A stretch of DNA of 64,000 bases from an uncultured bacterium. GTDB taxonomy: Bacteria > Omnitrophota > Gorgyraeia > Duberdicusellales > 4484-171. This document shows, one piece after another, positions 1 through 64,000 of this stretch. The stretch is taken from contig CAJXAF010000001.1 in the NCBI GenBank assembly GCA_913050175.1, positions 1,126-65,125 on the forward strand, given 5' to 3'. The position numbers and the translations under genes were made by a program. Under the pieces are notes generated by a model that worked only from the letters and a program-made list of their open reading frames with translations, was not told the DNA's origin and ran no database searches. The stretch's first letter is position 1. Each line of letters opens with the position of its first letter.

Positions 1-650
1 CAATAAAAGACTGGAAAAAAAAGAATCCTCTTTCTTATAAGCAAAAAACTACTGGTAAAATTAAACCCCAGTATGTTATTGATGAACTCTGGAAGCAAAC
101 CAAGGGCAAGGCCATAGTTACAACTGAAGTAGGCCAGCATCAGATGTGGGCTGCCCAATTTTATAAATTTAACTATCCTCGCCACTTCTTATCCAGTGGA
201 GGCTTGGGTACAATGGGTTATGGTCTGCCGGCAGCTATCGGGGCAAAGTTGGCAAATCCCAAAAAAGAGGTAATTGTTATTGCCGGTGATGGTTCAATTC
301 AAATGAATATCCAGGAATTTGCAACTTTAAACACTTATAACTTAAATGTTAAGGTAATAATTTTGAATAATCATTATTTGGGTATGGTTCGTCAGTGGCA
401 GGATCTTTTCTATGACCGACGCTATTCTGGCACTCCCATAAAGAATCCTGATTTTGTAAAAGTTGCTCAAGGTTATGGTTTAAAGGGAGTAAGAGTAAAA
501 AAGCCGGCTGATGTTAAGAAAGCAATAAAAGAAATTTTGAGTCATAAAGGTTCAGTAGTTGCTGAATTTTTAATTGAGCCCGAGGAGAATGTATTTCCTA
601 TGGTTCCAGCTGGAGAAGCCATCAATAGAATGATCGGCGGCATGGCCTAA
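1..650 (+). CDS. ilvB: Acetolactate synthase large subunit, C-terminal TPP-binding part (5' end lies upstream of window)
   Basis: Frame is open from window start (…[32 protein letters not shown]…[20 protein letters not shown]…[10 protein letters not shown]), classic ALS TPP-domain motifs; followed by ilvN and ilvC. Confidence 0.9.
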
Positions 651-684
651 AAAATGTTGATTGTAAACAAGGAGTAATTGAAAA

Positions 685-1158
685 ATGCGCCACACAATAC
701 AAGCTTTAGTTGAGAATAGATTTGGTGTTCTGGCCAGAGTAGCCTCTTTATTTAGTGCCCGCGGCTACAATATTGAGTCTTTGGCTGTAGGCGAAACCGA
801 AGAAGCCGATGTTTCCTGCATGACGATTGTTGTTAATGCCGAAGATGAGGGCATACTTGAACAGATAAAAAAGCAGCTCAATAAACTTATTGATGTAATC
901 ACTGTAACTGATTTTACCAGACGTGAGTATATTGAACGGGATCTTATTTTAATTAAAGTAGCTAAGAAAGCCAAGGGAGAGGCGATAATTACTAAATTAG
1001 TTAAAAAATACCCGGTTAAAATAATTGAAACAAAAAAAGATTATTATCTTTTAGAGATTTGTTCAGACCGTCACCAGGAGACTGAAATTTTAAAAGAGCT
1101 TAATAACTTAAAAATAAAAGAATTGGTTCGCACAGGAAGAATTGCTATAAAGAAATAA
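685..1158 (+). CDS. ilvN: Acetolactate synthase small (regulatory) subunit, ACT domain
   Basis: N-terminus MRHTIQALVENRFGVLARVASLFSARGYNIESLAVG is the conserved IlvH/IlvN ACT motif; RBS aaggag upstream; operon position between ilvB and ilvC. Confidence 0.9.
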   Translation: MRHTIQALVENRFGVLARVASLFSARGYNIESLAVGETEEADVSCMTIVVNAEDEGILEQIKKQLNKLIDVITVTDFTRREYIERDLILIKVAKKAKGEAIITKLVKKYPVKIIETKKDYYLLEICSDRHQETEILKELNNLKIKELVRTGRIAIKK

Positions 1159-1178
1159 ACTATTAAAGGAGGTCTAAA

Positions 1179-2168
1179 ATGGCAAAGGTTTATTATGATA
1201 AAGATGTTAGCATTGATATTTTAAAGAAAAAAACAATTGCTGTTATCGGTTACGGTGCTCAGGGTAGAGCCCAATCTTTAAATTTACGAGATTCAAAGAT
1301 TAAGGTTGTAGTAGCTGAATTGCCGGGTACAGTTAATTATAAGCAGGCTAAAAAGGATGGCTTTAATCCTTTGACTGCTGCCGAGGCAACAAAGAAAGCA
1401 GATATTATTCATATCTTAACTCCTGATACTATTCAGGCAGGTGTTTATAATAAAGATATCAAACCAAACTTAAAGAAAGGTAAAGCTTTAGGCTTTTCCC
1501 ATGGATTCAATATTCATTTCCATCAGATTTTACCGTCGGCTGATATTGATGTTTACATGGTTGCCCCTAAGGGTCCGGGAACACTGGTTCGTGATATGTA
1601 TGAACAGAAAAAAGGAGTGCCTTGTCTTTTTGCTGTTTATCAAAATGCTACAAAAAATGCCAGAAAGATCGCTCTGGCTTATGCCCGGGCACTCGGCGGA
1701 ACCAAAGCCGGAGTTATTGAGACTACTTTTGCCGAGGAGACCGAAACTGATCTATTTGGAGAGCAGGTAGTTTTATGTGGCGGCTTATCAAAGTTGATTC
1801 AAAAAGGTTTTGAAACTTTAGTTGAAGCAGGCTACCAGCCGGAATTAGCTTACTTTGAATGCTTACACGAAGTAAAACTTATAACTGATCTTATCTACGC
1901 AAAAGGTATAAGCGGTATGCGTTATGTTGTCTCCAATACTGCAGAATATGGTGATCTATCCCGGGGAGGCAGGATAATTACTGATGAGACCAAGAAAGAG
2001 ATGAAGAAGATTTTAGGTGAAATCCAGAGTGGTGAATTTGCCCGGGAATGGATTTTAGAAAATAAAGTTGGCGCTCCATTTTTTAAAGCCAGAAGAAAAC
2101 AGGAAGAAGACCATATTATTGAAAAAGTCGGCAAGGCTTTAAGAAAGATGATGCCCTGGATTAAATAG
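1179..2168 (+). CDS. ilvC: Ketol-acid reductoisomerase
   Basis: MAKVYYDKD…[20 protein letters not shown] Rossmann motif and length 329 aa typical of class I KARI; RBS aaaggagg. Confidence 0.95.
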
Positions 2169-2194
2169 CTAAATTTTTAACTTAGAGGAGGATC

Positions 2195-4048
2195 ATGAAA
2201 AAACCAGTACTGATAGGTTTAATTGCTGTAGTTCTAGTATCAGGAGCTATTTTTGCTTATCACCATGTTTTTAAATCTAAAAAAGTTTCTCAGATTGAAG
2301 CTATTGTCCCTGAGGATGCTATTTACTACATGTATTCTTATCAGCCGGGTAAGAAACTGGATGAATTTTTTAAAAATCAATTTTGTAAGAAAATATCAGA
2401 CTTATCTTTCTATAAACAGAATCTTGCCGAAGAACTCGCCAAACGCCAACAAGTTTTTGATAACTTAATTGAATTTTTTAATAACGATTCAGCTATAGCT
2501 GTTTTTTCTCCCGGAATTGTCCTGCCCAAGCTTGATGCAGGATATCAGCCGGGCTTTACAGCCGGTAAAATATTATTTTTTAGTAGAATGGATGCTAAGC
2601 AAAATATAAAAAAGAAAATGGGCGAACTCTACCTTAGCTTTGCCAGCGAAGAAGAAGTCTTAGACTCAAATTATAATGGTATTAAGATAACCAGTTATAA
2701 ACTGCCAATGAAAGTTTTGGATTTGGACATGACCTTAAGCTATGCTGTTTGCGGGGATATACTTGTCTTTGGCAATGATCTCGACTCCTTAAAAAAAGTA
2801 ATCGATCTCCACAATGGTGAGAATTCAAAATCTTTATTGAATAATCCAATCTATAAAGAAGTCTCCAAAAAATACTTAAAACTAAAAGAAAATTCCTTTT
2901 TCTGGACTTTTGTTAACCACAAGGAGTATTTTAAGGAATTTCTTTCCCTGGTCTTAGCTACTCCTAGCCAAGAGTCTTCAAAGATGAATGAGTTTTTTGA
3001 AAGCTTTATGCAAATATCTAAGGGTATGATTTCTTATATTGATTTTGATGAGGAGCGTCAGGGTTTGATTTGTATGACTTATCAGATTTTTGATAAGAAT
3101 AAAGATAAAGAGAACTTCTTAGATATTTTTGCCCCGGGAAAAACAGATGGCAGCCAGATTTTTAAGATGGTGCCTCCCGGTATTCTTGCTTATATAAGTT
3201 TATCCGGTGATGTAAATGGTTATTGGAACTATTTAAAGCGCTTTATGCAGCTTTCTCAAGAAGTGTCGCAGAATAATAATTCTGCTGCTTTAGGTGCTGG
3301 GCCACAAGTTGGTTTTGCTGAGATTTTAACAATGGCTAATACTTATGCTGGCTTAGACATTGAAAGTGATCTCCTACCGCTTTTGGGTAACAACTTCGCT
3401 GCTTTTATATCCCAAATAAGAGAATTGTCATTTGCCGGATCAGGCAAACAGCTTAACCCTTTACAGCTTTTCCCTACTCCTGTACCTAGTTTAGGAGTTA
3501 TGCTTGAAGCTAAGGATAGGCAAGCGGCCGAAAAATTAGAAGACATAATCAATAGTAAAATTTTAGATAAACTAAATGCAGATAGCGAGACTAAGAGTTT
3601 TGAGTTTGAAAATTATCAAGGTGTTAATATGAAGCTATTGCCTTTAAAGGATACACCGCTTAATTTGGTAGTATTTTCTCTAGATAAGTATTTAGCTCTT
3701 AGTATTGACCTTGAATTTGCTAAAGAGATTATTGATTTGAATAAAAACGGCGGTGAGTCTTTAGCCGATGATCAAACTTATTATTTCGATAAAGAAAAAA
3801 TACTTTCTCAAGGATCTTTTTCGCTTTTTATTGATTTTCAAACTTTAATTAATAGATTGGCAGAGTCGAAATTAATTGGTTTTGCCAAACCAAGTATTTC
3901 TCTATTTACTCAGGGTCAATTCACACCACAAGATATAGACGACATCATTGATGTTTTAAATGATATTACTTTAATAGCTCAGGGTAGTAAATTTTCTAAC
4001 GAAGCCACTTGTGAGAATATATTATATATTGGCATCGAAGGGCTCTAA
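2195..4048 (+). CDS. Uncharacterized 617-aa N-terminally membrane-anchored protein embedded in the ilv-leu operon (possibly DUF3352-like, unverified)
   Basis: Single N-terminal TM helix (PVLIGLIAVVLVSGAIFAY), no recognisable catalytic motifs; 26-nt gap after ilvC and 8-nt gap before leuA imply co-transcription. Confidence 0.6.
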   Translation: MKKPVLIGLIAVVLVSGAIFAYHHVFKSKKVSQIEAIVPEDAIYYMYSYQPGKKLDEFFKNQFCKKISDLSFYKQNLAEELAKRQQVFDNLIEFFNNDSAIAVFSPGIVLPKLDAGYQPGFTAGKILFFSRMDAKQNIKKKMGELYLSFASEEEVLDSNYNGIKITSYKLPMKVLDLDMTLSYAVCGDILVFGNDLDSLKKVIDLHNGENSKSLLNNPIYKEVSKKYLKLKENSFFWTFVNHKEYFKEFLSLVLATPSQESSKMNEFFESFMQISKGMISYIDFDEERQGLICMTYQIFDKNKDKENFLDIFAPGKTDGSQIFKMVPPGILAYISLSGDVNGYWNYLKRFMQLSQEVSQNNNSAALGAGPQVGFAEILTMANTYAGLDIESDLLPLLGNNFAAFISQIRELSFAGSGKQLNPLQLFPTPVPSLGVMLEAKDRQAAEKLEDIINSKILDKLNADSETKSFEFENYQGVNMKLLPLKDTPLNLVVFSLDKYLALSIDLEFAKEIIDLNKNGGESLADDQTYYFDKEKILSQGSFSLFIDFQTLINRLAESKLIGFAKPSISLFTQGQFTPQDIDDIIDVLNDITLIAQGSKFSNEATCENILYIGIEGL

Positions 4049-4056
4049 GCTGACTT

Positions 4057-5556
4057 ATGGAAAGAATTAAAATTTTTGATACAACTTTACGTGATGGAGA
4101 ACAAGCTCCCGGCGCCGCCCTGTCATCCCAGCAGAAGCTAGAGGTTGCTTTTCAGTTGGAAAACTTAGGTGTTGATATAATTGAAGCCGGATTCCCTATT
4201 GCCAGTCCTGATGACTTTAAAGCAGTAGATTTAGTTGCTCGCACTATAAAAAAAAGTATAGTCTGTGGGTTGGCCAGGTGTTTAAAAAAAGACATTGAAG
4301 CTGCGCATAATTCTACAAAAAAGGCAAAAAAGCCGCGGATACACATTTTTCTGGCAACTTCAAAGATACACCTAAAATATAAATTTAAAAAAGCTGAAAG
4401 CGAAATCCTTCAACTGGCAAAAAAAGCAACAATTATGGCCAGAAAATACTGTGATGATATAGAATTCTCACCCGAGGATGCTACTCGCAGTGAACGGGGC
4501 TTTCTCTATAAAGTTATTGAAACAGCCATAAGCCAAGGTGCTAAAACCATAAATATTCCTGATACTGTCGGCTACAGTTATCCTCAGGAAATTTATACAC
4601 TTATCAGTGATATAAGAAATAATGTGCCCAATATCAATAAAGCTATTATTGCTATCCACTGCCATGATGATTTAGGTTTGGCAACTGCTAATTCGCTTTC
4701 TGCGGTTTTAGCCGGAGCCCGGCAGATTCACTGTACAATCAATGGAATTGGAGAGCGAGCCGGGAATGCATCTTTAGAGGAGATTGTAATGGCTTTAAAG
4801 GTGAGAAAGGATGCTTTTGGTGATTTTTCTACTAAAATAAAAACCAAAGAAATTTACCGGGCCTCACATTTGGTCAGCACTTTAACCGGTTTTGTAGTTG
4901 CACCCAATAAAGCTATTGTTGGCAGGAATGCTTTCTCTCATGAGGCAGGTATTCATCAGGATGCAATACTTAAAAAGAGAATTACCTATGAGATCATGAA
5001 TCCTAAAGATATTGGCATAGGCAAGAGCCAATTGGTTCTTGGTAAACATTCCGGCCGTCATGCTTTGGGAAAGAGGCTGAAGGATTTAGGGTTTACTTTA
5101 GATGCCAAGGCAGTAAATGAAATTTTTAATAGATTTAAAGAGTTAGCCGATAAGAAAAAAGATATCTTCGATGATGATTTAATTGCTCTGGTTCAGGAGC
5201 AAACCAAACCTAAAAAAAAGACATATGAATTAGTCTCTCTTCGGGCTGTAACCGGATCAGATATTGATCCTGAGGCCACGGTCAAAATAAGACATAAACG
5301 AAAAATATTTGAGGCTTCATCTAGTGGAGATGGCCCGGTAGATGCTTGTTATAAAGCTATAGATAAAATTACCCACCTGAAACCAAAACTGCTAAATTAT
5401 AAGCTTGATGCCGTTACCAAAGGTAAAGATGCCCAAGGTATGGTGCGGATTGAGGTTGAATTAAAAGGCAAAACTATAGTTGGCAGAGGTACTAGTACTG
5501 ATATCTTTCAAGCTTCAACTAAAGCTTATTTAGATGCACTGAATAAAGCTGTATAG
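4057..5556 (+). CDS. leuA: 2-isopropylmalate synthase
   Basis: MERIKIFDTTLRDGEQAPGAALS… HCHDDLGLATANSL… conserved LeuA N-terminus and metal-binding HxH motif; C-terminal regulatory domain present (499 aa). Confidence 0.95.
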   Translation: MERIKIFDTTLRDGEQAPGAALSSQQKLEVAFQLENLGVDIIEAGFPIASPDDFKAVDLVARTIKKSIVCGLARCLKKDIEAAHNSTKKAKKPRIHIFLATSKIHLKYKFKKAESEILQLAKKATIMARKYCDDIEFSPEDATRSERGFLYKVIETAISQGAKTINIPDTVGYSYPQEIYTLISDIRNNVPNINKAIIAIHCHDDLGLATANSLSAVLAGARQIHCTINGIGERAGNASLEEIVMALKVRKDAFGDFSTKIKTKEIYRASHLVSTLTGFVVAPNKAIVGRNAFSHEAGIHQDAILKKRITYEIMNPKDIGIGKSQLVLGKHSGRHALGKRLKDLGFTLDAKAVNEIFNRFKELADKKKDIFDDDLIALVQEQTKPKKKTYELVSLRAVTGSDIDPEATVKIRHKRKIFEASSSGDGPVDACYKAIDKITHLKPKLLNYKLDAVTKGKDAQGMVRIEVELKGKTIVGRGTSTDIFQASTKAYLDALNKAV

Positions 5557-5670
5557 GGCCTTATTATAATTTATAATTTATAAGTTATATACTTACTTTT
5601 TGTATAAAATTGTGCTATATTTATAATTGAACAAACAAAGAAAATAAAGTCTTAAGAAAAGGGGCAAAAT

Positions 5671-6126
5671 ATGAAATATCTTGTTAATGTAGTTGCTTTA
5701 GTATTAGTTGTCTTAATAGTCATCGGTATCATAAAGTTTAAGGATAGTGATTCTTACTATGCTTGGCAGAAGAAGACCGAAAGAGCGACAAAAGGGGTAA
5801 GCGATTTTATGGCTGTTCGCAAAAATAATATGGAAATGGAGATGTCGCCGGAGCGTCAGAGACCTCTTACTTTTATTGAGAAAGAGGAAAAATTAAAAAT
5901 GTTTGTTCCCACTGTCTTTGACAGTTTCACTGATAAATCATGGAAAGATTTCTGGAATTTTATCTATGATCCAGTTCAAGATGATGAGGGAGCTTTAGCC
6001 GCTAAAAGATATAGAGAAAAAAGTGAAGTCGAGTCGTATTTAAGGTATAGATATCCCAAACCTTTTTCTAATTTCAGAGAAGACCACTGGCATTATTTCT
6101 GGGAGATTACCCTAGGTGATGCCTGA
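5671..6126 (+). CDS. Hypothetical protein with N-terminal TM anchor
   Basis: ORF with RBS (aaaagggg) and N-terminal hydrophobic helix; overlaps aroE start by 11 nt; no recognised motifs. Confidence 0.45.
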   Translation: MKYLVNVVALVLVVLIVIGIIKFKDSDSYYAWQKKTERATKGVSDFMAVRKNNMEMEMSPERQRPLTFIEKEEKLKMFVPTVFDSFTDKSWKDFWNFIYDPVQDDEGALAAKRYREKSEVESYLRYRYPKPFSNFREDHWHYFWEITLGDA

Positions 6127-7057
6127 GAGTTCAAATCCTCGTTTATTCGGTTTAATCGGACATCCAGTCAAACATTCTTTATCTTCTTATATGCATAATG
6201 CAGCTTTTAAAAAGATAGGCCTAAATGCTCACTATTGTTTATTTGACATTGAGGACAGCGAATTGGAAGATTTTTTATTAAAACCGGATAAAATTTTTAA
6301 AGATACTGAAGGAAATAAAATTGCTGCCGGAAAAATTGGTGGCTTTAATGTTACTATTCCTCACAAAGTAAGAGCAAAAGAAATCTTAGAAAATAATTTT
6401 TCAAGCCAAACTGATCTTGCCAACAACTATAGCAATTTAGTCGGAGCCACTAATACTGTTAAACGAACTGCCAGCGGCTTTAGCTGGTATAATACTGATG
6501 CTCCCGGTTTTATCCAGTCTTTAGAGGAAGATTTAGATTTTAAGGCTGAAAGTGAGTTTTCTGTTTTAATAATCGGTTGCGGCGGTGCCGGCAGAGCTGT
6601 AATTTCAGGTTTGTCTTCAGCTTATGAAAATACAAATAAAACAATCTATATTTATGAAATAAATGCTTCAGCGAAAGACCAAGCAAACAAATTTTATGAT
6701 AAGTTTCCCCAAGTAAAAAAAGACTTAAAGTTTATTAATAAGAGTGATTTTTCTGATACAATAAAAAAGTGTAAACTTTTAGTGAATGCGTCTCCTCTGG
6801 GTATGCATGCTGGTGATGGTTCAATTGTCTCTAAAGAGCAACTTTCTAAAGATATTTCTGTTTATGATCTAGTTTATAATCGTCAAACTCAACTCATAAG
6901 TGATGCTAAGGCTTGCGGATGCCGGGCTTCTGGTGGGTTGAACATGCTTCTTTTCCAGGGAGTAAAAGCTTTAAGTCACTGGTTAGGTCAAGATATAGAC
7001 TCAGAAGTGGTAGCGACGATGCGTGAAGTTTTAATTAAAAAAACTAAGGAGTTGTAA
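6116..7057 (+). CDS. aroE: Shikimate dehydrogenase (long form with internal insertion)
   Basis: [31 protein letters not shown]… and [13 protein letters not shown]-binding motif; stop overlaps pilD start (TAATG). Confidence 0.85.
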
Positions 7058-7935
7058 TGATTGATACACTTAGCCTTTCAATGAAGATATTTGCTTTTTT
7101 GTTTGGGTCCTGTATCGGTAGTTTTCTAAATGTCTGTATACATAGGCTTCCCCAGGAGAAGTCTATAATCAAACCACGTTCACACTGTCCTAAGTGTAAT
7201 ACTACAATTAAGTGGTACGACAATATACCGCTGCTCAGTTATTTGCTTTTAGGCGGTAAGTGCAGGAAGTGTTCTGTAAAAATACCGATTCGTTATCCCT
7301 TAGTTGAACTTATTACTAGTATTTTAATCGGTGTACTTTATTTGTTTTTTGGCTGGTCACTATTATGGATTGAATTTTCAGTATTTTTTTCTTTACTCAT
7401 TCTCGTCTCTTTTATTGATATTGATTACCACGCTATACCGGTTTATTTATGTGTAGTTGGTATTGCCATAGGACTTGTTTTTGCCTTCTTTAAAAGTGGA
7501 AGTATTGTTAATATTGTTGTAGATTTTTTAAGAATTTTTAACTTTTCTCAAGCTCAAAATATTACCCGGGCACCTACACCATTTTTTAACTCAACCATAG
7601 GATTGCTCTTTGGTTTAGGTTTCACTTATCTTTTTAAATTATTTGGCGATGTCTTTTTAAGCGTTTATCTAAGCATTAGAAAAAAAGATTCTATTGAAGG
7701 TGAGAAAGAAGCAATGGGTTTAGGTGATGTCGATTTTATGGGCATGGTTGGCGTATTCCTTGGATGGAAGGCGGTGATCCCGGTATTTTTTATTGCGCCT
7801 TTATTTGGAGTAGTCTATTCAGTCTTTGCTCTTATCTTTAAGAAGTCTCATTTAATGCCTTATCTTCCCTATTTATCCTTGTCTACTCTGACAATATTCT
7901 TTTGGGGTGATAAGATTTTGAATTTTTTATTTTAA
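7057..7935 (+). CDS. pilD: Type IV prepilin leader peptidase (A24 family, PilD/GspO-like)
   Basis: N-terminal Cys-rich zinc-binding segment [14 protein letters not shown]…[31 protein letters not shown] and polytopic membrane domain with conserved Asp residues; start overlaps aroE stop. Confidence 0.85.
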
Positions 7936-7949
7936 AAAGGAGATAAAAT

Positions 7950-9086
7950 ATGAGGGTTTTAACTGCCGGAGAATCTCATGGATTAGGAAATATTGCTATT
8001 GTTGAAGGTTTTCCTCAAGGCGTAAAAATTGATGAAAAGATTATAAACCAGGAATTAACCAAACGCATGTCTGGTGTGGGCAGAGGCAAGAGGATGTCGA
8101 TTGAGCAGGATGGAGTAAAAATTATCTCTGGTCTTCGCAATAAAAAGACCTTGGGTAGCCCGATTGCTATGGTTATTAAGAATAAAGACTCATATATACT
8201 CTCACAAGCTAAGGATTCCTACGACCCGATTACCATTCCTCGACCGGCTCATGCAGATTTATCAGGAGCTTTTAAGTATCAAGAGAAAGATATGCGAAAT
8301 ATTCTTGAGAGAGCCTCAGCTAGGTCAACGGTTTCCCAAGTCTGTATCGGCTCAATCTGTAAGCAGCTCCTAGCAAATTTTAAAATATCTATAGCTAGCT
8401 TTACTGTTAGCGTGGGTAATATTTCCTCAACTCTTAAACCAAAGAGTGCCCGTGAGATAATTTCAAAGACTAAAAAATCCCAACTTAACTGCATTGATAA
8501 AGCTGCTGAGAAGAGGATGACTTCTAAGATTAAAAAATGTGCCGCCGAAGGCGATACTCTTGGCGGGGTAGTTGAGATTTGGATAGATGGCCTACCACCC
8601 GGTATTGGTAGTTGTATGCACTTTGATAAACGTCTCGATGCTAAGTTAACTTATTACTTAATGAGTATTCAAGCAGTAAAGGGCATTGAAGTCGGCTTAG
8701 GTTTTGAATATTCCCAAAGACCGGGTTCTTTAGCTCATGATTCAATTTATCACTCAGGCAAGGAAGGTTTCTTTAGAAAAAGTAATAATTCCGGTGGCAT
8801 TGAAGGTGGCATGAGCACCGGCAACCCAATAGTCCTTCGTTTGGCTAAAAAACCAATAGCTACACTCTTAAACCCTTTAGATTCAGTAGATTTAATTAGC
8901 AAACGTAAGTCAAAAGCACCAAAAATTAGGTCAGATACTTGTGCTATTGTTGCCTTAAGCGTTATTGCTGAAAATATGGCAGCTTTAGCTATAAGCGAAA
9001 GTTTTCTCGATAAATTTGGTTCTGATTCTTTACCGGAAATCACAAGAAACTACAATAACTACTTAAATAATTGTAAGAAACTATAA
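7950..9086 (+). CDS. aroC: Chorismate synthase
   Basis: MRVLTAGESHGLGNIAIVEGFPQGV… and GGMSTGNPIV; RBS aaaggag. Confidence 0.92.
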   Translation: MRVLTAGESHGLGNIAIVEGFPQGVKIDEKIINQELTKRMSGVGRGKRMSIEQDGVKIISGLRNKKTLGSPIAMVIKNKDSYILSQAKDSYDPITIPRPAHADLSGAFKYQEKDMRNILERASARSTVSQVCIGSICKQLLANFKISIASFTVSVGNISSTLKPKSAREIISKTKKSQLNCIDKAAEKRMTSKIKKCAAEGDTLGGVVEIWIDGLPPGIGSCMHFDKRLDAKLTYYLMSIQAVKGIEVGLGFEYSQRPGSLAHDSIYHSGKEGFFRKSNNSGGIEGGMSTGNPIVLRLAKKPIATLLNPLDSVDLISKRKSKAPKIRSDTCAIVALSVIAENMAALAISESFLDKFGSDSLPEITRNYNNYLNNCKKL

Positions 9087-9137
9087 ACTTGGTAATTTTT
9101 ACTACAAGGTTAAACTTATCAGCTAAAGGAGGATGAG

Positions 9138-9296
9138 ATGTTTGATTTTAATAAATTAGGAGATCTATCAAAGATGGCTTCTCAGGCTAAGGAAATACAA
9201 CAGAGCCAGGAGAAAGTTCAAAAAGAGCAAATAGATATTTTGCATAAGATTTCAAACCAGATGGATGAAGTAATAAACTTATTGAAAAGTAAATAA
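9138..9296 (+). CDS. Small 52-aa coiled-coil protein with YbaB/EbfC-like N-terminus (not in ORF track, below length cut-off)
   Basis: ATG 7 nt after strong SD aaaggagg; MFDFNKLGDLSKMASQAKEIQQSQEKVQ resembles the N-terminal helix of YbaB nucleoid-associated proteins but ORF is half the usual length. Confidence 0.4.
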   Translation: MFDFNKLGDLSKMASQAKEIQQSQEKVQKEQIDILHKISNQMDEVINLLKSK

Positions 9297-9299
9297 TAT

Positions 9300-10211
9300 A
9301 TGCCGATAAAATTAATTAAGAAATTATTTTTAAAAACACTACCTTTATTCTTGTCTTTGGTAATTGTTTTTAATCCCCTGGCCCAACCAGAACAAAAGAG
9401 CAGTAAAACTTTTCTTTGGGAAACTAAGAGTAACCAGAGTAAAATTTATATCCTCGGTTCAATTCACTTGGCCAAAGATAGTTTATACCCCTTAGATGAA
9501 AGAATTGAGAAAGCCTACCTTGAGTCTGATTACTTAGTTGTCGAAATAAATATAAACGATTTAGACCCAACAGAGATCCAAGAAAGGTTCTTAAAAGTCG
9601 GCATGTATTTAGACGGGGATACATTTAAAAATCATATTTCTTCTGAAACTTACGATCTTGCCGCCAAAAAGCTAGCCGATCTTGGTATAGACGTAGCTTA
9701 TATGGGGTTTTATAAACCTTGGTTTTTAGCTATTAGTTTAGTAACTCTTGAGTTGGTTAAATTAGGCTTTGATCCACAAAAAGGCATTGATCAGTATTTT
9801 TTAAATAAAGCTAAAGGCCAAAAACCAATCTTAGAACTTGAAAGCCTTAAATACCAATTAGATCTCTTTGGTTCATTTACTGACCAGGAGCAGGATTTGT
9901 TTCTTCTCTCTACTCTATCCGATTTAGATATTCTTCAAAGTGAAGTTGACAATATGTTTGCGACTTGGCAGAGGGGTGATGCCCAAGCTTTATCTGAACT
10001 CATGTATAAGAGTTTCGAAAAATATCCTCAAACTAAGTCTATATACTATAAGCTCTTTACCAAGAGAAACAAAGAAATGGTTTCTAAGATTGAGAAGTAC
10101 CTAGGGAGTGATAAGACTTACTTTGTGGTTGTCGGTGCCGGGCACCTAGTTGGTGATAAAGGGATCATAGCTTTATTGAGGGAGAAGGGCTACCAACTCA
10201 ATCAATTATAA
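9300..10211 (+). CDS. TraB/GumN family protein (secreted/periplasmic)
   Basis: Signal-like N-terminus, ILGSIHLAKDSLYPLD… and C-terminal VVVGAGHLVGDKGIIALLREKGY are characteristic of TraB/GumN (pfam01963-type) proteins. Confidence 0.75.
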   Translation: MPIKLIKKLFLKTLPLFLSLVIVFNPLAQPEQKSSKTFLWETKSNQSKIYILGSIHLAKDSLYPLDERIEKAYLESDYLVVEININDLDPTEIQERFLKVGMYLDGDTFKNHISSETYDLAAKKLADLGIDVAYMGFYKPWFLAISLVTLELVKLGFDPQKGIDQYFLNKAKGQKPILELESLKYQLDLFGSFTDQEQDLFLLSTLSDLDILQSEVDNMFATWQRGDAQALSELMYKSFEKYPQTKSIYYKLFTKRNKEMVSKIEKYLGSDKTYFVVVGAGHLVGDKGIIALLREKGYQLNQL

Positions 10212-10229
10212 TAAAAATAGGGGGAATGA

Positions 10230-10691
10230 ATGAGAAGAATTACTCTGATATGTTTATTTATGATTTTTAGTCTTACTATTGTGGGTAGTTTTGCTGAAAA
10301 CAGAATAAGTTCAGCCGAAGATGTAAGTAGTAAAAGGACTCTCATGATTGGAGATCCTATATACCAAACTACATTAAAAATCAATGACTCTTCTTATGAG
10401 TTTTATCACATCAAATTAAGGTATATTGGTATTGATAAAAATGTTGTGGAAGTAAGATATGAGTTCAAAGAGGATACCTCTGAAGCTGGGCCTAAACCAA
10501 AAGAAGAAGCCATGACTTTAATATTCCCCTTAGATGAGAAAGAAGAAACATATATAAGAATCCATCAACTCCCCAAACTCCCCCAAAAATTGACAGTACC
10601 GGCTACAACATTAGTACTTAAAGTAGATGATAGACACAATCATCTAGTTACGGTAGAAGAATTCAGAGATGAAAGTAAGTATCTAGATTAA
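10230..10691 (+). CDS. Hypothetical secreted protein
   Basis: N-terminal signal peptide (ITLICLFMIFSLTIVGSFA), RBS agggggaatg; no motifs. Confidence 0.5.
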   Translation: MRRITLICLFMIFSLTIVGSFAENRISSAEDVSSKRTLMIGDPIYQTTLKINDSSYEFYHIKLRYIGIDKNVVEVRYEFKEDTSEAGPKPKEEAMTLIFPLDEKEETYIRIHQLPKLPQKLTVPATTLVLKVDDRHNHLVTVEEFRDESKYLD

Positions 10692-10693
10692 TT

Positions 10694-10948
10694 ATGAGTA
10701 AGCAAACTAAAGATTCAAATATCTGGCGTTACTTTGAAAGCAAGTTAAAAGAGAGTCCTTTGGTCAAATTTATAAAGCAATACCCAAGGGTTTCTTTGGT
10801 AATTGGTATTATTTTATGCTTAGCCGTCTTAGCCCTGCCCCTATCCTTAAAAGATAAAATTCTCCTACCCCTAAGAGCTATAGCCGTTGGTCTTATAATT
10901 GCCTCAGCAGTCTTTATTGTAAAATTGAAAAAGCTGCCCCGTGATTAG
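10694..10948 (+). CDS. Hypothetical small membrane protein
   Basis: Two predicted TM helices; tightly packed after preceding ORF. Confidence 0.4.
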   Translation: MSKQTKDSNIWRYFESKLKESPLVKFIKQYPRVSLVIGIILCLAVLALPLSLKDKILLPLRAIAVGLIIASAVFIVKLKKLPRD

Positions 10949-11001
10949 ATTAAGTTTTTATTGTTGATTGACTGCTAATATTTGTAAGTTATAATGAAAT
11001 A

Positions 11002-11274
11002 ATGAGGATATTAACTTTACTAATATCTGTAATTATTGTTTTTAGCGGTTGCAGCAATAATTACTTAAGTAATTCCAAAACCACTCATCTCGCTCCTAGC
11101 CTTAGAGGTTTAAGCCAGAAAAATATCTACTCAAGATTTGGCGAGCCAACTAAAAAACAAATTTTGGTTGACTTTGATCGCCGTCGGGAAGTTTGGCACT
11201 ATCATCATAAGCATAAGCCATCTTTGAGAGTAGTTTTTTCTGATGGTTATGCAAGCAAGGTTTCATACCGTTAG
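11002..11274 (+). CDS. Hypothetical lipoprotein
   Basis: Lipobox-like LLISVIIVFSGCSNN at N-terminus. Confidence 0.45.
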   Translation: MRILTLLISVIIVFSGCSNNYLSNSKTTHLAPSLRGLSQKNIYSRFGEPTKKQILVDFDRRREVWHYHHKHKPSLRVVFSDGYASKVSYR

Positions 11275-11297
11275 ACTTTGGGAGGAGGGAGATAGTT

Positions 11298-11486
11298 ATG
11301 AAGAATTGTCCTTTTTGCGCTGAAGAAATTCTCTCAGAGGCCATAAAGTGTAAGCATTGCGGGGAATTTCTTTCAAAGAAACCAGCAGCAACATGGTACC
11401 AACGGCCATTTTCTATAATTGTTGCTTTTCTCTGTGTTGGCCCCTTGGCTTTGCCTTTGATTTGGTTTCATCCTAAGATTAGCTAA
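11298..11486 (+). CDS. Zinc-ribbon plus C-terminal TM small protein
   Basis: CPFC…CKHC zinc ribbon followed by hydrophobic helix; RBS ggaggaggg. Confidence 0.5.
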   Translation: MKNCPFCAEEILSEAIKCKHCGEFLSKKPAATWYQRPFSIIVAFLCVGPLALPLIWFHPKIS

Positions 11487-11622
11487 GCTTTAAAAATCAC
11501 TATAAGCCTGGTTGTCGTAATTGCCAGTTATTTTTTTGGTGTAGTATTTCTTAAGTCTTTAGCAGCAGTAAAACAATATTATCAGACGATAGATTCTTAT
11601 CTCAACTAATAAAGGTATAGAT

Positions 11623-12003
11623 ATGATTAGAAAAATACTTCTTGCTGATGACGATAAAGATACTGTTGATTTCCTAAAGAGGAGTTTAGAAAGAGAAGGT
11701 TTTGAGGTTAGCACTGCCTATGATGGTCTTTTAGCAAAAGAGGCTTTGGATAGTAATGAATTTGACCTTATAATTTTAGATTTGATTATGCCTGAATTCA
11801 ATGGCTGGCAGGTGTTGAGATGGTTAAGGCATGAAAAAAAACTTCTTACTCCGACTATTATACTTTCAGCAAAAGATCAAATAGCTGACATGCAAAAAAG
11901 TTATGATTTAAATGCTGATACTTATTTAATAAAACCAATTGATGTCAGCGATATTATCAGCGCAATAAAGATGTTATCTTCTTTGGGTTTTAAGAATAAT
12001 TAG
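11623..12003 (+). CDS. Stand-alone response-regulator receiver (CheY-like REC) protein
   Basis: ILLADDDKDTVDFLKRSLEREGFEV…DLIILDLIMPEFNGWQVL…SAKDQ…YLIKP: phospho-acceptor Asp pocket and conserved T/K positions; no output domain. Confidence 0.85.
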   Translation: MIRKILLADDDKDTVDFLKRSLEREGFEVSTAYDGLLAKEALDSNEFDLIILDLIMPEFNGWQVLRWLRHEKKLLTPTIILSAKDQIADMQKSYDLNADTYLIKPIDVSDIISAIKMLSSLGFKNN

Positions 12004-12042
12004 TTTTAGATAGACTTTAAAGAAATTCAAGGAATAAATTAT

Positions 12043-12411
12043 ATGCAACGTGATTCTGTAGATCGTAGGCGTTTTATTCATATTAAATTCCCCTTTACTG
12101 TTCACGTACGCCCTCTTGATAAACAGCCTATAGCTGCTTATTCCGAAGATATTAGCCAAGAAGGCATTAAAGTAACTATTAAGGACGAATTGGCAATAGG
12201 AAGTTTAACTGACTTGGAAGTTTTCATTCAGGCTGAACCTATTAAGTGCAAAGGAAAGGTCGTCTGGGTTAAAAAAAGAGATAGCAAGTATATTCAAGAT
12301 GAAATTTTTACTGACACAGGTATTGAATTTTATGATTTAAGTGAAAACAATAGTGCCTTAATCAAAGAACACATAAGTACTTTTAGTAAGACAAGCGGTT
12401 TTATTGAATAA
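12043..12411 (+). CDS. PilZ-domain protein (putative c-di-GMP receptor)
   Basis: Arg-rich N-terminal stretch DRRRFIHI, DISQEGI (DxSxxG) and GKVVWV β-strand motif; immediately downstream of REC gene. Confidence 0.6.
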   Translation: MQRDSVDRRRFIHIKFPFTVHVRPLDKQPIAAYSEDISQEGIKVTIKDELAIGSLTDLEVFIQAEPIKCKGKVVWVKKRDSKYIQDEIFTDTGIEFYDLSENNSALIKEHISTFSKTSGFIE

Positions 12412-12434
12412 AGCTTTAAGTAGGAGGTTATCGA

Positions 12435-12767
12435 ATGGGTTCACAAAGCTTAGGAGATCTGTTTAAGCACTATCTAAATCCTTTAGCTGATTTTCAATTT
12501 ACGCTTAATAACCCTGTATTTTGGCTATTGCTTTTTATATTATTTCTTTGCTTGTTACGATTTTGGGATATTAAGAAATCTTTATCTTTTTGTTTGGTTT
12601 CCGGTAGCATTCTTTTAGCTGCTACAAAAGTAGAAGAGATATTCGGTAATACAATTAAAGCCAGTGGTGAGCCCTTTGATCCTTTAATAGTTAGATTGGT
12701 TGCAATGATTTTTATTGCTATAGTTGTTTTGTACTACTGTTTTATCAAAACCGAGTCAGGGTATTAA
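12435..12767 (+). CDS. Hypothetical membrane protein
   Basis: Three hydrophobic helices; RBS aggagg. Confidence 0.45.
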   Translation: MGSQSLGDLFKHYLNPLADFQFTLNNPVFWLLLFILFLCLLRFWDIKKSLSFCLVSGSILLAATKVEEIFGNTIKASGEPFDPLIVRLVAMIFIAIVVLYYCFIKTESGY

Positions 12768-12867
12768 TTTGACAGGTAGCTGTTTTTATCTCTACAGTTT
12801 GTGACTTTCCTAAAGAAGTTAAATTGAAATAAAAATTTATATCAGTATAGATTCCAGAGGAGGGTTT

Positions 12868-13302
12868 ATGAGAATAAGCATTTTTTTATTTTTTTTATTT
12901 ACAGTTTGCAATAATTTAATATTTGCTGAAACAATAGTGCTTAACTCCGGAGAAGAAATCCAGGGGAAAATCGTTGAAAAAACCGATGCTTACATAAGAA
13001 TTTCAGATCCATCCGGTTTTCTCACGAAGCATGATAGTTCTGATATTAAAGATATTATCGATGATGCACCTGTATTTATAGAAGAAACCGAGCCTATTAG
13101 TGCAGCTGAGCCGATTTCTGACCCGGTAAGGCAAGAGCTTAGTGATAATTTAAAGAAAACTGAAAGCATGATTCAAGACACCTTAAAAGCTCTCTACCCC
13201 GCTCCTAAGAAAAGATCCGGTAACCAGGAAAAAGAGTCGGATAAGAGCAGCCTTCAAGAAGAAATAGACCGCAAATATAAGGGTTATGATAAATTTTACT
13301 AA
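12868..13302 (+). CDS. Hypothetical secreted protein with N-terminal β-motif shared with the 17916 protein
   Basis: Signal peptide then ETIVLNSGEEIQGKIVEKTDAYIRIS; RBS ggagga. Confidence 0.5.
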   Translation: MRISIFLFFLFTVCNNLIFAETIVLNSGEEIQGKIVEKTDAYIRISDPSGFLTKHDSSDIKDIIDDAPVFIEETEPISAAEPISDPVRQELSDNLKKTESMIQDTLKALYPAPKKRSGNQEKESDKSSLQEEIDRKYKGYDKFY

Positions 13303-13310
13303 AAATATCT

Positions 13311-13772
13311 ATGCGAGTTAGCGATCATGTAATTTACTGCCTTCCTCTTTCTTTAGCATTTTCCCTATATTTAAAATCACCGCTGCCAGGACTGTTATGT
13401 CTTGCTTCGGGAGTATTAATCGATGTTGATCATACTATTGAATATGTACAAGCATATGGTTTTAATTTAGGCTGCTTAAAGAAACTTCTTATAGCCACCC
13501 AGGTGAAATCTAAGAATAAAAAGATCTCTGATTTTAAGAAAATGTATCTTATTTTTCATAGTTTAGAATTTGTTATTATTTTTTGGATTATAGGTTTAGC
13601 TACTAAAAACCTATATTTTATAAGTGCAATTTCCGGGTATAGTCTACATATTTTACTTGATTTTATCGGTAACAGAGAGTATCCAAGATTTTATTGGATT
13701 ATCTGGCGGGCTAAAAATAAATTTTTGGTTGAAAAAATACTGCGTGTAGAAATCAATAAAGAACAATTATAG
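13311..13772 (+). CDS. Hypothetical polytopic membrane protein (possibly YdjM/DUF457-type metal-dependent hydrolase)
   Basis: Membrane helices with conserved His/Asp (IDVDHTIEY…HSLEF…HILLDFIGN); assignment tentative. Confidence 0.35.
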   Translation: MRVSDHVIYCLPLSLAFSLYLKSPLPGLLCLASGVLIDVDHTIEYVQAYGFNLGCLKKLLIATQVKSKNKKISDFKKMYLIFHSLEFVIIFWIIGLATKNLYFISAISGYSLHILLDFIGNREYPRFYWIIWRAKNKFLVEKILRVEINKEQL

Positions 13773-13808
13773 CAGTAATTTAGAAATATTAATTAAGAGG
13801 ATTCGGTT

Positions 13809-14797
13809 TTGAGAAAATTACTCATAGTTTGCTTGCTGCTTAGCTTAATTGCTTGTAATAGCCAAACCCCCCCAAACAGAAATCCAAACTCAATGTTAGT
13901 AAGGTAGAAAGCATTGGAGCAAAATCAGATGCTGGGGCAGATATTGCTCTCAATGGTATTATTTACGATGAAGGCCAGTCTTTAGCAATAATAAACGGTC
14001 AGATTTACTATCAAGGCGATTTCATAGGTCAGAATCAGATAATTGACATAGCAAGTGATTATGTACGGTTTAAGGCCAAAGATAGTGAGGATCATTCGAT
14101 AGTAAGACTATCTAGTGATCATAAAGAAGTAAGCGACCAGAAGTATTCGAAAGAAAAGTCTGTCAAAAAGGAGGAATCACGCCAATATCTTTTTGCCAAA
14201 GCTAAGCTTATAGATACAGAAGATTATCTTATCTTTATACCTGAGAAAACTAATTTTAACGATACCTATCCTTTAATTGTATTTTTTACTCCTGATGCCG
14301 ACACCAAAGGAACACTAAAGCATTTTAAGGATCTTGCTCAAAAATATAAGTGGCTGCTTTTTATATCTAAAGAGTTTCATATTGGTGTTGATATGGCTAA
14401 GGTAATTACTGATTTAGCTCTAACAATCGAAAGTTTATCAGAGAGCCTTCCAATAGATAAGTCTAAAATAATAGTAAGTGGATTTTCAGCCGGAGCAATG
14501 GGGGCTCATTTTTTTTCTTATGCAGAGCCTAAACTTATCTCAGCAATCATAATTAATAGTGGAACAATTCACCAGGATCTCAAAGGTGTAGTAACAGGTC
14601 ATCCAAAGTCAAAACGAGTAGTTTTCCTGGCGAGTCCGACCGATTATGGATACAAGAGCATGCTAGAGGATAAGCGATTTTTAGACAGCCTTGGTTGGAA
14701 GACTAAATGGATAGAATTTAAAGGTGGCCATAGACTCGCTCCTAAAGATATATATGAGAAGGCTTTTGCCTGGCTAAAAATTCAGTTTAGAGAGTAA
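13809..14797 (+). pseudogene. Lipoprotein α/β-hydrolase (esterase/PHB-depolymerase-like) interrupted by a frameshift at a C7 homopolymer; intact reading would give ~329 aa
   Basis: TTG start 8 nt after SD aagagg gives signal peptide MRKLLIVCLLLSLIAC (lipobox) that stops at 13905-13907. Downstream frame is open from 13862 to 14797 with no ATG until 14393. It encodes GFSAGAMGAH (GxSxG nucleophile elbow) and esterase-like C-terminus. One extra C in the C7 run 13867-13873 fuses both frames. Confidence 0.65.
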
Positions 14798-14884
14798 AAA
14801 GACCATAAAGGCATTAGGTTTTAAAACCTTTTCTACTTTTGAGCTCTATGCTATAATTTTCTAGTTCTCTATCATAAATTAAAA

Positions 14885-15775
14885 ATGATAATGTCTGCAG
14901 AAAAGCATAAATTAGAAGGAAATTTAGCCAATTGTCTTATAATTGGGGCACAGAAGTGTGCAACCTCAAGTTTATTCCATTATCTTAGCTTCCATCCCAA
15001 TGTCATTGCCTCAGCCCATAAAGAGCTTAATTTCTTTAATGAGGAGCTTTGTTGGGATAAAGGGCTTAATTGGTACAAATCTAATTTTGTAGGCAAAGCT
15101 AAAATTTATCTCGAAGCCTCACCTAGTTACACAAACTATCCCTTATATAAAGGCGTAGCCAAACGAATGCACTCTTTAATCCCCCAGGCAAAATTGATTT
15201 ATATAGTAAGAGACCCGATAGAGAGGTTAATTTCCCAATACTTAGATAGAGTCAAAGGCGGTCAGGAAACTCTTGCAATCGAAGATGCTTTTGTTGAGGG
15301 AGAAGATTCTGTATATATTGATTTTAGCAAGTATTATATGCAGTTAGAGCAGTTTTTAAATTATTATCCTAAAGAATCGTTTCTGATTTTAACAGCCGAA
15401 GAATTAAAAAATAAGCGCAGAGAAACTTTAAAGAGAGCATTTCGGTTTTTAAATATTGATGATGATTTTTATTGTGATGAGTTTTCCGACTTAATAAATG
15501 TTTCACGTGGTAAGTTAAAACGGAAAAAACCAAGGAGAATTGTTCGTTATTTTGCCCATGGCCCCAAGAAAAAGACTTCTTTTAGCAAATTAGGCTATGC
15601 AATGATCCCTAAAATCTTAAAGGACAAGGCTTTAGAATCAACAAAAACAGGGCAAAAGGTCTATCGACCTCTTTTATCCGAAGATCTAAGAAATAAGTTA
15701 ATCGAAGCCCTTAGGGCTGATATAGCCAAGTTAAGGGAGTTCAGCGGATGCAGTTTTAGCCAGTGGTGTCTGTAA
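14885..15775 (+). CDS. PAPS-dependent sulfotransferase (heparan-sulfate 3-O-sulfotransferase-like family), cytoplasmic
   Basis: CLIIGAQKCATSSLFHYLSFHP (5'-PSB P-loop) and LIYIVRDPIERLISQY (3'-PB motif); no signal peptide. Confidence 0.7.
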   Translation: MIMSAEKHKLEGNLANCLIIGAQKCATSSLFHYLSFHPNVIASAHKELNFFNEELCWDKGLNWYKSNFVGKAKIYLEASPSYTNYPLYKGVAKRMHSLIPQAKLIYIVRDPIERLISQYLDRVKGGQETLAIEDAFVEGEDSVYIDFSKYYMQLEQFLNYYPKESFLILTAEELKNKRRETLKRAFRFLNIDDDFYCDEFSDLINVSRGKLKRKKPRRIVRYFAHGPKKKTSFSKLGYAMIPKILKDKALESTKTGQKVYRPLLSEDLRNKLIEALRADIAKLREFSGCSFSQWCL

Positions 15776-15809
15776 TTTTTTTATGTTATAAATTAATAAA
15801 GGGGGGATT

Positions 15810-16235
15810 ATGGATAAGGGAATGAACATTATAAGCAAAATTACTAACTGGGTAAAGGCAATCTCTTCTCCGGGTAACTTAAGAAGTATATATGCAAAAT
15901 ATTCTACCCCTGTGTTTTTTCTCTTTGGTTTTTACATCCTTTACTGTTTATGCTTGATGCAGTTTATTATTTCTAAGTATAAATCTGCTGTTAATAATAA
16001 AGAAGCTTTTCTAGTAGTTTTCAAAGCAGCTGTTGGTAATGCCGTAATATTTTCAATTGGGTTAGCTATTTTGAGTTTTTGTCCTCAAACTAAGGCGGCT
16101 TCCCTCTTAAGTAGTTTTTTAGATGAACACTTTCCTTCAGCAATTATGCCCTTTATAATATCCCTAGGATGTATTATAATAGCATTTGTCTGGGCAGGTT
16201 TAACTAAAATCATTTCTACCAATAAAGATAAGTAA
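15810..16235 (+). CDS. Hypothetical polytopic membrane protein
   Basis: 3-4 TM helices, RBS aaaggggg. Confidence 0.45.
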   Translation: MDKGMNIISKITNWVKAISSPGNLRSIYAKYSTPVFFLFGFYILYCLCLMQFIISKYKSAVNNKEAFLVVFKAAVGNAVIFSIGLAILSFCPQTKAASLLSSFLDEHFPSAIMPFIISLGCIIIAFVWAGLTKIISTNKDK

Positions 16236-16267
16236 TATTTATCTTTATTGTAAGGGAATATCAATAT

Positions 16268-16486
16268 ATGACTCTATCAAAGTTAATGACAGTTCTGGGA
16301 TTTCTGGTGATTCTAACCGGGGTTCATAAGCTTTATTGCTCAATTAAGCCTGAGTCTGAGAGATGTTCTGTTTCTCCTGGCGAGGAGCCTTTTGAGGGAG
16401 CGACAGTAAATGAAAAGCTTTACACCTCAGGAGTTCGTTTTATTATATATGGATTTCTTATTCAATTGTTGAGGTTAGTAGTTTAA
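16268..16486 (+). CDS. Small two-TM membrane protein, paralog A
   Basis: …LTGVHKLYCSIKPESE…SGVRFIIYGFLIQLLRLVV; paralogous to ORF 16833..17063. Confidence 0.5.
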   Translation: MTLSKLMTVLGFLVILTGVHKLYCSIKPESERCSVSPGEEPFEGATVNEKLYTSGVRFIIYGFLIQLLRLVV

Positions 16487-16538
16487 ATCATACAAAAAAA
16501 TAGATTTAAGATATATAATTTATGAGGAGGAAGAGATA

Positions 16539-16811
16539 ATGAAATGTTGTCAGTGTAATAGCCCTAAAGTGTCTAACGGGAGAATTTTTAACCAAATAGA
16601 TTATATTGCTCCAGCAGCCTATTTTAGGCCCAATGGTTTAAGGACCTTTGCGATATTAGACACTAATGTTAGGATAAAAAATATTTTTTATAGTTGTTTG
16701 GATTGTGGATTTGTCTGGGGTGAGATTGACCCAGTTAAACTAAAGAAAGTAATAATTGAAAAAGCAACTGATAGCACTAAAGAAAGGCTAGATTTAAACA
16801 AAAAACAATAG
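16539..16811 (+). CDS. Zinc-ribbon small protein
   Basis: MKCCQCNSPK… CLDCGF two Cys pairs; strong RBS gaggaggaag. Confidence 0.5.
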   Translation: MKCCQCNSPKVSNGRIFNQIDYIAPAAYFRPNGLRTFAILDTNVRIKNIFYSCLDCGFVWGEIDPVKLKKVIIEKATDSTKERLDLNKKQ

Positions 16812-16832
16812 TTTAATAATAAAAGGAGGATC

Positions 16833-17063
16833 ATGGACAATGTCATAGATTATTCAACTTACCTTACAATATTGGGTCTTCTTACAACCTTAACAGGTAT
16901 TTATAAGCTACATCACTCAGTTAAAACTAATCCAGCCACTGAAATAACCTATCATGCTAAAGAGCCACATGATGCTGCAATAATCGATTATCATCAAGCA
17001 AGGTCAGGATTACGATTTACTATTTATGGTTTCTTAATACAAATGCTTACGGTAATATTTTAA
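16833..17063 (+). CDS. Small two-TM membrane protein, paralog B
   Basis: …LTGIYKLHHSVKTNP…SGLRFTIYGFLIQMLTVIF; RBS aaaggagg. Confidence 0.5.
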   Translation: MDNVIDYSTYLTILGLLTTLTGIYKLHHSVKTNPATEITYHAKEPHDAAIIDYHQARSGLRFTIYGFLIQMLTVIF

Positions 17064-17116
17064 GTGTTAAGTTATTTATCAGAAGAAAATATACTTCTAG
17101 TAAATTCAAAGTTCAG

Positions 17117-17395
17117 ATGAGATGCAATATTTTTTATCTTATTGCTGGTTTTGCCCTTCTTGTCAGTGCAGCTCTAACTAATTTACCGTCAAAAGAAGTA
17201 ATAAATCTTATAAATCCTGATAATCTATATAGTTTTCTTTCAAGGTTTCTTATGGATTCGGCAAAAACACCTTTAACCTGGGTGGGAATAGTTTTGCTAT
17301 TTTTTAGTTTTCGTGAACCAAAAGCTAAGATAAAAAAAGTAAAACTAGAAGCTAACGACAATCAAGGTAAAGATTTAAATAAATTAAAGACATAA
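17117..17395 (+). CDS. Hypothetical membrane protein
   Basis: Two hydrophobic helices, Lys-rich tail. Confidence 0.4.
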   Translation: MRCNIFYLIAGFALLVSAALTNLPSKEVINLINPDNLYSFLSRFLMDSAKTPLTWVGIVLLFFSFREPKAKIKKVKLEANDNQGKDLNKLKT

Positions 17396-17414
17396 AATAC
17401 TAAGAGGAGTTTTT

Positions 17415-17822
17415 ATGGATGGTTCTAAAAAAAGTGTGATCTTGATTATAATTGCTCTTTTAGTTGCCGGTATAATTGGATTAAGTTTCTATAGATCCCA
17501 GCGAGCTCCGACTATAGCAGTTGAGAAGATCTTAAGCTTTTGGCGCCCAGGTTATCATAATCTTGTTGGGGAGTACTGGCATAAAGATTCACGATATGAG
17601 ACTTTGTATAATGTAAGGCAATATAAAATTCTTAAATCAGAAATTAGAAAAGACCAAGCCAGAGTTATAACTAGAGTTAATTATATTACCGGCCATAAGT
17701 TGAAATTAGAAAATATATTTACCTTTCTCTTGAGCAAATCTAAAGGAAAGTGGAAGGCTTATAGGTACTATAAGGGTTTTAAAGATACTGAGACGAAAAA
17801 CAGAAGGGCCTTCTTGAATTGA
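17415..17822 (+). CDS. Hypothetical N-terminally anchored protein
   Basis: RBS aagaggag; single N-terminal TM. Confidence 0.45.
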   Translation: MDGSKKSVILIIIALLVAGIIGLSFYRSQRAPTIAVEKILSFWRPGYHNLVGEYWHKDSRYETLYNVRQYKILKSEIRKDQARVITRVNYITGHKLKLENIFTFLLSKSKGKWKAYRYYKGFKDTETKNRRAFLN

Positions 17823-17830
17823 GTTTATCT

Positions 17831-17914
17831 ATGACTGATACAAAAGTAAGAAAAATATTAGTAGTCGACGATGGGGAGGAGAACCTTAAGCTTTTAAATG
17901 AGAGAGGTATTTAA
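17831..17914 (+). pseudogene. 27-codon remnant resembling the N-terminus of a response-regulator receiver domain
   Basis: MTDTKVRKILVVDDGEENLKLLNERGI* matches the β1-α1 start of REC domains (ILVVDD…) then terminates. Confidence 0.3.
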
Positions 17915-17915
17915 A

Positions 17916-18920
17916 ATGAAACAAAGAAGATATTTGTTTTTAATTTTTTCTTTAGCATTTTCCTTCTATTTTTGCGGAAGTTCTTTTGCTGATATAGTTT
18001 TTCTAAAAAATGGCCGGGAATTAGAAGGGCAAATAATCAAGGAAGATGAATTAAAAATTTGGTTGCTTACTTATGGAAATGCTAAGATAGGCATAAAGAA
18101 ACGAGAAATATTAAAAATTGAACCTCAGGAATTTATAGCCAAAGATAGCAAGGCTCGTGGCGATACCACAAAGTCTAAAGGTCAAGCTAAAGGAAGCAAA
18201 AAAAGTAAGTACAATGTTATCTCTACTGAGGTTGTGTATGATGATATGGCCCGTAGCGATAAGAAAGATATTTATACTAAAGATTACTCAATCAGCGGCA
18301 CAACCTACCAACAAGTGCGCTTTAAAGACGGTAAAGCTATAGGTAAACACGTAGAATACAATAAAGACGGCACAGTTAAGTTGCAAGTCAGTATGTTAGG
18401 TAGTAAAAAAGAAGGAAAATTTGTCAGTTATTATAAAGGGGGTAGTATTAAGTATGAGGGTGAGTATGCGGGAGACTTAAAATCTGGTCTGCATAAGCAT
18501 TATTGGCCAAATGCTAGATTAAAATCTAAAATAACTTATAGATTAGATAAAAAGCATGGTTTAGCCCAAACCTTTTATGAAAGCGGAGAGTTGTTTGAGG
18601 AAGCTTATTATGTTGACGGCAAAAAGAGCGGAGAACAAAAACAATACTATAAAAGTGGTAAAGTATTAGCAGAGATGACTTATTTTAATGATGAGCCTCA
18701 AGCTAAGGGCAAAAAATATTATGAGAACGGTAAAACTCAAGAAGAGTATTTTTATGATCTCGGCGTAACAAAAGCTTACTTTGAAAGTGGAAAAATTAAG
18801 AGTGTAATTAACTTTAAGAAACTAAAGTATATTGAGTATGATGTTGAAGGTAATATCATTTATAATGGTGAACTGACCGATGAAATGGCAAATAAAGTTA
18901 AAGATCAAGATGACGAGTGA
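17916..18920 (+). CDS. Secreted MORN/YwqK-type repeat protein
   Basis: Signal peptide MKQRRYLFLIFSLAFSFYFCGSSFA (start chosen at second Met, SD gagagg) followed by DIVFLKNGRELEGQII motif. C-terminal half has ~23-aa repeats G-x-Y…G-x-x-x-G-x-Y (KEGKFVSYYKGGSIKYEGEY…, YYVDGKKSGEQKQYYKSGK…, KKYYENGKTQEEYFY). Confidence 0.6.
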   Translation: MKQRRYLFLIFSLAFSFYFCGSSFADIVFLKNGRELEGQIIKEDELKIWLLTYGNAKIGIKKREILKIEPQEFIAKDSKARGDTTKSKGQAKGSKKSKYNVISTEVVYDDMARSDKKDIYTKDYSISGTTYQQVRFKDGKAIGKHVEYNKDGTVKLQVSMLGSKKEGKFVSYYKGGSIKYEGEYAGDLKSGLHKHYWPNARLKSKITYRLDKKHGLAQTFYESGELFEEAYYVDGKKSGEQKQYYKSGKVLAEMTYFNDEPQAKGKKYYENGKTQEEYFYDLGVTKAYFESGKIKSVINFKKLKYIEYDVEGNIIYNGELTDEMANKVKDQDDE

Positions 18921-18945
18921 ACTATCTTAAAGGGAGGGATTAATC

Positions 18946-19116
18946 ATGGATTATTTTCAAGAAGCTGCAAACTGGTTTACTGAGGCTGAACATCTTTTCT
19001 TTAAGGACGAAACTCAGGCAAAGCAATTATTTTGTTCTGCCATGAAGAACCTCACCCTAGGCATGGGTGAAATCAAGACTTTATTAGAAAAAAAAGCCTC
19101 TCAAGATAACAACTAA
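18946..19116 (+). CDS. Small 56-aa hypothetical protein (below ORF-track cut-off)
   Basis: ATG 7 nt after SD aagggaggg; fills the 207-nt gap before the PilZ gene. Confidence 0.35.
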   Translation: MDYFQEAANWFTEAEHLFFKDETQAKQLFCSAMKNLTLGMGEIKTLLEKKASQDNN

Positions 19117-19127
19117 GGATTTTTTAG

Positions 19128-19481
19128 ATGAAAGAAAGAAGACATTTTCCCAGACTGGATATAACTAAGATAGACGTTTCTTGGACAAAAGATGATAATA
19201 ACAGAGAAACTGACAAGGTAAAAAACATTGCCGGCGGTGGGATTCGTTTAATATTGGATAAGGGTAATGTTAAAATCGGTGACATAATTAATTTAAAATT
19301 TAGTTTACCTAGCGGAGATGAAATTACTTCAAAAGGGAAAGTTATTTGGGTTAGAGCTTTTGAGATACTCGGTAATAATACTGAAGTCATCAATGAAGCT
19401 GGAATTGAATTCATTGATATCAGCCAAAAAGATAAATTTCTCATTAATCAATACATATTTTCCTTAATGCCACCAAAATAA
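19128..19481 (+). CDS. PilZ-domain protein
   Basis: RRHFPR (RxxxR), NIAGGGI (D/NxSxGG), GKVIWV. Confidence 0.8.
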   Translation: MKERRHFPRLDITKIDVSWTKDDNNRETDKVKNIAGGGIRLILDKGNVKIGDIINLKFSLPSGDEITSKGKVIWVRAFEILGNNTEVINEAGIEFIDISQKDKFLINQYIFSLMPPK

Positions 19482-19494
19482 AAAGGAGGGCAAA

Positions 19495-19953
19495 ATGCTT
19501 GCAAAAAAATTCGCTTTAGGATTTGGTCTCGCTATTATATTACCGATGATGATCCATTACGGTGTAAGCACATTTGTGGAACAACCTAAATGGGGAGATT
19601 ATCAGATAAGGGATTATTATCAACGCCATAAAGATGCCTCTCCGGAAGAGAAAAAAGAACTTCAAGCCAAAAGAGATCGCTTGCATGACGAGAGGAAAGT
19701 GAAAGAAAAACATTTTCAAAAGTATTTGTTCTTTGCAGCCATACCTCTAGGGATAACTGCAATTATTATTGGAGCTTTCCTTCCCATACAAGCAATTGGA
19801 ACTGGACTTATGTTTGGGGGCATCTTTAGCGTCTGCGATGGGTATATAAATTATTGGTCAGAATTAAGTGATGGTTTAAGATTCATCTCCTTGGTATTTG
19901 CATTTATCGTACTCATAGTTATTGGCTACAAAAAACTTGAAAGCAAAGCCTAG
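19495..19953 (+). CDS. Hypothetical membrane protein
   Basis: RBS aaaggaggg; 3 TM helices. Confidence 0.5.
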   Translation: MLAKKFALGFGLAIILPMMIHYGVSTFVEQPKWGDYQIRDYYQRHKDASPEEKKELQAKRDRLHDERKVKEKHFQKYLFFAAIPLGITAIIIGAFLPIQAIGTGLMFGGIFSVCDGYINYWSELSDGLRFISLVFAFIVLIVIGYKKLESKA

Positions 19954-20011
19954 CAGTCTAATCTAGCTGATATTCAGGCAACCAAAACCTTTAGTGAGAG
20001 ACAAAAATCAC

Positions 20012-20039
20012 TTGCCTAAAATAGACCCTATGCTATAAT
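20012..20039 (+). promoter_or_regulatory. Putative sigma70 promoter for tRNA-Phe (TTGCCT-16-TGcTATAAT extended -10)
   Basis: ttgcct at 20012-17, tgctataat at 20031-39, ~60 nt upstream of tRNA start. Confidence 0.5.
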
Positions 20040-20101
20040 TTTTCTCTGTTGCATTGAAAATTAAGTGTTATTTTTTCTATTAACGAAATCTACCGCTAGA
20101 T

Positions 20102-20177
20102 GGCGAGGTAGCTCAGACGGTAGAGCGAGGGACTGAAAATCCCTGCGTCAGGGGTTCGATTCCCTTCCTCGCCACCA
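20102..20177 (+). tRNA. tRNA-Phe (anticodon GAA), CCA encoded
   Basis: Cloverleaf: acceptor GGCGAGG/CCTCGCC, D-arm GCTCAGACGGTAGAGC, anticodon loop CTGAAAA, T-arm GGTTCGATTCC, 3' ACCA. Confidence 0.92.
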
Positions 20178-20181
20178 TAAT

Positions 20182-20210
20182 AAAGGAAGGCTTAAACGCC
20201 TTCCTTTGCT
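20182..20210 (+). terminator. Intrinsic terminator after tRNA-Phe
   Basis: 10-bp perfect stem aaaggaaggc/gccttccttt with 6-nt loop followed by T-rich tract. Confidence 0.7.
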
Positions 20211-20282
20211 ATTTCTGCATACCCATATTAAGCTTAATCGCAGGCCTACCATTTTTTAATACCTATGATATAATGCCCTAAT

Positions 20283-21332
20283 TTGGGTAACAAGATACTT
20301 AAAATGAAAACTAATAAACCTATTATTTTAATCTTATGTGGTGGGCAATCCTTGCGTCTTTGGCCGTTTAGTCAATACAAAAGCAAGAATTTCCTTGATG
20401 TTTTTGGCTTCTCGCCTTTAGAATTAACCATAAAACGCTTTTTAAAACTGGCCCCAAAAGAAAATATCTTCTTAGTTGCCAATAAGTACGAGAAGAAACA
20501 ATTACTTAAATTAAAATCAATAAATAAAAAAAATATATTTTTTGAACCAGAGAGCAAAAATACAGCAGCAGCGGTTTTACTTTCCTTGATTAATTTAAAA
20601 AAATACAGCAGGCAAGCAGTCATTATCACCCCGGTAGATCATCTTATTACTAAGGAAAAACTTTTTCTTTCAGCTGTAAGAAAAGCTCTGCTTCAGGCAA
20701 AGAGTAATTTTATTGCTACCTTAGGTATAAAACCGGACAGGCCTGATCCCAATTTTGGGTATATCCAGGCAGGAAAGCAGGTAAGCAAGACAGGAGTTTA
20801 CTCTGTTAAGCGTTTTATTGAAAAGCCAAGCCAGAAGAGAGCAAAGAAGCTAATTAGTTCCGGGAAGTGTTTTTATAATAGCGGGATGTTTATTGGAAAA
20901 ATAGAGACCATTTTAGCTGAATATGAGAAGTATTACAGTGACTATAAGCACTTTGCTAAGTCTATTAAAGCAAAGAAAGTTGTGGCTTTGTATAAAAGAA
21001 TAAAAAATACTCCTTTTGATAAGGCTATAATGGAGAAAACCAAAAAAGTAATAGTGATTAGGGGCGATTTTTCCTGGAAGGATTTTGGCACTTGGTTATC
21101 AATATATGAGGTTTTGGCTAAAGATAAAAAAGCAAATGCTTCTCGCGGTAAGGCTTTATTGCTGGATAGCAGCAATAACTTAATCTATCTCGATAATTTA
21201 AAGAAGAAAGTAATAGCTTTAGGGCTTAAAGATATTTTTTTAATTGATACCAAAGACTACACCCTCCTTACAACTCGCTCTCATATAGATAGCTTAAAGC
21301 TTGTATTGAAAAAATATGTTAATTTTTTATAA
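20283..21332 (+). CDS. Sugar-1-phosphate nucleotidyltransferase (mannose-1-phosphate guanylyltransferase-like, N-terminal domain only)
   Basis: ILCGGQSLRLWPFSQYKSKNFL matches the GxGxRLxP sugar-nucleotidyltransferase P-loop of ManC/GMP enzymes; start could alternatively be Met at 20304. Confidence 0.7.
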   Translation: MGNKILKMKTNKPIILILCGGQSLRLWPFSQYKSKNFLDVFGFSPLELTIKRFLKLAPKENIFLVANKYEKKQLLKLKSINKKNIFFEPESKNTAAAVLLSLINLKKYSRQAVIITPVDHLITKEKLFLSAVRKALLQAKSNFIATLGIKPDRPDPNFGYIQAGKQVSKTGVYSVKRFIEKPSQKRAKKLISSGKCFYNSGMFIGKIETILAEYEKYYSDYKHFAKSIKAKKVVALYKRIKNTPFDKAIMEKTKKVIVIRGDFSWKDFGTWLSIYEVLAKDKKANASRGKALLLDSSNNLIYLDNLKKKVIALGLKDIFLIDTKDYTLLTTRSHIDSLKLVLKKYVNFL

Positions 21333-21358
21333 CTTTCTCTCATTAATCCTTTAAAGTT

Positions 21359-22288
21359 ATGAAGTACTTTTATGGTCCAGTCCCTTCAAGGAGATTAGGT
21401 TTTTCTTTAGGCGTAGATTTTTTTGCCGATAAGTCATGTACCTTTGACTGTCTTTACTGTCAATTGGGAAAAAGCACCAAGCATATAAGTAAGCGGATAA
21501 ATAATTTTGATTTAAAAGCCTTTAAATCCCAGCTGAAAGAAATTTTTAAATCTAAACCAAGAATAGACTATATAACAATTTCCGGTTCCGGCGAGCCGAC
21601 CTTGCAGATAGGTCTAGATAAGATAATTAAAATTATTAAAAAAGAAACTTCTCATAAATATTCTGTTTGTGTAATAACTAATTCTTCACTTATCCATCGA
21701 AAAAGTATAAGGAGAGAGCTTTTGGCTGCCGATATAATAATACCTTCGCTTGATGCAGCTTATGATAAGTCTTTTAAAAAAATTAATCGTCCCGGAAAAG
21801 GAACTAGCTTAACAAAAATTATCAGTGGCTTAATTGCTTTACGTAAAGAGTTTAGGGGAGCAATTTGGCTGGAGATAATGCTAGCTAAAGGTATTAATGA
21901 TTCACTTAAAGAAGCCAAGAGGTTTAAAGAACTTATTAAAAAAATCAAGCCTGATAAGGTACAGTTAAATCTTCCTGTAAGGCCTTCAGATTATAAAGTT
22001 TCTTTACCGGATAAAGAAAAAATAAAGAAAATAAAAGCTATATTAAGTGAGGCAGCAGAGGTTGTATCAGATTTTCGCTCCAAACGCAGAGCCCCTAAAA
22101 TTGATAAAGACTTAACTGAAGCGTTAATGAGCTATTTAAAGGTTAGGCCAGCCAGTATAGAGGACTTAATAAGCTCTTTAGGAAAAACCAGAAAAGATAC
22201 CCTAAAGCAATTAAATACTCTGATTGCTAAAAAAGTAGTTCGCTTAAGTATTCATAAGAATAAAAAATACTACCGTTTAAATGATTAA
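21359..22288 (+). CDS. Radical SAM protein (COG0731-like)
   Basis: GPVPSRRLGFSLGVDF…CTFDCLYCQ CxxxCxxC cluster-binding motif. Confidence 0.75.
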   Translation: MKYFYGPVPSRRLGFSLGVDFFADKSCTFDCLYCQLGKSTKHISKRINNFDLKAFKSQLKEIFKSKPRIDYITISGSGEPTLQIGLDKIIKIIKKETSHKYSVCVITNSSLIHRKSIRRELLAADIIIPSLDAAYDKSFKKINRPGKGTSLTKIISGLIALRKEFRGAIWLEIMLAKGINDSLKEAKRFKELIKKIKPDKVQLNLPVRPSDYKVSLPDKEKIKKIKAILSEAAEVVSDFRSKRRAPKIDKDLTEALMSYLKVRPASIEDLISSLGKTRKDTLKQLNTLIAKKVVRLSIHKNKKYYRLND

Positions 22289-22931
22289 AGAAAATACTTT
22301 AAAAATAATAAATAGTTTACCGGAAAATGTTGAATTGGTGGTTGCTACAAAAACCCGCAGTTTGCCGGAAATTAAAGAAGCGCTTTCTGCCGGAGCCAGG
22401 ATAATAGGTGAAAATTATGTCCAGGAAGCTCAAACTAAACATGCACTTATTGGCAGCGGAGCCCAGTGGCATTTAATCGGTCATCTTCAAAAAAATAAAG
22501 CCAAATCTGCTGTGAAAATATTTGATATGATTCAAACTCTTGATTCCTTAGCTCTGGCTGAGGCAATAGATAAAGAGTGCAAAAAAATTGATAAGATTAT
22601 GCCGGTCTTAATTGAGATTAATTCCGCAGCTGAACCACAAAAAAATGGTATACTACCCGGAGATTGTGATGAGTTTTTAGAGAAACTTTTTTCTTTAACA
22701 AGTATTAAACTAATGGGTTTAATGACCATGGGGCCATTTTTTTCTGATCCGGAAAAATTAAGACCTTATTTTAAAATAACCAAAGAGTTATTCGAAGGTC
22801 TCAAAGAGAGGTACTCATCTCTTTCAGATTTCAAATATCTCTCAATGGGTATGAGTTCTTCCTATAAAGTTGCCATCGAAGAGGGCTCTAATATGGTAAG
22901 AGTCGGAACAAATATTTTTGGCGAAAGATAA
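22281..22931 (+). CDS. yggS: YggS-family pyridoxal-phosphate homeostasis protein
   Basis: VELVVATKTRSLPEIKEALSAGARIIGENYVQEA…WHLIGHLQKNKAK is the conserved YggS/PLPBP signature incl. PLP-Lys. Confidence 0.85.
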   Translation: MIKENTLKIINSLPENVELVVATKTRSLPEIKEALSAGARIIGENYVQEAQTKHALIGSGAQWHLIGHLQKNKAKSAVKIFDMIQTLDSLALAEAIDKECKKIDKIMPVLIEINSAAEPQKNGILPGDCDEFLEKLFSLTSIKLMGLMTMGPFFSDPEKLRPYFKITKELFEGLKERYSSLSDFKYLSMGMSSSYKVAIEEGSNMVRVGTNIFGER

Positions 22932-23640
22932 GATGAAAGTAAAGATACTTTTTGATAAGCGGGCAGCCGACGATAAGTACTATAGCGGCTGGGGACAGTC
23001 ATACCTTATTGACGGAAAAGTTCTTTTTGATTTAGGTGAGAGCCAAGAGCATGTTATAAAAAATATTCAGGAATTGGGAGTAGATTTATCAGCAATTGAA
23101 AAAATAGTGATTTCACACAAGCACTGGAATCATCGAGCCGGCCTTGGCCAGGTGCTGGAGAATAATAAGAATGCAGAACTTTATGTTTGTTCTGATTTAT
23201 ACCAGGAGATTAAAGATAAGGGTTCCTCACATAAAGTAAGTGTAGTTAAAGACTCTCAGGAAATATGTAAAAATATATATACTAGCGGATGTTTTGAGGT
23301 ATTATATAAGGGTAAGTCTTTACTGGAACAAGCTCTTTTTATACGAACCGAAAAAGGTATTTCTATTGTTTGCGGCTGCGCTCATCCCGGGATTTTAGAG
23401 TATTTAAAAAAAGCCAGGGAGATGTTTCCGCAAGAAAAAATATACTTAATTTTTGGCGGTTTTCATCTTATTGATAAAGATAAAAGATATATAGATTATA
23501 TAGCCGAAGAGCTGAAAAGTTTAGGCGTTGTTAATATTGGCCCCTCTCATTGTACTGGGTTTAAAGCAAGCAGCTTGTTAAAAGGCTATTTTCCAAAAAA
23601 CTTTATTAAAATTGAGTCAGGATTAGAAATAGATATATAA
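22918..23640 (+). CDS. MBL-fold metallo-hydrolase
   Basis: ISHKHWNHRAGLG (HxHxDH-type motif variant) and downstream His/Asp ligands (CGCAHPG, GGFHL). Confidence 0.65.
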   Translation: MAKDKMKVKILFDKRAADDKYYSGWGQSYLIDGKVLFDLGESQEHVIKNIQELGVDLSAIEKIVISHKHWNHRAGLGQVLENNKNAELYVCSDLYQEIKDKGSSHKVSVVKDSQEICKNIYTSGCFEVLYKGKSLLEQALFIRTEKGISIVCGCAHPGILEYLKKAREMFPQEKIYLIFGGFHLIDKDKRYIDYIAEELKSLGVVNIGPSHCTGFKASSLLKGYFPKNFIKIESGLEIDI

Positions 23641-23664
23641 TTTAAAAAACTTAGGAGGGTAGGT

Positions 23665-24009
23665 ATGAAAAAATATAGTTTTTTTATAATTTTTTTATTT
23701 TCAATGTTTTTTTTATCAGCTTGCGTACAAATGCGTGATTATGTAGGTGAAAGAGAAGGTGCTTACGGTTTGATGAGAAAAAAGACTTTCGGTGAGGGCG
23801 AGGAAGTTAAGAAGGATTATTATGTAATTAATGACGGTGATGGGTTAGTCATCGGTGATACCAAGAATGAAGTAATTAAAAAGATCGGTCTTCCTGATGA
23901 AGTTAAGACTACTTTAGAAGGCTATGAGACTTGGGTTTATCCTCAAAGAGGCGATATTTTTTATTTTAGCGGAGATAGGCTTAATAGGTGGGATGAGCTT
24001 ACCGAATAA
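23665..24009 (+). CDS. Hypothetical lipoprotein
   Basis: FFLSACVQ lipobox; RBS ggagggtagg. Confidence 0.5.
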   Translation: MKKYSFFIIFLFSMFFLSACVQMRDYVGEREGAYGLMRKKTFGEGEEVKKDYYVINDGDGLVIGDTKNEVIKKIGLPDEVKTTLEGYETWVYPQRGDIFYFSGDRLNRWDELTE

Positions 24010-24177
24010 AATAGCCTGTTTTTTAAGCGGAGTTAGAAAAGCTTCGATTTAATCGCACCAAAAATTCTTTATCCTTTCGTTAAAAAACCTTTATACCAAT
24101 AAAAAAACTTTCTACCGGAAAGCGAAAGGAATCCAGGCAAAAATATCCCAACCGGTATTTGGTAAAAATTTCTAAAT

Positions 24178-25164
24178 ATGATCGAAGATATTTTTAAAAA
24201 TACAATTGCTCAGAACTCTCTTCTTAAAAAGAAAGATAAAATTATCCTGGGAGTCTCGGGAGGCCCTGATTCTGTATTTATGCTCTATCAATTTTTTTAT
24301 TTGAAAAAAGAGTATAAACTTCAATTAGCTTGTGCACACTTTAATCATAGTTTGCGTAAAGAAGCCGACCAGGAAGAAATTTTTATCAATGAGCTTTGTC
24401 ATAAGTTAGAAATACCATATATTTGTGAGAAAAAAGACGTGAAGTCTTTTTTTAATGGTGATTCCTTAGAGCAGACCGCAAGAATTTTGCGCTATGATTT
24501 TTTCCTAAAAACCGCACGGCAATTAAAGTTTAAGAAGTTAGCTCTGGGGCACCACAAGGATGATTTAGTCGAAACAATCTTAATGCGCCTTATCCGGGGT
24601 ACAGGCCTAAAAGGTCTGCGTGGTTTTCTGCCTAAAACACGTTATAAAGCTCTTACTGTAATTAGACCATTAATTGAAACAACCAAAAAGGATATTGAGT
24701 CCTGGTTAAAGAAGCAGAAAATAGACTACTGCATTGATAAGAGTAATTTTGAGGAAAAATTCTTTAGGAACCGTATCCGCTTAAAGCTCCTGCCGCTGCT
24801 TAAAGAGTATAATCCTAATATAGTTGATACCCTTTGTAACTTAGCTAAGACTATAGCTTATGATTACGAGTTAATCCAGACTGTTAGTTTAGAACACTAT
24901 AATTTGCTTAAAAAGCGTGAAACAAAGCGTGAGATTTTCCTGGATTTAGCCGGGCTTAATCAAGCTACCCCAGCCTTATTTAATAATGTCTTAAGAATTA
25001 CTATTGAACAGCTGCAAGGGCATACAAGAAGATTGGAGGCCAGACATTTAGACGAAGTAAGGGATTTAGCCTTAAATAGGCCGGGGGAGAGCGTAGTCGA
25101 TTTACCTAACCTAAAAGTTAAAAAAAGCCAGAATTTCCTTATTATTCAAGCCTTGCTTTTATAA
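24178..25164 (+). CDS. tilS: tRNA(Ile)-lysidine synthetase
   Basis: ILGVSGGPDSVFMLY PP-loop (SGGxDS) and short-form TilS length; precedes ftsH as in many genomes. Confidence 0.88.
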   Translation: MIEDIFKNTIAQNSLLKKKDKIILGVSGGPDSVFMLYQFFYLKKEYKLQLACAHFNHSLRKEADQEEIFINELCHKLEIPYICEKKDVKSFFNGDSLEQTARILRYDFFLKTARQLKFKKLALGHHKDDLVETILMRLIRGTGLKGLRGFLPKTRYKALTVIRPLIETTKKDIESWLKKQKIDYCIDKSNFEEKFFRNRIRLKLLPLLKEYNPNIVDTLCNLAKTIAYDYELIQTVSLEHYNLLKKRETKREIFLDLAGLNQATPALFNNVLRITIEQLQGHTRRLEARHLDEVRDLALNRPGESVVDLPNLKVKKSQNFLIIQALLL

Positions 25165-25188
25165 GTCAATACAGTATAATAACTACCT

Positions 25189-27048
25189 ATGAGCCCCAAA
25201 CCTAAGAAGTCAAAATCAGATTCCCTTAGAGCTTTAATCATTGTAATTGTTGTCTTTTTTAGCCTTATGCTCCTATCCAGCGCTCTGGATCCGGAGACTG
25301 GTGTTTTAACAAAAAAGATAACTTATACTGATTTTTACTATGCTTTAGAGAGAAATCTTGAAAATCCTACCATAGAGTCTGTTAAGCTGGAGGGAGAGTT
25401 ACTTAAGGGTAAATTTAAGAAATCATCCGGCACAAAAGGTTTTCATCTCTATAAGCCTGACGATGACGAGGATTTGATCAGACTCTTGCGAAAGAATGTT
25501 GATCAATTCGAAGTTATTCCGCCTCCGATTTGGGGTAGCCTCTTATATCCTATATTTTCCTTGTCGTTTTTAGTATTTTTATTCTGGTATATTACTCATA
25601 GGGGAAATCAAATTGGCTCTAAAGTTTGGAGTTTTGGTAAATCAAGAGCTGCTGTCTTAGATAAGGAGAAAAAAACAAAGATAACTTTTAAGAATGTAGC
25701 GGGAATTGATGAAGCTAAAGAAGAGCTTCAAGAAGTGATTGAATTTTTAATAGATCCGAGAAAATTTCAACGCCTGGGGGGAAGATTTCCCAAAGGAGTT
25801 ATCTTGGTTGGCCCACCCGGCTGCGGTAAAACTCTTCTTGCTAAAGCTGTTGCCGGTGAAGCCGATGCTCCTTTTTTTAGCATAAGCGGATCTGATTTCG
25901 TTGAGATGTTCGTTGGTGTTGGCGCATCTAGAGTAAGAGACCTTTTTGCTCAAGCTAAAAAGGCAGTCAACCTGGAAAAGAAAGGGTGTATTATTTTTAT
26001 TGATGAGATTGATGCTGTTGGCCGGCAACGGTTTTCCGGTTTAGGCGGTGGTCATGATGAGAGAGAGCAGACATTAAATCAGTTGCTTACTGAAATGGAT
26101 GGTTTCCAAACCGAAGTAGGAATTATTGTTATCGCTGCTACTAACAGGCCGGATGTGCTTGATTCGGCACTTCTTCGTCCGGGAAGGTTTGACCGCCATA
26201 TTGTTATCTACGCTCCTGATATCCGAGGCCGGGAGGAAATTTTAAAAGTTCATACTAAAAAAGTAAAATTATCACCAAAAGTTGACTTGCATTCGATTGC
26301 TAAAAAGACACCCGGGTTTTCAGGTGCAGATTTAGAGAATCTTTGTAACGAAGGTGCTCTTCTAGCTGCCCGCAGAGACAAAGATGATGTTGGCCAAACT
26401 GAATTGGAGGAGTCAATAGAGCGGGTTATAATGGGTCCGGAAAAAAGAAGCCGGGTAATCTCAAAGCATGAGAAGAAGCTAACTGTTTATCATGAAGCCG
26501 GGCACGCTATACTCTCTTTATTAATACCGGAAGTTGATCCCATGACAAAAGTATCAATTATACCTAGAGGCATGGCCGGTGGTTATACTTTTATGCCGCC
26601 CCGTGAAGATAGACGCTATAAATCAAAAAAGGACCTTTTAGGAGAAATTACCGTTGCTTTAGGCGGAAGAGCATCAGAGGAGATTAACTTAAGCGACGTT
26701 ACTACCGGAGCAATGAATGATCTGGCTGAAGTAACCCGCATAGCCAGAAAAATGGTTTGTGAATATGGCATGAGTGATCGGCTTGGGCCTTATGCTTTAG
26801 GTAAGAGCCAGGGACCGATTTTTCTCGGACGGGATTTGGCCCGGGAGAAAGATTATAGTGAGGAAACTGCTAATATTGTTGATGAAGAAGTTAAAAGAAT
26901 AGTAGATCAATGCTATGCCAGAGCCAAAAAAGTAATTGAAGAAAATAAAGATAAATTAGAATTATTAGCTGATGCTTTATTTGAAAAAGAAGTCATGAAT
27001 GGCGATGAAGTTAAGGCTTTAATCGGCGTAAAAGACACTCCCCAGTAG
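25189..27048 (+). CDS. ftsH: ATP-dependent zinc metalloprotease FtsH
   Basis: Two N-terminal TM helices, Walker [12 protein letters not shown] region, HEAGHAI zinc motif. Confidence 0.97.
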
Positions 27049-27123
27049 TACTTATCTTAGAGCACTTAAGTGCTGTCTTTAATCAAATAAAGCATTTTAA
27101 AATAATTATAAAATCGGGTCGAA

Positions 27124-28359
27124 TTGAGTAATAGTAAAGAGATTAAAATTACGCCTTTTGAATTAACCACTGAGGCAGGAGCTATCAAATTAATGACCTC
27201 CTTAGGCGTGACCAGTCAGGGGATTAAGATTTTAGCTGCTAAGAGCATCTTCTGCGCTTTTTTAATTAAAGGCATAAAATCCTGGGAAGCAAACATCATC
27301 AAGCAGCACCTCTTATCTTTAGGCTCTGATGCTGCAATTGAGCGTGATGCTTTGGTAAAGGATATAAATACAGACATTCTTATTTTTGGTAGCCGAAGCC
27401 AATTGAAACGCTTAAGTAATAAGCTAAAAGGACAGCCCTTTAGCTTAAAAGAAGTATCGAGGTTAATATCCTTATATTTAGAAAATTTGGAAAAAAAAGA
27501 ATTTGTTTTTCTGGCAAGAAAAAAAACCTTAAAAATAAGAAAGCCAATTGTTTGCGGAATAATTAATCTAACTAAAGATTCTTTTTCCGGCGATGGTTTA
27601 TTAGCTAAAGCAACAAGTTCAAGTGAGAAGATAAAGTTTCTGGCTTTAAAGAAAGCCGAACAAATGATAAAAGAAGGTGCTAAGATTCTTGATATTGGGG
27701 CTGAATCTTCGCGACCCTTTGCCAAGCAGCTTAGAGTTAAAGAAGAACTCGCTCAATTGATACCGGTAATTAAAGCAATACGTAAGGAATTTAAGAAAAT
27801 TCCCCTTTCAGTGGATACCTATAAATATCCGGTTGCTTATGAGGCAAGCTGTCTTGGCATTGATATTATAAATGATATAACAGCTTTAAGGCATAACCCT
27901 AAAATAGCCGATATCATAAAAAAGAACTCTTTAGGCTGTATTCTTATGCATATGAAAGGCAGCCCTTTGACTATGCAGCTTAATCCTTACCATAAAGACG
28001 TTGTTTGGGAGATAATTTCTTTTTTTAAAGACAGAATTAACTTTTTGAATAAAAAGGGCATTTCCCAAAACCAAATATGTCTTGATCCGGGAATAGGCTT
28101 TGGTAAAAGGTTAGAAGACAACACAAGGATAATTAACGAGCTTTATAAATTAAAAATTTTCGGTCTACCAATTTTCCTAGGTTTATCACGAAAATCATTT
28201 ATTGGGAAAATTCTTAAAAACAATATAGATCAGCGTCTGGCGGGAACTATAGCAGCCAATGTAGTCTCCATTAATAAGGGAGCAAATATTTTAAGAGTTC
28301 ATGATGTAAAAGAAACAGTCGAAGCTATTAAAATAGCTTCTAGTATTAATTTAAATTGA
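27124..28359 (+). CDS. folP: Dihydropteroate synthase with ~135-aa N-terminal extension
   Basis: Pterin-binding domain starts IVCGIINLTKDSFSGDG…; preceding 135 aa have no recognisable motif. Confidence 0.85.
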   Translation: MSNSKEIKITPFELTTEAGAIKLMTSLGVTSQGIKILAAKSIFCAFLIKGIKSWEANIIKQHLLSLGSDAAIERDALVKDINTDILIFGSRSQLKRLSNKLKGQPFSLKEVSRLISLYLENLEKKEFVFLARKKTLKIRKPIVCGIINLTKDSFSGDGLLAKATSSSEKIKFLALKKAEQMIKEGAKILDIGAESSRPFAKQLRVKEELAQLIPVIKAIRKEFKKIPLSVDTYKYPVAYEASCLGIDIINDITALRHNPKIADIIKKNSLGCILMHMKGSPLTMQLNPYHKDVVWEIISFFKDRINFLNKKGISQNQICLDPGIGFGKRLEDNTRIINELYKLKIFGLPIFLGLSRKSFIGKILKNNIDQRLAGTIAANVVSINKGANILRVHDVKETVEAIKIASSINLN

Positions 28360-29120
28360 TGGATTTTCTTGCTCGACCCATAAATTGGAAAGATATAGTT
28401 GAAGTAATAATTCTCTGGATTGTTATCTACCGTATTTTTCTTTTTTTAAAAGGAACAAAAGCTATCTATTTACTCCGGGGCATTGTTTTTCTAGTTGTAG
28501 CTTTGTTAGGTTTTCAACTATTTGATTTTCCGGTTTTAACCAGGTTACTCACATACTTTTTTGCTTTTTTTATTATTTTGGTTACAATAATTTTTCAACC
28601 CGAACTTAGAGACGGTCTTATCCATTTAGGTAAACGTCATATATTTTATATTGAGCCAAAAAAAGAGGAAATTGAGAAAACCTTGCGGGAAATAGTCTCA
28701 GTAGCAGGAGTCCTTTCCCGAAAAAAAATCGGTGCCCTTATCGCCATTCAAAGAGAGATACCGCTTAAAAGATATATTGAGAGCGGCGTAATATTAAATG
28801 CTGATATTAGCGCAGAATTGCTTCAGAGTATATTTTATCCCGGAGCCACCCTGCATGATGGAGGAGTTGTAGTAACCGGTAGAAGCATTATCGCCACTTC
28901 TTGTCTTTTCCCTTTAAGTGAGAATCCTGCTCTGGAAAGAGCTTTAGGTATGCGTCACCGGGCAGCTGTTGGTTTATCTGAACATTCGGATGCCTTGGTA
29001 ATAATTGTATCTGAGGAAAATGGTTCAGTTTCTTTAGCTATTAACGGACAATTGACTCGTAACTTAGCACCCAATGACTTACTTACAATACTAAAAGGGC
29101 AGTTGTCTAAACCACGTTAA
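28356..29120 (+). CDS. cdaA: Diadenylate cyclase CdaA (membrane-anchored DAC domain, c-di-AMP synthase)
   Basis: Three N-terminal TM helices then DAC motifs GALIAIQRE…HDGGVVV…RHRAAVGLSE. Confidence 0.88.
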   Translation: MMDFLARPINWKDIVEVIILWIVIYRIFLFLKGTKAIYLLRGIVFLVVALLGFQLFDFPVLTRLLTYFFAFFIILVTIIFQPELRDGLIHLGKRHIFYIEPKKEEIEKTLREIVSVAGVLSRKKIGALIAIQREIPLKRYIESGVILNADISAELLQSIFYPGATLHDGGVVVTGRSIIATSCLFPLSENPALERALGMRHRAAVGLSEHSDALVIIVSEENGSVSLAINGQLTRNLAPNDLLTILKGQLSKPR

Positions 29121-29136
29121 AAATTAAGAGTAGACA

Positions 29137-29274
29137 ATGAAGTTTCTAAAAAAGATTGACCTTAAAAAAGCTTTAACTCATAACCTTTGGCTTAAGATTG
29201 TCTCTTTAGCTATTGCAATCTTAGTTTGGGTTTATGTTATTGGAACGATTACCGCTGGTGGAAGTCCCACATAG
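29137..29274 (+). other. 45-aa ORF resembling only the N-terminal TM helix of CdaR (YbbR-like) regulator
   Basis: MKFLKKIDLKKALTHNLWLKIVSLAIAILVWVYVIG…* matches the conserved start of CdaR proteins (…NLWLKL.SL..A..LW) but stops before any YbbR repeat. Confidence 0.35.
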
Positions 29275-29300
29275 AAACCTTTAATTCATAATCATTAAAT

Positions 29301-30026
29301 ATGAAAATTAAATTAGGTATAAATGTTGACCATGTTGCTACTCTTCGTCAAGCTAGAGGCACAGACTATCCTGATCCGGTGGTCGCGGCTTTATTGGCTG
29401 AGGCAGCAGGTTCTGATTCAGTAGTAATTCACTTGCGCGAGGACAGAAGACATATTAGAGAGAGGGATGTTCTCCTTATTAGAGAAGCCATAAATATACC
29501 TTTGAATTTGGAGATGGCAACAAGTAAAGATATCGTGGATTTTGCCTTAGATCTATGCCCTGATCAGGCAACTTTAGTCCCCGAGAAAAGACAAGAGCTT
29601 ACAACTGAAGGTGGCTTGGATTTAATAAAAACCTATAAAAAGACATCTCAGGCAGTAAAGAAATTAAAAAAAGCCGGTAGCAAAGTCAGTCTCTTTATTG
29701 ATCCTTTCAAAAATCAAGTTAAAGCAGCTTGTGATTTAGGTGCAGATAACATCGAGTTTAATACAGCTAGATATGTCGAAGCAAAAACAGCAAAGCAACT
29801 TCAAACTGAATTTAAGCGTTTAAAAGAAACTTCTTTGCTGGCAACCAAAAAAGGATTTTTTGTTGCTGCCGGTCACGGCCTTGATTATGAAAACACTAAA
29901 AAAATATTAAAAATTAAGGAAATAAAAGAACTCAATATTGGCCACTCTATAATCTCCCGGTCTATCTTTATTGGTATTGTTGCAGCTATTGAGGAGATGA
30001 TAGATTTAATTAAGGATAAAAAGTAA
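29301..30026 (+). CDS. pdxJ: Pyridoxine 5'-phosphate synthase
   Basis: MKIKLGINVDHVATLRQARGTDYPDPV conserved PdxJ N-terminus. Confidence 0.92.
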   Translation: MKIKLGINVDHVATLRQARGTDYPDPVVAALLAEAAGSDSVVIHLREDRRHIRERDVLLIREAINIPLNLEMATSKDIVDFALDLCPDQATLVPEKRQELTTEGGLDLIKTYKKTSQAVKKLKKAGSKVSLFIDPFKNQVKAACDLGADNIEFNTARYVEAKTAKQLQTEFKRLKETSLLATKKGFFVAAGHGLDYENTKKILKIKEIKELNIGHSIISRSIFIGIVAAIEEMIDLIKDKK

Positions 30027-30028
30027 AG

Positions 30029-30379
30029 ATGGTAGCAGGCGTTGGCATTGATATAATTAAGATCGAAAAAATGAAGCAAGCTATTGATAAGTGGGGAGAT
30101 AGCTTTTTAGATAGAGTATTTAACCCCGAAGAGATAGAAAATATTTATAAAGGGAAAATGTACTACCAGAGGCTTGCAGCTAGATTTGCTGCTAAGGAAG
30201 CTGTTATCAAGGCGCTATCTAAAGAATACCCTTTAGCTTTAAAAGATATTATTATTCTTAATAAGCCTAATGGTGCACCTTATTGTAAGTTTAAAAAAGA
30301 TATAGGAGACGAGATTTTTCTCTCAATTACTCACGTTGAAGATTATGCAGTTGCCAGCGCAGTTGCGCAGAAAACCTGA
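30029..30379 (+). CDS. acpS: Holo-[acyl-carrier-protein] synthase
   Basis: MVAGVGIDIIKIEKM…FAAKEA conserved AcpS motifs. Confidence 0.9.
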   Translation: MVAGVGIDIIKIEKMKQAIDKWGDSFLDRVFNPEEIENIYKGKMYYQRLAARFAAKEAVIKALSKEYPLALKDIIILNKPNGAPYCKFKKDIGDEIFLSITHVEDYAVASAVAQKT

Positions 30380-31190
30380 TAGTTATAAGGGCAGTTACGG
30401 ACACATTTTGGTTCTGGGCGGATCAGGAGGTCTAACCGGAGCCGTCTGTCTGTGTTCTTTGGCAGCTTTAAAAACCGGAGCCGGCCTGGTAACGGCCGGT
30501 GTGCCGTCTACTTTAAACGAAGTCTTTGAGATAAAGCTTACTGAAGTAATGACTTTGCCTTTAGCTGATCAATCGGGATCACTAAGTATAAAAGCTTTTA
30601 AGAAAATCGAAGAAAACATTGATAAATTTGATATTGTGGTTTTAGGTCCAGGGGCCGGCCTTGCTTTAGATACCAAGAAATTAATTTTAAAAATAATCAG
30701 CCGGATCAACAAGCCTTTGATTATTGATGCTGATGCTTTAACTGTGATTTCAGAGAATTTAGATATTTTAAGTAAAAGGAAAGCAAGAGATATTATTTTA
30801 ACTCCTCATTTGGGAGAATTTTCTCGTTTGTTAGGTGAAAACACAAGAGTAATAAAATCAAAGAGAAAAGAGCTTGTCAAGAAGTTTGCTCTCCGCTATA
30901 ATCTAAGTCTTGTTCTTAAAGGCCATAAGACAATAATAAGTGATGGCAAAAAACTAGTTGAAAACAGAACAGGTAATCCTGGTATGGCTACAGCTGGTTC
31001 AGGCGACGTTTTAGCCGGTATTATTGCCGGCTTAGCTGCCCAGGGCTTAAGTCTTTTTGAGGCTGGAAAACTTGGAGCCTATATTCACGGTTTATCAGCT
31101 GATATAGCTGTAAAGGAAAAGACCCAAAATTGCCTTCTGGCTTCTGATATTATAGAGTATTTACCGAAAGCTTATAAACGATTGGGATAG
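30336..31190 (+). CDS. nnrD: ADP-dependent NAD(P)H-hydrate dehydratase (YjeF C-terminal domain)
   Basis: GSYGHILVLGGSGGLTGAVCL…GPGAGL…TPHLGEF…GSGDVLAG carbohydrate-kinase-like Nnr motifs; 5' end overlaps acpS so true start may be internal. Confidence 0.8.
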   Translation: MKIMQLPAQLRRKPDSYKGSYGHILVLGGSGGLTGAVCLCSLAALKTGAGLVTAGVPSTLNEVFEIKLTEVMTLPLADQSGSLSIKAFKKIEENIDKFDIVVLGPGAGLALDTKKLILKIISRINKPLIIDADALTVISENLDILSKRKARDIILTPHLGEFSRLLGENTRVIKSKRKELVKKFALRYNLSLVLKGHKTIISDGKKLVENRTGNPGMATAGSGDVLAGIIAGLAAQGLSLFEAGKLGAYIHGLSADIAVKEKTQNCLLASDIIEYLPKAYKRLG

Positions 31191-31215
31191 AAGTCTTCTT
31201 TGATATTATGAGATT

Positions 31216-31288
31216 GCCGGCGTAGCTCAATTGGCAGAGCACCTCACTTGTAATGAGGATGTTGGGGGTTCGATTCCTCTCGCCGGCT
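31216..31288 (+). tRNA. tRNA-Thr (anticodon UGU)
   Basis: Acceptor GCCGGCG/CGCCGGC, anticodon loop CTTGTAA, T-arm GGTTCGATTCC; no encoded CCA. Confidence 0.85.
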
Positions 31289-31319
31289 TATTAATTCTTT
31301 AAAAGTATAGTAAAACATT

Positions 31320-31405
31320 GGTCGGGTTCCCGAGTGGCCAAAGGGGACAGACTGTAAATCTGTTGCGCTTGCGCTTCGAAGGTTCAAATCCTTCCCCGAC
31401 CACCA
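31320..31405 (+). tRNA. tRNA-Tyr (anticodon GUA), long variable arm, CCA encoded
   Basis: Acceptor GGTCGGG/CCCGACC, anticodon loop CTGTAAA, extended variable arm, T-arm GGTTCAAATCC. Confidence 0.88.
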
Positions 31406-31433
31406 TGTTTTAAAGTAGCGATATTAAATATTC

Positions 31434-31504
31434 GCGGGTGTAGTTCAATGGTAGAACACTAGCCTTCCAAGCTGGATATGGCGGTTCGATCCCGCTCGCC
31501 CGCT
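31434..31504 (+). tRNA. tRNA-Gly (anticodon UCC)
   Basis: Acceptor GCGGGTG/CGCCCGC (one G·U), anticodon loop CTTCCAA, T-arm GGTTCGATCCC. Confidence 0.85.
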
Positions 31505-31546
31505 TTTAATTAAAACTAAACTTTCTAAAATTAAACAAACCTTACA

Positions 31547-32551
31547 ATGAAAGAAAAGATTTCAATAATCGGTGCTGGAAACTGGGGAACAACCCAAGCT
31601 GTTTTTCTTGCCCGTAAGGGTTTGGAGGTAGAGCTCCATAGTGTATTTGATGCCCATAATCGAAAAATGGCTAAAGACAGGGAGAATAAACTCTACCTTA
31701 AAGGTACAAAGTTTCCGGCAAAACTAAAAGTAAACCCATCTTTAAAGGAAACCTTAAAAAACCAAATAATAGTAATCGCAATTCCGGTTAAATTTATTCG
31801 AAAGGTTGTAAGAAAAATAGGAAGCCAAGCTCCCTCCTTGAAGAATAAGGTTTTTTTAAGTCTTAGCAAAGGCATTGAAGTTACTTCTTTAAAAAGACCA
31901 TCACAAATTATGGAAGAGGAGTTAGAAATAACAAATGTTGCTGTTTTATCCGGACCAAATATAGCCAAAGAAGTCTTAGCCGGTATACCGTCTACTTCTG
32001 TTCTTGTTTGTAAAAACAAGAGGATTGCTAAAAAGCTTCAATTATTATTCACCAGTAAAACTTTCAGAGTATATTTACATGATGATATGGTTGGTGTCGA
32101 ATTGGGAGCAGCCTTAAAAAATATTATAGCAATATCTTGCGGTATTGCCGATGGTTTGGGCTTTGGTACTAATACTAAAGCTGCTTTGGTGACAAGGGGT
32201 TTGGCAGAAATAACCAGATTGGGTAAGCCTCTAGGGGCAAAAGCTTCGACTTTTTGGGGGATTAGCGGTTTAGGTGATTTAGTAACAACTTGCTTTTCTC
32301 CTTTTTCCAGGAATAGAATTGTCGGTGAACAAATTGGAAAGGGTAAGAAAATAAAATCTATTTTAAGTAACATGTCTATGGTGGCCGAAGGTGTTGAGAC
32401 TGTTAAATCTACTTTCCATTTAAGCAAAGAGCTGGGTGTTGAAATGCCAATTACACGGGAAGTTTACTCAGTCCTTTATAAGGGTAAATCTCCTCAAAAA
32501 GCTGTATCTGATTTGATGACCCGAACCTTAAAGAAAGAAAAAATCTCTTAA
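31547..32551 (+). CDS. gpsA: NAD(P)H-dependent glycerol-3-phosphate dehydrogenase
   Basis: MKEKISIIGAGNWGTT Rossmann start and GpsA catalytic region (…GLGFGTNTKAAL…). Confidence 0.92.
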   Translation: MKEKISIIGAGNWGTTQAVFLARKGLEVELHSVFDAHNRKMAKDRENKLYLKGTKFPAKLKVNPSLKETLKNQIIVIAIPVKFIRKVVRKIGSQAPSLKNKVFLSLSKGIEVTSLKRPSQIMEEELEITNVAVLSGPNIAKEVLAGIPSTSVLVCKNKRIAKKLQLLFTSKTFRVYLHDDMVGVELGAALKNIIAISCGIADGLGFGTNTKAALVTRGLAEITRLGKPLGAKASTFWGISGLGDLVTTCFSPFSRNRIVGEQIGKGKKIKSILSNMSMVAEGVETVKSTFHLSKELGVEMPITREVYSVLYKGKSPQKAVSDLMTRTLKKEKIS

Positions 32552-32674
32552 TAGTTTATTCTCGCCTCTAATAACACCCTTTAAATAGCGAATTCTATTC
32601 AATAATTCCATTATTTTTCTTGTCAAAGGAATGTTTAAGCGATAAAATTAATTAAAAGGTAAATTATTTTTAAA

Positions 32675-33025
32675 ATGCAAGAAGAACGCCGGGAAAAAAT
32701 CAGGATAGAGGAATCTTTAACTGTTAGACATTCACCCGCTAAAAGTCTCTTTATTAGTTCATCTGAGACTAAGAATATTTCAAGCGGCGGCCTGTGTTTT
32801 CCTGCTTTGCAGAGACTGGAACCGGAAATGGCCCTGGATCTTGATATTGATTTACCGGGTTTTAAAGAACCCATTAAAGCTGAGGCTAAAGTAATCTGGC
32901 TATCTGAAATAAGTGATATTAATCACCGTTATGATGTAGGGGTGCAATTTGCAAAGATAAGTTCTACCGACCACAGTAAAATACTCCACTATATTTCCAG
33001 CAAATTCGATAATTTAAATATGTAA
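32675..33025 (+). CDS. PilZ-domain protein
   Basis: RREKIR, NISSGGL, AKVIWL. Confidence 0.8.
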   Translation: MQEERREKIRIEESLTVRHSPAKSLFISSSETKNISSGGLCFPALQRLEPEMALDLDIDLPGFKEPIKAEAKVIWLSEISDINHRYDVGVQFAKISSTDHSKILHYISSKFDNLNM

Positions 33026-33080
33026 CCTGGAAAAATATCGTCTTATATCTACATTTCAGATAGTTTTTTAACTTTATATC

Positions 33081-33527
33081 ATGAAGAGTAATTTTATTAA
33101 AATAGCTAAAAAGGTTCTCCTAACTGTACTTTTTGTTTTCTTCCTACCGTATCTTGCTTATTGTTCATATGCCAGCGATATATTTAAGGAATTGACTACA
33201 GCTATAAGAGAGGATGCTATCAAGGTGGAATTAAAGGCTTTAGAAGCAAAATACCTTGATAAACGTATTGAGGGTAAAGGCTACATAAAAAGCATAACTC
33301 ATGATCTTAAGGAGAGAGTAGTTCTTACTGTTTCTACCCTTGAAGATGTCAATGACGTTGAATCGGTTAGTGTAGTTATATATTTACGTAAGTACACTGC
33401 CCGAACAATATCACGATTCAAGGTTGGTGATAAGATACGTCTTTTTGGTGATTTTAAGGGTATTCGAATGAAGACCATAGTTGTAGAAGAAACTATTATT
33501 AAACCGCATTATCAAGATATAAAATAA
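33081..33527 (+). CDS. Hypothetical secreted protein
   Basis: N-terminal signal/TM (VLLTVLFVFFLPYLAYCSYA). Confidence 0.45.
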   Translation: MKSNFIKIAKKVLLTVLFVFFLPYLAYCSYASDIFKELTTAIREDAIKVELKALEAKYLDKRIEGKGYIKSITHDLKERVVLTVSTLEDVNDVESVSVVIYLRKYTARTISRFKVGDKIRLFGDFKGIRMKTIVVEETIIKPHYQDIK

Positions 33528-33822
33528 AGCTTTAAGATAATTTTACTTGATTCCTTAGTAAAGGATGAATTTTTCTCTTAATTTCTAATTCTTCTTTTTA
33601 TCTGGGTTTAAAAATAATATTTTTAAAAGAAAACGTTTTCAGTAGTGATTTTGATACTTTTTTTGTAAAAACCTCTCTGTTTCCTTGAAATCGAAGGATA
33701 AATATGGTATATATTCTAGACGGGGGTTTAAATTTATTGCAAAAAGTAGTAAATTAAGCCTCTTTTTATTTAATAGGCCTTAAAAATGGCAGGATATGCA
33801 TTGAACTAATAAGGGAGGCCCA

Positions 33823-34134
33823 GTGCATAATGAATCATTTGGACATCGTAGATCTTCTAAAAGAAGAGCATGTTTTTTAGCTGCTGGGTATTTATTGTTT
33901 GATAAAGCTCCTTACCTTGCAAAATACCATGATATTAATCTTGATGGTATAGGAGCAATAGTTGATAAACCTTTACCGGTTAATATACAGGTTAAAATAG
34001 CTCTCAATACAAAAAAGAAAGGTTTGGTTTTAGTTAAGGGCAAAGTATGTTGGTGTAAAAAAGCCCAGCTTGGCTGGCGCTTAGGAATATCTTTTAACCG
34101 TAAGCTATCGTATGAAACTACTATGATTGCTTAG
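33823..34134 (+). CDS. PilZ-domain protein (divergent)
   Basis: RRSSKRR (RxxxR), DINLDGIG (DxSxxG with S→N), GKVCWC; SD agggaggcc. Confidence 0.65.
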   Translation: MHNESFGHRRSSKRRACFLAAGYLLFDKAPYLAKYHDINLDGIGAIVDKPLPVNIQVKIALNTKKKGLVLVKGKVCWCKKAQLGWRLGISFNRKLSYETTMIA

Positions 34135-34137
34135 GTA

Positions 34138-34503
34138 TTGCTTTATAAAAATGGCTTTTTAAAAGATAAGGCTATTATGATTCAAAGAAGAAAACAAAAA
34201 AGAGTTAAAATATCATTTCCAATTGAGTGCGATTGCCTGTCTCACCGTAACTATTTCTGCTCAGTCAGCAGGGATTTGAGTTTAACCGGGATACAAACCG
34301 TAAATAATAGTTTTATACCTAAAGATAGCATAGTAAAGATCAATATTAACCTTATTGATAGATTTGTAAGCTTAAAAGCTAATGTTATCTGGAGCATAAA
34401 AAAGAGAGCCTCAGAAAGATATTCTACTGGTCTAGAGTTTATTGAAACAACTCAGGCCCATAAGAGGCATATCACTCACTTCCTACACAACCTCACTGCT
34501 TAA
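34138..34503 (+). CDS. PilZ-domain protein
   Basis: RRKQKR, DLSLTGI, ANVIWS; true start may be Met at 34177 (MIQRRKQKR). Confidence 0.75.
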   Translation: MLYKNGFLKDKAIMIQRRKQKRVKISFPIECDCLSHRNYFCSVSRDLSLTGIQTVNNSFIPKDSIVKININLIDRFVSLKANVIWSIKKRASERYSTGLEFIETTQAHKRHITHFLHNLTA

Positions 34504-34678
34504 TTAAATCTTACTGATTTACTTAAAAAACTCCTATAAACACTGCAAAATCATTCTTTACACCTATTCTAAAAGCGGTTATAATAATTGGAAATCCATA
34601 GAATTTTGAGTAGGTCTAGCCTTAATTATTGCAATAACTTGCATAAGATTATAGGTATAAAGCCCTACCCTATTTATT

Positions 34679-34754
34679 CGGGAGGTGGCCCAGTCTGGAT
34701 TAGGGCACTTGAATGGGGTTCAAGGGGTCGCGGGTTCAAATCCCGCTCTCCCGA
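34679..34754 (+). tRNA. tRNA-Pro (anticodon GGG)
   Basis: Acceptor CGGGAGG/TCTCCCG, D-arm GCCCAGTCTGGATTAGGGC, anticodon stem CTTGA/TCAAG with loop ATGGGGT, T-arm GCGGGTTCAAATCCCGC. Confidence 0.8.
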
Positions 34755-34809
34755 TTTAATAATTGTTGTAAATTTAGTATTAAACATATAGCGTGGCGAG
34801 GAGGTCAGA

Positions 34810-35178
34810 ATGAATGAATATGGTGGTTCAGAGAGAAGAGGGCATCCGCGAGTTGATGTAAATTTTGTTGTAAGTTACAGGATTCAAGAAACAGCTCACG
34901 ATTACGATCTTTCTCAAACAAAAAATTTAAGTCAAGGCGGTATGCTTCTTACAACAAATAAAAAATTTACTCAAGGTACATGTTTATCTATGATTTTACG
35001 TTTTCCCTTGATACCACAGAAAATCGAAGTTACTGGAATAATTGTAGATTCTAAAGAAGTAGTAAGAGACATTATCTATGAAACAAGAATACAGTTTCTG
35101 GATTTGGATAAAGAATTTTTCTATAAATTAGGTGAGTTTATCAAGGATAATTTGAAGGATGACCTAAAGAATGATTAA
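34810..35178 (+). CDS. PilZ-domain protein (overlaps hom start by 8 nt)
   Basis: RRGHPR, NLSQGGM; SD ggcgaggagg; stop TAA inside ATGATTAA of hom. Confidence 0.8.
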   Translation: MNEYGGSERRGHPRVDVNFVVSYRIQETAHDYDLSQTKNLSQGGMLLTTNKKFTQGTCLSMILRFPLIPQKIEVTGIIVDSKEVVRDIIYETRIQFLDLDKEFFYKLGEFIKDNLKDDLKND

Positions 35179-36445
35179 AAAAATTGGCATCATTGGTTTA
35201 GGTCATGTTGGCACTTCGGTTGTCGAATCACTTAAAAAATATTCAAGCCTGATCAGAGAACGTTCTTCTTTGTCTTTAAAGATAAAGAAAGTTTGTGATG
35301 CTAATAAATCAAGAAGAAACTTTGCTAAGAAGCTCGGTGTCCCTTTTACGACTGACTACAATGATCTAACCAATGATCCGGAAATTGATATCATAGTGGA
35401 GTTGATAGGAGGCATTGAACCTGCCAATTCTATTATTTTATCAGCTTTGAATAAGGGCAAAAGCGTTGTAACAGCTAATAAAGCTTTACTTGCAACTAAG
35501 GGTAAGAAGATCTTTGCTTTAGCCCAGAAAAACCGAAAACGTGTCGGCTTTGAAGCTTCAGTCTGCGGAGCCATACCTTTGATAAAGAGCACTAGTGAAG
35601 GCTTGGTCTGTTGTGACGTAAAAAAAATATACGGAATACTTAATGGCACAACAAATTATATTCTCTATAAAATGCAAAGAGAAAATATTGATTTTGCCTC
35701 TTCTTTAAATGAGGCTCAAGTTCAAGGTTATGCTGAAAAAAAGGCAGATTTAGATATAAACGGCGTAGATTCTTTGCACAAATTATGTATTTTAAGTTAC
35801 TTATGTTATGGTATCTGGCCTTCTCTGGATAAAGTTTATGCTGAAGGCATTTCTAAGATTTCTTTGTTGGATATTGCCTACGCTAAAGATTTAGGATACC
35901 AAATAAAATTATTATCCATAGCCAAAAAGGAAAAAGGTTCATTGGATATAAGAGTACACCCAACCCTGATTCCCATTGATCATCCTTTAAGTCAGGTGGC
36001 GCTTGCCTTTAATGCTGTTTATTTTGACACTAAGCCAGCCGGTGATCTGCTTTTTTATGGTCAGGGAGCTGGAGGCGTAGCAACATCTTCTTCAGTTATC
36101 TCTGATATTGTCAGTATAGCTTCAGGCCATAAAGGGTTCATTAGAAGCCAGGGCAAAGCTAAGATAAAAAATATTGCCGATATAAAGACCAGATACTATA
36201 TCCGATGCATGGTTATGGATTCTCCGGGAGTTTTAGCCAAGATTTCAAAAATTCTTGCCAGTTATAAGATTAGCATAGCCTCAGTTAATCAAAAAGAGAG
36301 AAGAGAAGGTAAATTTGTCCCTATTGTTATGCAGACACACCAGGCAAAAGAAAGTAATATGCAAAAAGCCATTAATAACATAAACAGGTTAAAGGTTATT
36401 AAAAGCCCTTTACAGATAATTCGCATTGAGGATCTACCCAGCTAA
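35171..36445 (+). CDS. hom: Homoserine dehydrogenase
   Basis: MIKKIGIIGLGHVGTSV NAD-binding start, catalytic domain, C-terminal ACT domain (…MVMDSPGVLAKISKILA…). Confidence 0.92.
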   Translation: MIKKIGIIGLGHVGTSVVESLKKYSSLIRERSSLSLKIKKVCDANKSRRNFAKKLGVPFTTDYNDLTNDPEIDIIVELIGGIEPANSIILSALNKGKSVVTANKALLATKGKKIFALAQKNRKRVGFEASVCGAIPLIKSTSEGLVCCDVKKIYGILNGTTNYILYKMQRENIDFASSLNEAQVQGYAEKKADLDINGVDSLHKLCILSYLCYGIWPSLDKVYAEGISKISLLDIAYAKDLGYQIKLLSIAKKEKGSLDIRVHPTLIPIDHPLSQVALAFNAVYFDTKPAGDLLFYGQGAGGVATSSSVISDIVSIASGHKGFIRSQGKAKIKNIADIKTRYYIRCMVMDSPGVLAKISKILASYKISIASVNQKERREGKFVPIVMQTHQAKESNMQKAINNINRLKVIKSPLQIIRIEDLPS

Positions 36446-36466
36446 ATTTATTTATTATCTTTAAAA

Positions 36467-37573
36467 ATGAGTAATTCAGGAAAATTTAAACTCCCCAATA
36501 AATCCTACAAAGGTGTTATTGATCGCTATAAAAAATATCTGCCTATAACAAAGTGTACTCCGATTATAAGCTTACAGGAAGGAGATACACCTCTTATTTA
36601 TGCTGAAAAAATTTCCTCATTCCTAGGGAAAAACTTTAAAGTTTTCTTAAAATACGAAGGCCTTAATCCAACCGGTTCATTTAAGGACCGGGGCATGACC
36701 ATGGCTATATCTAAGGCAAAGGAGGAGGGAGCCAAAGCAGTTATCTGTGCTTCAACCGGAAATACTTCCGCTTCTGCTGCTGCTTTTTCAGCCAAGGGAA
36801 ATTTAAAATGCATTGTAGTTATACCTAAAGGCGCCATAGCCCTAGGCAAACTTGCCCAGGCCTTAATACATAAAGCAGTAGTCATTGCAGTCAAGGGTAA
36901 CTTTGATGATGCTCTTTCAGTTGTCAGAGAGATTTCGGATAATTATCCGGTTAAACTGGTAAATTCTATAAACCCTTATAGGATTGAAGGTCAAAAGACA
37001 GCCGCTTTTGAAATTTGTGACTATTTAAAACGAGCTCCTGATTTTCACTGTTTACCGGTGGGTAACGCCGGCAATATTACTGCTTATTGGAAAGGTTATA
37101 AAGAGTATTACGCCTATAAAAAAATAAGCAGTCTGCCGCAGATGTTAGGATTTCAGGCTAAAGGCTCAGCTCCGATTGTAAAAGGTTATCCAATAGCTAA
37201 ACCAAAAACTATTGCTACAGCCATTAAAATCGGTAATCCTGCAAGCTGGAAGCAGGCTCTGGGAGCAAAAAAAGAATCAAAAGGATTAATTAATGCTGTT
37301 AGTGATAGCCAAATATTAGCTGCTTATAAATTATTAACTGAAAGAGAGGGAGTTTTTGTTGAGCCTGCTTCAGCAGCTTCAATAGCAGGTCTATTGGCGC
37401 TTAATAGAGATGGGTTTTTTAATAAATTTAAAAACAATAAAAAAGAATTTATCATAACTTGTACTCTTACCGGACACGGCCTCAAAGATCCTCAAATAGC
37501 TATAAAAAGTGTAAAAACTCCCCCGCTTGTAAGTGCAAAGGCCGAAGCTGTTGTAAAAATAGCTAAGATTTAA
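36467..37573 (+). CDS. thrC: Threonine synthase
   Basis: KYEGLNPTGSFKDRGMT PLP-lysine motif of ThrC. Confidence 0.9.
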   Translation: MSNSGKFKLPNKSYKGVIDRYKKYLPITKCTPIISLQEGDTPLIYAEKISSFLGKNFKVFLKYEGLNPTGSFKDRGMTMAISKAKEEGAKAVICASTGNTSASAAAFSAKGNLKCIVVIPKGAIALGKLAQALIHKAVVIAVKGNFDDALSVVREISDNYPVKLVNSINPYRIEGQKTAAFEICDYLKRAPDFHCLPVGNAGNITAYWKGYKEYYAYKKISSLPQMLGFQAKGSAPIVKGYPIAKPKTIATAIKIGNPASWKQALGAKKESKGLINAVSDSQILAAYKLLTEREGVFVEPASAASIAGLLALNRDGFFNKFKNNKKEFIITCTLTGHGLKDPQIAIKSVKTPPLVSAKAEAVVKIAKI

Positions 37574-37576
37574 AAA

Positions 37577-39175
37577 ATGAAAAATTTCTACGATAAGGTT
37601 TCTTTAGCTTTAAAAGAAATTTTAAATAAAGATTTCGATATTGAGCTTAATCCGCCTTTATGGGAATTGCCCCAACGTCTTGAATTTGGTGACCTATCTT
37701 CAATGGTGGCCTTAAGGTTGGCTTCAAAACTTAAAGAAGATCCTCTTCAAATTGCCGGTAAAATTAAATTAAGATTAGCTGAGGTGTTGGTAGGGTCGGT
37801 TAAAGATATAGAAGTCCTAAAACCAGGCTTTATAAATATATTTATTTCAGTCGACGTATTAAAAGATTCTTTAAATGAAGTTCTAGAGAAGGAATCAGAT
37901 TTTTTCCGTCACAATTTTAGGAAAAAAGTACTTATTGAATTCTTGAGCGCAAATCCTACGGGACCGCTTTCTATAGCTCATGGACGTCAGGCTGTCGTTG
38001 GTGATTCGGTTGCTAAGGTTTTAGAATTTTGCGGAAACACAGTCGAAAGAGAATACTACTTAAATGATGCCGGAAGGCAGATTGAACTTTTTAAAGAGTC
38101 ATTGCTAGTTCGTTTAGGTCAGCTTAAAGGTGAGGATGTAGCTTTGTCTGAAGGCGGCTATAAGGGCCAATATATAGAGGATATAGCGAAAAAGTATTTA
38201 GAAGAGAAAAAAACTTCTGATATATCAAAATTCGGCATTGGAACTATGATTGATCTTATAAAAGAAGATTTAAAAAATCTCGGGATAAAGAAGTTCGATA
38301 AGTGGTTTAGCCAAAAAGAAATTATTAACAATAAGACTGTAGAAGCAGCTATTAAGGATTTAAAAGCCAAAGATCTTATTTATGAGAAAGATGGCGCCCT
38401 CTGGTTTTCGGCAACTAAATTCGGAGATGATAAAGACAGGGTTATTAAGAAGGCTGACGGAGAGCTAACTTACTTTGCTTCTGATATTGCCTATCATCGG
38501 GATAAAGCCAAACGTAAATTTGGCCAGTTGATAAATCTCTGGGGTCCTGACCATCACGGCTATATAAAAAGAGTTAAGACAGCACTCACAGCCCTTGGTT
38601 TTAAAGAGGAAATCTTAAAAGTTATCATTATTCAATTAGTAACCCTTAAGACTAAAGAGCGTATGTCAAAACGAGCCGGTACTTTTGTTTTGCTTTCAGA
38701 GTTAATTAATAATGTCGGTAAAGATGCGACACGATTTTATTATCTTATGAGAAAAAACTCATCCCATCTTGAGTTTGATATTGATTTAGCCAAGCAAACA
38801 TCTTTTGACAATCCCTTATACTATATCCAATATGTTTGTGCCCGGATAAATAGTATTTTTACGAAGGCAGAAATTGCCTCTTTTGACCAAAATTATACCC
38901 AGTATTTGAGTAAGGAGGAGGAGTTTGATCTCCTAAGAACCTTATTACAGTTCTCTTATTGTCTTGAAAAAGCATACTATTCTCTAGAGCCGGTTTTTAT
39001 TATTGAATTCTTAAAAAATTTAGCTTCTGCTTTTCATAAATTTTATGAAAAGGTAAAGGTTATAGATAAGGATAATAATCTCACCCTGGCTCGCAGCAAT
39101 CTCCTAAAGGCAGTTTTAATTGTTTTTCACAGTGGTTTAAATTTGTTGGGGATTAAGCCGGTTGAGAAGATGTAA
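37577..39175 (+). CDS. argS: Arginine--tRNA ligase
   Basis: Class I aaRS; SANPTGPLSIAHGR (HIGH-region equivalent) and C-terminal DALR anticodon-binding region. Confidence 0.9.
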   Translation: MKNFYDKVSLALKEILNKDFDIELNPPLWELPQRLEFGDLSSMVALRLASKLKEDPLQIAGKIKLRLAEVLVGSVKDIEVLKPGFINIFISVDVLKDSLNEVLEKESDFFRHNFRKKVLIEFLSANPTGPLSIAHGRQAVVGDSVAKVLEFCGNTVEREYYLNDAGRQIELFKESLLVRLGQLKGEDVALSEGGYKGQYIEDIAKKYLEEKKTSDISKFGIGTMIDLIKEDLKNLGIKKFDKWFSQKEIINNKTVEAAIKDLKAKDLIYEKDGALWFSATKFGDDKDRVIKKADGELTYFASDIAYHRDKAKRKFGQLINLWGPDHHGYIKRVKTALTALGFKEEILKVIIIQLVTLKTKERMSKRAGTFVLLSELINNVGKDATRFYYLMRKNSSHLEFDIDLAKQTSFDNPLYYIQYVCARINSIFTKAEIASFDQNYTQYLSKEEEFDLLRTLLQFSYCLEKAYYSLEPVFIIEFLKNLASAFHKFYEKVKVIDKDNNLTLARSNLLKAVLIVFHSGLNLLGIKPVEKM

Positions 39176-39197
39176 TGTTTATTATAATAAAACTTAT

Positions 39198-40868
39198 ATG
39201 AAAAGACGACTCTGGAAAGTTAAACAATTAAGTCTTAAGGTTAAAGAAATTGCTGCTAAGAAAAATATGCCGGCCTACCTGGTGCAAGTTTTAATTAACC
39301 GCAGTATAAAACCAGATGATTTTAACTCATTTTTGAATCCAGATATTAAGAATTTACACTCTCCTTTTTTACTCCCCGACATGGAAAGAGCAGTTAAGCG
39401 AATAGAAAAGGCAGTTAGTAATAAGGAAAAAGTACTTATCTTTGGTGATTATGATGTTGACGGAGTTACTTCCTTAGCAATATTTAATCATTTTGCCCAA
39501 AAGTTTCCCGATGTTTTTAGTTTTTATATTCCTCATCGCATAAAAGAAGGTTACGGGTTAAATTCAGAAGCTATTTTAGCAGCTAAAGAGGAAGGCGTAA
39601 GCTTGCTTATAACTTTTGATTGTGGCAGTAATGCCTATGTAGAGGTGTCACTGGCTAACTCTTTAAATATAGATACTATCGTTGTTGATCATCACACCTT
39701 AGGAGACCAAACTTTACCTGCCTATGCTTTTATTAATCCCCAAAGAGAGGAGTCAAAATATCCTTTCAAATATTTAAGTTCAGGAGCCCTATCTTTTAAA
39801 GTGCTCCAAGCCTTATCAGGCAGTGAGGCTTATCAAGCTTTGGACCTGGTTGTATTATCACTAGTTTGCGATATATCGCCTCTGATTGGAGAGAATAGGT
39901 TGTTATTAAAGGAGGGCCTTTCTTTGATCAAAAAGAGCTCTAGAATGGCCATAAAAGCTCTATGTAAGGTAGCGAAAATAAAACAGGCTAATATCGATAT
40001 ATTTCATATCGGTTATATTATTGGTCCGCGAATTAATGCTTCTGGCCGAGTTGCCCACGGCCAACAGTCGTTAGATCTTTTTTTAAGCCAAGATCCTAAG
40101 CAAGTCGAGAGCTTAGCTAATCAACTCGGTGAATATAATATCTTAAGAAGAAATATTGAATCTCAAATTTTAAAAGAAGCTGAGCAAAAAATTCAAGATA
40201 GCCTGGGTAGTAGTAATTCAATAGTTGTAAGTGGTGATGGTTGGCATCCCGGTGTTTTAGGTATTGTAGCTTCTCGTTTAGCTGTTAAGTATAGCCGGCC
40301 TTCTTTTGTTATTTCTTTTGATAAGGAAAAAGGCGTTGGTTCCGGACGTTCAGTTGGTGGTTTGCATTTAATTGAGATATTGGATAAGTGTGCTGATTCA
40401 CTTATTTCTTACGGTGGACATAAAAAAGCAGCCGGGGTACATATTAACCGCCAAGGTTTAGAAGTATTTAAAGAGAAGATTAATTCAATTATTGAAGAGG
40501 ATGTTAAGCCTAAAGATTTTATTCCTATTCTTGATATTGATACTGAAATAAACTTTGATGATATTGATATAAATTTGGCTGAAGGGATTGAAATGCTTAA
40601 ACCTTACGGGGAAGGCAACTCTAAACCGCTCTTTGTCTCCTACGGTCTTAGTAAGAAAAGCCCGATTAAAAAGATAAGATACGGCTATTCTCTCTGGCTG
40701 ACTAATGGCAAAAAAACCTTTGAAGGTTTGGTTTCCAGTAAGGATCTTGTTGAGATCCTTGAATATGGGAGCCAGCTAGATATAGTTTTTTCTCTGGCCA
40801 CTAATACTTACCACAATATACCAAGATTAGAGATTAAGGATTGTAGACTCGCAGATTCTTTGAATTGA
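39198..40868 (+). CDS. recJ: Single-stranded-DNA-specific exonuclease RecJ
   Basis: DHH motifs (IFGDYDVDGVTS…VVDHH…) and DHHA1 (…GGHKKAAG…); start set at Met 39198 (MKRRLWKV…) rather than track start that overlaps argS. Confidence 0.88.
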   Translation: MKRRLWKVKQLSLKVKEIAAKKNMPAYLVQVLINRSIKPDDFNSFLNPDIKNLHSPFLLPDMERAVKRIEKAVSNKEKVLIFGDYDVDGVTSLAIFNHFAQKFPDVFSFYIPHRIKEGYGLNSEAILAAKEEGVSLLITFDCGSNAYVEVSLANSLNIDTIVVDHHTLGDQTLPAYAFINPQREESKYPFKYLSSGALSFKVLQALSGSEAYQALDLVVLSLVCDISPLIGENRLLLKEGLSLIKKSSRMAIKALCKVAKIKQANIDIFHIGYIIGPRINASGRVAHGQQSLDLFLSQDPKQVESLANQLGEYNILRRNIESQILKEAEQKIQDSLGSSNSIVVSGDGWHPGVLGIVASRLAVKYSRPSFVISFDKEKGVGSGRSVGGLHLIEILDKCADSLISYGGHKKAAGVHINRQGLEVFKEKINSIIEEDVKPKDFIPILDIDTEINFDDIDINLAEGIEMLKPYGEGNSKPLFVSYGLSKKSPIKKIRYGYSLWLTNGKKTFEGLVSSKDLVEILEYGSQLDIVFSLATNTYHNIPRLEIKDCRLADSLN

Positions 40869-40894
40869 ACTTTTAATCAGGTTGGTTTTGGGTT

Positions 40895-41149
40895 CTAGTT
40901 AGATAAAGAAGCAGTCTTTTTTACCGGAATGGGTAATTTTCCGCTTTTGATGCACTTTGCGCAGACCAGTGATTTCTTTACCTTGCCGTTGACAAGTATT
41001 CTTTTTACTTGAAGGTTGGGCAGGAATCTTCTCTTGGTTACACCTGTAGTTTTAAGGCCTACTCCGCCTTTTTTCTTAGGCAAACCTCTTCTGGCAATAG
41101 AATTGCCGGTTATAGATTTTTTACCACAAAAGTCACATCTTCTACTCAT
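40895..41149 (-). CDS. rpmB: 50S ribosomal protein L28
   Basis: MSRRCDFCGKKSITGNSIARRGLPKKKGGVGLKTTGVTKRRFLPNLQ… matches L28 (MSR.C..tGK….GN..SHA…TKRRF.PNL); the 20 extra N-terminal codons of the track ORF are not L28. Confidence 0.85.
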   Translation of the reverse strand: MSRRCDFCGKKSITGNSIARRGLPKKKGGVGLKTTGVTKRRFLPNLQVKRILVNGKVKKSLVCAKCIKSGKLPIPVKKTASLSN

Positions 41150-41159
41150 AGTGAGAGCT

Positions 41160-41187
41160 AGTATAATGATAAAATATTTATTGTCAA
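41160..41187 (-). promoter_or_regulatory. Putative rpmB promoter TTGACA-16-TATACT (minus strand) ending ~10 nt before the ATG (near-leaderless transcript)
   Basis: Reverse complement of 41160-41187 reads ttgaca ataaatattttatcat tatact; no SD between -10 and ATG. Confidence 0.4.
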
Positions 41188-41344
41188 GGAAAAATATTGT
41201 TGGCGGCAATTAGTTCTAAAAATTACCCCATATATAGGTTCATAGGGGATAATCCTATACTATATATAGGAAAAAGCTTGAGTTTCTTGAAAGGAGTAGC
41301 ATTTTATGTTATACATGACTTGTAATTGTTCTTTGAGTTATATA

Positions 41345-41519
41345 TATTGGGCGAAAAGGCAAAACGCCTGAAAAGGCGTTACGGCACACCAGATTTTTAG
41401 TGTGCCCTCATATTTTATATGAGGCAAAACTTAAGAACCTAAGGTCGAAAAGACTAAGGCAGTCAGTTATCGAATCATTTCTTCTTACTACCTATGGTCT
41501 TATGCTATAGGTTTTTTTA
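41345..41519 (+). ncRNA. Candidate structured small RNA / leader with intrinsic terminator (no ORF)
   Basis: Consecutive hairpins: cgcct-GAAA-aggcg (GNRA tetraloop, 41365-41378), ggcacac/gtgtgcc 7-bp stem (41383-41406), cctcata/tatgagg 7-bp stem (41406-41424). Terminal hairpin cctatgg…ctatagg + T8 (41491-41519). Possible promoter ttgaaa-17-tataca at 41287-41315. Confidence 0.35.
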
Positions 41520-41627
41520 TTTCCAGGGGCTTATTTAAGTTAAGATAAGTTTGTGGCTTATATAAATTTAGTTTACCGGTGGTTTTCTCAAAGAGAGGTC
41601 AAAATGAGTAAAAACGGAGGTGACAAA

Positions 41628-41987
41628 ATGAAGCGTATAATTTTTGGTCTACTAATTATGCTTTTAAGCTTTCCTTTGCTGACTATGGCTGATGAGCACC
41701 AAGTGAGACAAGCAGACCCGGCAAGTAAACTCGCCTATGGTATAACAGAAGTTGCTTTTAGCTGGACTGAGATACCACAGTCAATTTACTACTATTCCAA
41801 GAAACATGATCCGATCAGTGGACTTTTTCTAGGTGTGGCCGAGGGTACTGTTTTAGGTCTTAGAGATGTGGTTGAAGGTACAATTGATACAACCTTCTTT
41901 TTGTTGCCACCATATAAGACTAAAGGAAAAAGCTTTTTTGAGAAATTAAAAGATTGGGATGATAACGTATCCGATCATCTTTGGTAA
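41628..41987 (+). CDS. Hypothetical secreted protein
   Basis: Start chosen at ATG 41628 (SD ggagg 7 nt upstream) giving signal peptide MKRIIFGLLIMLLSFPLLTMA; track start (GTG 41553) lies inside the terminator of the upstream RNA. Confidence 0.5.
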   Translation: MKRIIFGLLIMLLSFPLLTMADEHQVRQADPASKLAYGITEVAFSWTEIPQSIYYYSKKHDPISGLFLGVAEGTVLGLRDVVEGTIDTTFFLLPPYKTKGKSFFEKLKDWDDNVSDHLW

Positions 41988-42024
41988 GCATATTTGATTC
42001 TTTTATAAATTAGACTCATGTCTG

Positions 42025-42060
42025 GGGTGGAAGTTTTTTAATAAAGCTTCCACCCTTTTT
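42025..42060. terminator. Bidirectional intrinsic terminator between convergent genes
   Basis: 9-bp perfect stem gggtggaag/cttccaccc flanked by A-run and T-run. Confidence 0.7.
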
Positions 42061-42065
42061 AATTA

Positions 42066-43184
42066 TTACTTTAGTAGTTTTAGGCCGGTAGCCCCAACAG
42101 TTATAAAAAATATTGGCGCCATCCAAGCACTAAGGAAAGGTATGAGAATGCCTGATTTTCCCAGGGCAACACTAAAAGAAAGAAGAGCAAAGTAGATCAG
42201 ACTAAATACAAAGCCGATACCTAAAGAAGAAAGAGCAGCTTTTCTCTTTTTAACTTGAAGGGCCAGAGGAAGAATGCCGATAACCAGAAAAAAACAAGTA
42301 AAAGGTTCTACAATTTTATTGTAGTAATCAACGATTAAATCTGCCAATTGCTTGCTTCCGCTAACTCTTTTTAAGCTATTGATTCTTTTTCGTAAGCTGT
42401 GAAGTGAAGAGAACTTTGCCAGGTAGCTTTTTTTCAAGATTAACTCATTAGGTTTATCTTTAAGAGGCATTTTTTTACTAGCAAATATCTCTGCCTGAGA
42501 ACTTATTTTTCCTTCCTCGTCAAAGCCATATTCAATTATGTCTTTTCCTATCCAAAATCCGTATTCGTAAACTATTTTGCTACAAACCATCTTTTTTACA
42601 ATATTGCGATTGGAATCCTCCTGAAAAATAAGTACATTCTTTAAAGTTTTTTCTGCCGGTGAGTATGCCCGGGCAAAGTAAATCATATCACCTGAGACAA
42701 AGGCTAATTTTTTTTCCTCGCCAAAGTTAGATTTTTTCTTAATGAATTGAGTTTTGATATCTTCAACTCTTTTTTGTGAATGAATAAGTACTTTCTCCTG
42801 GAGAAACAATAGGCTGCAGGATATAGCCAGGGCAAATACTATTACCGGTTTAGCAATCTTCATAACACTGAGTCCTGAAGCGCGAAGACTGACTATTTCG
42901 TTATTTTTATTTAATTCGCCAAAAGTGTAAAGGGTGCCTATTAGTATTGCAAAAGGGCTTACTCGCAAGATTATTAAAGGCAGGGATTGGAGATAAAACT
43001 CACCGATAATATCCAAGGGAGTTTTAGCCTTAATTATATGAGAAAGATTTGAGAAGAGGTCAATTATCAAATAAAGTCCTACAAATAATAAGAGAATAAA
43101 AAAGTAGGCGCTAGCAATATTTTTTGTTATGTATTTATCCAGTATTCGCATGTCTAAAAAATAGATAAAAGCCAATAGCGGCAA
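42066..43184 (-). CDS. lptG: LptF/LptG-family LPS export permease (second gene of pair)
   Basis: MRILDKYITKNIASAYFFILLLFVGLYLIIDLF… YjgP/YjgQ family topology (TM-periplasmic β-jellyroll-TM); overlaps upstream paralog by 50 nt. Confidence 0.75.
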   Translation of the reverse strand: MPLLAFIYFLDMRILDKYITKNIASAYFFILLLFVGLYLIIDLFSNLSHIIKAKTPLDIIGEFYLQSLPLIILRVSPFAILIGTLYTFGELNKNNEIVSLRASGLSVMKIAKPVIVFALAISCSLLFLQEKVLIHSQKRVEDIKTQFIKKKSNFGEEKKLAFVSGDMIYFARAYSPAEKTLKNVLIFQEDSNRNIVKKMVCSKIVYEYGFWIGKDIIEYGFDEEGKISSQAEIFASKKMPLKDKPNELILKKSYLAKFSSLHSLRKRINSLKRVSGSKQLADLIVDYYNKIVEPFTCFFLVIGILPLALQVKKRKAALSSLGIGFVFSLIYFALLSFSVALGKSGILIPFLSAWMAPIFFITVGATGLKLLK

Positions 43185-44241
43185 TAATGAAATTAGGCAT
43201 CCACATTCCCAGCCAGGTTGCTATGTACTCATGTTCTATGAGTACGGTCCCTAGAAACCAGAGTAAATAATACAGGCCAAAGCCTAATATGGCAAGGAGT
43301 AGATTTACTGATCTTTCCCGGTGTTTAACCAAAAGAGATACGCCAAAGCCTAAGATAATAAATACTATAATTGAAAAGGGAAGGCTTATTCTTTCATGTA
43401 GTTCCCGGCGTAATTCCAAGGGTTCGTAAGGTGAATCTAGGCCTAAGTTTTTTAAGTATATTATTTTTTCTTTTAACTCCTTGATGCTCATATCAGTAGG
43501 TTTTTTACGAATCTTTCCTTTTTCTTTTTTATGAATAGGGATATCCATAAAGAATACTTTGAAATTAAGCCGGTAGAGCTCTTTACCCTTTGATGTTGAA
43601 GCCTCATCCCGGAAACCATCTTCTAATTTTATCTTTAGAATATCGCCATCACGTATAAATTCACCGCGTTTGGCAAAAATCACCTTGTTGGTATCAGAAG
43701 TCTCGCTAAGTTCATAGATGAAGACGTTTTTAAGTTTATTTTCATCATATTTATCTGAGACATAGAGGACGTATTTTTCAAAATTTTCTAAAAATACCCC
43801 TGGTTCTATTAAAGAGGATATGTTTTTAAAGATAAAAGTCTTCTTTCCTTTTTGATACCGGTAATGGAAATCGGGAATTACCTTGTCATTTAAGATAAAT
43901 AAGAGTAATGAGAATATGAATCCGACGATCAGAAAGATATTTAAAATTTTCATCAGGCTTATGCCGGCAACTCTAATTGCAGTCAATTCGTTATCAGCAA
44001 TTAAACGGCCCATAACCAGGAGTACGCCAAATAAAAAAGATATAGGAATTATGTATTTTAATAAGACCGGAGCATGAAAGAGAAATATTTTCATGGCATC
44101 AAAGAAGTTGACGCCTTTTCTGATTATCATATCAGTAATCGGAACCATGTTTCCCATTAGCATGACCATTGCTGTGAGAAGAAAGGAGAAGAGGGAGACT
44201 GAGACAAAATCTTTAAGAATATAATTTCTAAGTATTTTCAT
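43135..44241 (-). CDS. lptF: LptF/LptG-family LPS export permease (first gene of pair)
   Basis: MKILRNYILKDFVSVSLFSFLLTAMVMLM… same family; tandem pair typical of lptFG. Confidence 0.75.
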   Translation of the reverse strand: MKILRNYILKDFVSVSLFSFLLTAMVMLMGNMVPITDMIIRKGVNFFDAMKIFLFHAPVLLKYIIPISFLFGVLLVMGRLIADNELTAIRVAGISLMKILNIFLIVGFIFSLLLFILNDKVIPDFHYRYQKGKKTFIFKNISSLIEPGVFLENFEKYVLYVSDKYDENKLKNVFIYELSETSDTNKVIFAKRGEFIRDGDILKIKLEDGFRDEASTSKGKELYRLNFKVFFMDIPIHKKEKGKIRKKPTDMSIKELKEKIIYLKNLGLDSPYEPLELRRELHERISLPFSIIVFIILGFGVSLLVKHRERSVNLLLAILGFGLYYLLWFLGTVLIEHEYIATWLGMWMPNFIIAAIGFYLFFRHANTG

Positions 44242-44247
44242 ATTTCT

Positions 44248-44910
44248 TTATGTTCTGGTAATTGTTTTTGCCAGAGTTAATACAGAAACACTTCCTGCTT
44301 GTTTTTCCTTTAGGGCCATGCTGGCGAAATATGCGGTTGATCCGGTTGTAAAAATATCGTCTATTAGGAGTACTCTTTGCCCCTTTAATGATTTTGTTGC
44401 CAGGAAAGCACCTTTTACATTTTCTTTTCTCTGAGAAAAAGATAGCCTGGTTTGAGAGGGCTTATTTATTATAAGTCGTATTATATCATTGCCAAGAGGT
44501 ATTTTAAACTGTTTTGACAACAATTGGGCCAGCAGCTGGGATTGGTTATAACCCCTTGATTTTAGCTTATAGGCGTGCATGGGTACAGAAACTATCAAAT
44601 CATAATTTAGAAAATTAAACTTTATTTTACTAAGATGGCTAACCATTATCTTGGTAAAGAAGCCAGCTAGAAAATCGTATTTTTTATACTTAAAAAACCC
44701 TATTAAATCTATGAGTGGTTGTTTGTAGGCTGTAGTGCTTATGACTAAATCGTAGGGGAAAGATATGCTTGAACATTTTCGACAAATTTTCTGCCTGTTT
44801 AACTTAAGTGGCTTTGAACAAAACTTACATAGGGGAGGATAGAGAAAGTATATTTTTTTAAAACAATCTGGGCAGAGAGGTTTGCTTTTAGCTTTTCTAT
44901 CACAAATCAA
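44248..44910 (-). CDS. comF: ComF-family protein (zinc ribbon + phosphoribosyltransferase domain)
   Basis: N-terminal CPDC…C…C zinc ribbon and C-terminal PRTase motif VLLIDDIFTTGSTA. Confidence 0.8.
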   Translation of the reverse strand: MICDRKAKSKPLCPDCFKKIYFLYPPLCKFCSKPLKLNRQKICRKCSSISFPYDLVISTTAYKQPLIDLIGFFKYKKYDFLAGFFTKIMVSHLSKIKFNFLNYDLIVSVPMHAYKLKSRGYNQSQLLAQLLSKQFKIPLGNDIIRLIINKPSQTRLSFSQRKENVKGAFLATKSLKGQRVLLIDDIFTTGSTAYFASMALKEKQAGSVSVLTLAKTITRT

Positions 44911-45089
44911 ACAAAGATTGGGGAATAAGACGTTACCTAGGGCCTTAATATACCTTTTTAAGGTGAAAGATTTTATAATTTTATTTTCTTCCTTGTAAAG
45001 ATACTATGAATATATAGAATATATATAATATACTATCATTTTAATTAAAATTTAATACCTAATTAATTGACCTGCTATTTCTTTTATGA

Positions 45090-45134
45090 TACCATGGTTT
45101 TATGGTACTTACCGTAACTACAGTAAATACGGTA
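45090..45134. promoter_or_regulatory. Two adjacent palindromes (TACCAT-N6-ATGGTA and TACCGTA-N11-TACGGTA) upstream of the HTH gene: candidate operator
   Basis: Perfect inverted repeats at 45090-45107 and 45110-45134, 40-85 nt upstream of the 45176 start. Confidence 0.4.
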
Positions 45135-45175
45135 ATTGAAGATTAGAGTATTTTTTTAAGAAAAGAGAGCAAGCA

Positions 45176-45424
45176 ATGGCAAGTCAAAGCAATAACCATA
45201 ACAATAAAATGATTTCTGCCAGAGATATCATGACCCAGTATGACGTTACCTATCAAACTGTTAACCACTATACAGATTTTGGCCTTCTTACAGTCAAAGC
45301 AAAAAGAGGAAATGTCAGATTTTACGATAAGATTCTAGTTAAAGAACGGATGCAGAAAATAAGGCTTTTTATTGAAGAGGGGTACTCTCTTCGTCTAATA
45401 CGTAAGAAATTAATTGGAATTTAA
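45176..45424 (+). CDS. Small MerR/excisionase-like HTH DNA-binding protein
   Basis: 82 aa; ISARDIMTQYDVTYQTVNHYTDFGLL…RGNVRFYD resembles MerR-superfamily/Xis-type winged HTH. Confidence 0.5.
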   Translation: MASQSNNHNNKMISARDIMTQYDVTYQTVNHYTDFGLLTVKAKRGNVRFYDKILVKERMQKIRLFIEEGYSLRLIRKKLIGI

Positions 45425-45450
45425 GGGCTTTTTAAAAAAGAGAGTGGAAG

Positions 45451-46332
45451 ATGAGTTATTTTAAAATTTTAGGATTTGAAAAGGAACCATTTTCAACTAG
45501 TCCGGACCCTGATTTTTTATATTTAGCCAAGGATCACGATACAGTTTTAATGAACACCTTAATTGAGTTGCGTTTGCGCCGGGGCTTAAGCGTGATTTTA
45601 GGTGATGTCGGTACAGGCAAGACTACCCTTTCCCGTAAACTCATTCAAGAGCTTAAAGACAGAGAAGATTTTATCTTTCACATGGTTTTAGATCCATCTT
45701 TTTCAGATGAGCATTCCTTCCTTGATTATTTAGCCAGGAGTCTTGATATACCAACTCAAGGCCTATCGTCAGCTGTAGCCTTAAGAGATACTTTAGAAAA
45801 ATATTTATTCCAAAAAGGGGTAATTGAAGGCAAGATTGTTGTTTTGATAATAGATGAGGCCCAGAAATTAAACGAAACATCTTTAGAGATGTTAAGGGTT
45901 CTGTTTAATTATGAGACTAATGAATTTAAGTTAATTCAAATAGTTCTCCTAGGACAGCTGGAACTACACTCAAAGATTATTGATATTGCTAATTTTTTTG
46001 ATCGGATAAGCTTTAAATACACACTCAATCCTTTAAGTAAGGAAGAGACTAAGGAGATGATTGAGTTTCGAATCAAAAAAGCAGGTTATAAATCAAGCAT
46101 GCACTTATTTTTGGATGAAGCCATCAGCGAAGTTTATCAGGCCAGTAAGGGTTATCCCCGACGCATAACTATGCTTTGCCATAGGTTGCTCAAAGAGCTT
46201 ATTTTAAAAAACAAGGTTGTTGTCGATGCCAACTTTGTAAAAAGCATTATTCGTAAAGATATTCAATCTGGTTGGCACCACGATGATGCTTTAAATAGGG
46301 AACAGGCCTTGGTTTATCAATTTCAAAGATGA
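45451..46332 (+). CDS. ExeA/TniB-like AAA+ ATPase (type II secretion GspA / MshM-like, ATPase domain only)
   Basis: Walker A LGDVGTGKTTLSRKL, Walker B VVLIIDEAQKL, sensor region; ~290 aa typical of ExeA N-domain. Confidence 0.7.
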   Translation: MSYFKILGFEKEPFSTSPDPDFLYLAKDHDTVLMNTLIELRLRRGLSVILGDVGTGKTTLSRKLIQELKDREDFIFHMVLDPSFSDEHSFLDYLARSLDIPTQGLSSAVALRDTLEKYLFQKGVIEGKIVVLIIDEAQKLNETSLEMLRVLFNYETNEFKLIQIVLLGQLELHSKIIDIANFFDRISFKYTLNPLSKEETKEMIEFRIKKAGYKSSMHLFLDEAISEVYQASKGYPRRITMLCHRLLKELILKNKVVVDANFVKSIIRKDIQSGWHHDDALNREQALVYQFQR

Positions 46333-46421
46333 TTATTGAAAATCACAAAGGAGTTTTGTCTGTAGATAGTGAGTCGGGTAAAGGAACAGTGGTAAGGATT
46401 ATTTTACCTTTAATAAGGTGA
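46299..46421 (+). pseudogene. Vestigial C-terminal ~40 aa of a sensor histidine kinase (G2 box to end), no upstream catalytic core
   Basis: Frame opens right after a stop at 46296-98 and encodes GTGLGLSISKMIIENHKGVLSVDSESGKGTVVRIILPLIR*. This is the canonical HATPase_c G2 box (GTGLGLSI) and terminal β-strands; N, G1 and F boxes are absent in all frames. Confidence 0.6.
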
Positions 46422-46466
46422 ACTGATTAGTTTTTGTCAAAATGTTTATTCAAAAGGAGGTGGCTT

Positions 46467-46841
46467 ATGCGTACCGTACTGATAATTGATGATGAAGAAG
46501 ATTTAACATTTTTTGTAAAAGCAAACCTTGAATTATCGGGAGAGTACAAGGTAATAATTGCCAATAATGGCAGGGATGGCATCAAAGCGGCCGAACACCT
46601 TAAGCCTGATGTTGTTCTTTTAGACATCATGATGCCTCAGATGGATGGCCTTGAAGTTTTAGCTAAATTAAAAAAATCAATTAAAACACTATCCATTCCC
46701 GTAGTTATGCTTTCAGCTAAGGGAGATGATGAGTCTAAGGTTTATGCTGCCAGCTCTTATAACGAAGACTACATTGTAAAGCCAGTACAGATTGAATTTT
46801 TAAAAGAAAAGCTAGATCAAGTCTTAGGCTTGAGAGAATAG
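46467..46841 (+). CDS. Stand-alone response-regulator receiver (CheY-like)
   Basis: MRTVLIIDDEEDLTFFVKANLELSGEYKV…DVVLLDIMMPQMDGLEVL…LSAKGD; start set at ATG 46467 after SD aaaggagg. Confidence 0.85.
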   Translation: MRTVLIIDDEEDLTFFVKANLELSGEYKVIIANNGRDGIKAAEHLKPDVVLLDIMMPQMDGLEVLAKLKKSIKTLSIPVVMLSAKGDDESKVYAASSYNEDYIVKPVQIEFLKEKLDQVLGLRE

Positions 46842-46863
46842 TTTTAAGATAAAAAAGAGTTTT

Positions 46864-47217
46864 ATGGTAGAAAGGAGAAAATACGTACGTTTTCGGGCGT
46901 CTTTTTTGTTCAAGTTTAAAAATCACGCACCTAACGGAGCTCAGGGTGTGGTTAAAGATGTTAGCATGAGCGGTTTAAGGGTAGTTTTAGACAAATCTGT
47001 TGAGTTAGATTCCAACTCCCAACTTAATTTTTATTTACTCCTTCCCAGCCAAACTTTTGAAATATCCGGAGAAACTGTTTGGGTGGATATTTTCGATAAT
47101 AGAAAAGAAGCCGGTATTCACTTTACCAATATCGCTGATAGCTATAAAGAGGATATTTATAACTATATTTCAAAGTACTATCGTGAGGAACTAGTGCATA
47201 AGTGGTGGCAATCTTAA
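46864..47217 (+). CDS. PilZ-domain protein
   Basis: RRKYVR, DVSMSGL, GETVWV. Confidence 0.8.
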   Translation: MVERRKYVRFRASFLFKFKNHAPNGAQGVVKDVSMSGLRVVLDKSVELDSNSQLNFYLLLPSQTFEISGETVWVDIFDNRKEAGIHFTNIADSYKEDIYNYISKYYREELVHKWWQS

Positions 47218-47243
47218 AACTGCTGCTATTAATAACCATTTAG

Positions 47244-47582
47244 ATGCAAGCTATTTTTTCCTGGACCATACTTTTTACTTACTCTTTTTTTATCATTGTT
47301 CTTTCTTTTATGCCGATCAGGGCCCCTGAGGTCGTTATTATCCCTTTTTTAGATAAGATTATTCATACCTTTGCTTATATGCTACTTTCTTTTTTAACTG
47401 TAAATACTCTCTGTAAAAAGAGAAAAGCCCGGCCCCGGCTGATTAGCTTTTCTTATGCCTTTTTATTAGGATTTGCAATTGAGATAATTCAGCATTTTTT
47501 GCCTTATAGAGCCTTCGAAGCAGGAGATATTTTTTCAAATTCTTTAGGAGGTTCTCTAGGGTTATTTTTAAGAGCAGTATAG
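47244..47582 (+). CDS. VanZ-like family membrane protein
   Basis: Four TM helices with VanZ-type motif (…FLDKIIHTFAYMLLSF…GFAIEIIQHFLPYRAFEAGDIFSNSLG…). Confidence 0.7.
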   Translation: MQAIFSWTILFTYSFFIIVLSFMPIRAPEVVIIPFLDKIIHTFAYMLLSFLTVNTLCKKRKARPRLISFSYAFLLGFAIEIIQHFLPYRAFEAGDIFSNSLGGSLGLFLRAV

Positions 47583-47595
47583 TATAAAATTAGCT

Positions 47596-49149
47596 ATGGG
47601 AAATCAAAATAATAATTTAGCCAACTTACTTGATGATAGCGTTAGTCGATTTCCTAAGAGGGTAGCTTTAATTTTTGGTTCAAGAAAGATTACTTATGCT
47701 CAGTTAGGTTTTATCAGTCGGAAGATTTCCGGAGGATTGTTAAATCTAGGTATAAAGCCTTCAGACAAAGTTGCTCTCTGGTTGCCTAATTGCCGGGAAT
47801 TTATCTATTCTTACTTTGCGATTTTGCGCCTGGGAGCAACAGTAGTGCCGGTAAATAACATGTTAAAGAGAGAGGAGGCAAGGTATGTTATTGAGGATTC
47901 CCAAGCAAAGACACTTATCTGTTCTATCGATAAGACTGAAGATGCAAAAAATATTCTTTCCCGGATTGAAAGTTTAGAAAATGTAATAGTTTCACCCTTT
48001 CCCAAGGATGATAGAATAGTTTTGAATTTTACTAAACTTATCCATGAAAGCCAAGAATTTAAGCAAAAAACTGAAATAAAAGAAAGCGATATAGCCCAGA
48101 TAGTTTATACTTCCGGTACAACCGGTAAACCTAAAGGGGTTTGCCTTACTCACAGTAATATTTATTCTAATGTTAGAGCTTCAGCTTTGGCAATTTACTT
48201 TAATAAGCGGGATTCACTTATCTGTATCTTGCCGCTCTTTCATTCTTTTGCTTCAACCGTTTGCATGTGTTTACCTCTTTATAAAGGAGCAAAAATTGTG
48301 CTTATGCGATCAGTCCGGCCGTTTAAGAGGATCATCCGGGCTATATTTAAACACCGGGTAACTGTCTTCATCGGTGTACCTTCGCTTTACAATATTTTAA
48401 ACGAAATGAAATTAAAAAAATGGCAGTGGATATTTAATCTTATTCTAAATCCGCTCCGCTTATCAATTTCCGGAGCTGCAGCTCTTCCTGGTTCTGTTTG
48501 GCAGAAATTCGAGAAAAAATTTAAACGGCCGCTCCTGCAAGGCTATGGCCTAACTGAAGCTTCTCCGGTTGTTTCCATGAACCCTTTAAAAGGTAGGAGA
48601 AAACCTGATTCAATCGGCTTGCCAGTTGATAAAGTTCTCATAAAAATTGTTGATAAAAATGACAAGGAAGTACCTCTGGGTCAGGTGGGAGAGTTATTAG
48701 TTAGAGGCCCTAATGTAATGCAGGGATATTTTAATTTAGAAGCTGAAACCGCAAAAGTCTTAAAAAACGGCTGGCTATATACTGGAGACTTAGCTAAGAA
48801 GGATAAAGACGGCCACTTTTATATAATTGGCCGTAGTAAGGAGATGATAAATGTCCGCGGTTTTAATGTCTATCCCCGGGAAATAGAAGATATCCTTTAT
48901 AAATATCCTCATGTAAAAGAAGCAGCTGTGGTAGGAGTTAACCACAAACATAGAGGTGAAGTGCCGGTTGTTTTTCTGGTAAGTGATAAAGAAATCTCTC
49001 AGCGAGAGGTAATTGTTTATTTACGCAACAATCTTGCCAGCTATAAGGTGCCGCTTAAAGTATTTTTTAAAGATAACCTGCCTAAGAATACTACCGGTAA
49101 GATTCTTAAGCGTCAACTTAAAGACGAGATAAAGGATTTGTTTGAATGA
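47596..49149 (+). CDS. AMP-dependent synthetase/ligase (long-chain fatty-acid--CoA ligase-like)
   Basis: AMP-binding motif IVYTSGTTGKPKGV, motifs GYGLTE, …TGDL…DGH.YI.GR…, C-terminal Lys (…TTGKILKRQL). Confidence 0.88.
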   Translation: MGNQNNNLANLLDDSVSRFPKRVALIFGSRKITYAQLGFISRKISGGLLNLGIKPSDKVALWLPNCREFIYSYFAILRLGATVVPVNNMLKREEARYVIEDSQAKTLICSIDKTEDAKNILSRIESLENVIVSPFPKDDRIVLNFTKLIHESQEFKQKTEIKESDIAQIVYTSGTTGKPKGVCLTHSNIYSNVRASALAIYFNKRDSLICILPLFHSFASTVCMCLPLYKGAKIVLMRSVRPFKRIIRAIFKHRVTVFIGVPSLYNILNEMKLKKWQWIFNLILNPLRLSISGAAALPGSVWQKFEKKFKRPLLQGYGLTEASPVVSMNPLKGRRKPDSIGLPVDKVLIKIVDKNDKEVPLGQVGELLVRGPNVMQGYFNLEAETAKVLKNGWLYTGDLAKKDKDGHFYIIGRSKEMINVRGFNVYPREIEDILYKYPHVKEAAVVGVNHKHRGEVPVVFLVSDKEISQREVIVYLRNNLASYKVPLKVFFKDNLPKNTTGKILKRQLKDEIKDLFE

Positions 49150-49802
49150 AAAAACCTTTTAATGTCGTCTTTGAAGATGATTACCTGGTAGTTGTTAATA
49201 AGATTGCCAAACTCTTAGTTCAGCCTTCGCCTAAAAGAGAGAAAATAACCTTAACTTCACTCTTAAGCCGAGACCTAAATATAAAAGCTTTACCTTGTCA
49301 TCGTCTTGATCGGGAAACTTCCGGTCTTATTATTTATGCTAAGTCTAGCGATATCCAGAGAAAAGTTATGGAGCAATTTAAACAAGCCAAGGTTAAAAAG
49401 AAGTATTTTGCCTTTGTTAAGGGTGAGATAGCTAAGCAAAAGGGTTTGTTGGAGGGTTTTATCCTTGATAGGGAGGGGCAAAGGTTCTCGGAAAAAGCAA
49501 AAAAAGCCAAGACTTTTTACCGGGCTAAAGCTAGGTTCAATCAATTTAGCTTTTTAGAATTAGAGCCCTTAACCGGAAGGACTAATCAGTTGCGCATCCA
49601 GCTGGCTGATATTGGCCATCCTATTCTCGGAGAGAGTAAATACGCTTTTAGACGTGATTTTCCTTTAAAATTTAAGCGGCTTGCTCTCCATGCTTATTTC
49701 TTAAGCTTTCTTCATCCCTATAGTAATGATCGCCTGCACTTAGAAGTAAAATTAGCCTCTGATATGGCGCTTTTTTTAGATCAGGCCAGGAAAGCCGATT
49801 AA
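49146..49802 (+). CDS. RluA-family pseudouridine synthase
   Basis: Catalytic Asp motif HRLDRETSGLIIYAKS; overlaps preceding gene by 4 nt. Confidence 0.85.
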   Translation: MKKPFNVVFEDDYLVVVNKIAKLLVQPSPKREKITLTSLLSRDLNIKALPCHRLDRETSGLIIYAKSSDIQRKVMEQFKQAKVKKKYFAFVKGEIAKQKGLLEGFILDREGQRFSEKAKKAKTFYRAKARFNQFSFLELEPLTGRTNQLRIQLADIGHPILGESKYAFRRDFPLKFKRLALHAYFLSFLHPYSNDRLHLEVKLASDMALFLDQARKAD

Positions 49803-49893
49803 GTTTTATAGGTTAAAATCTGCCTCTGCGGGTAGAAAAATGTTATTTCTTATTTTTTCGACTTTTTAAAGGGAAATGATATAATATCATCCT

Positions 49894-50280
49894 ATGGCAG
49901 TGATGAAAAAGAAGATCTACTATCACGATACAGATGCCGGGGGTGTTGTTTACTATGCTAATTACCTTAAGTACTTTGAAGAGGCCCGGACTGAATTCTT
50001 AAATGACTTAGGTATTAACCTTAAAGCCTTAACTGATAATAATACTTGGTTTGTGGTAAAGCATGTAGATATTGAATACAAATCTCCGGCCCGCTATGCT
50101 GATTCGCTGATTATTGAGAGTGATATAAGCAAACTTAAGAGTGTATCGCTTATATTTTCTCAAACAATTAAAAGAGATGATCAAGTTTTAATTTTTGCCC
50201 AGACCCAGATGGTCTGCGTGGATTCATCCTTTCGTCCCAAACCAATTCCGGAAGAACTCCACTCTTTATTTAAGAAATGA
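49894..50280 (+). CDS. Acyl-CoA thioesterase, YbgC/4HBT (hot-dog) family
   Basis: YYHDTDAGGVVYYANYLKYFEEART conserved YbgC N-terminal motif. Confidence 0.85.
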   Translation: MAVMKKKIYYHDTDAGGVVYYANYLKYFEEARTEFLNDLGINLKALTDNNTWFVVKHVDIEYKSPARYADSLIIESDISKLKSVSLIFSQTIKRDDQVLIFAQTQMVCVDSSFRPKPIPEELHSLFKK

Positions 50281-50633
50281 CCTACACTATTAAGAAAAAA
50301 GATAGTCAGCAGCCAATAATTAAATCAGCTCGTCTTGCTGATACGTTTTTCTTAAGGCTTTTAGGGTTGATGTTTAGGAAAAGCATTAGACAAGACCAGG
50401 CTTTGGTATTTTATAATGCTCCGTCAATTCATATGTTTTTTATGCGCTTTCCTCTGGATATACTTTTTTTAGATAAAGAAAGTAAAATTATCCGTATTTG
50501 CCACTCACTTAAGCCTTGGAAAATGGTCTTTACGCCTGGGGCCAGGACTACAATCGAAATGGCGTCTAAGAAAGCTGCAGAAAATTCATTAAAAGCAGGG
50601 GATGTATTGGAATTAACCCCCAATCCTTCCTAA
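50277..50633 (+). CDS. DUF192 (COG1430) domain protein
   Basis: …GLMFRKSIRQDQALVF…IHMFFMRFPLDILFLDKESKII pattern typical of DUF192. Confidence 0.65.
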   Translation: MTYTIKKKDSQQPIIKSARLADTFFLRLLGLMFRKSIRQDQALVFYNAPSIHMFFMRFPLDILFLDKESKIIRICHSLKPWKMVFTPGARTTIEMASKKAAENSLKAGDVLELTPNPS

Positions 50634-50740
50634 AATCCCGATTTACCCCTAAAAAATACTTGATTATACTAATAATAGGGAATTATATTGACTCTTATTA
50701 TATTTTGGTTTATCATAACTCTTACCTAATATGGTGAAAT

Positions 50741-51763
50741 ATGGCTAATTACAAGAAGGTAAAAGTAGGAGTAATCGGGGCAGCCGGCTTTACAGGTGAG
50801 AAGCTGGTTGAGCTATTGCTTTGTCATCCTCAGGTAGAGGTCTCTTATCTCAGCTCCATGCTAGATAAAGACACTGCTTTTAGTACACTTTTCCCTCGAT
50901 TTAAAGGCAGGCTGGAGTTGGTCTGTAAGAATTTAGATATTAATGAGGCCTCACAAAAGGCAGATGTTATTTTTCTGGCTCTTCCTCACCGCATATCTTT
51001 AGATATAGCTCCGAAATTCCTTAAGAAGAAAAAGATAGTAATCGATCTTTCAGCTGACTATCGCCTTAAAGATGTAAGCCTATATGAGAAATTTTATAAA
51101 AATAAACACTCTGACCTTGGTAATTTAAAAAAAGCTGTCTATGGTTTGCCTGAATTTTATCGAAAAAGTATTAAAAAGGCAAAATTAATAGCTAATCCCG
51201 GTTGTTACCCTACAGCCTCAATTTTAAGTACAGCTCCGTTGTTAAAAGAGGGATTGATAAAAGATATTGTTATTGATGCAAAATCAGGAATAACCGGAGC
51301 TGGCAGGAAAGCATCCCTTGATTATCATTTTGCTCACTTAGACGGCAATCTCTTCAGCTATAAACCTTTTGGCCATCAGCACTCACCGGAAATAAATCAG
51401 GTTCTTTCTGATCTGGCTAAAAAGAAAATTAAGATCCGTTTTACTCCTCATGTAATTCCGGCAGAGCGAGGTATTTTAATCACAGTATATGCTAAATTAA
51501 ATAAGGCTGTTAAAGCTAGCACTATTTCCAATATCTACAAGAAGTACTATAAATCTGAAAAGTTTGTACGTCTCTTTAACCAGAAGTTACCGCAATTAAA
51601 AGATGTAGTCGGAACAAATTTCTGTGATATTGGTTTCGAAATCCAAGACAAAGAGATAACTATAGTTGGGGCTATTGATAATTTAATTAAAGGCGCCTCC
51701 GGCCAGGCTGTGCAGAATATGAATATAATCTTTAACTGGGATGAAGGACTGGGCTTGCTATGA
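50741..51763 (+). CDS. argC: N-acetyl-gamma-glutamyl-phosphate reductase
   Basis: VKVGVIGAAGFTGEKLVELL and active-site GCYPTASIL. Confidence 0.93.
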   Translation: MANYKKVKVGVIGAAGFTGEKLVELLLCHPQVEVSYLSSMLDKDTAFSTLFPRFKGRLELVCKNLDINEASQKADVIFLALPHRISLDIAPKFLKKKKIVIDLSADYRLKDVSLYEKFYKNKHSDLGNLKKAVYGLPEFYRKSIKKAKLIANPGCYPTASILSTAPLLKEGLIKDIVIDAKSGITGAGRKASLDYHFAHLDGNLFSYKPFGHQHSPEINQVLSDLAKKKIKIRFTPHVIPAERGILITVYAKLNKAVKASTISNIYKKYYKSEKFVRLFNQKLPQLKDVVGTNFCDIGFEIQDKEITIVGAIDNLIKGASGQAVQNMNIIFNWDEGLGLL

Positions 51764-52854
51764 TTATTCCCGATGGCTTTCTTTTGTCCGGACTGCATTG
51801 CGGTTTGAAGAGGAAAAACCTTGATTTAGGCCTGATTTATATTTATGACTTTGCCAAGGCAATTGGTTTTTTTACTCCTAATGTTAACCCATCCTATTCA
51901 GTTACTCTTAGCCGTAAACATATAAACAACCAGATTAGAGCTGTGATTGTTAATAGCGGTAATGCCAATTGTTATTCACATAAGCAGGGCCTTAAGGATA
52001 CTAAGGAGATAGTCTCCGCCTTAGCTAAGTATTTAAATATTAAGAGCTCAGATGTTCTTATTGCTTCAACCGGTATTATCGGTAAAAAACTTAAAAAAAA
52101 TAATATTATTAAGAATATTCCTAACCTAGTAAAGAGCTTAATAAATGAAGGTGACGATTTTTCCCAAAGTCTTTTAACTACCGATACTTTTACTAAACAG
52201 GCCGCAGTTAAGATTAAGCTTAAGGTAAAGACTGCTACAATTTCTGGTTTTGCCAAGGGTGCTGGCATGATTTATCCTAATATGGCAACTATGCTTGGTT
52301 TTATCTTAACTGACGTAGATTTGCCGAAAAGCTTATTTAAAAAAATAGCTAAAGCAGCTCTAGATGAGAGCTTTAACTCTATAAGTGTTGATGGCTGCAC
52401 CAGCACTAATGATACAGTATTTTTTCTTTCCAGCCGCAAGGTCAGCTTAAAGACTAAGAAGGATATAGATTGTTTTTCTTTGAAATTAAAAGATGTATGT
52501 TTAAAGCTGGCTAAACTAATAGTTAAAGATGCTGAGGGAGCAAGTAAGTTCTTAGAAATTGAGATTAAAGGGGCTAAGACTAAATTGGAGGCAAAAAAAG
52601 CAGGTTTTAGTTTAGCTAATTCAAGTCTTTTTAAGTGCGCCATATACGGTGCCAATGCAAATTGGGGAAGAATTATCGCAAGCTTAGGCCAGGCCGGGAT
52701 TAAAGTAAGCGAAGATATCTCGATAAAAGCCGGCAATTTAAAGAAAAAAAATATAAAAATAGCAGTAGATCTAAAGAGGGGTAAATCAGGAGCAACAATT
52801 TATACATCTGATTTGACTCCTAAGTACATTAAGATCAACGCTGAGTATAACTAA
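51760..52854 (+). CDS. argJ: Bifunctional ornithine acetyltransferase / N-acetylglutamate synthase
   Basis: Autocatalytic cleavage site ATMLGFILTD (Thr nucleophile). Confidence 0.92.
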   Translation: MIIPDGFLLSGLHCGLKRKNLDLGLIYIYDFAKAIGFFTPNVNPSYSVTLSRKHINNQIRAVIVNSGNANCYSHKQGLKDTKEIVSALAKYLNIKSSDVLIASTGIIGKKLKKNNIIKNIPNLVKSLINEGDDFSQSLLTTDTFTKQAAVKIKLKVKTATISGFAKGAGMIYPNMATMLGFILTDVDLPKSLFKKIAKAALDESFNSISVDGCTSTNDTVFFLSSRKVSLKTKKDIDCFSLKLKDVCLKLAKLIVKDAEGASKFLEIEIKGAKTKLEAKKAGFSLANSSLFKCAIYGANANWGRIIASLGQAGIKVSEDISIKAGNLKKKNIKIAVDLKRGKSGATIYTSDLTPKYIKINAEYN

Positions 52855-52872
52855 AACTATTAAGGAGTAAAA

Positions 52873-53724
52873 ATGGTACAAGAAGCAATTAGGAAAGCTG
52901 ATGTTTTAATTGAAGCTCTTCCTTATATTAAGAAGTTTAACAAGAAAATTTTCGTTATTAAGTACGGTGGCTCAATACTTGGTGAAGAACGGGTAAGAAA
53001 ATCAGTACTTGAAGATATTGCTTTTTTGCGTTATGCCGGCATTAGGCCTATTATTGTTCATGGCGGTGGTCCTAATATAACTGAGCGCCTAAGAGATGAA
53101 AAAATTGAAACCGGCTTCGTTGATGGAATGAGAATTACCGATAAAGATACTTTAAATATAGTCGAAGAAGAGCTTAACAAGCTTAACGATATGATCGTTG
53201 AAGAAATAGAGTCACACGGAGTTAAGGCTTCCAGCTTTAAAAATGCTGATGAGCTTCTTACAGTTACTAAGAAAGATTCTGAAATAGACTTAGGTTTTGT
53301 CGGCCATGCAGTAGATTTTAATCGAAAGGCTCTCGATAAAGCTTTAGCCGCATCTATTCCGGTAATTTGTCCAATGGGCAAAGCCGAAAATAATGAATCT
53401 TTTAATATTAATGCTGATGAAGCCGCTTTCTTCCTGGCTTCAGAGCTAAAAGCTGAAAAATTAGTTCTTCTGACCAATGTTTTAGGAGTCATGGGTGATC
53501 CCAAGGATGAGAACTCTTTGATTTCAACTATAACGGTTGAAGAGATTGAAGGTTTAATTGAGAAGAACACTATTGATGAGGGCATGGTGCCTAAGGTGCG
53601 GGCCGCAGCCGGAGCAATCCATGCCGGTGTCGGAAAAGCTCACATAGTTGATGCTAAAATACCTCATGCTCTGCTTTTAGAAATTTTTACTGATAAGGGT
53701 ATAAGTACTGAAATTGTAAAATAA
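52873..53724 (+). CDS. argB: Acetylglutamate kinase
   Basis: FVIKYGGS… VHGGGP amino-acid kinase motifs. Confidence 0.93.
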   Translation: MVQEAIRKADVLIEALPYIKKFNKKIFVIKYGGSILGEERVRKSVLEDIAFLRYAGIRPIIVHGGGPNITERLRDEKIETGFVDGMRITDKDTLNIVEEELNKLNDMIVEEIESHGVKASSFKNADELLTVTKKDSEIDLGFVGHAVDFNRKALDKALAASIPVICPMGKAENNESFNINADEAAFFLASELKAEKLVLLTNVLGVMGDPKDENSLISTITVEEIEGLIEKNTIDEGMVPKVRAAAGAIHAGVGKAHIVDAKIPHALLLEIFTDKGISTEIVK

Positions 53725-53727
53725 ATT

Positions 53728-54894
53728 ATGAGCCTTAAAAAAGATTTTAAAAAATACTCTTTAAATACTTACGCCAGGGTTGGCCCGGTCTTTGTCAAAG
53801 GCAGTGGCAGTTGGCTTTGGGATGGTAAGGGTAATAAATATTTGGATTTGTTTCCTGGCTGGGGAGTTTCTATCCTCGGGCATGCACATCCGGCGATAGC
53901 TAAGGTTATAGCCGCCCAGGCTAAAAAACTTATCCATATTCCTAATAATTTATATTTTAAAGAACAGGCAGCTTTAGCTAAAGAAATTGTTCTCGCAAGT
54001 TTTCCTTCACGGGTATTTTTTGGTAATTCCGGAGCTGAGGCAGTAGAGGGGGCGATAAAAATAAGCCGTCTCTACTCTAAAGAAAAATATGAAGTTATTA
54101 CTATGACCGATTCCTTTCATGGCCGGACCTTTGCAGCAATGTCAGCTACCGGTCAGAAAAAATATAAAGCAAAATTTAAACCAATCCTTAAAGGGTTTAA
54201 AGAAGTTGCTTTTGGCAATCTAGCGGCTTTTAAGAAGAGTCTATCAAAGAAGACAGCAGCTGTAATCTTAGAGTTAATTCAGGGAGAGGGCGGAGTTAAC
54301 GTAGCCAGCCGCGCTTATATTAAGGAAATTAAAAAAATTTGTCAGAAAAAAAAGATACTCTTAATTTTTGATGAAGTTCAAACAGGAATGGGGCGAACCG
54401 GTAAGTTATTTTGCTTTCAACACTATGGAGTTAAACCGGATATTATGCTTTTATCCAAAGGTTTAGGAGCCGGTGTACCTATTTCAGCAATAGTCGTAAG
54501 CAATAAGATAGCCGGCTTAATGCAGCCGGGTCTGCACGCTTCTACTTTCGGTGGCTCTCCCTTGGTTACCTCAGCATCTTTAGCGGCATTTAAAGTAATT
54601 AAAAAAGAAAAACTCCTTAATAATGTCAATAGGATAGGTGATTATGCAGTTAAACGCTTGAAAGTTTTAAAGAATAAGTTTTCTTTAATTGAGCAAATAA
54701 AGGGTAAGGGTCTTATGCTTGGTATTGAGCTTAATTGTCCAGCTCAACCAATATTTCTAAAGTGTCTTTCTAAGAAATTGATTATTAATGCTACCCACGG
54801 TAATATCTTACGCTTTATGCCGGCTTTAAACGTGAGTCGAAAAGAAATAGATAAGGGATTGGATATTTTAGAGGGAGTTTTAAGTAATTCTTAG
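53728..54894 (+). CDS. argD: Acetylornithine aminotransferase (class III)
   Basis: …LIFDEVQTGMGRTGKLF… PLP-Lys (LSKGLGAG) region. Confidence 0.9.
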   Translation: MSLKKDFKKYSLNTYARVGPVFVKGSGSWLWDGKGNKYLDLFPGWGVSILGHAHPAIAKVIAAQAKKLIHIPNNLYFKEQAALAKEIVLASFPSRVFFGNSGAEAVEGAIKISRLYSKEKYEVITMTDSFHGRTFAAMSATGQKKYKAKFKPILKGFKEVAFGNLAAFKKSLSKKTAAVILELIQGEGGVNVASRAYIKEIKKICQKKKILLIFDEVQTGMGRTGKLFCFQHYGVKPDIMLLSKGLGAGVPISAIVVSNKIAGLMQPGLHASTFGGSPLVTSASLAAFKVIKKEKLLNNVNRIGDYAVKRLKVLKNKFSLIEQIKGKGLMLGIELNCPAQPIFLKCLSKKLIINATHGNILRFMPALNVSRKEIDKGLDILEGVLSNS

Positions 54895-54897
54895 ATT

Positions 54898-55815
54898 ATG
54901 AATAATTTTATATCTTTACAATTTTTTTCAAGTCAACAGCTTCAAGATATTTTATCTTTAGCCAAAGCCATTAAAGCTGAGCCGCTTAAATATTCTCAAA
55001 GTCTGGAAGGAAAATATATTGGTCTTTTGTTTGAAAAGCCATCACTTCGCACCAAGACTGCCTTTTATATCGGGGCCCTAGGTTTAGGGGCCCAGGCAAT
55101 CTACTATACTTCTCAGGAGATAAAGCTTGGTCAGCGAGAAAAGGTATCCGATGCAGCCAGGACTTTAGCTTCCTATCTGGATGCAGTAGTCTTACGTACT
55201 TTTTCTCATGATGTTCTCTTGGAGTTTACCCAGTTTTCTTCAATACCGGTTGTAAACGCCTTAAGTAATCTTCTTCACCCTTCTCAGGCTTTGGCCGATA
55301 TTCTTACGATTTCAGAATTAAAGCCGGATATCAAAAAGCTTAAAATTGTTTATCTTGGTGACGGGAATAATGTTTGTCACTCTTTAATTTACTGTCTTTC
55401 TATACTTGGCTGCCACTTAACTATTTCTACTCCCGATGACTTTAAGCCATCAGCTGAAGTCTTAGAGCGAGCTGGAGGTTTTAATCGGGTCTCTGGCGGC
55501 TCAATAAGTGTTTGCCCTGATCCGGTACTAGCGGCTAAAGATGCCGATGTCTTATACACAGATGTTTGGACATCAATGGGCGATGAAGACAAGCGCGAGG
55601 AGCGAAAAAAAGCATTCAAAAACTTTCAAATAAATGATAAAATCGTATCTCAAGCTAAAGAAGACTCTATTGTCATGCACTGTCTTCCGGCTCACAGGGC
55701 TGAGGAGATAACCGATAGTGTAATTGACGGAAAACATTCAGTAGTTTTTCATCAAGCTGAGAATCGACTACACTCAGCCAAAGCAATTTTATACCATCTC
55801 TTAGGAGAAAAATAA
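54898..55815 (+). CDS. argF: Ornithine carbamoyltransferase
   Basis: SLRTKTAF (STRTR CP-binding motif), HCLPAHR; position in arg operon. Confidence 0.88.
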   Translation: MNNFISLQFFSSQQLQDILSLAKAIKAEPLKYSQSLEGKYIGLLFEKPSLRTKTAFYIGALGLGAQAIYYTSQEIKLGQREKVSDAARTLASYLDAVVLRTFSHDVLLEFTQFSSIPVVNALSNLLHPSQALADILTISELKPDIKKLKIVYLGDGNNVCHSLIYCLSILGCHLTISTPDDFKPSAEVLERAGGFNRVSGGSISVCPDPVLAAKDADVLYTDVWTSMGDEDKREERKKAFKNFQINDKIVSQAKEDSIVMHCLPAHRAEEITDSVIDGKHSVVFHQAENRLHSAKAILYHLLGEK

Positions 55816-55846
55816 ATCCTGATAGGAAAATTAATTTGAGTTTACA

Positions 55847-57028
55847 ATGAAGAAAAAGAAAAAAGTTATCTTAGCTTACTCCGGAGGCCTGGATACATCA
55901 TGCTGCCTGGTCTGGTTAAAAGAACGGGGCTATGATGTTGTCTGTTTTTCAGCAGACTTAGGAAGTGAATTCTCTCCTGCGGTTTTACGAAAAAAAGCAA
56001 AACAGTCAGGAGCATCAAAAATATACATCAAAGACTTACGTTCCGAATTTGCTAAGGAGTACATTTTAGCTTCTTTAAAAGCCGGGGCTATATATCAGGG
56101 GAAGTACCTTCTTAATACAGCTTTAGGCAGGCCTTTGATTGCTAAGTACTTAGTCGAAATAGCTAAAAAAGAAGGGGCTGGTTTTGTTTCTCACGGTTGT
56201 ACTGCTAAAGGCAATGATCAGGTTCGTCTTGAGCTGGTAGTTAAAACTCTTAATCCGAAACTAAAAATTATTGCTCCTTTAAGGGAGTGGGAGCTTACCA
56301 GTCGTGAGTCAGAGGTAGAATATGCTAAAGCTAAAAAAATACCAATTGAGAATACTAAGAAAAAAATTTACAGTATTGATAAGAATATCTGGGGGACAAG
56401 CATTGAAGCCGGGATACTTGAGAATTTAGAAAATGAACCTACTGAAGATGCATTCATCGAAACCGTTAGTCTAAGTAAAGCTTCGGCTAAGCCTCAATAC
56501 ATAAGCCTTGAGTTTGCCAAAGGCAAACCGACAAAGCTTAATGGTAAGCGCTGCAATTTTGTAAAAATTATTGAGAGACTAAATAAAATTGGCGGAAAGC
56601 ACTGTATTGGTCGCACAGATTTAATTGAAGACAGGATGGTGGGGATAAAATCACGAGAAGTCTATGAGGCTCCGGCTGCCTGGATTTTGCGCACAGCTCA
56701 TAAAGAGTTAGAGTCCTTAGTTCTTGATAAAGAGACGCTTTATTTTAAAGAGATAATTTCTCTTAAGTATGCCCAGATAGTTTATCAGGGGTTATGGTTT
56801 TCCCGAATTAAGCAGTCTTTAGACGGATTTGTTGCCAAGAGTCAGACTAGGGTAAGCGGAAAAATAACTTTGAAATTATATAAGGGTAATATTATAATTG
56901 CTAAACGAAGTAGTCCTTATTCTTTATATAAGGAGAGTCTAGCAACTTACGGGAAAAAGGATACTTTTAATCGAGACTGGGCTAAAGGGTTCATCGATAT
57001 TTGGAGTATGCCTTTTATTGAGAAATAG
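55847..57028 (+). CDS. argG: Argininosuccinate synthase
   Basis: AYSGGLDTS PP-loop. Confidence 0.95.
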   Translation: MKKKKKVILAYSGGLDTSCCLVWLKERGYDVVCFSADLGSEFSPAVLRKKAKQSGASKIYIKDLRSEFAKEYILASLKAGAIYQGKYLLNTALGRPLIAKYLVEIAKKEGAGFVSHGCTAKGNDQVRLELVVKTLNPKLKIIAPLREWELTSRESEVEYAKAKKIPIENTKKKIYSIDKNIWGTSIEAGILENLENEPTEDAFIETVSLSKASAKPQYISLEFAKGKPTKLNGKRCNFVKIIERLNKIGGKHCIGRTDLIEDRMVGIKSREVYEAPAAWILRTAHKELESLVLDKETLYFKEIISLKYAQIVYQGLWFSRIKQSLDGFVAKSQTRVSGKITLKLYKGNIIIAKRSSPYSLYKESLATYGKKDTFNRDWAKGFIDIWSMPFIEK

Positions 57029-57040
57029 GAGATATCAGAT

Positions 57041-58435
57041 ATGTCAAAAAATCTTTGGGGTGGGAGGTTTAAGAAAGCAATCGATCAGGATTTTTTTAAT
57101 TTTCAAAAATCAATCCACTATGATCATAAATTGGTTGAGTATGATCTATATCACTCAATCATTCATGTCAGTGCTCTAAGGGAAGCTAAGATTTTAAATG
57201 CCAGTGAAGCCAAGAGGCTTACTTCTGCTTTAAATGATATTGCCCGGGAAGTAATGACTAATACTTTTAAGCCAAACCCTAACGCCGAGGATATCCATAC
57301 TGATATCCACAATCGAGTCACTAAAAAATTAGGTGATCTGGCTCAGAAACTCCACACTCTTCGTTCCCGCAATGATCAGGTTGTTTTTGATGAGAAGTGG
57401 TATTGTTACAAGGAAGGAATATATATCTTAGGAGAATTGAATATTCTTCTTACAGCTCTAAATCATCTTGGCACAAGGTATAAGCATATTTATTTGCCCG
57501 GCTATACGCACACCCAGCGGGCCCAGGTAGTATCTTTTTTTAATTATACCGGTGCATTTTTTGCTATGTTTGAGCGTGATTTTGAGAGAATTGATATGTT
57601 TGTTAAGCGCTCATCGATTTATATTGGTTCCGGAGCTTTAGCCGGAAGTGCAATTCCTAAGGCTGCTTATAGTGAGGCGATTAAAAAATTCCTGGCAAAA
57701 ATTAAGTATGAATCAAAACACGGTCGCTCGGAAACAGTTAAGAACTCTCTTGATAATGTTGCCAGCCGCGACTTTGTAATTGAATTTTTAAGTATCTTAT
57801 CAATGCTTCAGATGCATCTCTCACGCATGGCTGAGGATTTTATCCTTTACTCTACCCGTGAGTTCAGTTTCTTTGATTTGCCGGAAGAGTATTGTACTGG
57901 CTCATCGCTTCTGCCGCATAAGAAAAATCCTGACTTTCTCGAATTGGTCAGGGGTAACACCGGCCGGATATACGGTAATTTAATGTCAGTATTAACTACT
58001 ATGAAAGGATTACCCTTAACTTATAATCGTGATATGCAGCTTGATAAGGAACCTTTGTTTTCATCAACTGAGACAATCAAGGAAGAATTAAAAATTTCCG
58101 CAGGTTTAATCAATGGTCTTATCCTAAATGAGGATAAGATACACAAGGCTTTAGAAGACGAAGATCTTTATGCGACTGAGTTGGTAGAATTTTTAGTTTT
58201 AAAAGGTGTTGCTTTTAAGAATGCCCACACTCTTGTAGGCAGGTTGATTCGTTTTACCCAGGACAACGATTTAAAGATAAAAGAGATGTCCGATTCTGAC
58301 TTAAAGAAGTTTCATAAACAGCTGACTGCCAAAGATGTTAAAAGGATTATGAATCCGGAATATGCTGTGGCATCAAAGAAGTCAATACCGACACTTAAAA
58401 AGGCCACATCAAAAAAGCCTCGTAAGTTAAAATAA
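57041..58435 (+). CDS. argH: Argininosuccinate lyase
   Basis: LWGGRF start; fumarate-lyase signature GSSLLPHKKNPD. Confidence 0.95.
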   Translation: MSKNLWGGRFKKAIDQDFFNFQKSIHYDHKLVEYDLYHSIIHVSALREAKILNASEAKRLTSALNDIAREVMTNTFKPNPNAEDIHTDIHNRVTKKLGDLAQKLHTLRSRNDQVVFDEKWYCYKEGIYILGELNILLTALNHLGTRYKHIYLPGYTHTQRAQVVSFFNYTGAFFAMFERDFERIDMFVKRSSIYIGSGALAGSAIPKAAYSEAIKKFLAKIKYESKHGRSETVKNSLDNVASRDFVIEFLSILSMLQMHLSRMAEDFILYSTREFSFFDLPEEYCTGSSLLPHKKNPDFLELVRGNTGRIYGNLMSVLTTMKGLPLTYNRDMQLDKEPLFSSTETIKEELKISAGLINGLILNEDKIHKALEDEDLYATELVEFLVLKGVAFKNAHTLVGRLIRFTQDNDLKIKEMSDSDLKKFHKQLTAKDVKRIMNPEYAVASKKSIPTLKKATSKKPRKLK

Positions 58436-58444
58436 TTCCCAATT

Positions 58445-59698
58445 ATGCACTACTTTAAATATAAAGGTAAGACTCTATTCTGTGAAAATATAAGTGTAGC
58501 TAAGCTTATGGATAAGTACGGTACTCCTTTGTTTATCTATAGCCAAAAAACTATTTTAGACCACTTTAATAAGTTAAAAAAAGCTTTTTCATCGATAGAT
58601 GCTTTAATATGTTACTCGGTAAAGGTAAATTCAAATATTTGCATTTTAAATCTTCTTACTAAGAAAGGTTCTGGTTTAGATATAGTCTCAGGGGGAGAGC
58701 TTTTTCTGGCAAAGCAGGTAGGTTGTCCAGGTAAAAAAATCGTTTATGCTTCAGTTGGCAAGACTGATAAGGAGATAAAAGATGCTATAAACTATGAAAT
58801 TCTTATGTTTAACGTTGAATCAATTCCTGAACTAAAAAGGATGAATCGAATTGCCAGGCAATTAAAGAAAAAGCCAAAGGTGGCTTTAAGGTTTAATCCT
58901 AATGTTGACGCTAAGACCCATAAGTACATTACTACCGGTAAGAAGGAAAATAAGTTTGGTATGGATGAGGAGACAGTAAAGAAGCTTATACTAAATAACC
59001 AAGACTACTCTTATCTTGATATAGTTGGTTTACATATGCATATTGGTTCGCAAATTACTCAAAGCTCGCCTTATATCAATGCTATAAAAAATGCCGCCAG
59101 ACTTATTAACTTTTTAAAAAAGCAAGGCATAGCTCTTAAATATTTAAATATTGGCGGAGGATTGGGGATAATCTATGATAAGGAAAAACCCCAGACAGCT
59201 AAAGCTTTTGCAAAAAAAGTGCTACCTTTACTAAAAAAGCTAAAGCTTAAGATTATTCTTGAGCCGGGTAGATTTATTGTGGGAAATGCCGGGATCCTGG
59301 CTTCAAAAGTAACTTATGTTAAGGAAACTAGAACTAAGAAATTCATAATCGTTGATGCAGCTATGAATGATTTACTTAGACCGTCTCTTTACGGAGCCTA
59401 TCATAATATTATGCCAGTAGTTAAGTCAGCTAACAATAAGCAAAAAAGCATAAAGAAGGCTGATGTGGTCGGTCCGATATGTGAGAGTGGTGATTTCCTG
59501 GGAAAAGACAGGCTAATCAATGTCGAAGAATCTGAAGGTATCGCAGTTTTTGCTGCCGGTGCCTATGCTTTTTCAATGAGTTCAAATTATAATTCCCGAC
59601 CCCGGGCAGCAGAGGTCTTAGTTAGAGGTAGTAGGGATTATTTAATCAGAAAGCGAGAAACTTATAAAGATTTAATCAATAAAGAGATAATTGTATGA
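58445..59698 (+). CDS. lysA: Diaminopimelate decarboxylase
   Basis: YSVKVNSN (PLP-Lys) and …GGGLGI…, C-terminal …CESGD…. Confidence 0.92.
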   Translation: MHYFKYKGKTLFCENISVAKLMDKYGTPLFIYSQKTILDHFNKLKKAFSSIDALICYSVKVNSNICILNLLTKKGSGLDIVSGGELFLAKQVGCPGKKIVYASVGKTDKEIKDAINYEILMFNVESIPELKRMNRIARQLKKKPKVALRFNPNVDAKTHKYITTGKKENKFGMDEETVKKLILNNQDYSYLDIVGLHMHIGSQITQSSPYINAIKNAARLINFLKKQGIALKYLNIGGGLGIIYDKEKPQTAKAFAKKVLPLLKKLKLKIILEPGRFIVGNAGILASKVTYVKETRTKKFIIVDAAMNDLLRPSLYGAYHNIMPVVKSANNKQKSIKKADVVGPICESGDFLGKDRLINVEESEGIAVFAAGAYAFSMSSNYNSRPRAAEVLVRGSRDYLIRKRETYKDLINKEIIV

Positions 59699-60534
59699 AA
59701 AAAATTGAATTTTATAAATTAGAGGCTTCAGGCAATGATTTTATTTTAATTGATGCCTATAGGATAAAAGGTAAAAAGATAAATTATAAAGCTTTTGCCA
59801 GAAAAATTTGTCAGAGGAAAAATTCTATCGGGGCAGATGGCCTCTTGGTAATTGATAAATCCAAGAAAGCTCGGTTTAAAATGAGGATTTTCAATGCTGA
59901 CGGCTCAGAAGCTGAGATGTGCGGTAATGGTTCAAGATGTGCTGCTCTCTGGGCAGCTTTAAATTGTGCTTGCAAGGGGAAAAGGAAACGAGAGTTTGAT
60001 TTTGAAACCATAGCTGGTTTAATTAAGGCCAAGGTAACCCCGCGGAAAAATACAGCTAAAGTGCAAATGGTTGATCCTTTTAACTTAAAGCTAAATATTG
60101 CTTTAGCTGTATTAGGCAGAAGGGTTAGGGTAAACTTTATAAACACCGGAGTTCCTCATGTGGTAGTATTTGTTCAGGGCTTAGCTAAAATAAATGTAGA
60201 TGAAATCGGGCGGGCAATTCGTTTTCATAGTAAATTCGCCCCGGCCGGAGCAAATGTTAATTTTGTGGAGTTAATGTCAAAAGATACTATTTCAGTACGT
60301 ACCTATGAACGGGGGGTTGAAGCTGAGACTGATAGCTGTGGTACTGGTTCAGTTGCCGCCGCCATAATCAGTGGTTTTAAACTAAAAAGTGATTTAAACA
60401 AGTTCTCACTTAAAGTTAAGACTAAGGGTAAAGATACTTTAAAAATTTATTATAGTCGCAATAAAAATAAAGTCAGTGAGGTTTTCTTAGAAGGCCAAGC
60501 TCATTTAGTTTATAAAGGGTCTATTCAAATATAA
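59695..60534 (+). CDS. dapF: Diaminopimelate epimerase
   Basis: FYKLEASGNDFILID and CGNGSRC catalytic Cys motifs. Confidence 0.92.
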   Translation: MKKIEFYKLEASGNDFILIDAYRIKGKKINYKAFARKICQRKNSIGADGLLVIDKSKKARFKMRIFNADGSEAEMCGNGSRCAALWAALNCACKGKRKREFDFETIAGLIKAKVTPRKNTAKVQMVDPFNLKLNIALAVLGRRVRVNFINTGVPHVVVFVQGLAKINVDEIGRAIRFHSKFAPAGANVNFVELMSKDTISVRTYERGVEAETDSCGTGSVAAAIISGFKLKSDLNKFSLKVKTKGKDTLKIYYSRNKNKVSEVFLEGQAHLVYKGSIQI

Positions 60535-60545
60535 GAGGGGGTTTT

Positions 60546-61424
60546 ATGTTAAAGGGAAGCATTGTAGCCTTAGTTACTCCTTTTGATAACCAGGGCAATA
60601 TTTTAGAAGATAAGATGAAAACTCTTATCGAGTGGCATATAGAGCGGGGCACAGACGGCATACTAGTTTGTGGAACTACTGGTGAGAGTGCCACTCTTAC
60701 CCACCCTGAACATAAGAAAATAATTGAATTCGCTGTTTCAGTTTCTAATAAAAGAATACCGATTGTTGCTGGTTGCGGTTCTAACTCAACCCAGGAAGCC
60801 TTGGAGTTAACCCAATTTGCAAAAAAAGTCGGAGCTGATTATGCTTTAGTTATTACACCCTATTATAATAAACCTACTCAGGAAGGACTATATCAACACT
60901 TTAAAAAAATATCTTCCAGCGTCGATATACCAATTATTATTTACAATGTTCCTTCTCGTACTGGCAGTAATATTTTTCCTGAAACTGTAGCCAGGCTCTA
61001 CCTTGATTTTGCCAATATTGTAGGGATAAAAGAAGCAAGTGGAAACTTAGACCAGATATCTAAAATAATGACCTTAGTTGATGATAAATTTTTGCTTTTC
61101 TCAGGTAGTGATGAGATAACTTTACCCATTCTTTCAGTAGGCGGGGCAGGGGCTATTTCTGTTGTTGCTAATATTATGCCTAAAGAAAGCCATGATATGA
61201 TCGCAGCTTTTCTCGAGGGAAACCCGTCTGAAGCCAAGAGGTTACAGCTATACCTTTATAATATAATCAAAGCCTTATTTATAGAGACAAACCCTATTCC
61301 GGTTAAAACCTCTCTTAAACTTATGGGATTAGTAGATGCTAACTTTCGTCTACCTCTATATAAGATGAGTGAGGCTAATTTGGGAGCTTTAAAATCACTT
61401 TTAAGTAGTTATAAGTTAATATGA
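60546..61424 (+). CDS. dapA: 4-hydroxy-tetrahydrodipicolinate synthase
   Basis: …GTTGESATLT… and Schiff-base Lys region (…GIKEASGN…). Confidence 0.92.
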   Translation: MLKGSIVALVTPFDNQGNILEDKMKTLIEWHIERGTDGILVCGTTGESATLTHPEHKKIIEFAVSVSNKRIPIVAGCGSNSTQEALELTQFAKKVGADYALVITPYYNKPTQEGLYQHFKKISSSVDIPIIIYNVPSRTGSNIFPETVARLYLDFANIVGIKEASGNLDQISKIMTLVDDKFLLFSGSDEITLPILSVGGAGAISVVANIMPKESHDMIAAFLEGNPSEAKRLQLYLYNIIKALFIETNPIPVKTSLKLMGLVDANFRLPLYKMSEANLGALKSLLSSYKLI

Positions 61425-61434
61425 GGATAAGACT

Positions 61435-62157
61435 ATGATTAAAATTGGTGTAAGCGGAGCTAAAGGGAGAATGGGCCAACGCATAATTGCTTTGGCAAAC
61501 GATGATCCTCAGTTAGAAGTTGTTTTTGGCCTGGAGAAAAAAGATCATTCTGATCTTGGCAAGACTTCTGATGGTTTAACTATAAGTAGCGATCTAAGCA
61601 TAATAGCAGGTTGCGATTGTTTAATTGATTTTAGCTTTCATACTGCTGTGGTCGAGAATATCTCTTATCTGGTTAAATTTAAAAAACCGGCGGTAATTGG
61701 AACAACCGGTTTAGATGAGAAAGAATTAGAGATTATCAATCAGGCTGCAAAAGATATTCCTATAGTTTTTGCACCAAATATGAGTGTAGGGGTTAATTTA
61801 TTATTTCGTCTCCTTAATCAAGCCAGCCAAGTCCTGGGAGGATATAAGGTAGATGTGGAGGAGGCCCATCATATTCATAAAAAAGATGCGCCTTCAGGCA
61901 CAGCTAAAAAAATTGCTCAAGTAGTTAATGACCAGGGATTTAATATTAAATTTGAGGATATAAAGTCAATTAGAGAAGGCGAAATAATAGGTGATCACAA
62001 AATCGTTTTTGAGAGCGATGTTGACAAGATAGAGCTCAGCCACTCTGCTAAAACCAGAGATATTTTTGTCCAAGGTTCTCTTATTGCTGCAAAGTGGATT
62101 GTTGGTAAAGCCCCTGGTCTTTACTCAATGGATAACGTCTTATTTACTAAATCTTAG
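61435..62157 (+). CDS. dapB: 4-hydroxy-tetrahydrodipicolinate reductase
   Basis: MIKIGVSGAKGRMGQ NAD(P)-binding start; …EAHHIHKKDAPSGTA…. Confidence 0.9.
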   Translation: MIKIGVSGAKGRMGQRIIALANDDPQLEVVFGLEKKDHSDLGKTSDGLTISSDLSIIAGCDCLIDFSFHTAVVENISYLVKFKKPAVIGTTGLDEKELEIINQAAKDIPIVFAPNMSVGVNLLFRLLNQASQVLGGYKVDVEEAHHIHKKDAPSGTAKKIAQVVNDQGFNIKFEDIKSIREGEIIGDHKIVFESDVDKIELSHSAKTRDIFVQGSLIAAKWIVGKAPGLYSMDNVLFTKS

Positions 62158-62169
62158 AAAGGACAGACA

Positions 62170-63327
62170 ATGAAAAAAATTGATACTTCAAGGAGATTAA
62201 AAGCATTTCCGCCTTATTTGTTTGCCGAGATTGACCGCCAGAAATCTATTTTACGCAAAAAGAAAATTGATTTTATTGATATAAGCATTGGTGATCCTGA
62301 TATTCCGGCACCAAAAGCAGTTATTGAGGCTTTAGCTAAGGCAGCTAAGGTGAAAGTAAATCAAAAATACGCTCTTGACCAGGGAAAGAGCGCCCTGCGA
62401 GCCGCTATAAAGAACTGGTCTAAGAAGAGATTTTCAGTTAATCTCAATCAAGACACTGAAATTCTTCCTCTCATTGGTTCAAAAGAAGGATTAATCCATT
62501 TTCCCTTGGCTTTTGTTAACCAAGGAGAATATGTTATTACTCCTTCACCCGGTTATCCCGGTTATAAGAGCGCAGCCCGTTTTATTAATGCTAAAATTTA
62601 CGACTTAGCTTTACTTGAGGAAAATGCTTTCTTGCCTCAGTTATCAAAGATACCCCTTAGTGTACGTAATAAAGCTAAGTTAATGTACTTAAATTACCCC
62701 CACAACCCAACTACAGCTTTAGCACCTAAGAAGTTTTTAGAAGAATTGGTTAGTTTTTGTAGTAAGTACGGAATTATCCTTGCTTATGACAATGCTTATT
62801 CAGAAGTTTATTTCAACCAGAAACCCTTAAGCATTCTCCAGATAAAAGGTGCCAAAGAAATTGCCCTTGAATTTCATTCTTTATCTAAAACATTTTGTAT
62901 GACTGGTTTTCGTATTGGCTGGGCAGCCGGCAATGCCAATTTTATAAAAGCTCTTCTGAAGGTAAAAGCTAATATTGATTCAGGTATTTTTGGTGCAGTT
63001 CAGGAAGCAGCCATAACCGCTTTAAAAACTCAGGAGAAGTATGTTAGCAATTTAAGGAAAATCTTAAAAGACCGTAGAGATTACTTTGTGAAAAATCTAA
63101 AAGCTGCCGGCTTTAAGGGTATACATTCTGATTCGACTTTTTATGTTTGGACGAGGATACCTAAAGAGTTTAAAACTTCGATTGATTTCTCAACCTACCT
63201 GCTTACTAAGAAGAGCATTGTCGCTACTCCCGGAGTTGGTTTTGGCAAGCATGGTGAAGGGTTTATCAGGTTTGCTTTAACTGTAGATAAGAGCAGTTTA
63301 AAAAAAGTTTTTCAAAAACTAAAATGA
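62170..63327 (+). CDS. dapL: Class I aminotransferase, probable LL-diaminopimelate aminotransferase (DapL route)
   Basis: YLFAEIDRQK…ISIGDPD…YLNYPHNPT…SLSKTFCMTGFRIGW resemble DapL signatures; sits with dapA/dapB/dapF/lysA and no dapD/dapE in window. Confidence 0.6.
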   Translation: MKKIDTSRRLKAFPPYLFAEIDRQKSILRKKKIDFIDISIGDPDIPAPKAVIEALAKAAKVKVNQKYALDQGKSALRAAIKNWSKKRFSVNLNQDTEILPLIGSKEGLIHFPLAFVNQGEYVITPSPGYPGYKSAARFINAKIYDLALLEENAFLPQLSKIPLSVRNKAKLMYLNYPHNPTTALAPKKFLEELVSFCSKYGIILAYDNAYSEVYFNQKPLSILQIKGAKEIALEFHSLSKTFCMTGFRIGWAAGNANFIKALLKVKANIDSGIFGAVQEAAITALKTQEKYVSNLRKILKDRRDYFVKNLKAAGFKGIHSDSTFYVWTRIPKEFKTSIDFSTYLLTKKSIVATPGVGFGKHGEGFIRFALTVDKSSLKKVFQKLK

Positions 63328-63836
63328 AGAAAGCCATAATCTTCTTAAATTTAATGCTTTTTACTATTCAGCTCTTTGCTTTAAACATTGAAACCGATGC
63401 TTTTAATCATAAAGAGTACATTCCTCATCGTTATACTTGTGATACTAAAGATTCTTCTCCCAGCTTTTCCTGGTCAAATGTGCCTGAGGAGGCAAAGAGT
63501 TTTGTTCTTATTTGCGATGATCCCGACGCTCCTTTTAAGGCCTGGGTTCACTGGGTTTTAGTAAATATCCCTAAAGAAGTAACTAGTCTTAAAGAGGGCG
63601 TGAGTGCTGATGAGCTAAAAAATATGGGGGTCATAATCGGTAATAATGATTTTGGCAGCCTTGGTTACCGTGGTCCCTGTCCGCCCCCGGGAAAAACTCA
63701 CCGCTATTTTTTTACACTCTATGCTTTAGACTCAATTCTTCCCTTAAAGGAAGGCGTTGAAAAAAAGGAAGTATTAAAGGCCATCCAAGGTCGTATTCTT
63801 TCCGAAACTAGAGTAATCGGCTTATATCAACGGTAA
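63324..63836 (+). CDS. YbhB/YbcL-family PEBP (Raf-kinase-inhibitor-like) protein, secreted
   Basis: Signal peptide then …PSFSWSNVPEEAKSFVLICDDPDAP…WVHWVLVNIP…GYRGPCPPPGKTHRYFFTLYAL conserved PEBP motifs. Confidence 0.85.
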   Translation: MKKAIIFLNLMLFTIQLFALNIETDAFNHKEYIPHRYTCDTKDSSPSFSWSNVPEEAKSFVLICDDPDAPFKAWVHWVLVNIPKEVTSLKEGVSADELKNMGVIIGNNDFGSLGYRGPCPPPGKTHRYFFTLYALDSILPLKEGVEKKEVLKAIQGRILSETRVIGLYQR

Positions 63837-63912
63837 GTTTATAAGCAAAAAATAAGGTTTTGATCAAATTTCGTTTTTGATCAGTATTGAAATTATATAA
63901 AGGAGGATAATA

Positions 63913-64000
63913 ATGGCAAAGATTAAAAGCCTAAAGGCAAGAGAGGTACTTGATTCCCGCGGTAATCCTACTGTTGAAGTAGATGTTTTATTAAGTGATG
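63913..64000 (+). CDS. eno: Enolase, N-terminal 29 codons (continues beyond window)
   Basis: [29 protein letters not shown] is the conserved enolase N-terminus; SD aaaggagg. Confidence 0.9.

Follow-up and report, generated by a model that had tools for sequence, protein, structure and literature searches.

Assembly of the GspD/ExeD secretin in the type II secretion systems of Aeromonas and Vibrio needs GspA/ExeA together with GspB/ExeB, and ExeA is a protein of ~60 kDa with a transmembrane segment and a periplasmic peptidoglycan-binding domain (PMC4098917). The MSHA pilus operon of Vibrio cholerae, mshI-J-K-L-M-N, encodes an ExeA homologue, MshM, beside the secretin MshL and the TPR protein MshN; deletion of mshM does not reduce pilus production (PMC4624765). 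Omnitrophota possess a conserved gspD/E/F-containing locus, with runs of small PilZ genes, beside giant genes (bioRxiv 10.1101/2023.11.21.568195).

Here we describe a locus from a marine, oxygen-minimum-zone Omnitrophota population in which a gene for an ATPase apparently of this family is followed by the 3' end of a histidine-kinase gene and by receiver and PilZ genes. It lies in a stretch of 64 kb, the whole of which was analysed and is called the window below. The arrangement had been taken for a composite module; its best reading appears to be an ordinary gene-loss scar rather than a new system.

Gene content of the locus

The gene list that the original prediction gave for 45090-47217 was borne out by Pfam profiles and coordinates: a MerR-type HTH protein, an AAA_22 ATPase, a kinase C-terminus, a REC protein and a PilZ protein are all encoded there. 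The features, with their flanks, are:

44248-44910, minus strand: ComF-like gene (Pfam DZR_2 + Pribosyltran, double zinc ribbon plus phosphoribosyltransferase)
45067-45095, plus strand: promoter-like site, TTGACC-17-TACCAT with a TG-extended -10 (consensus scan)
45090-45107, no strand: inverted repeat 1, TACCAT-N6-ATGGTA, overlapping the -10 element (read from the sequence)
45109-45135, no strand: inverted repeat 2, TTACCGTA-N11-TACGGTAA (read from the sequence)
45176-45424, plus strand: MerR_1-type HTH protein, 82 aa (Pfam PF13411, E 7e-8)
45451-46332, plus strand: AAA_22 ATPase, 293 aa (Pfam AAA_22, E 7e-23)
46296-46308, plus strand: recombination junction (DNA comparison of relatives' ATPase ends with kinase G2 boxes)
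46299-46421, plus strand: histidine-kinase remnant, last 40 codons and native stop (HATPase_c positions 72-109 of 111, E 7e-9)
46467-46841, plus strand: stand-alone receiver, REC (Pfam PF00072 Response_reg, E 4e-24)
46864-47217, plus strand: stand-alone PilZ protein (Pfam PF07238, E 2e-14)
47244-47582, plus strand: VanZ-like membrane protein (Pfam VanZ)

The ORFs for MerR, ATPase, REC and PilZ are intact. The MerR-type protein scores 32.9 bits against a PF13411 cut-off of 21.6 over residues 19-79, which gives it an N-terminal winged-helix HTH of the MerR class; with only 82 aa, it could hardly accommodate an effector domain as well. The receiver has the acidic pocket, phosphoacceptor Asp, Ser/Thr and Lys of its class (IIDDEED, LLDIMMP, MLSAK and VKP in the translation) and retains its own Shine-Dalgarno sequence, AAGGAGG. 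Its orthologues, 67-92% identical, are always preceded by a full-length kinase in relatives. The PilZ protein carries the RxxxR (RRKYVR) and DxSxxG (DVSMSG) motifs of a predicted c-di-GMP receptor. A PilZ gene between REC and VanZ is confined to two lineages, those of the window and of L156 (the L156 orthologue is 82% identical over 45 aa) and is absent from this site in L012, L014, L016, L099 and L157. Elsewhere the window holds a second REC-PilZ pair (11623-12411), and seven stand-alone PilZ genes in all. It also has a prepilin peptidase gene (7057-7935), so that part of a type IV filament apparatus is still present.

The left flank is formed by the ComF-like gene, which is syntenic with L017, L014 and L099. 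Described before as convergent, it lies on the minus strand and is thus divergent, head to head with the HTH gene. Between the two lies the promoter-like site. Such sites are not above chance in number in this region; this one is conserved in part in L006, and TTAATTGACC and TATGnTAnnAT are kept upstream of the ATPase-operon orthologues in L006 and L017, making it a candidate for the native promoter of the MerR-ATPase(-secretin) operon. The “two perfect palindromes” of the original prediction turned out to be interrupted inverted repeats with N6 and N11 spacers, and they are not significant on their own, because 20% of shuffles of the AT-rich spacer yield an inverted repeat with 8-nt arms. They sit at or just downstream of a promoter-like site with a 17-nt spacer, and not inside a 19-20-nt spacer. 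Repeat 1 shows no conservation in the relatives compared; repeat 2 is kept in part in L006 (GGTACTTACTGTA...CCGGTAA) and is a possible operator or 5'-UTR hairpin. An Rfam scan of 44800-47400 for riboswitches or leader RNAs gave a chance snoRNA (E 0.42) as its sole match.

The ATPase and the secretin clusters of relatives

The AAA_22 protein displays the Walker A (GDVGTGKTT) and Walker B (VVLIIDEAQ) motifs of a P-loop ATPase, and an identical protein is annotated in the Tara data as COG3267/K02450. The closest orthologues have 286 aa and are 72-82% identical, within an overall range of 282-294 aa. A 12-sequence alignment that includes the window contains 113 invariant columns, all of them hence kept in the window ATPase. 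Pfam gives ATPase-domain families only, without the transmembrane segment and peptidoglycan-binding domain of the 60-kDa ExeA. The best NCBIfam match, the XrtA/PEP-CTERM ATPase TIGR03015, scores 188.3 bits, well under its cut-off of 324.5, and reflects just a related ExeA-like subfamily. AlphaFold2 on the 12-sequence alignment, for which the available homologues are all at least 67% identical, returned a model too poor for a fold search (mean pLDDT 56, pTM 0.43).

The genes around the homologues place the ATPase with secretins. In 73 of 80 GTDB Omnitrophota loci, a 231-aa-like gene and a secretin gene come after the ATPase homologue, and the contigs of the other 7 stop less than 2 kb downstream. 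Homologues of GspF, pseudopilin, GspK, PilM/N and GspM precede the ATPase in most Omnitrophota loci. Among the closest orthologues the operon order is MerR, ATPase, 490-aa, 231-aa, secretin, coiled-coil/TPR and second secretin; the 231-aa partner has a weakly T2SSC-like C-terminus. This MerR-ATPase-...-secretin operon is present in L006, L010, L011, L020 and L021, with MerR as its conserved first gene (68% identical in L006, 79% in L011 and 41-46% in L010/L020/L021). In the 64-kb window no secretin-cluster gene was detectable, the secretin and its partner gene included. The MshM/ExeA type, offered as an alternative in the original prediction, is the correct family (AAA_22, COG3267/K02450, secretin linkage in relatives), and the window protein is a vertically inherited ATPase of the GspA/ExeA/MshM type.

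The junction and the origin of the locus

The kinase remnant aligns with the last 40-42 residues of orthologous kinases, ends at the same stop position and is 70% (L016) and 82% (L156) identical to their C-termini. It is read in a frame other than that of the ATPase, directly after a TAG at 46296-46298. The orthologous kinases are proteins of 454-889 aa with a PAS-GAF-HisKA-HATPase_c architecture; no other part of such a protein (HisKA, N box, G1 box) came up when all frames across the 64 kb were searched with a limit as loose as E<=10. In place of the HisKA and complete HATPase_c of a sensor histidine kinase, the G2 box-to-end segment alone remains. The tail is a true vestige with no kinase core in the window, as had been proposed, and the stub is non-functional. 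A programmed-frameshift fusion of ATPase and kinase was considered and rejected, as a bare fragment from the G2 box to the C-terminus cannot form an ATP-binding domain; an ATGA overlap that would permit a 30-aa peptide is most simply a coincidence.

ATPase homology stops and kinase homology starts within 46296-46308: tblastn homology of the ATPase spans 45451-46308, and nucleotide homology to L156 begins exactly at 46299. The native ATPase sequence ends at ~46303, and the final ~10 codons of the ORF come from kinase DNA read out of frame. The ATPase ORF is thus essentially full length, with only its final ~3-5 residues, which are poorly conserved in relatives, swapped for ~10 frame-shifted, kinase-derived ones. 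On the ATPase side, relatives end with AGGGAGGAGG(C/T)ATGA (L006, L011, L017); on the kinase side lie the G2-box codons GGnACnGGnCT (L016, L098, L012, L014). Both share an imperfect purine-rich microhomology, with the motif AGGGA..AGG. In relatives AGGGAGGAGG also provides the following gene with its ribosome-binding site.

An assembly chimera or sequencing frameshift as the source of the junction has next to no probability. Several assemblies do break nearby (~46658-46714), and at 46673 the TARA scaffold L159 passes into unrelated sequence. However, contigs of five or more independent assemblies, produced by different assemblers (ENA ERZ27286381 and ERZ27286384, JGI 3300020423 and 3300035205, TARA ERZ2773079), span the ATPase/kinase-tail junction at 100% identity, and so it is not an assembly artefact. 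The population is known from mesopelagic samples of TARA stations 037/039, and its contig k119_864547 in ERZ27286381 extends over 82 kb. In a look-up based on PilZ, which is unbiased as to the junction, every long contig carries it and the short contigs begin inside REC, making it the sole form seen across the sampled populations.

The two sides of the junction have separate counterparts among relatives. In L017, whose ATPase is 79% identical, ArgS, RecJ, L28, LptF, LptG, ComF and the ATPase have the order and orientation of the window; past the ATPase come 490-aa, 231-aa, secretin, coiled-coil/TPR, second secretin, TPR, 200-aa and second AAA_22 genes. On the right, L014/L015, L016, L012, L157 and L099 have a full-length kinase of the PAS-GAF type, then REC, VanZ, AMP-ligase and RluA. 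The conserved order of this flank is VanZ, AMP-ligase, RluA, thioesterase, DUF192 and arg operon; synteny with L014, L016, L012 and L157 runs from VanZ, and the L014/L015 contig reaches on to the arg operon. The closest relative, L156 on contig k141_1410715 of ENA ERZ27250393 (REC 92% identical in amino acids, 83% in nucleotides), retains at least 162 aa of an intact kinase C-terminus, then REC and PilZ. The ancestral HK-REC-PilZ unit that had been postulated did exist; in L156 a kinase catalytic domain, REC and PilZ follow in order.

Searches of genome contigs, of metagenomes by kinase alignment and with the L156 fragment, together with look-ups of single contigs, gave no relative whose ATPase cluster shares a contig with the orthologous kinase; a protein search with the L156 kinase fragment returned short fragments only, at <=61% identity. 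In one or more related organisms (L006/L157) the ATPase and kinase loci are apparently not adjacent, as the L157 receiver (P0137) is unrecorded on the 75.5-kb contig that begins with MerR-ATPase. The cluster also has a different location in the complete genome CP070807. Gene order here is fluid, since in L014 and L099 ComF lies directly beside the kinase without the ATPase cluster.

These observations suggest that the locus is an illegitimate-recombination scar, most simply left by one deletion of the secretin cluster and ~95% of the kinase gene, to which we assign a probability of about 0.6. The model builds on the observed junction position, the identities of the joined pieces, the synteny of each flank and the phylum-wide ATPase-secretin linkage; as none of the relatives recovered has both halves on one contig, ancestral collinearity is pieced together from two half-syntenies. 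The ancestral order would have been ArgS-RecJ-L28-LptF-LptG-ComF(-), then promoter-MerR-ATPase; in the middle, the 490-aa and 231-aa genes, secretin 1, coiled-coil/TPR, secretin 2 and a TPR protein, possibly along with further type-II-secretion-like genes and another kinase/receiver pair; and on the right, PAS-GAF histidine kinase-REC-PilZ-VanZ-AMP-ligase and onwards. Recombination would have joined the purine-rich last ATPase codons (AGGGAGGAGG) to GGnACnGG, in the G2-box codons of the kinase, and removed everything between. For a single deletion, we infer a size of at least ~12 kb and perhaps more than 20 kb. The ATPase would have lost ~3-5 C-terminal residues and gained ~10 unrelated ones, its Walker motifs and conserved positions staying in place, and the kinase would have been cut to a 40-codon stub. 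REC, PilZ and the downstream genes would be left without a kinase and are probably read through from the MerR-ATPase promoter, because there is no terminator-like site between ATPase and REC. MerR and the ATPase, for their part, would be orphaned at this locus from the secretins that they normally serve.

The deletion or rearrangement would be fairly recent. Neither a stop nor a frameshift interrupts the kinase tail. Compared with L156, it has an omega of 0.18, an estimate from just 40 codons, next to 0.06 for REC and 0.21 for PilZ (dS ~0.65); the uninterrupted tail and its omega would fit a deletion that is recent relative to the L156 split.

A rearrangement without net loss, in which an inversion or translocation moved the secretin cluster and the 5' part of the kinase so that the ATPase serves its secretins in trans, is possible though rather unlikely. 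The position of the cluster does differ among relatives: L017 has it beside ComF, L010 has it between TPR genes and pth, and L006/L157 have separate contigs. A prepilin peptidase gene remains in the window, and neither the ATPase nor the MerR ORF is damaged; the secretin cluster may lie elsewhere in the genome, outside the 64 kb. However, neither a reciprocal junction nor a secretin was found in the window or in this population's contigs, an inversion would have put the displaced genes nearby in the opposite orientation, where they are not, and a simple deletion requires one event. Improbable, too, is a new operon in which the retained MerR and ATPase act with REC and the c-di-GMP-binding PilZ as a signalling unit. 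All four genes have intact ORFs and are probably co-transcribed, since the interval from ATPase to REC holds no terminator-like site, the junction is the only form in all sampled populations, and REC-PilZ pairs recur in the genome. Yet among ~90 related loci none has the ATPase beside REC-PilZ without intervening secretin genes, a recent deletion predicts intact ORFs equally well, and population samples that are 100% identical are for that reason uninformative on selection since the event. There is a slim chance that the MerR/GspA-like ATPase pair, once parted from its secretins, has been kept by selection for a secretin-independent role, for example as a nucleotide-dependent switch that controls, or is co-regulated with, REC and PilZ in the new operon.

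In the original prediction an HTH+ATPase pair, of a kind that occurs in transposon-targeting modules and some defence or secretion systems, replaced most of the kinase gene. A mobile or defence cassette of this sort, an HTH plus TniB/TnsC-like ATPase inserted into the kinase gene, we consider very improbable. It draws on weak similarity, at the AAA+ level, to the transposition-target ATPases TniB, TnsC and MuB. All of these matches fall under family thresholds: the ATPase scores 17.2 bits with Pfam TniB (cut-off 22.4, E 0.0035) and 19 bits, below threshold, with PADLOC TnsC, and its best PDB match, MuB (E 0.005), covers the generic AAA+ core. The PADLOC defence library gave nothing beyond weak generic AAA+ matches. 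The Pfam lists of neighbouring genes, for the window and for those relatives with gene tables that were consulted, contain no transposase, no element ends were seen, and around MerR-ATPase there are no terminal inverted repeats or target-site duplications beyond AT-rich chance matches. The GC content of the pair matches its flanks in a flat profile. Rather than being an incoming module, the pair is native and vertically inherited (orthologues 72-82% identical), as are its secretin-linked Omnitrophota orthologues (73/80 loci). In L017 it occupies the same place beside comF, behind six syntenic genes, and there ComF and ATPase are adjacent with the whole secretin cluster in place. Since the window lacks the usual secretin cluster and the 5' part of the kinase, DNA was lost and not gained, in keeping with the deletion scar.

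Comparison with known systems

The locus carries a caution: its order of operator, HTH, ATPase, kinase stub, receiver and PilZ looks designed, yet comparative synteny accounts for it as the scar of a deletion, and it should not be taken as a transposon-targeting or defence system. The comparison also documents that a short ExeA/MshM-like ATPase adjoins secretin genes almost universally in Omnitrophota and in one clade heads a MerR-regulated operon with two secretins; in one marine oxygen-minimum-zone lineage the secretin cluster and the PAS-GAF kinase have been lost at the locus and the ATPase survives. Should the ATPase still function, such a natural “orphan” could be of use in probing its roles apart from secretin assembly, and a secretin-independent role, if true, would for the first time point to regulation as a function of the poorly understood MshM/short-ExeA ATPases.

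Gene remnants left behind by deletion are a general phenomenon of bacterial genomes that are streamlined or host-dependent, and this locus would be one instance: a short in-frame 3' fragment, kept beside a microhomology junction, between intact neighbours. The loci described beside giant genes (bioRxiv 10.1101/2023.11.21.568195) belong to the same phylum and resemble the window with its seven stand-alone PilZ genes; the window differs in having no giant gene and in the loss of the secretin part at this locus.

Like GspA/ExeA, the Omnitrophota protein has a cytoplasmic P-loop ATPase domain of the AAA_22/COG3267/K02450 type, and in relatives its gene adjoins those of the 231-aa partner and a GspD-like secretin, in GspF-G-K-L/M-like clusters. 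Unlike ExeA, it consists of the ATPase domain only (286-293 aa), and the window has neither secretin nor partner. By architecture and by context in relatives it would fit MshM, a short, ATPase-only ExeA homologue linked to a secretin and TPR proteins. The Omnitrophota operons differ from that of MshM in that the ATPase comes first, with a MerR-type regulator before it, and is accompanied by two secretins and large coiled-coil/TPR proteins, whereas in the window itself the ATPase stands apart from such secretin and TPR neighbours, next to a kinase stub, REC and PilZ.

Gene order at the locus and sequence of the junction

The locus is best explained as the scar of a deletion (or an equivalent rearrangement): a GspA/ExeA/MshM-type ATPase has been orphaned, and 40 codons of a kinase gene remain before a receiver-PilZ pair. 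Its genes were called from an ORF listing and Pfam scans.

Features of the locus
44248-44910, minus strand: ComF, left neighbour of the HTH gene
45090-45107: interrupted inverted repeat, TACCAT-N6-ATGGTA
45109-45135: interrupted inverted repeat, TTACCGTA-N11-TACGGTAA
45176-45424, plus strand: MerR_1 HTH protein, 82 aa (Pfam E 7e-8)
45451-46332, plus strand: AAA_22 ATPase, 293 aa (Pfam E 7e-23; Walker A GDVGTGKTT, Walker B VVLIIDEAQ)
46299-46421, plus strand: kinase tail, 40 sense codons and stop (HATPase_c profile positions 72-109 of 111, E 7e-9)
46467-46841, plus strand: stand-alone receiver, REC (Pfam E 4e-24)
46864-47217, plus strand: stand-alone PilZ (Pfam E 2e-14; motifs RRKYVR and DVSMSG)
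47244-47582, plus strand: VanZ-like protein

The ORF listing and Pfam scans confirm that these features are real and were accurately described in the original prediction, the one exception being comF, whose minus-strand position makes it divergent from, instead of convergent with, the HTH gene. The kinase tail reads GTGLGLSISKMIIENHKGVLSVDSESGKGTVVRIILPLIR in a frame different from that of the ATPase, with a TAG (46296-46298) immediately 5'. It aligns with the last 40 residues of orthologous kinases (70% identity to that of the related locus L016) and shares their stop position. Searches by tblastn with full kinases and every secretin-cluster protein found no other kinase part or cluster gene in the 64 kb, even at E<=10.

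The junction is genuine: at least nine contigs encode this same 293-aa ATPase, with its final residues read from the kinase tail, and the window sequence across the junction has 100% matches in contigs from ENA ERZ27286381 and ERZ27286384, JGI 3300020423 and 3300035205, and TARA ERZ2773079. Source names give an organism from TARA stations 037/039, mesopelagic. Contigs of several independent assemblies start or end inside REC (~46658-46714) and again inside the AMP-ligase gene (~48755-48763). One TARA scaffold (L159) has 234 nt of unrelated sequence (its positions 1-234, with a minus-strand ORF, MDIPQLEDFFEPDPHDAD..., without Pfam hit) fused to window 46673; this join may reflect structural variation between strains or a chimeric scaffold.

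Relatives of the two halves and the breakpoint

On the left, the related locus L017 matches the window gene for gene and in identical orientation through ArgS, RecJ, L28, LptF, LptG, ComF and the ATPase (51-79% amino acid identity), and its secretin cluster comes next. The right flank is matched in loci carrying the orthologous kinase (L014/L015, L016, L012, L157 and L099) by REC (67-74%), VanZ, AMP-ligase and RluA, joined on the longer contigs by thioesterase and DUF192 (L014/L015, L016) and the arg operon (L014/L015). Every one of these right-flank relatives has a full-length PAS-GAF-HisKA-HATPase_c kinase of 454-889 aa before REC. In L157 (JGI 3300033149 Ga0366834_1004117) a change of frame close to HisKA, at 9885-9908, divides the kinase into ORFs of 688 and 210 aa; either this is an error of sequencing, or this kinase has been inactivated a second time, independently.

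The closest ATPase orthologues (72-82% identity; L006/L007, L010, L011, L017, L020 and L021) have one operon in common.

Gene order of the orthologous operon
1: MerR (missing in L017)
2: ATPase
3: ~490-aa protein (347 aa in L010), no Pfam hit
4: ~230-aa protein with a weak T2SSC-like C-terminus
5: GspD-like secretin
6: coiled-coil/TPR protein, 734-1027 aa
7: second secretin
L017, after the second secretin: TPR protein, 200-aa protein, divergent second AAA_22 ATPase

In L006, L011 and L017 the ~490-aa gene begins with an ATG that overlaps the stop codon of the ATPase gene. A MerR-type gene precedes the ATPase in the window and in five loci (L006, L010, L011, L020, L021); it is absent from L017 (6247-6447), where the conserved promoter lies ~70 nt from the ATPase start, so the regulator is dispensable in at least one lineage. 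The second AAA_22 gene of L017 (17012-17308; 33% identical to the window ATPase) ends the two-secretin cluster, so some Omnitrophota carry two ExeA-like ATPases per locus.

Both repeats that had been described as palindromes are present, but each is interrupted, and an 8-nt-arm inverted repeat appears in 20% of shuffles of the AT-rich spacer, so the repeats alone are not significant. A TTGACC-17-TAnnAT promoter-like site is kept upstream in the window, L006 and L017, and L006 also retains part of the second dyad, so these elements belong to the native promoter region of the MerR-ATPase operon. L010 (CP070807.1, 9560-9740) has three ~18-nt direct repeats (AAATGTAACTAAATGGAG-like) upstream of MerR in the dyad's place, possibly an alternative arrangement of the operator for this operon.

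The closest relative, L156 (ENA ERZ27250393), is a 1,048-nt contig whose nucleotide homology to the window (83% over 701 nt) starts exactly at 46299. ATPase genes of relatives end ...AGGGAGGAGG(C/T)ATGA where the window has ...AATAGGGAACAGGCCTTGG, and the kinase G2 box of relatives is AAAGG(C/T)AC(A/G)GG. The crossover lies within 46296-46308, in imperfect purine-rich microhomology, the signature of illegitimate recombination. The ATPase lost ~3-5 residues of its poorly conserved C-terminus, and its frame runs ~10 codons into kinase DNA, ending at TGA 46330-46332.

L156 encodes a receiver 92% identical to REC; 5' of it the kinase catalytic domain is intact over at least 162 residues, and 3' of it a PilZ orthologue starts. 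The immediate ancestor therefore had HK-REC-PilZ, as the original prediction proposed; in more distant relatives VanZ follows REC with no PilZ in between, so PilZ was gained in this sub-lineage. Against L156, dS is ~0.65 for tail and receiver and ~0.52 for the PilZ fragment, with omega of 0.18 (tail), 0.06 (receiver) and 0.21 (PilZ fragment), and the tail has no stop or frameshift. A deletion recent relative to the L156 split would fit, 40 codons being weak evidence.

Probable deletion, alternative rearrangement and consequences

One deletion from a collinear ancestor is the simplest history. In that ancestor, ComF would have been followed by the MerR-ATPase-secretin cluster and, further along the same strand, by kinase-REC-PilZ-VanZ; a single deletion would then have taken out all the DNA between the ATPase stop and the kinase G2 box, at minimum ~12 kb (the L017 cluster plus an 889-aa kinase). 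A second kinase/receiver pair precedes the orthologous kinase in L012, L157 and L098, and a GspF-to-GspM block lies further upstream in L012 and L157; had these sat between the breakpoints, the deletion would exceed 20 kb. The secretin cluster could instead have been moved elsewhere by a rearrangement and not destroyed. We consider this unlikely, though a real contender: no relative was found with both the ATPase cluster and the orthologous kinase on one contig, the two loci apparently lie apart in L006/L157, where they are on separate contigs, they lie apart in the complete genome CP070807, and ComF directly adjoins the kinase in L014 and L099.

After such a deletion, the kinase stub would be unable to bind ATP or autophosphorylate. 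The receiver retains all its catalytic residues, with the adjacent kinase gone. There is no terminator-like site between ATPase and REC, so transcription of REC-PilZ-VanZ probably now starts at the MerR-ATPase promoter. The intact MerR and ATPase genes suggest either that the event was recent or that they still serve a secretin encoded elsewhere; retention of the ATPase for a secretin-independent role, in a new operon with REC-PilZ, seems very improbable. A prepilin peptidase gene (7057-7935; Peptidase A24 and its N-terminal domain) is embedded in a group of genes for aromatic amino-acid biosynthesis. The organism thus still processes type IV pilin-like proteins, and a type IV filament system of some kind persists, although the secretin cluster at 46.3 kb is lost.

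The 64 kb hold seven stand-alone PilZ genes (12043-12411, 19128-19481, 32675-33025, 33823-34134, 34138-34503, 34810-35178 and 46864-47217; Pfam E 8e-8 to 2e-14), three of them consecutive at 33.8-35.2 kb; runs of small pilZ genes beside giant genes have been reported in Omnitrophota (bioRxiv 10.1101/2023.11.21.568195). A second receiver and PilZ pair (11623-12003 and 12043-12411) is 33% and 19% identical to that at 46467-47217, so the pairing recurs in the genome without recent duplication. Over 10 kb (10230-19953) most ORFs are small (90-150 aa) and match no Pfam family, and several have N-terminal hydrophobic segments; genes for a sulfotransferase (14885-15775) and a MORN-repeat protein (17898-18920) are scattered among them. 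A DisA_N/DAC-domain protein (c-di-AMP synthase type) at 28356-29120 means that the window encodes components of both c-di-AMP and c-di-GMP signalling.

Family and secretin context of the ATPase

The transposon-targeting or defence role also suggested for the HTH-ATPase pair finds no support: there is no transposase in the neighbour lists read, no repeats flank MerR-ATPase as element ends, GC content (35.7%) does not shift over these genes, and PADLOC returned generic AAA+ matches only. The ATPase scores under the Pfam TniB cut-off (17.2 vs 22.4 bits) and 19 bits with PADLOC TnsC, and its nearest solved structures are MuB and Cdc6 (E ~0.005), so its likeness to transposition-target ATPases goes no further than shared membership of the AAA+ clade. 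Its top NCBIfam match is ExeA-like TIGR03015 (188 bits, below the cut-off of 324.5), and the Tara annotation of the identical protein is COG3267/K02450, ExeA/GspA. Homologues are very conserved in Omnitrophota: there are more than 6,000 matches, the best 120 at 67-82% identity and 282-294 aa, and the closest proteins among the matches listed are all from this phylum. An alignment of the window protein with 11 relatives has 113 invariant columns, all kept in the window by construction.

Gene context is decisive. Across 80 ATPase loci of GTDB species representatives, a secretin gene follows within a few kb in 73, usually past a gene like that for the 231-aa protein; the other seven contigs stop <2 kb past the ATPase. 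Most also have homologues of GspF, a pseudopilin, GspK, a PilM/N (GspL-like) fusion and GspM before the ATPase, and a conserved type-II-secretion-like locus was reported earlier in Omnitrophota (bioRxiv 10.1101/2023.11.21.568195). By sequence and neighbourhood, the window ATPase is thus best assigned to the GspA/ExeA/MshM type, the second of the two originally proposed affiliations. The explanation is an ordinary one, and the locus adds one more example of kinds already known. GspA/ExeA occupies the same position relative to GspD as the ATPase does relative to the secretin in the Omnitrophota loci, and in the MSHA operon MshM is paired with MshL/MshN in a matching context (PMC4098917, PMC4624765).
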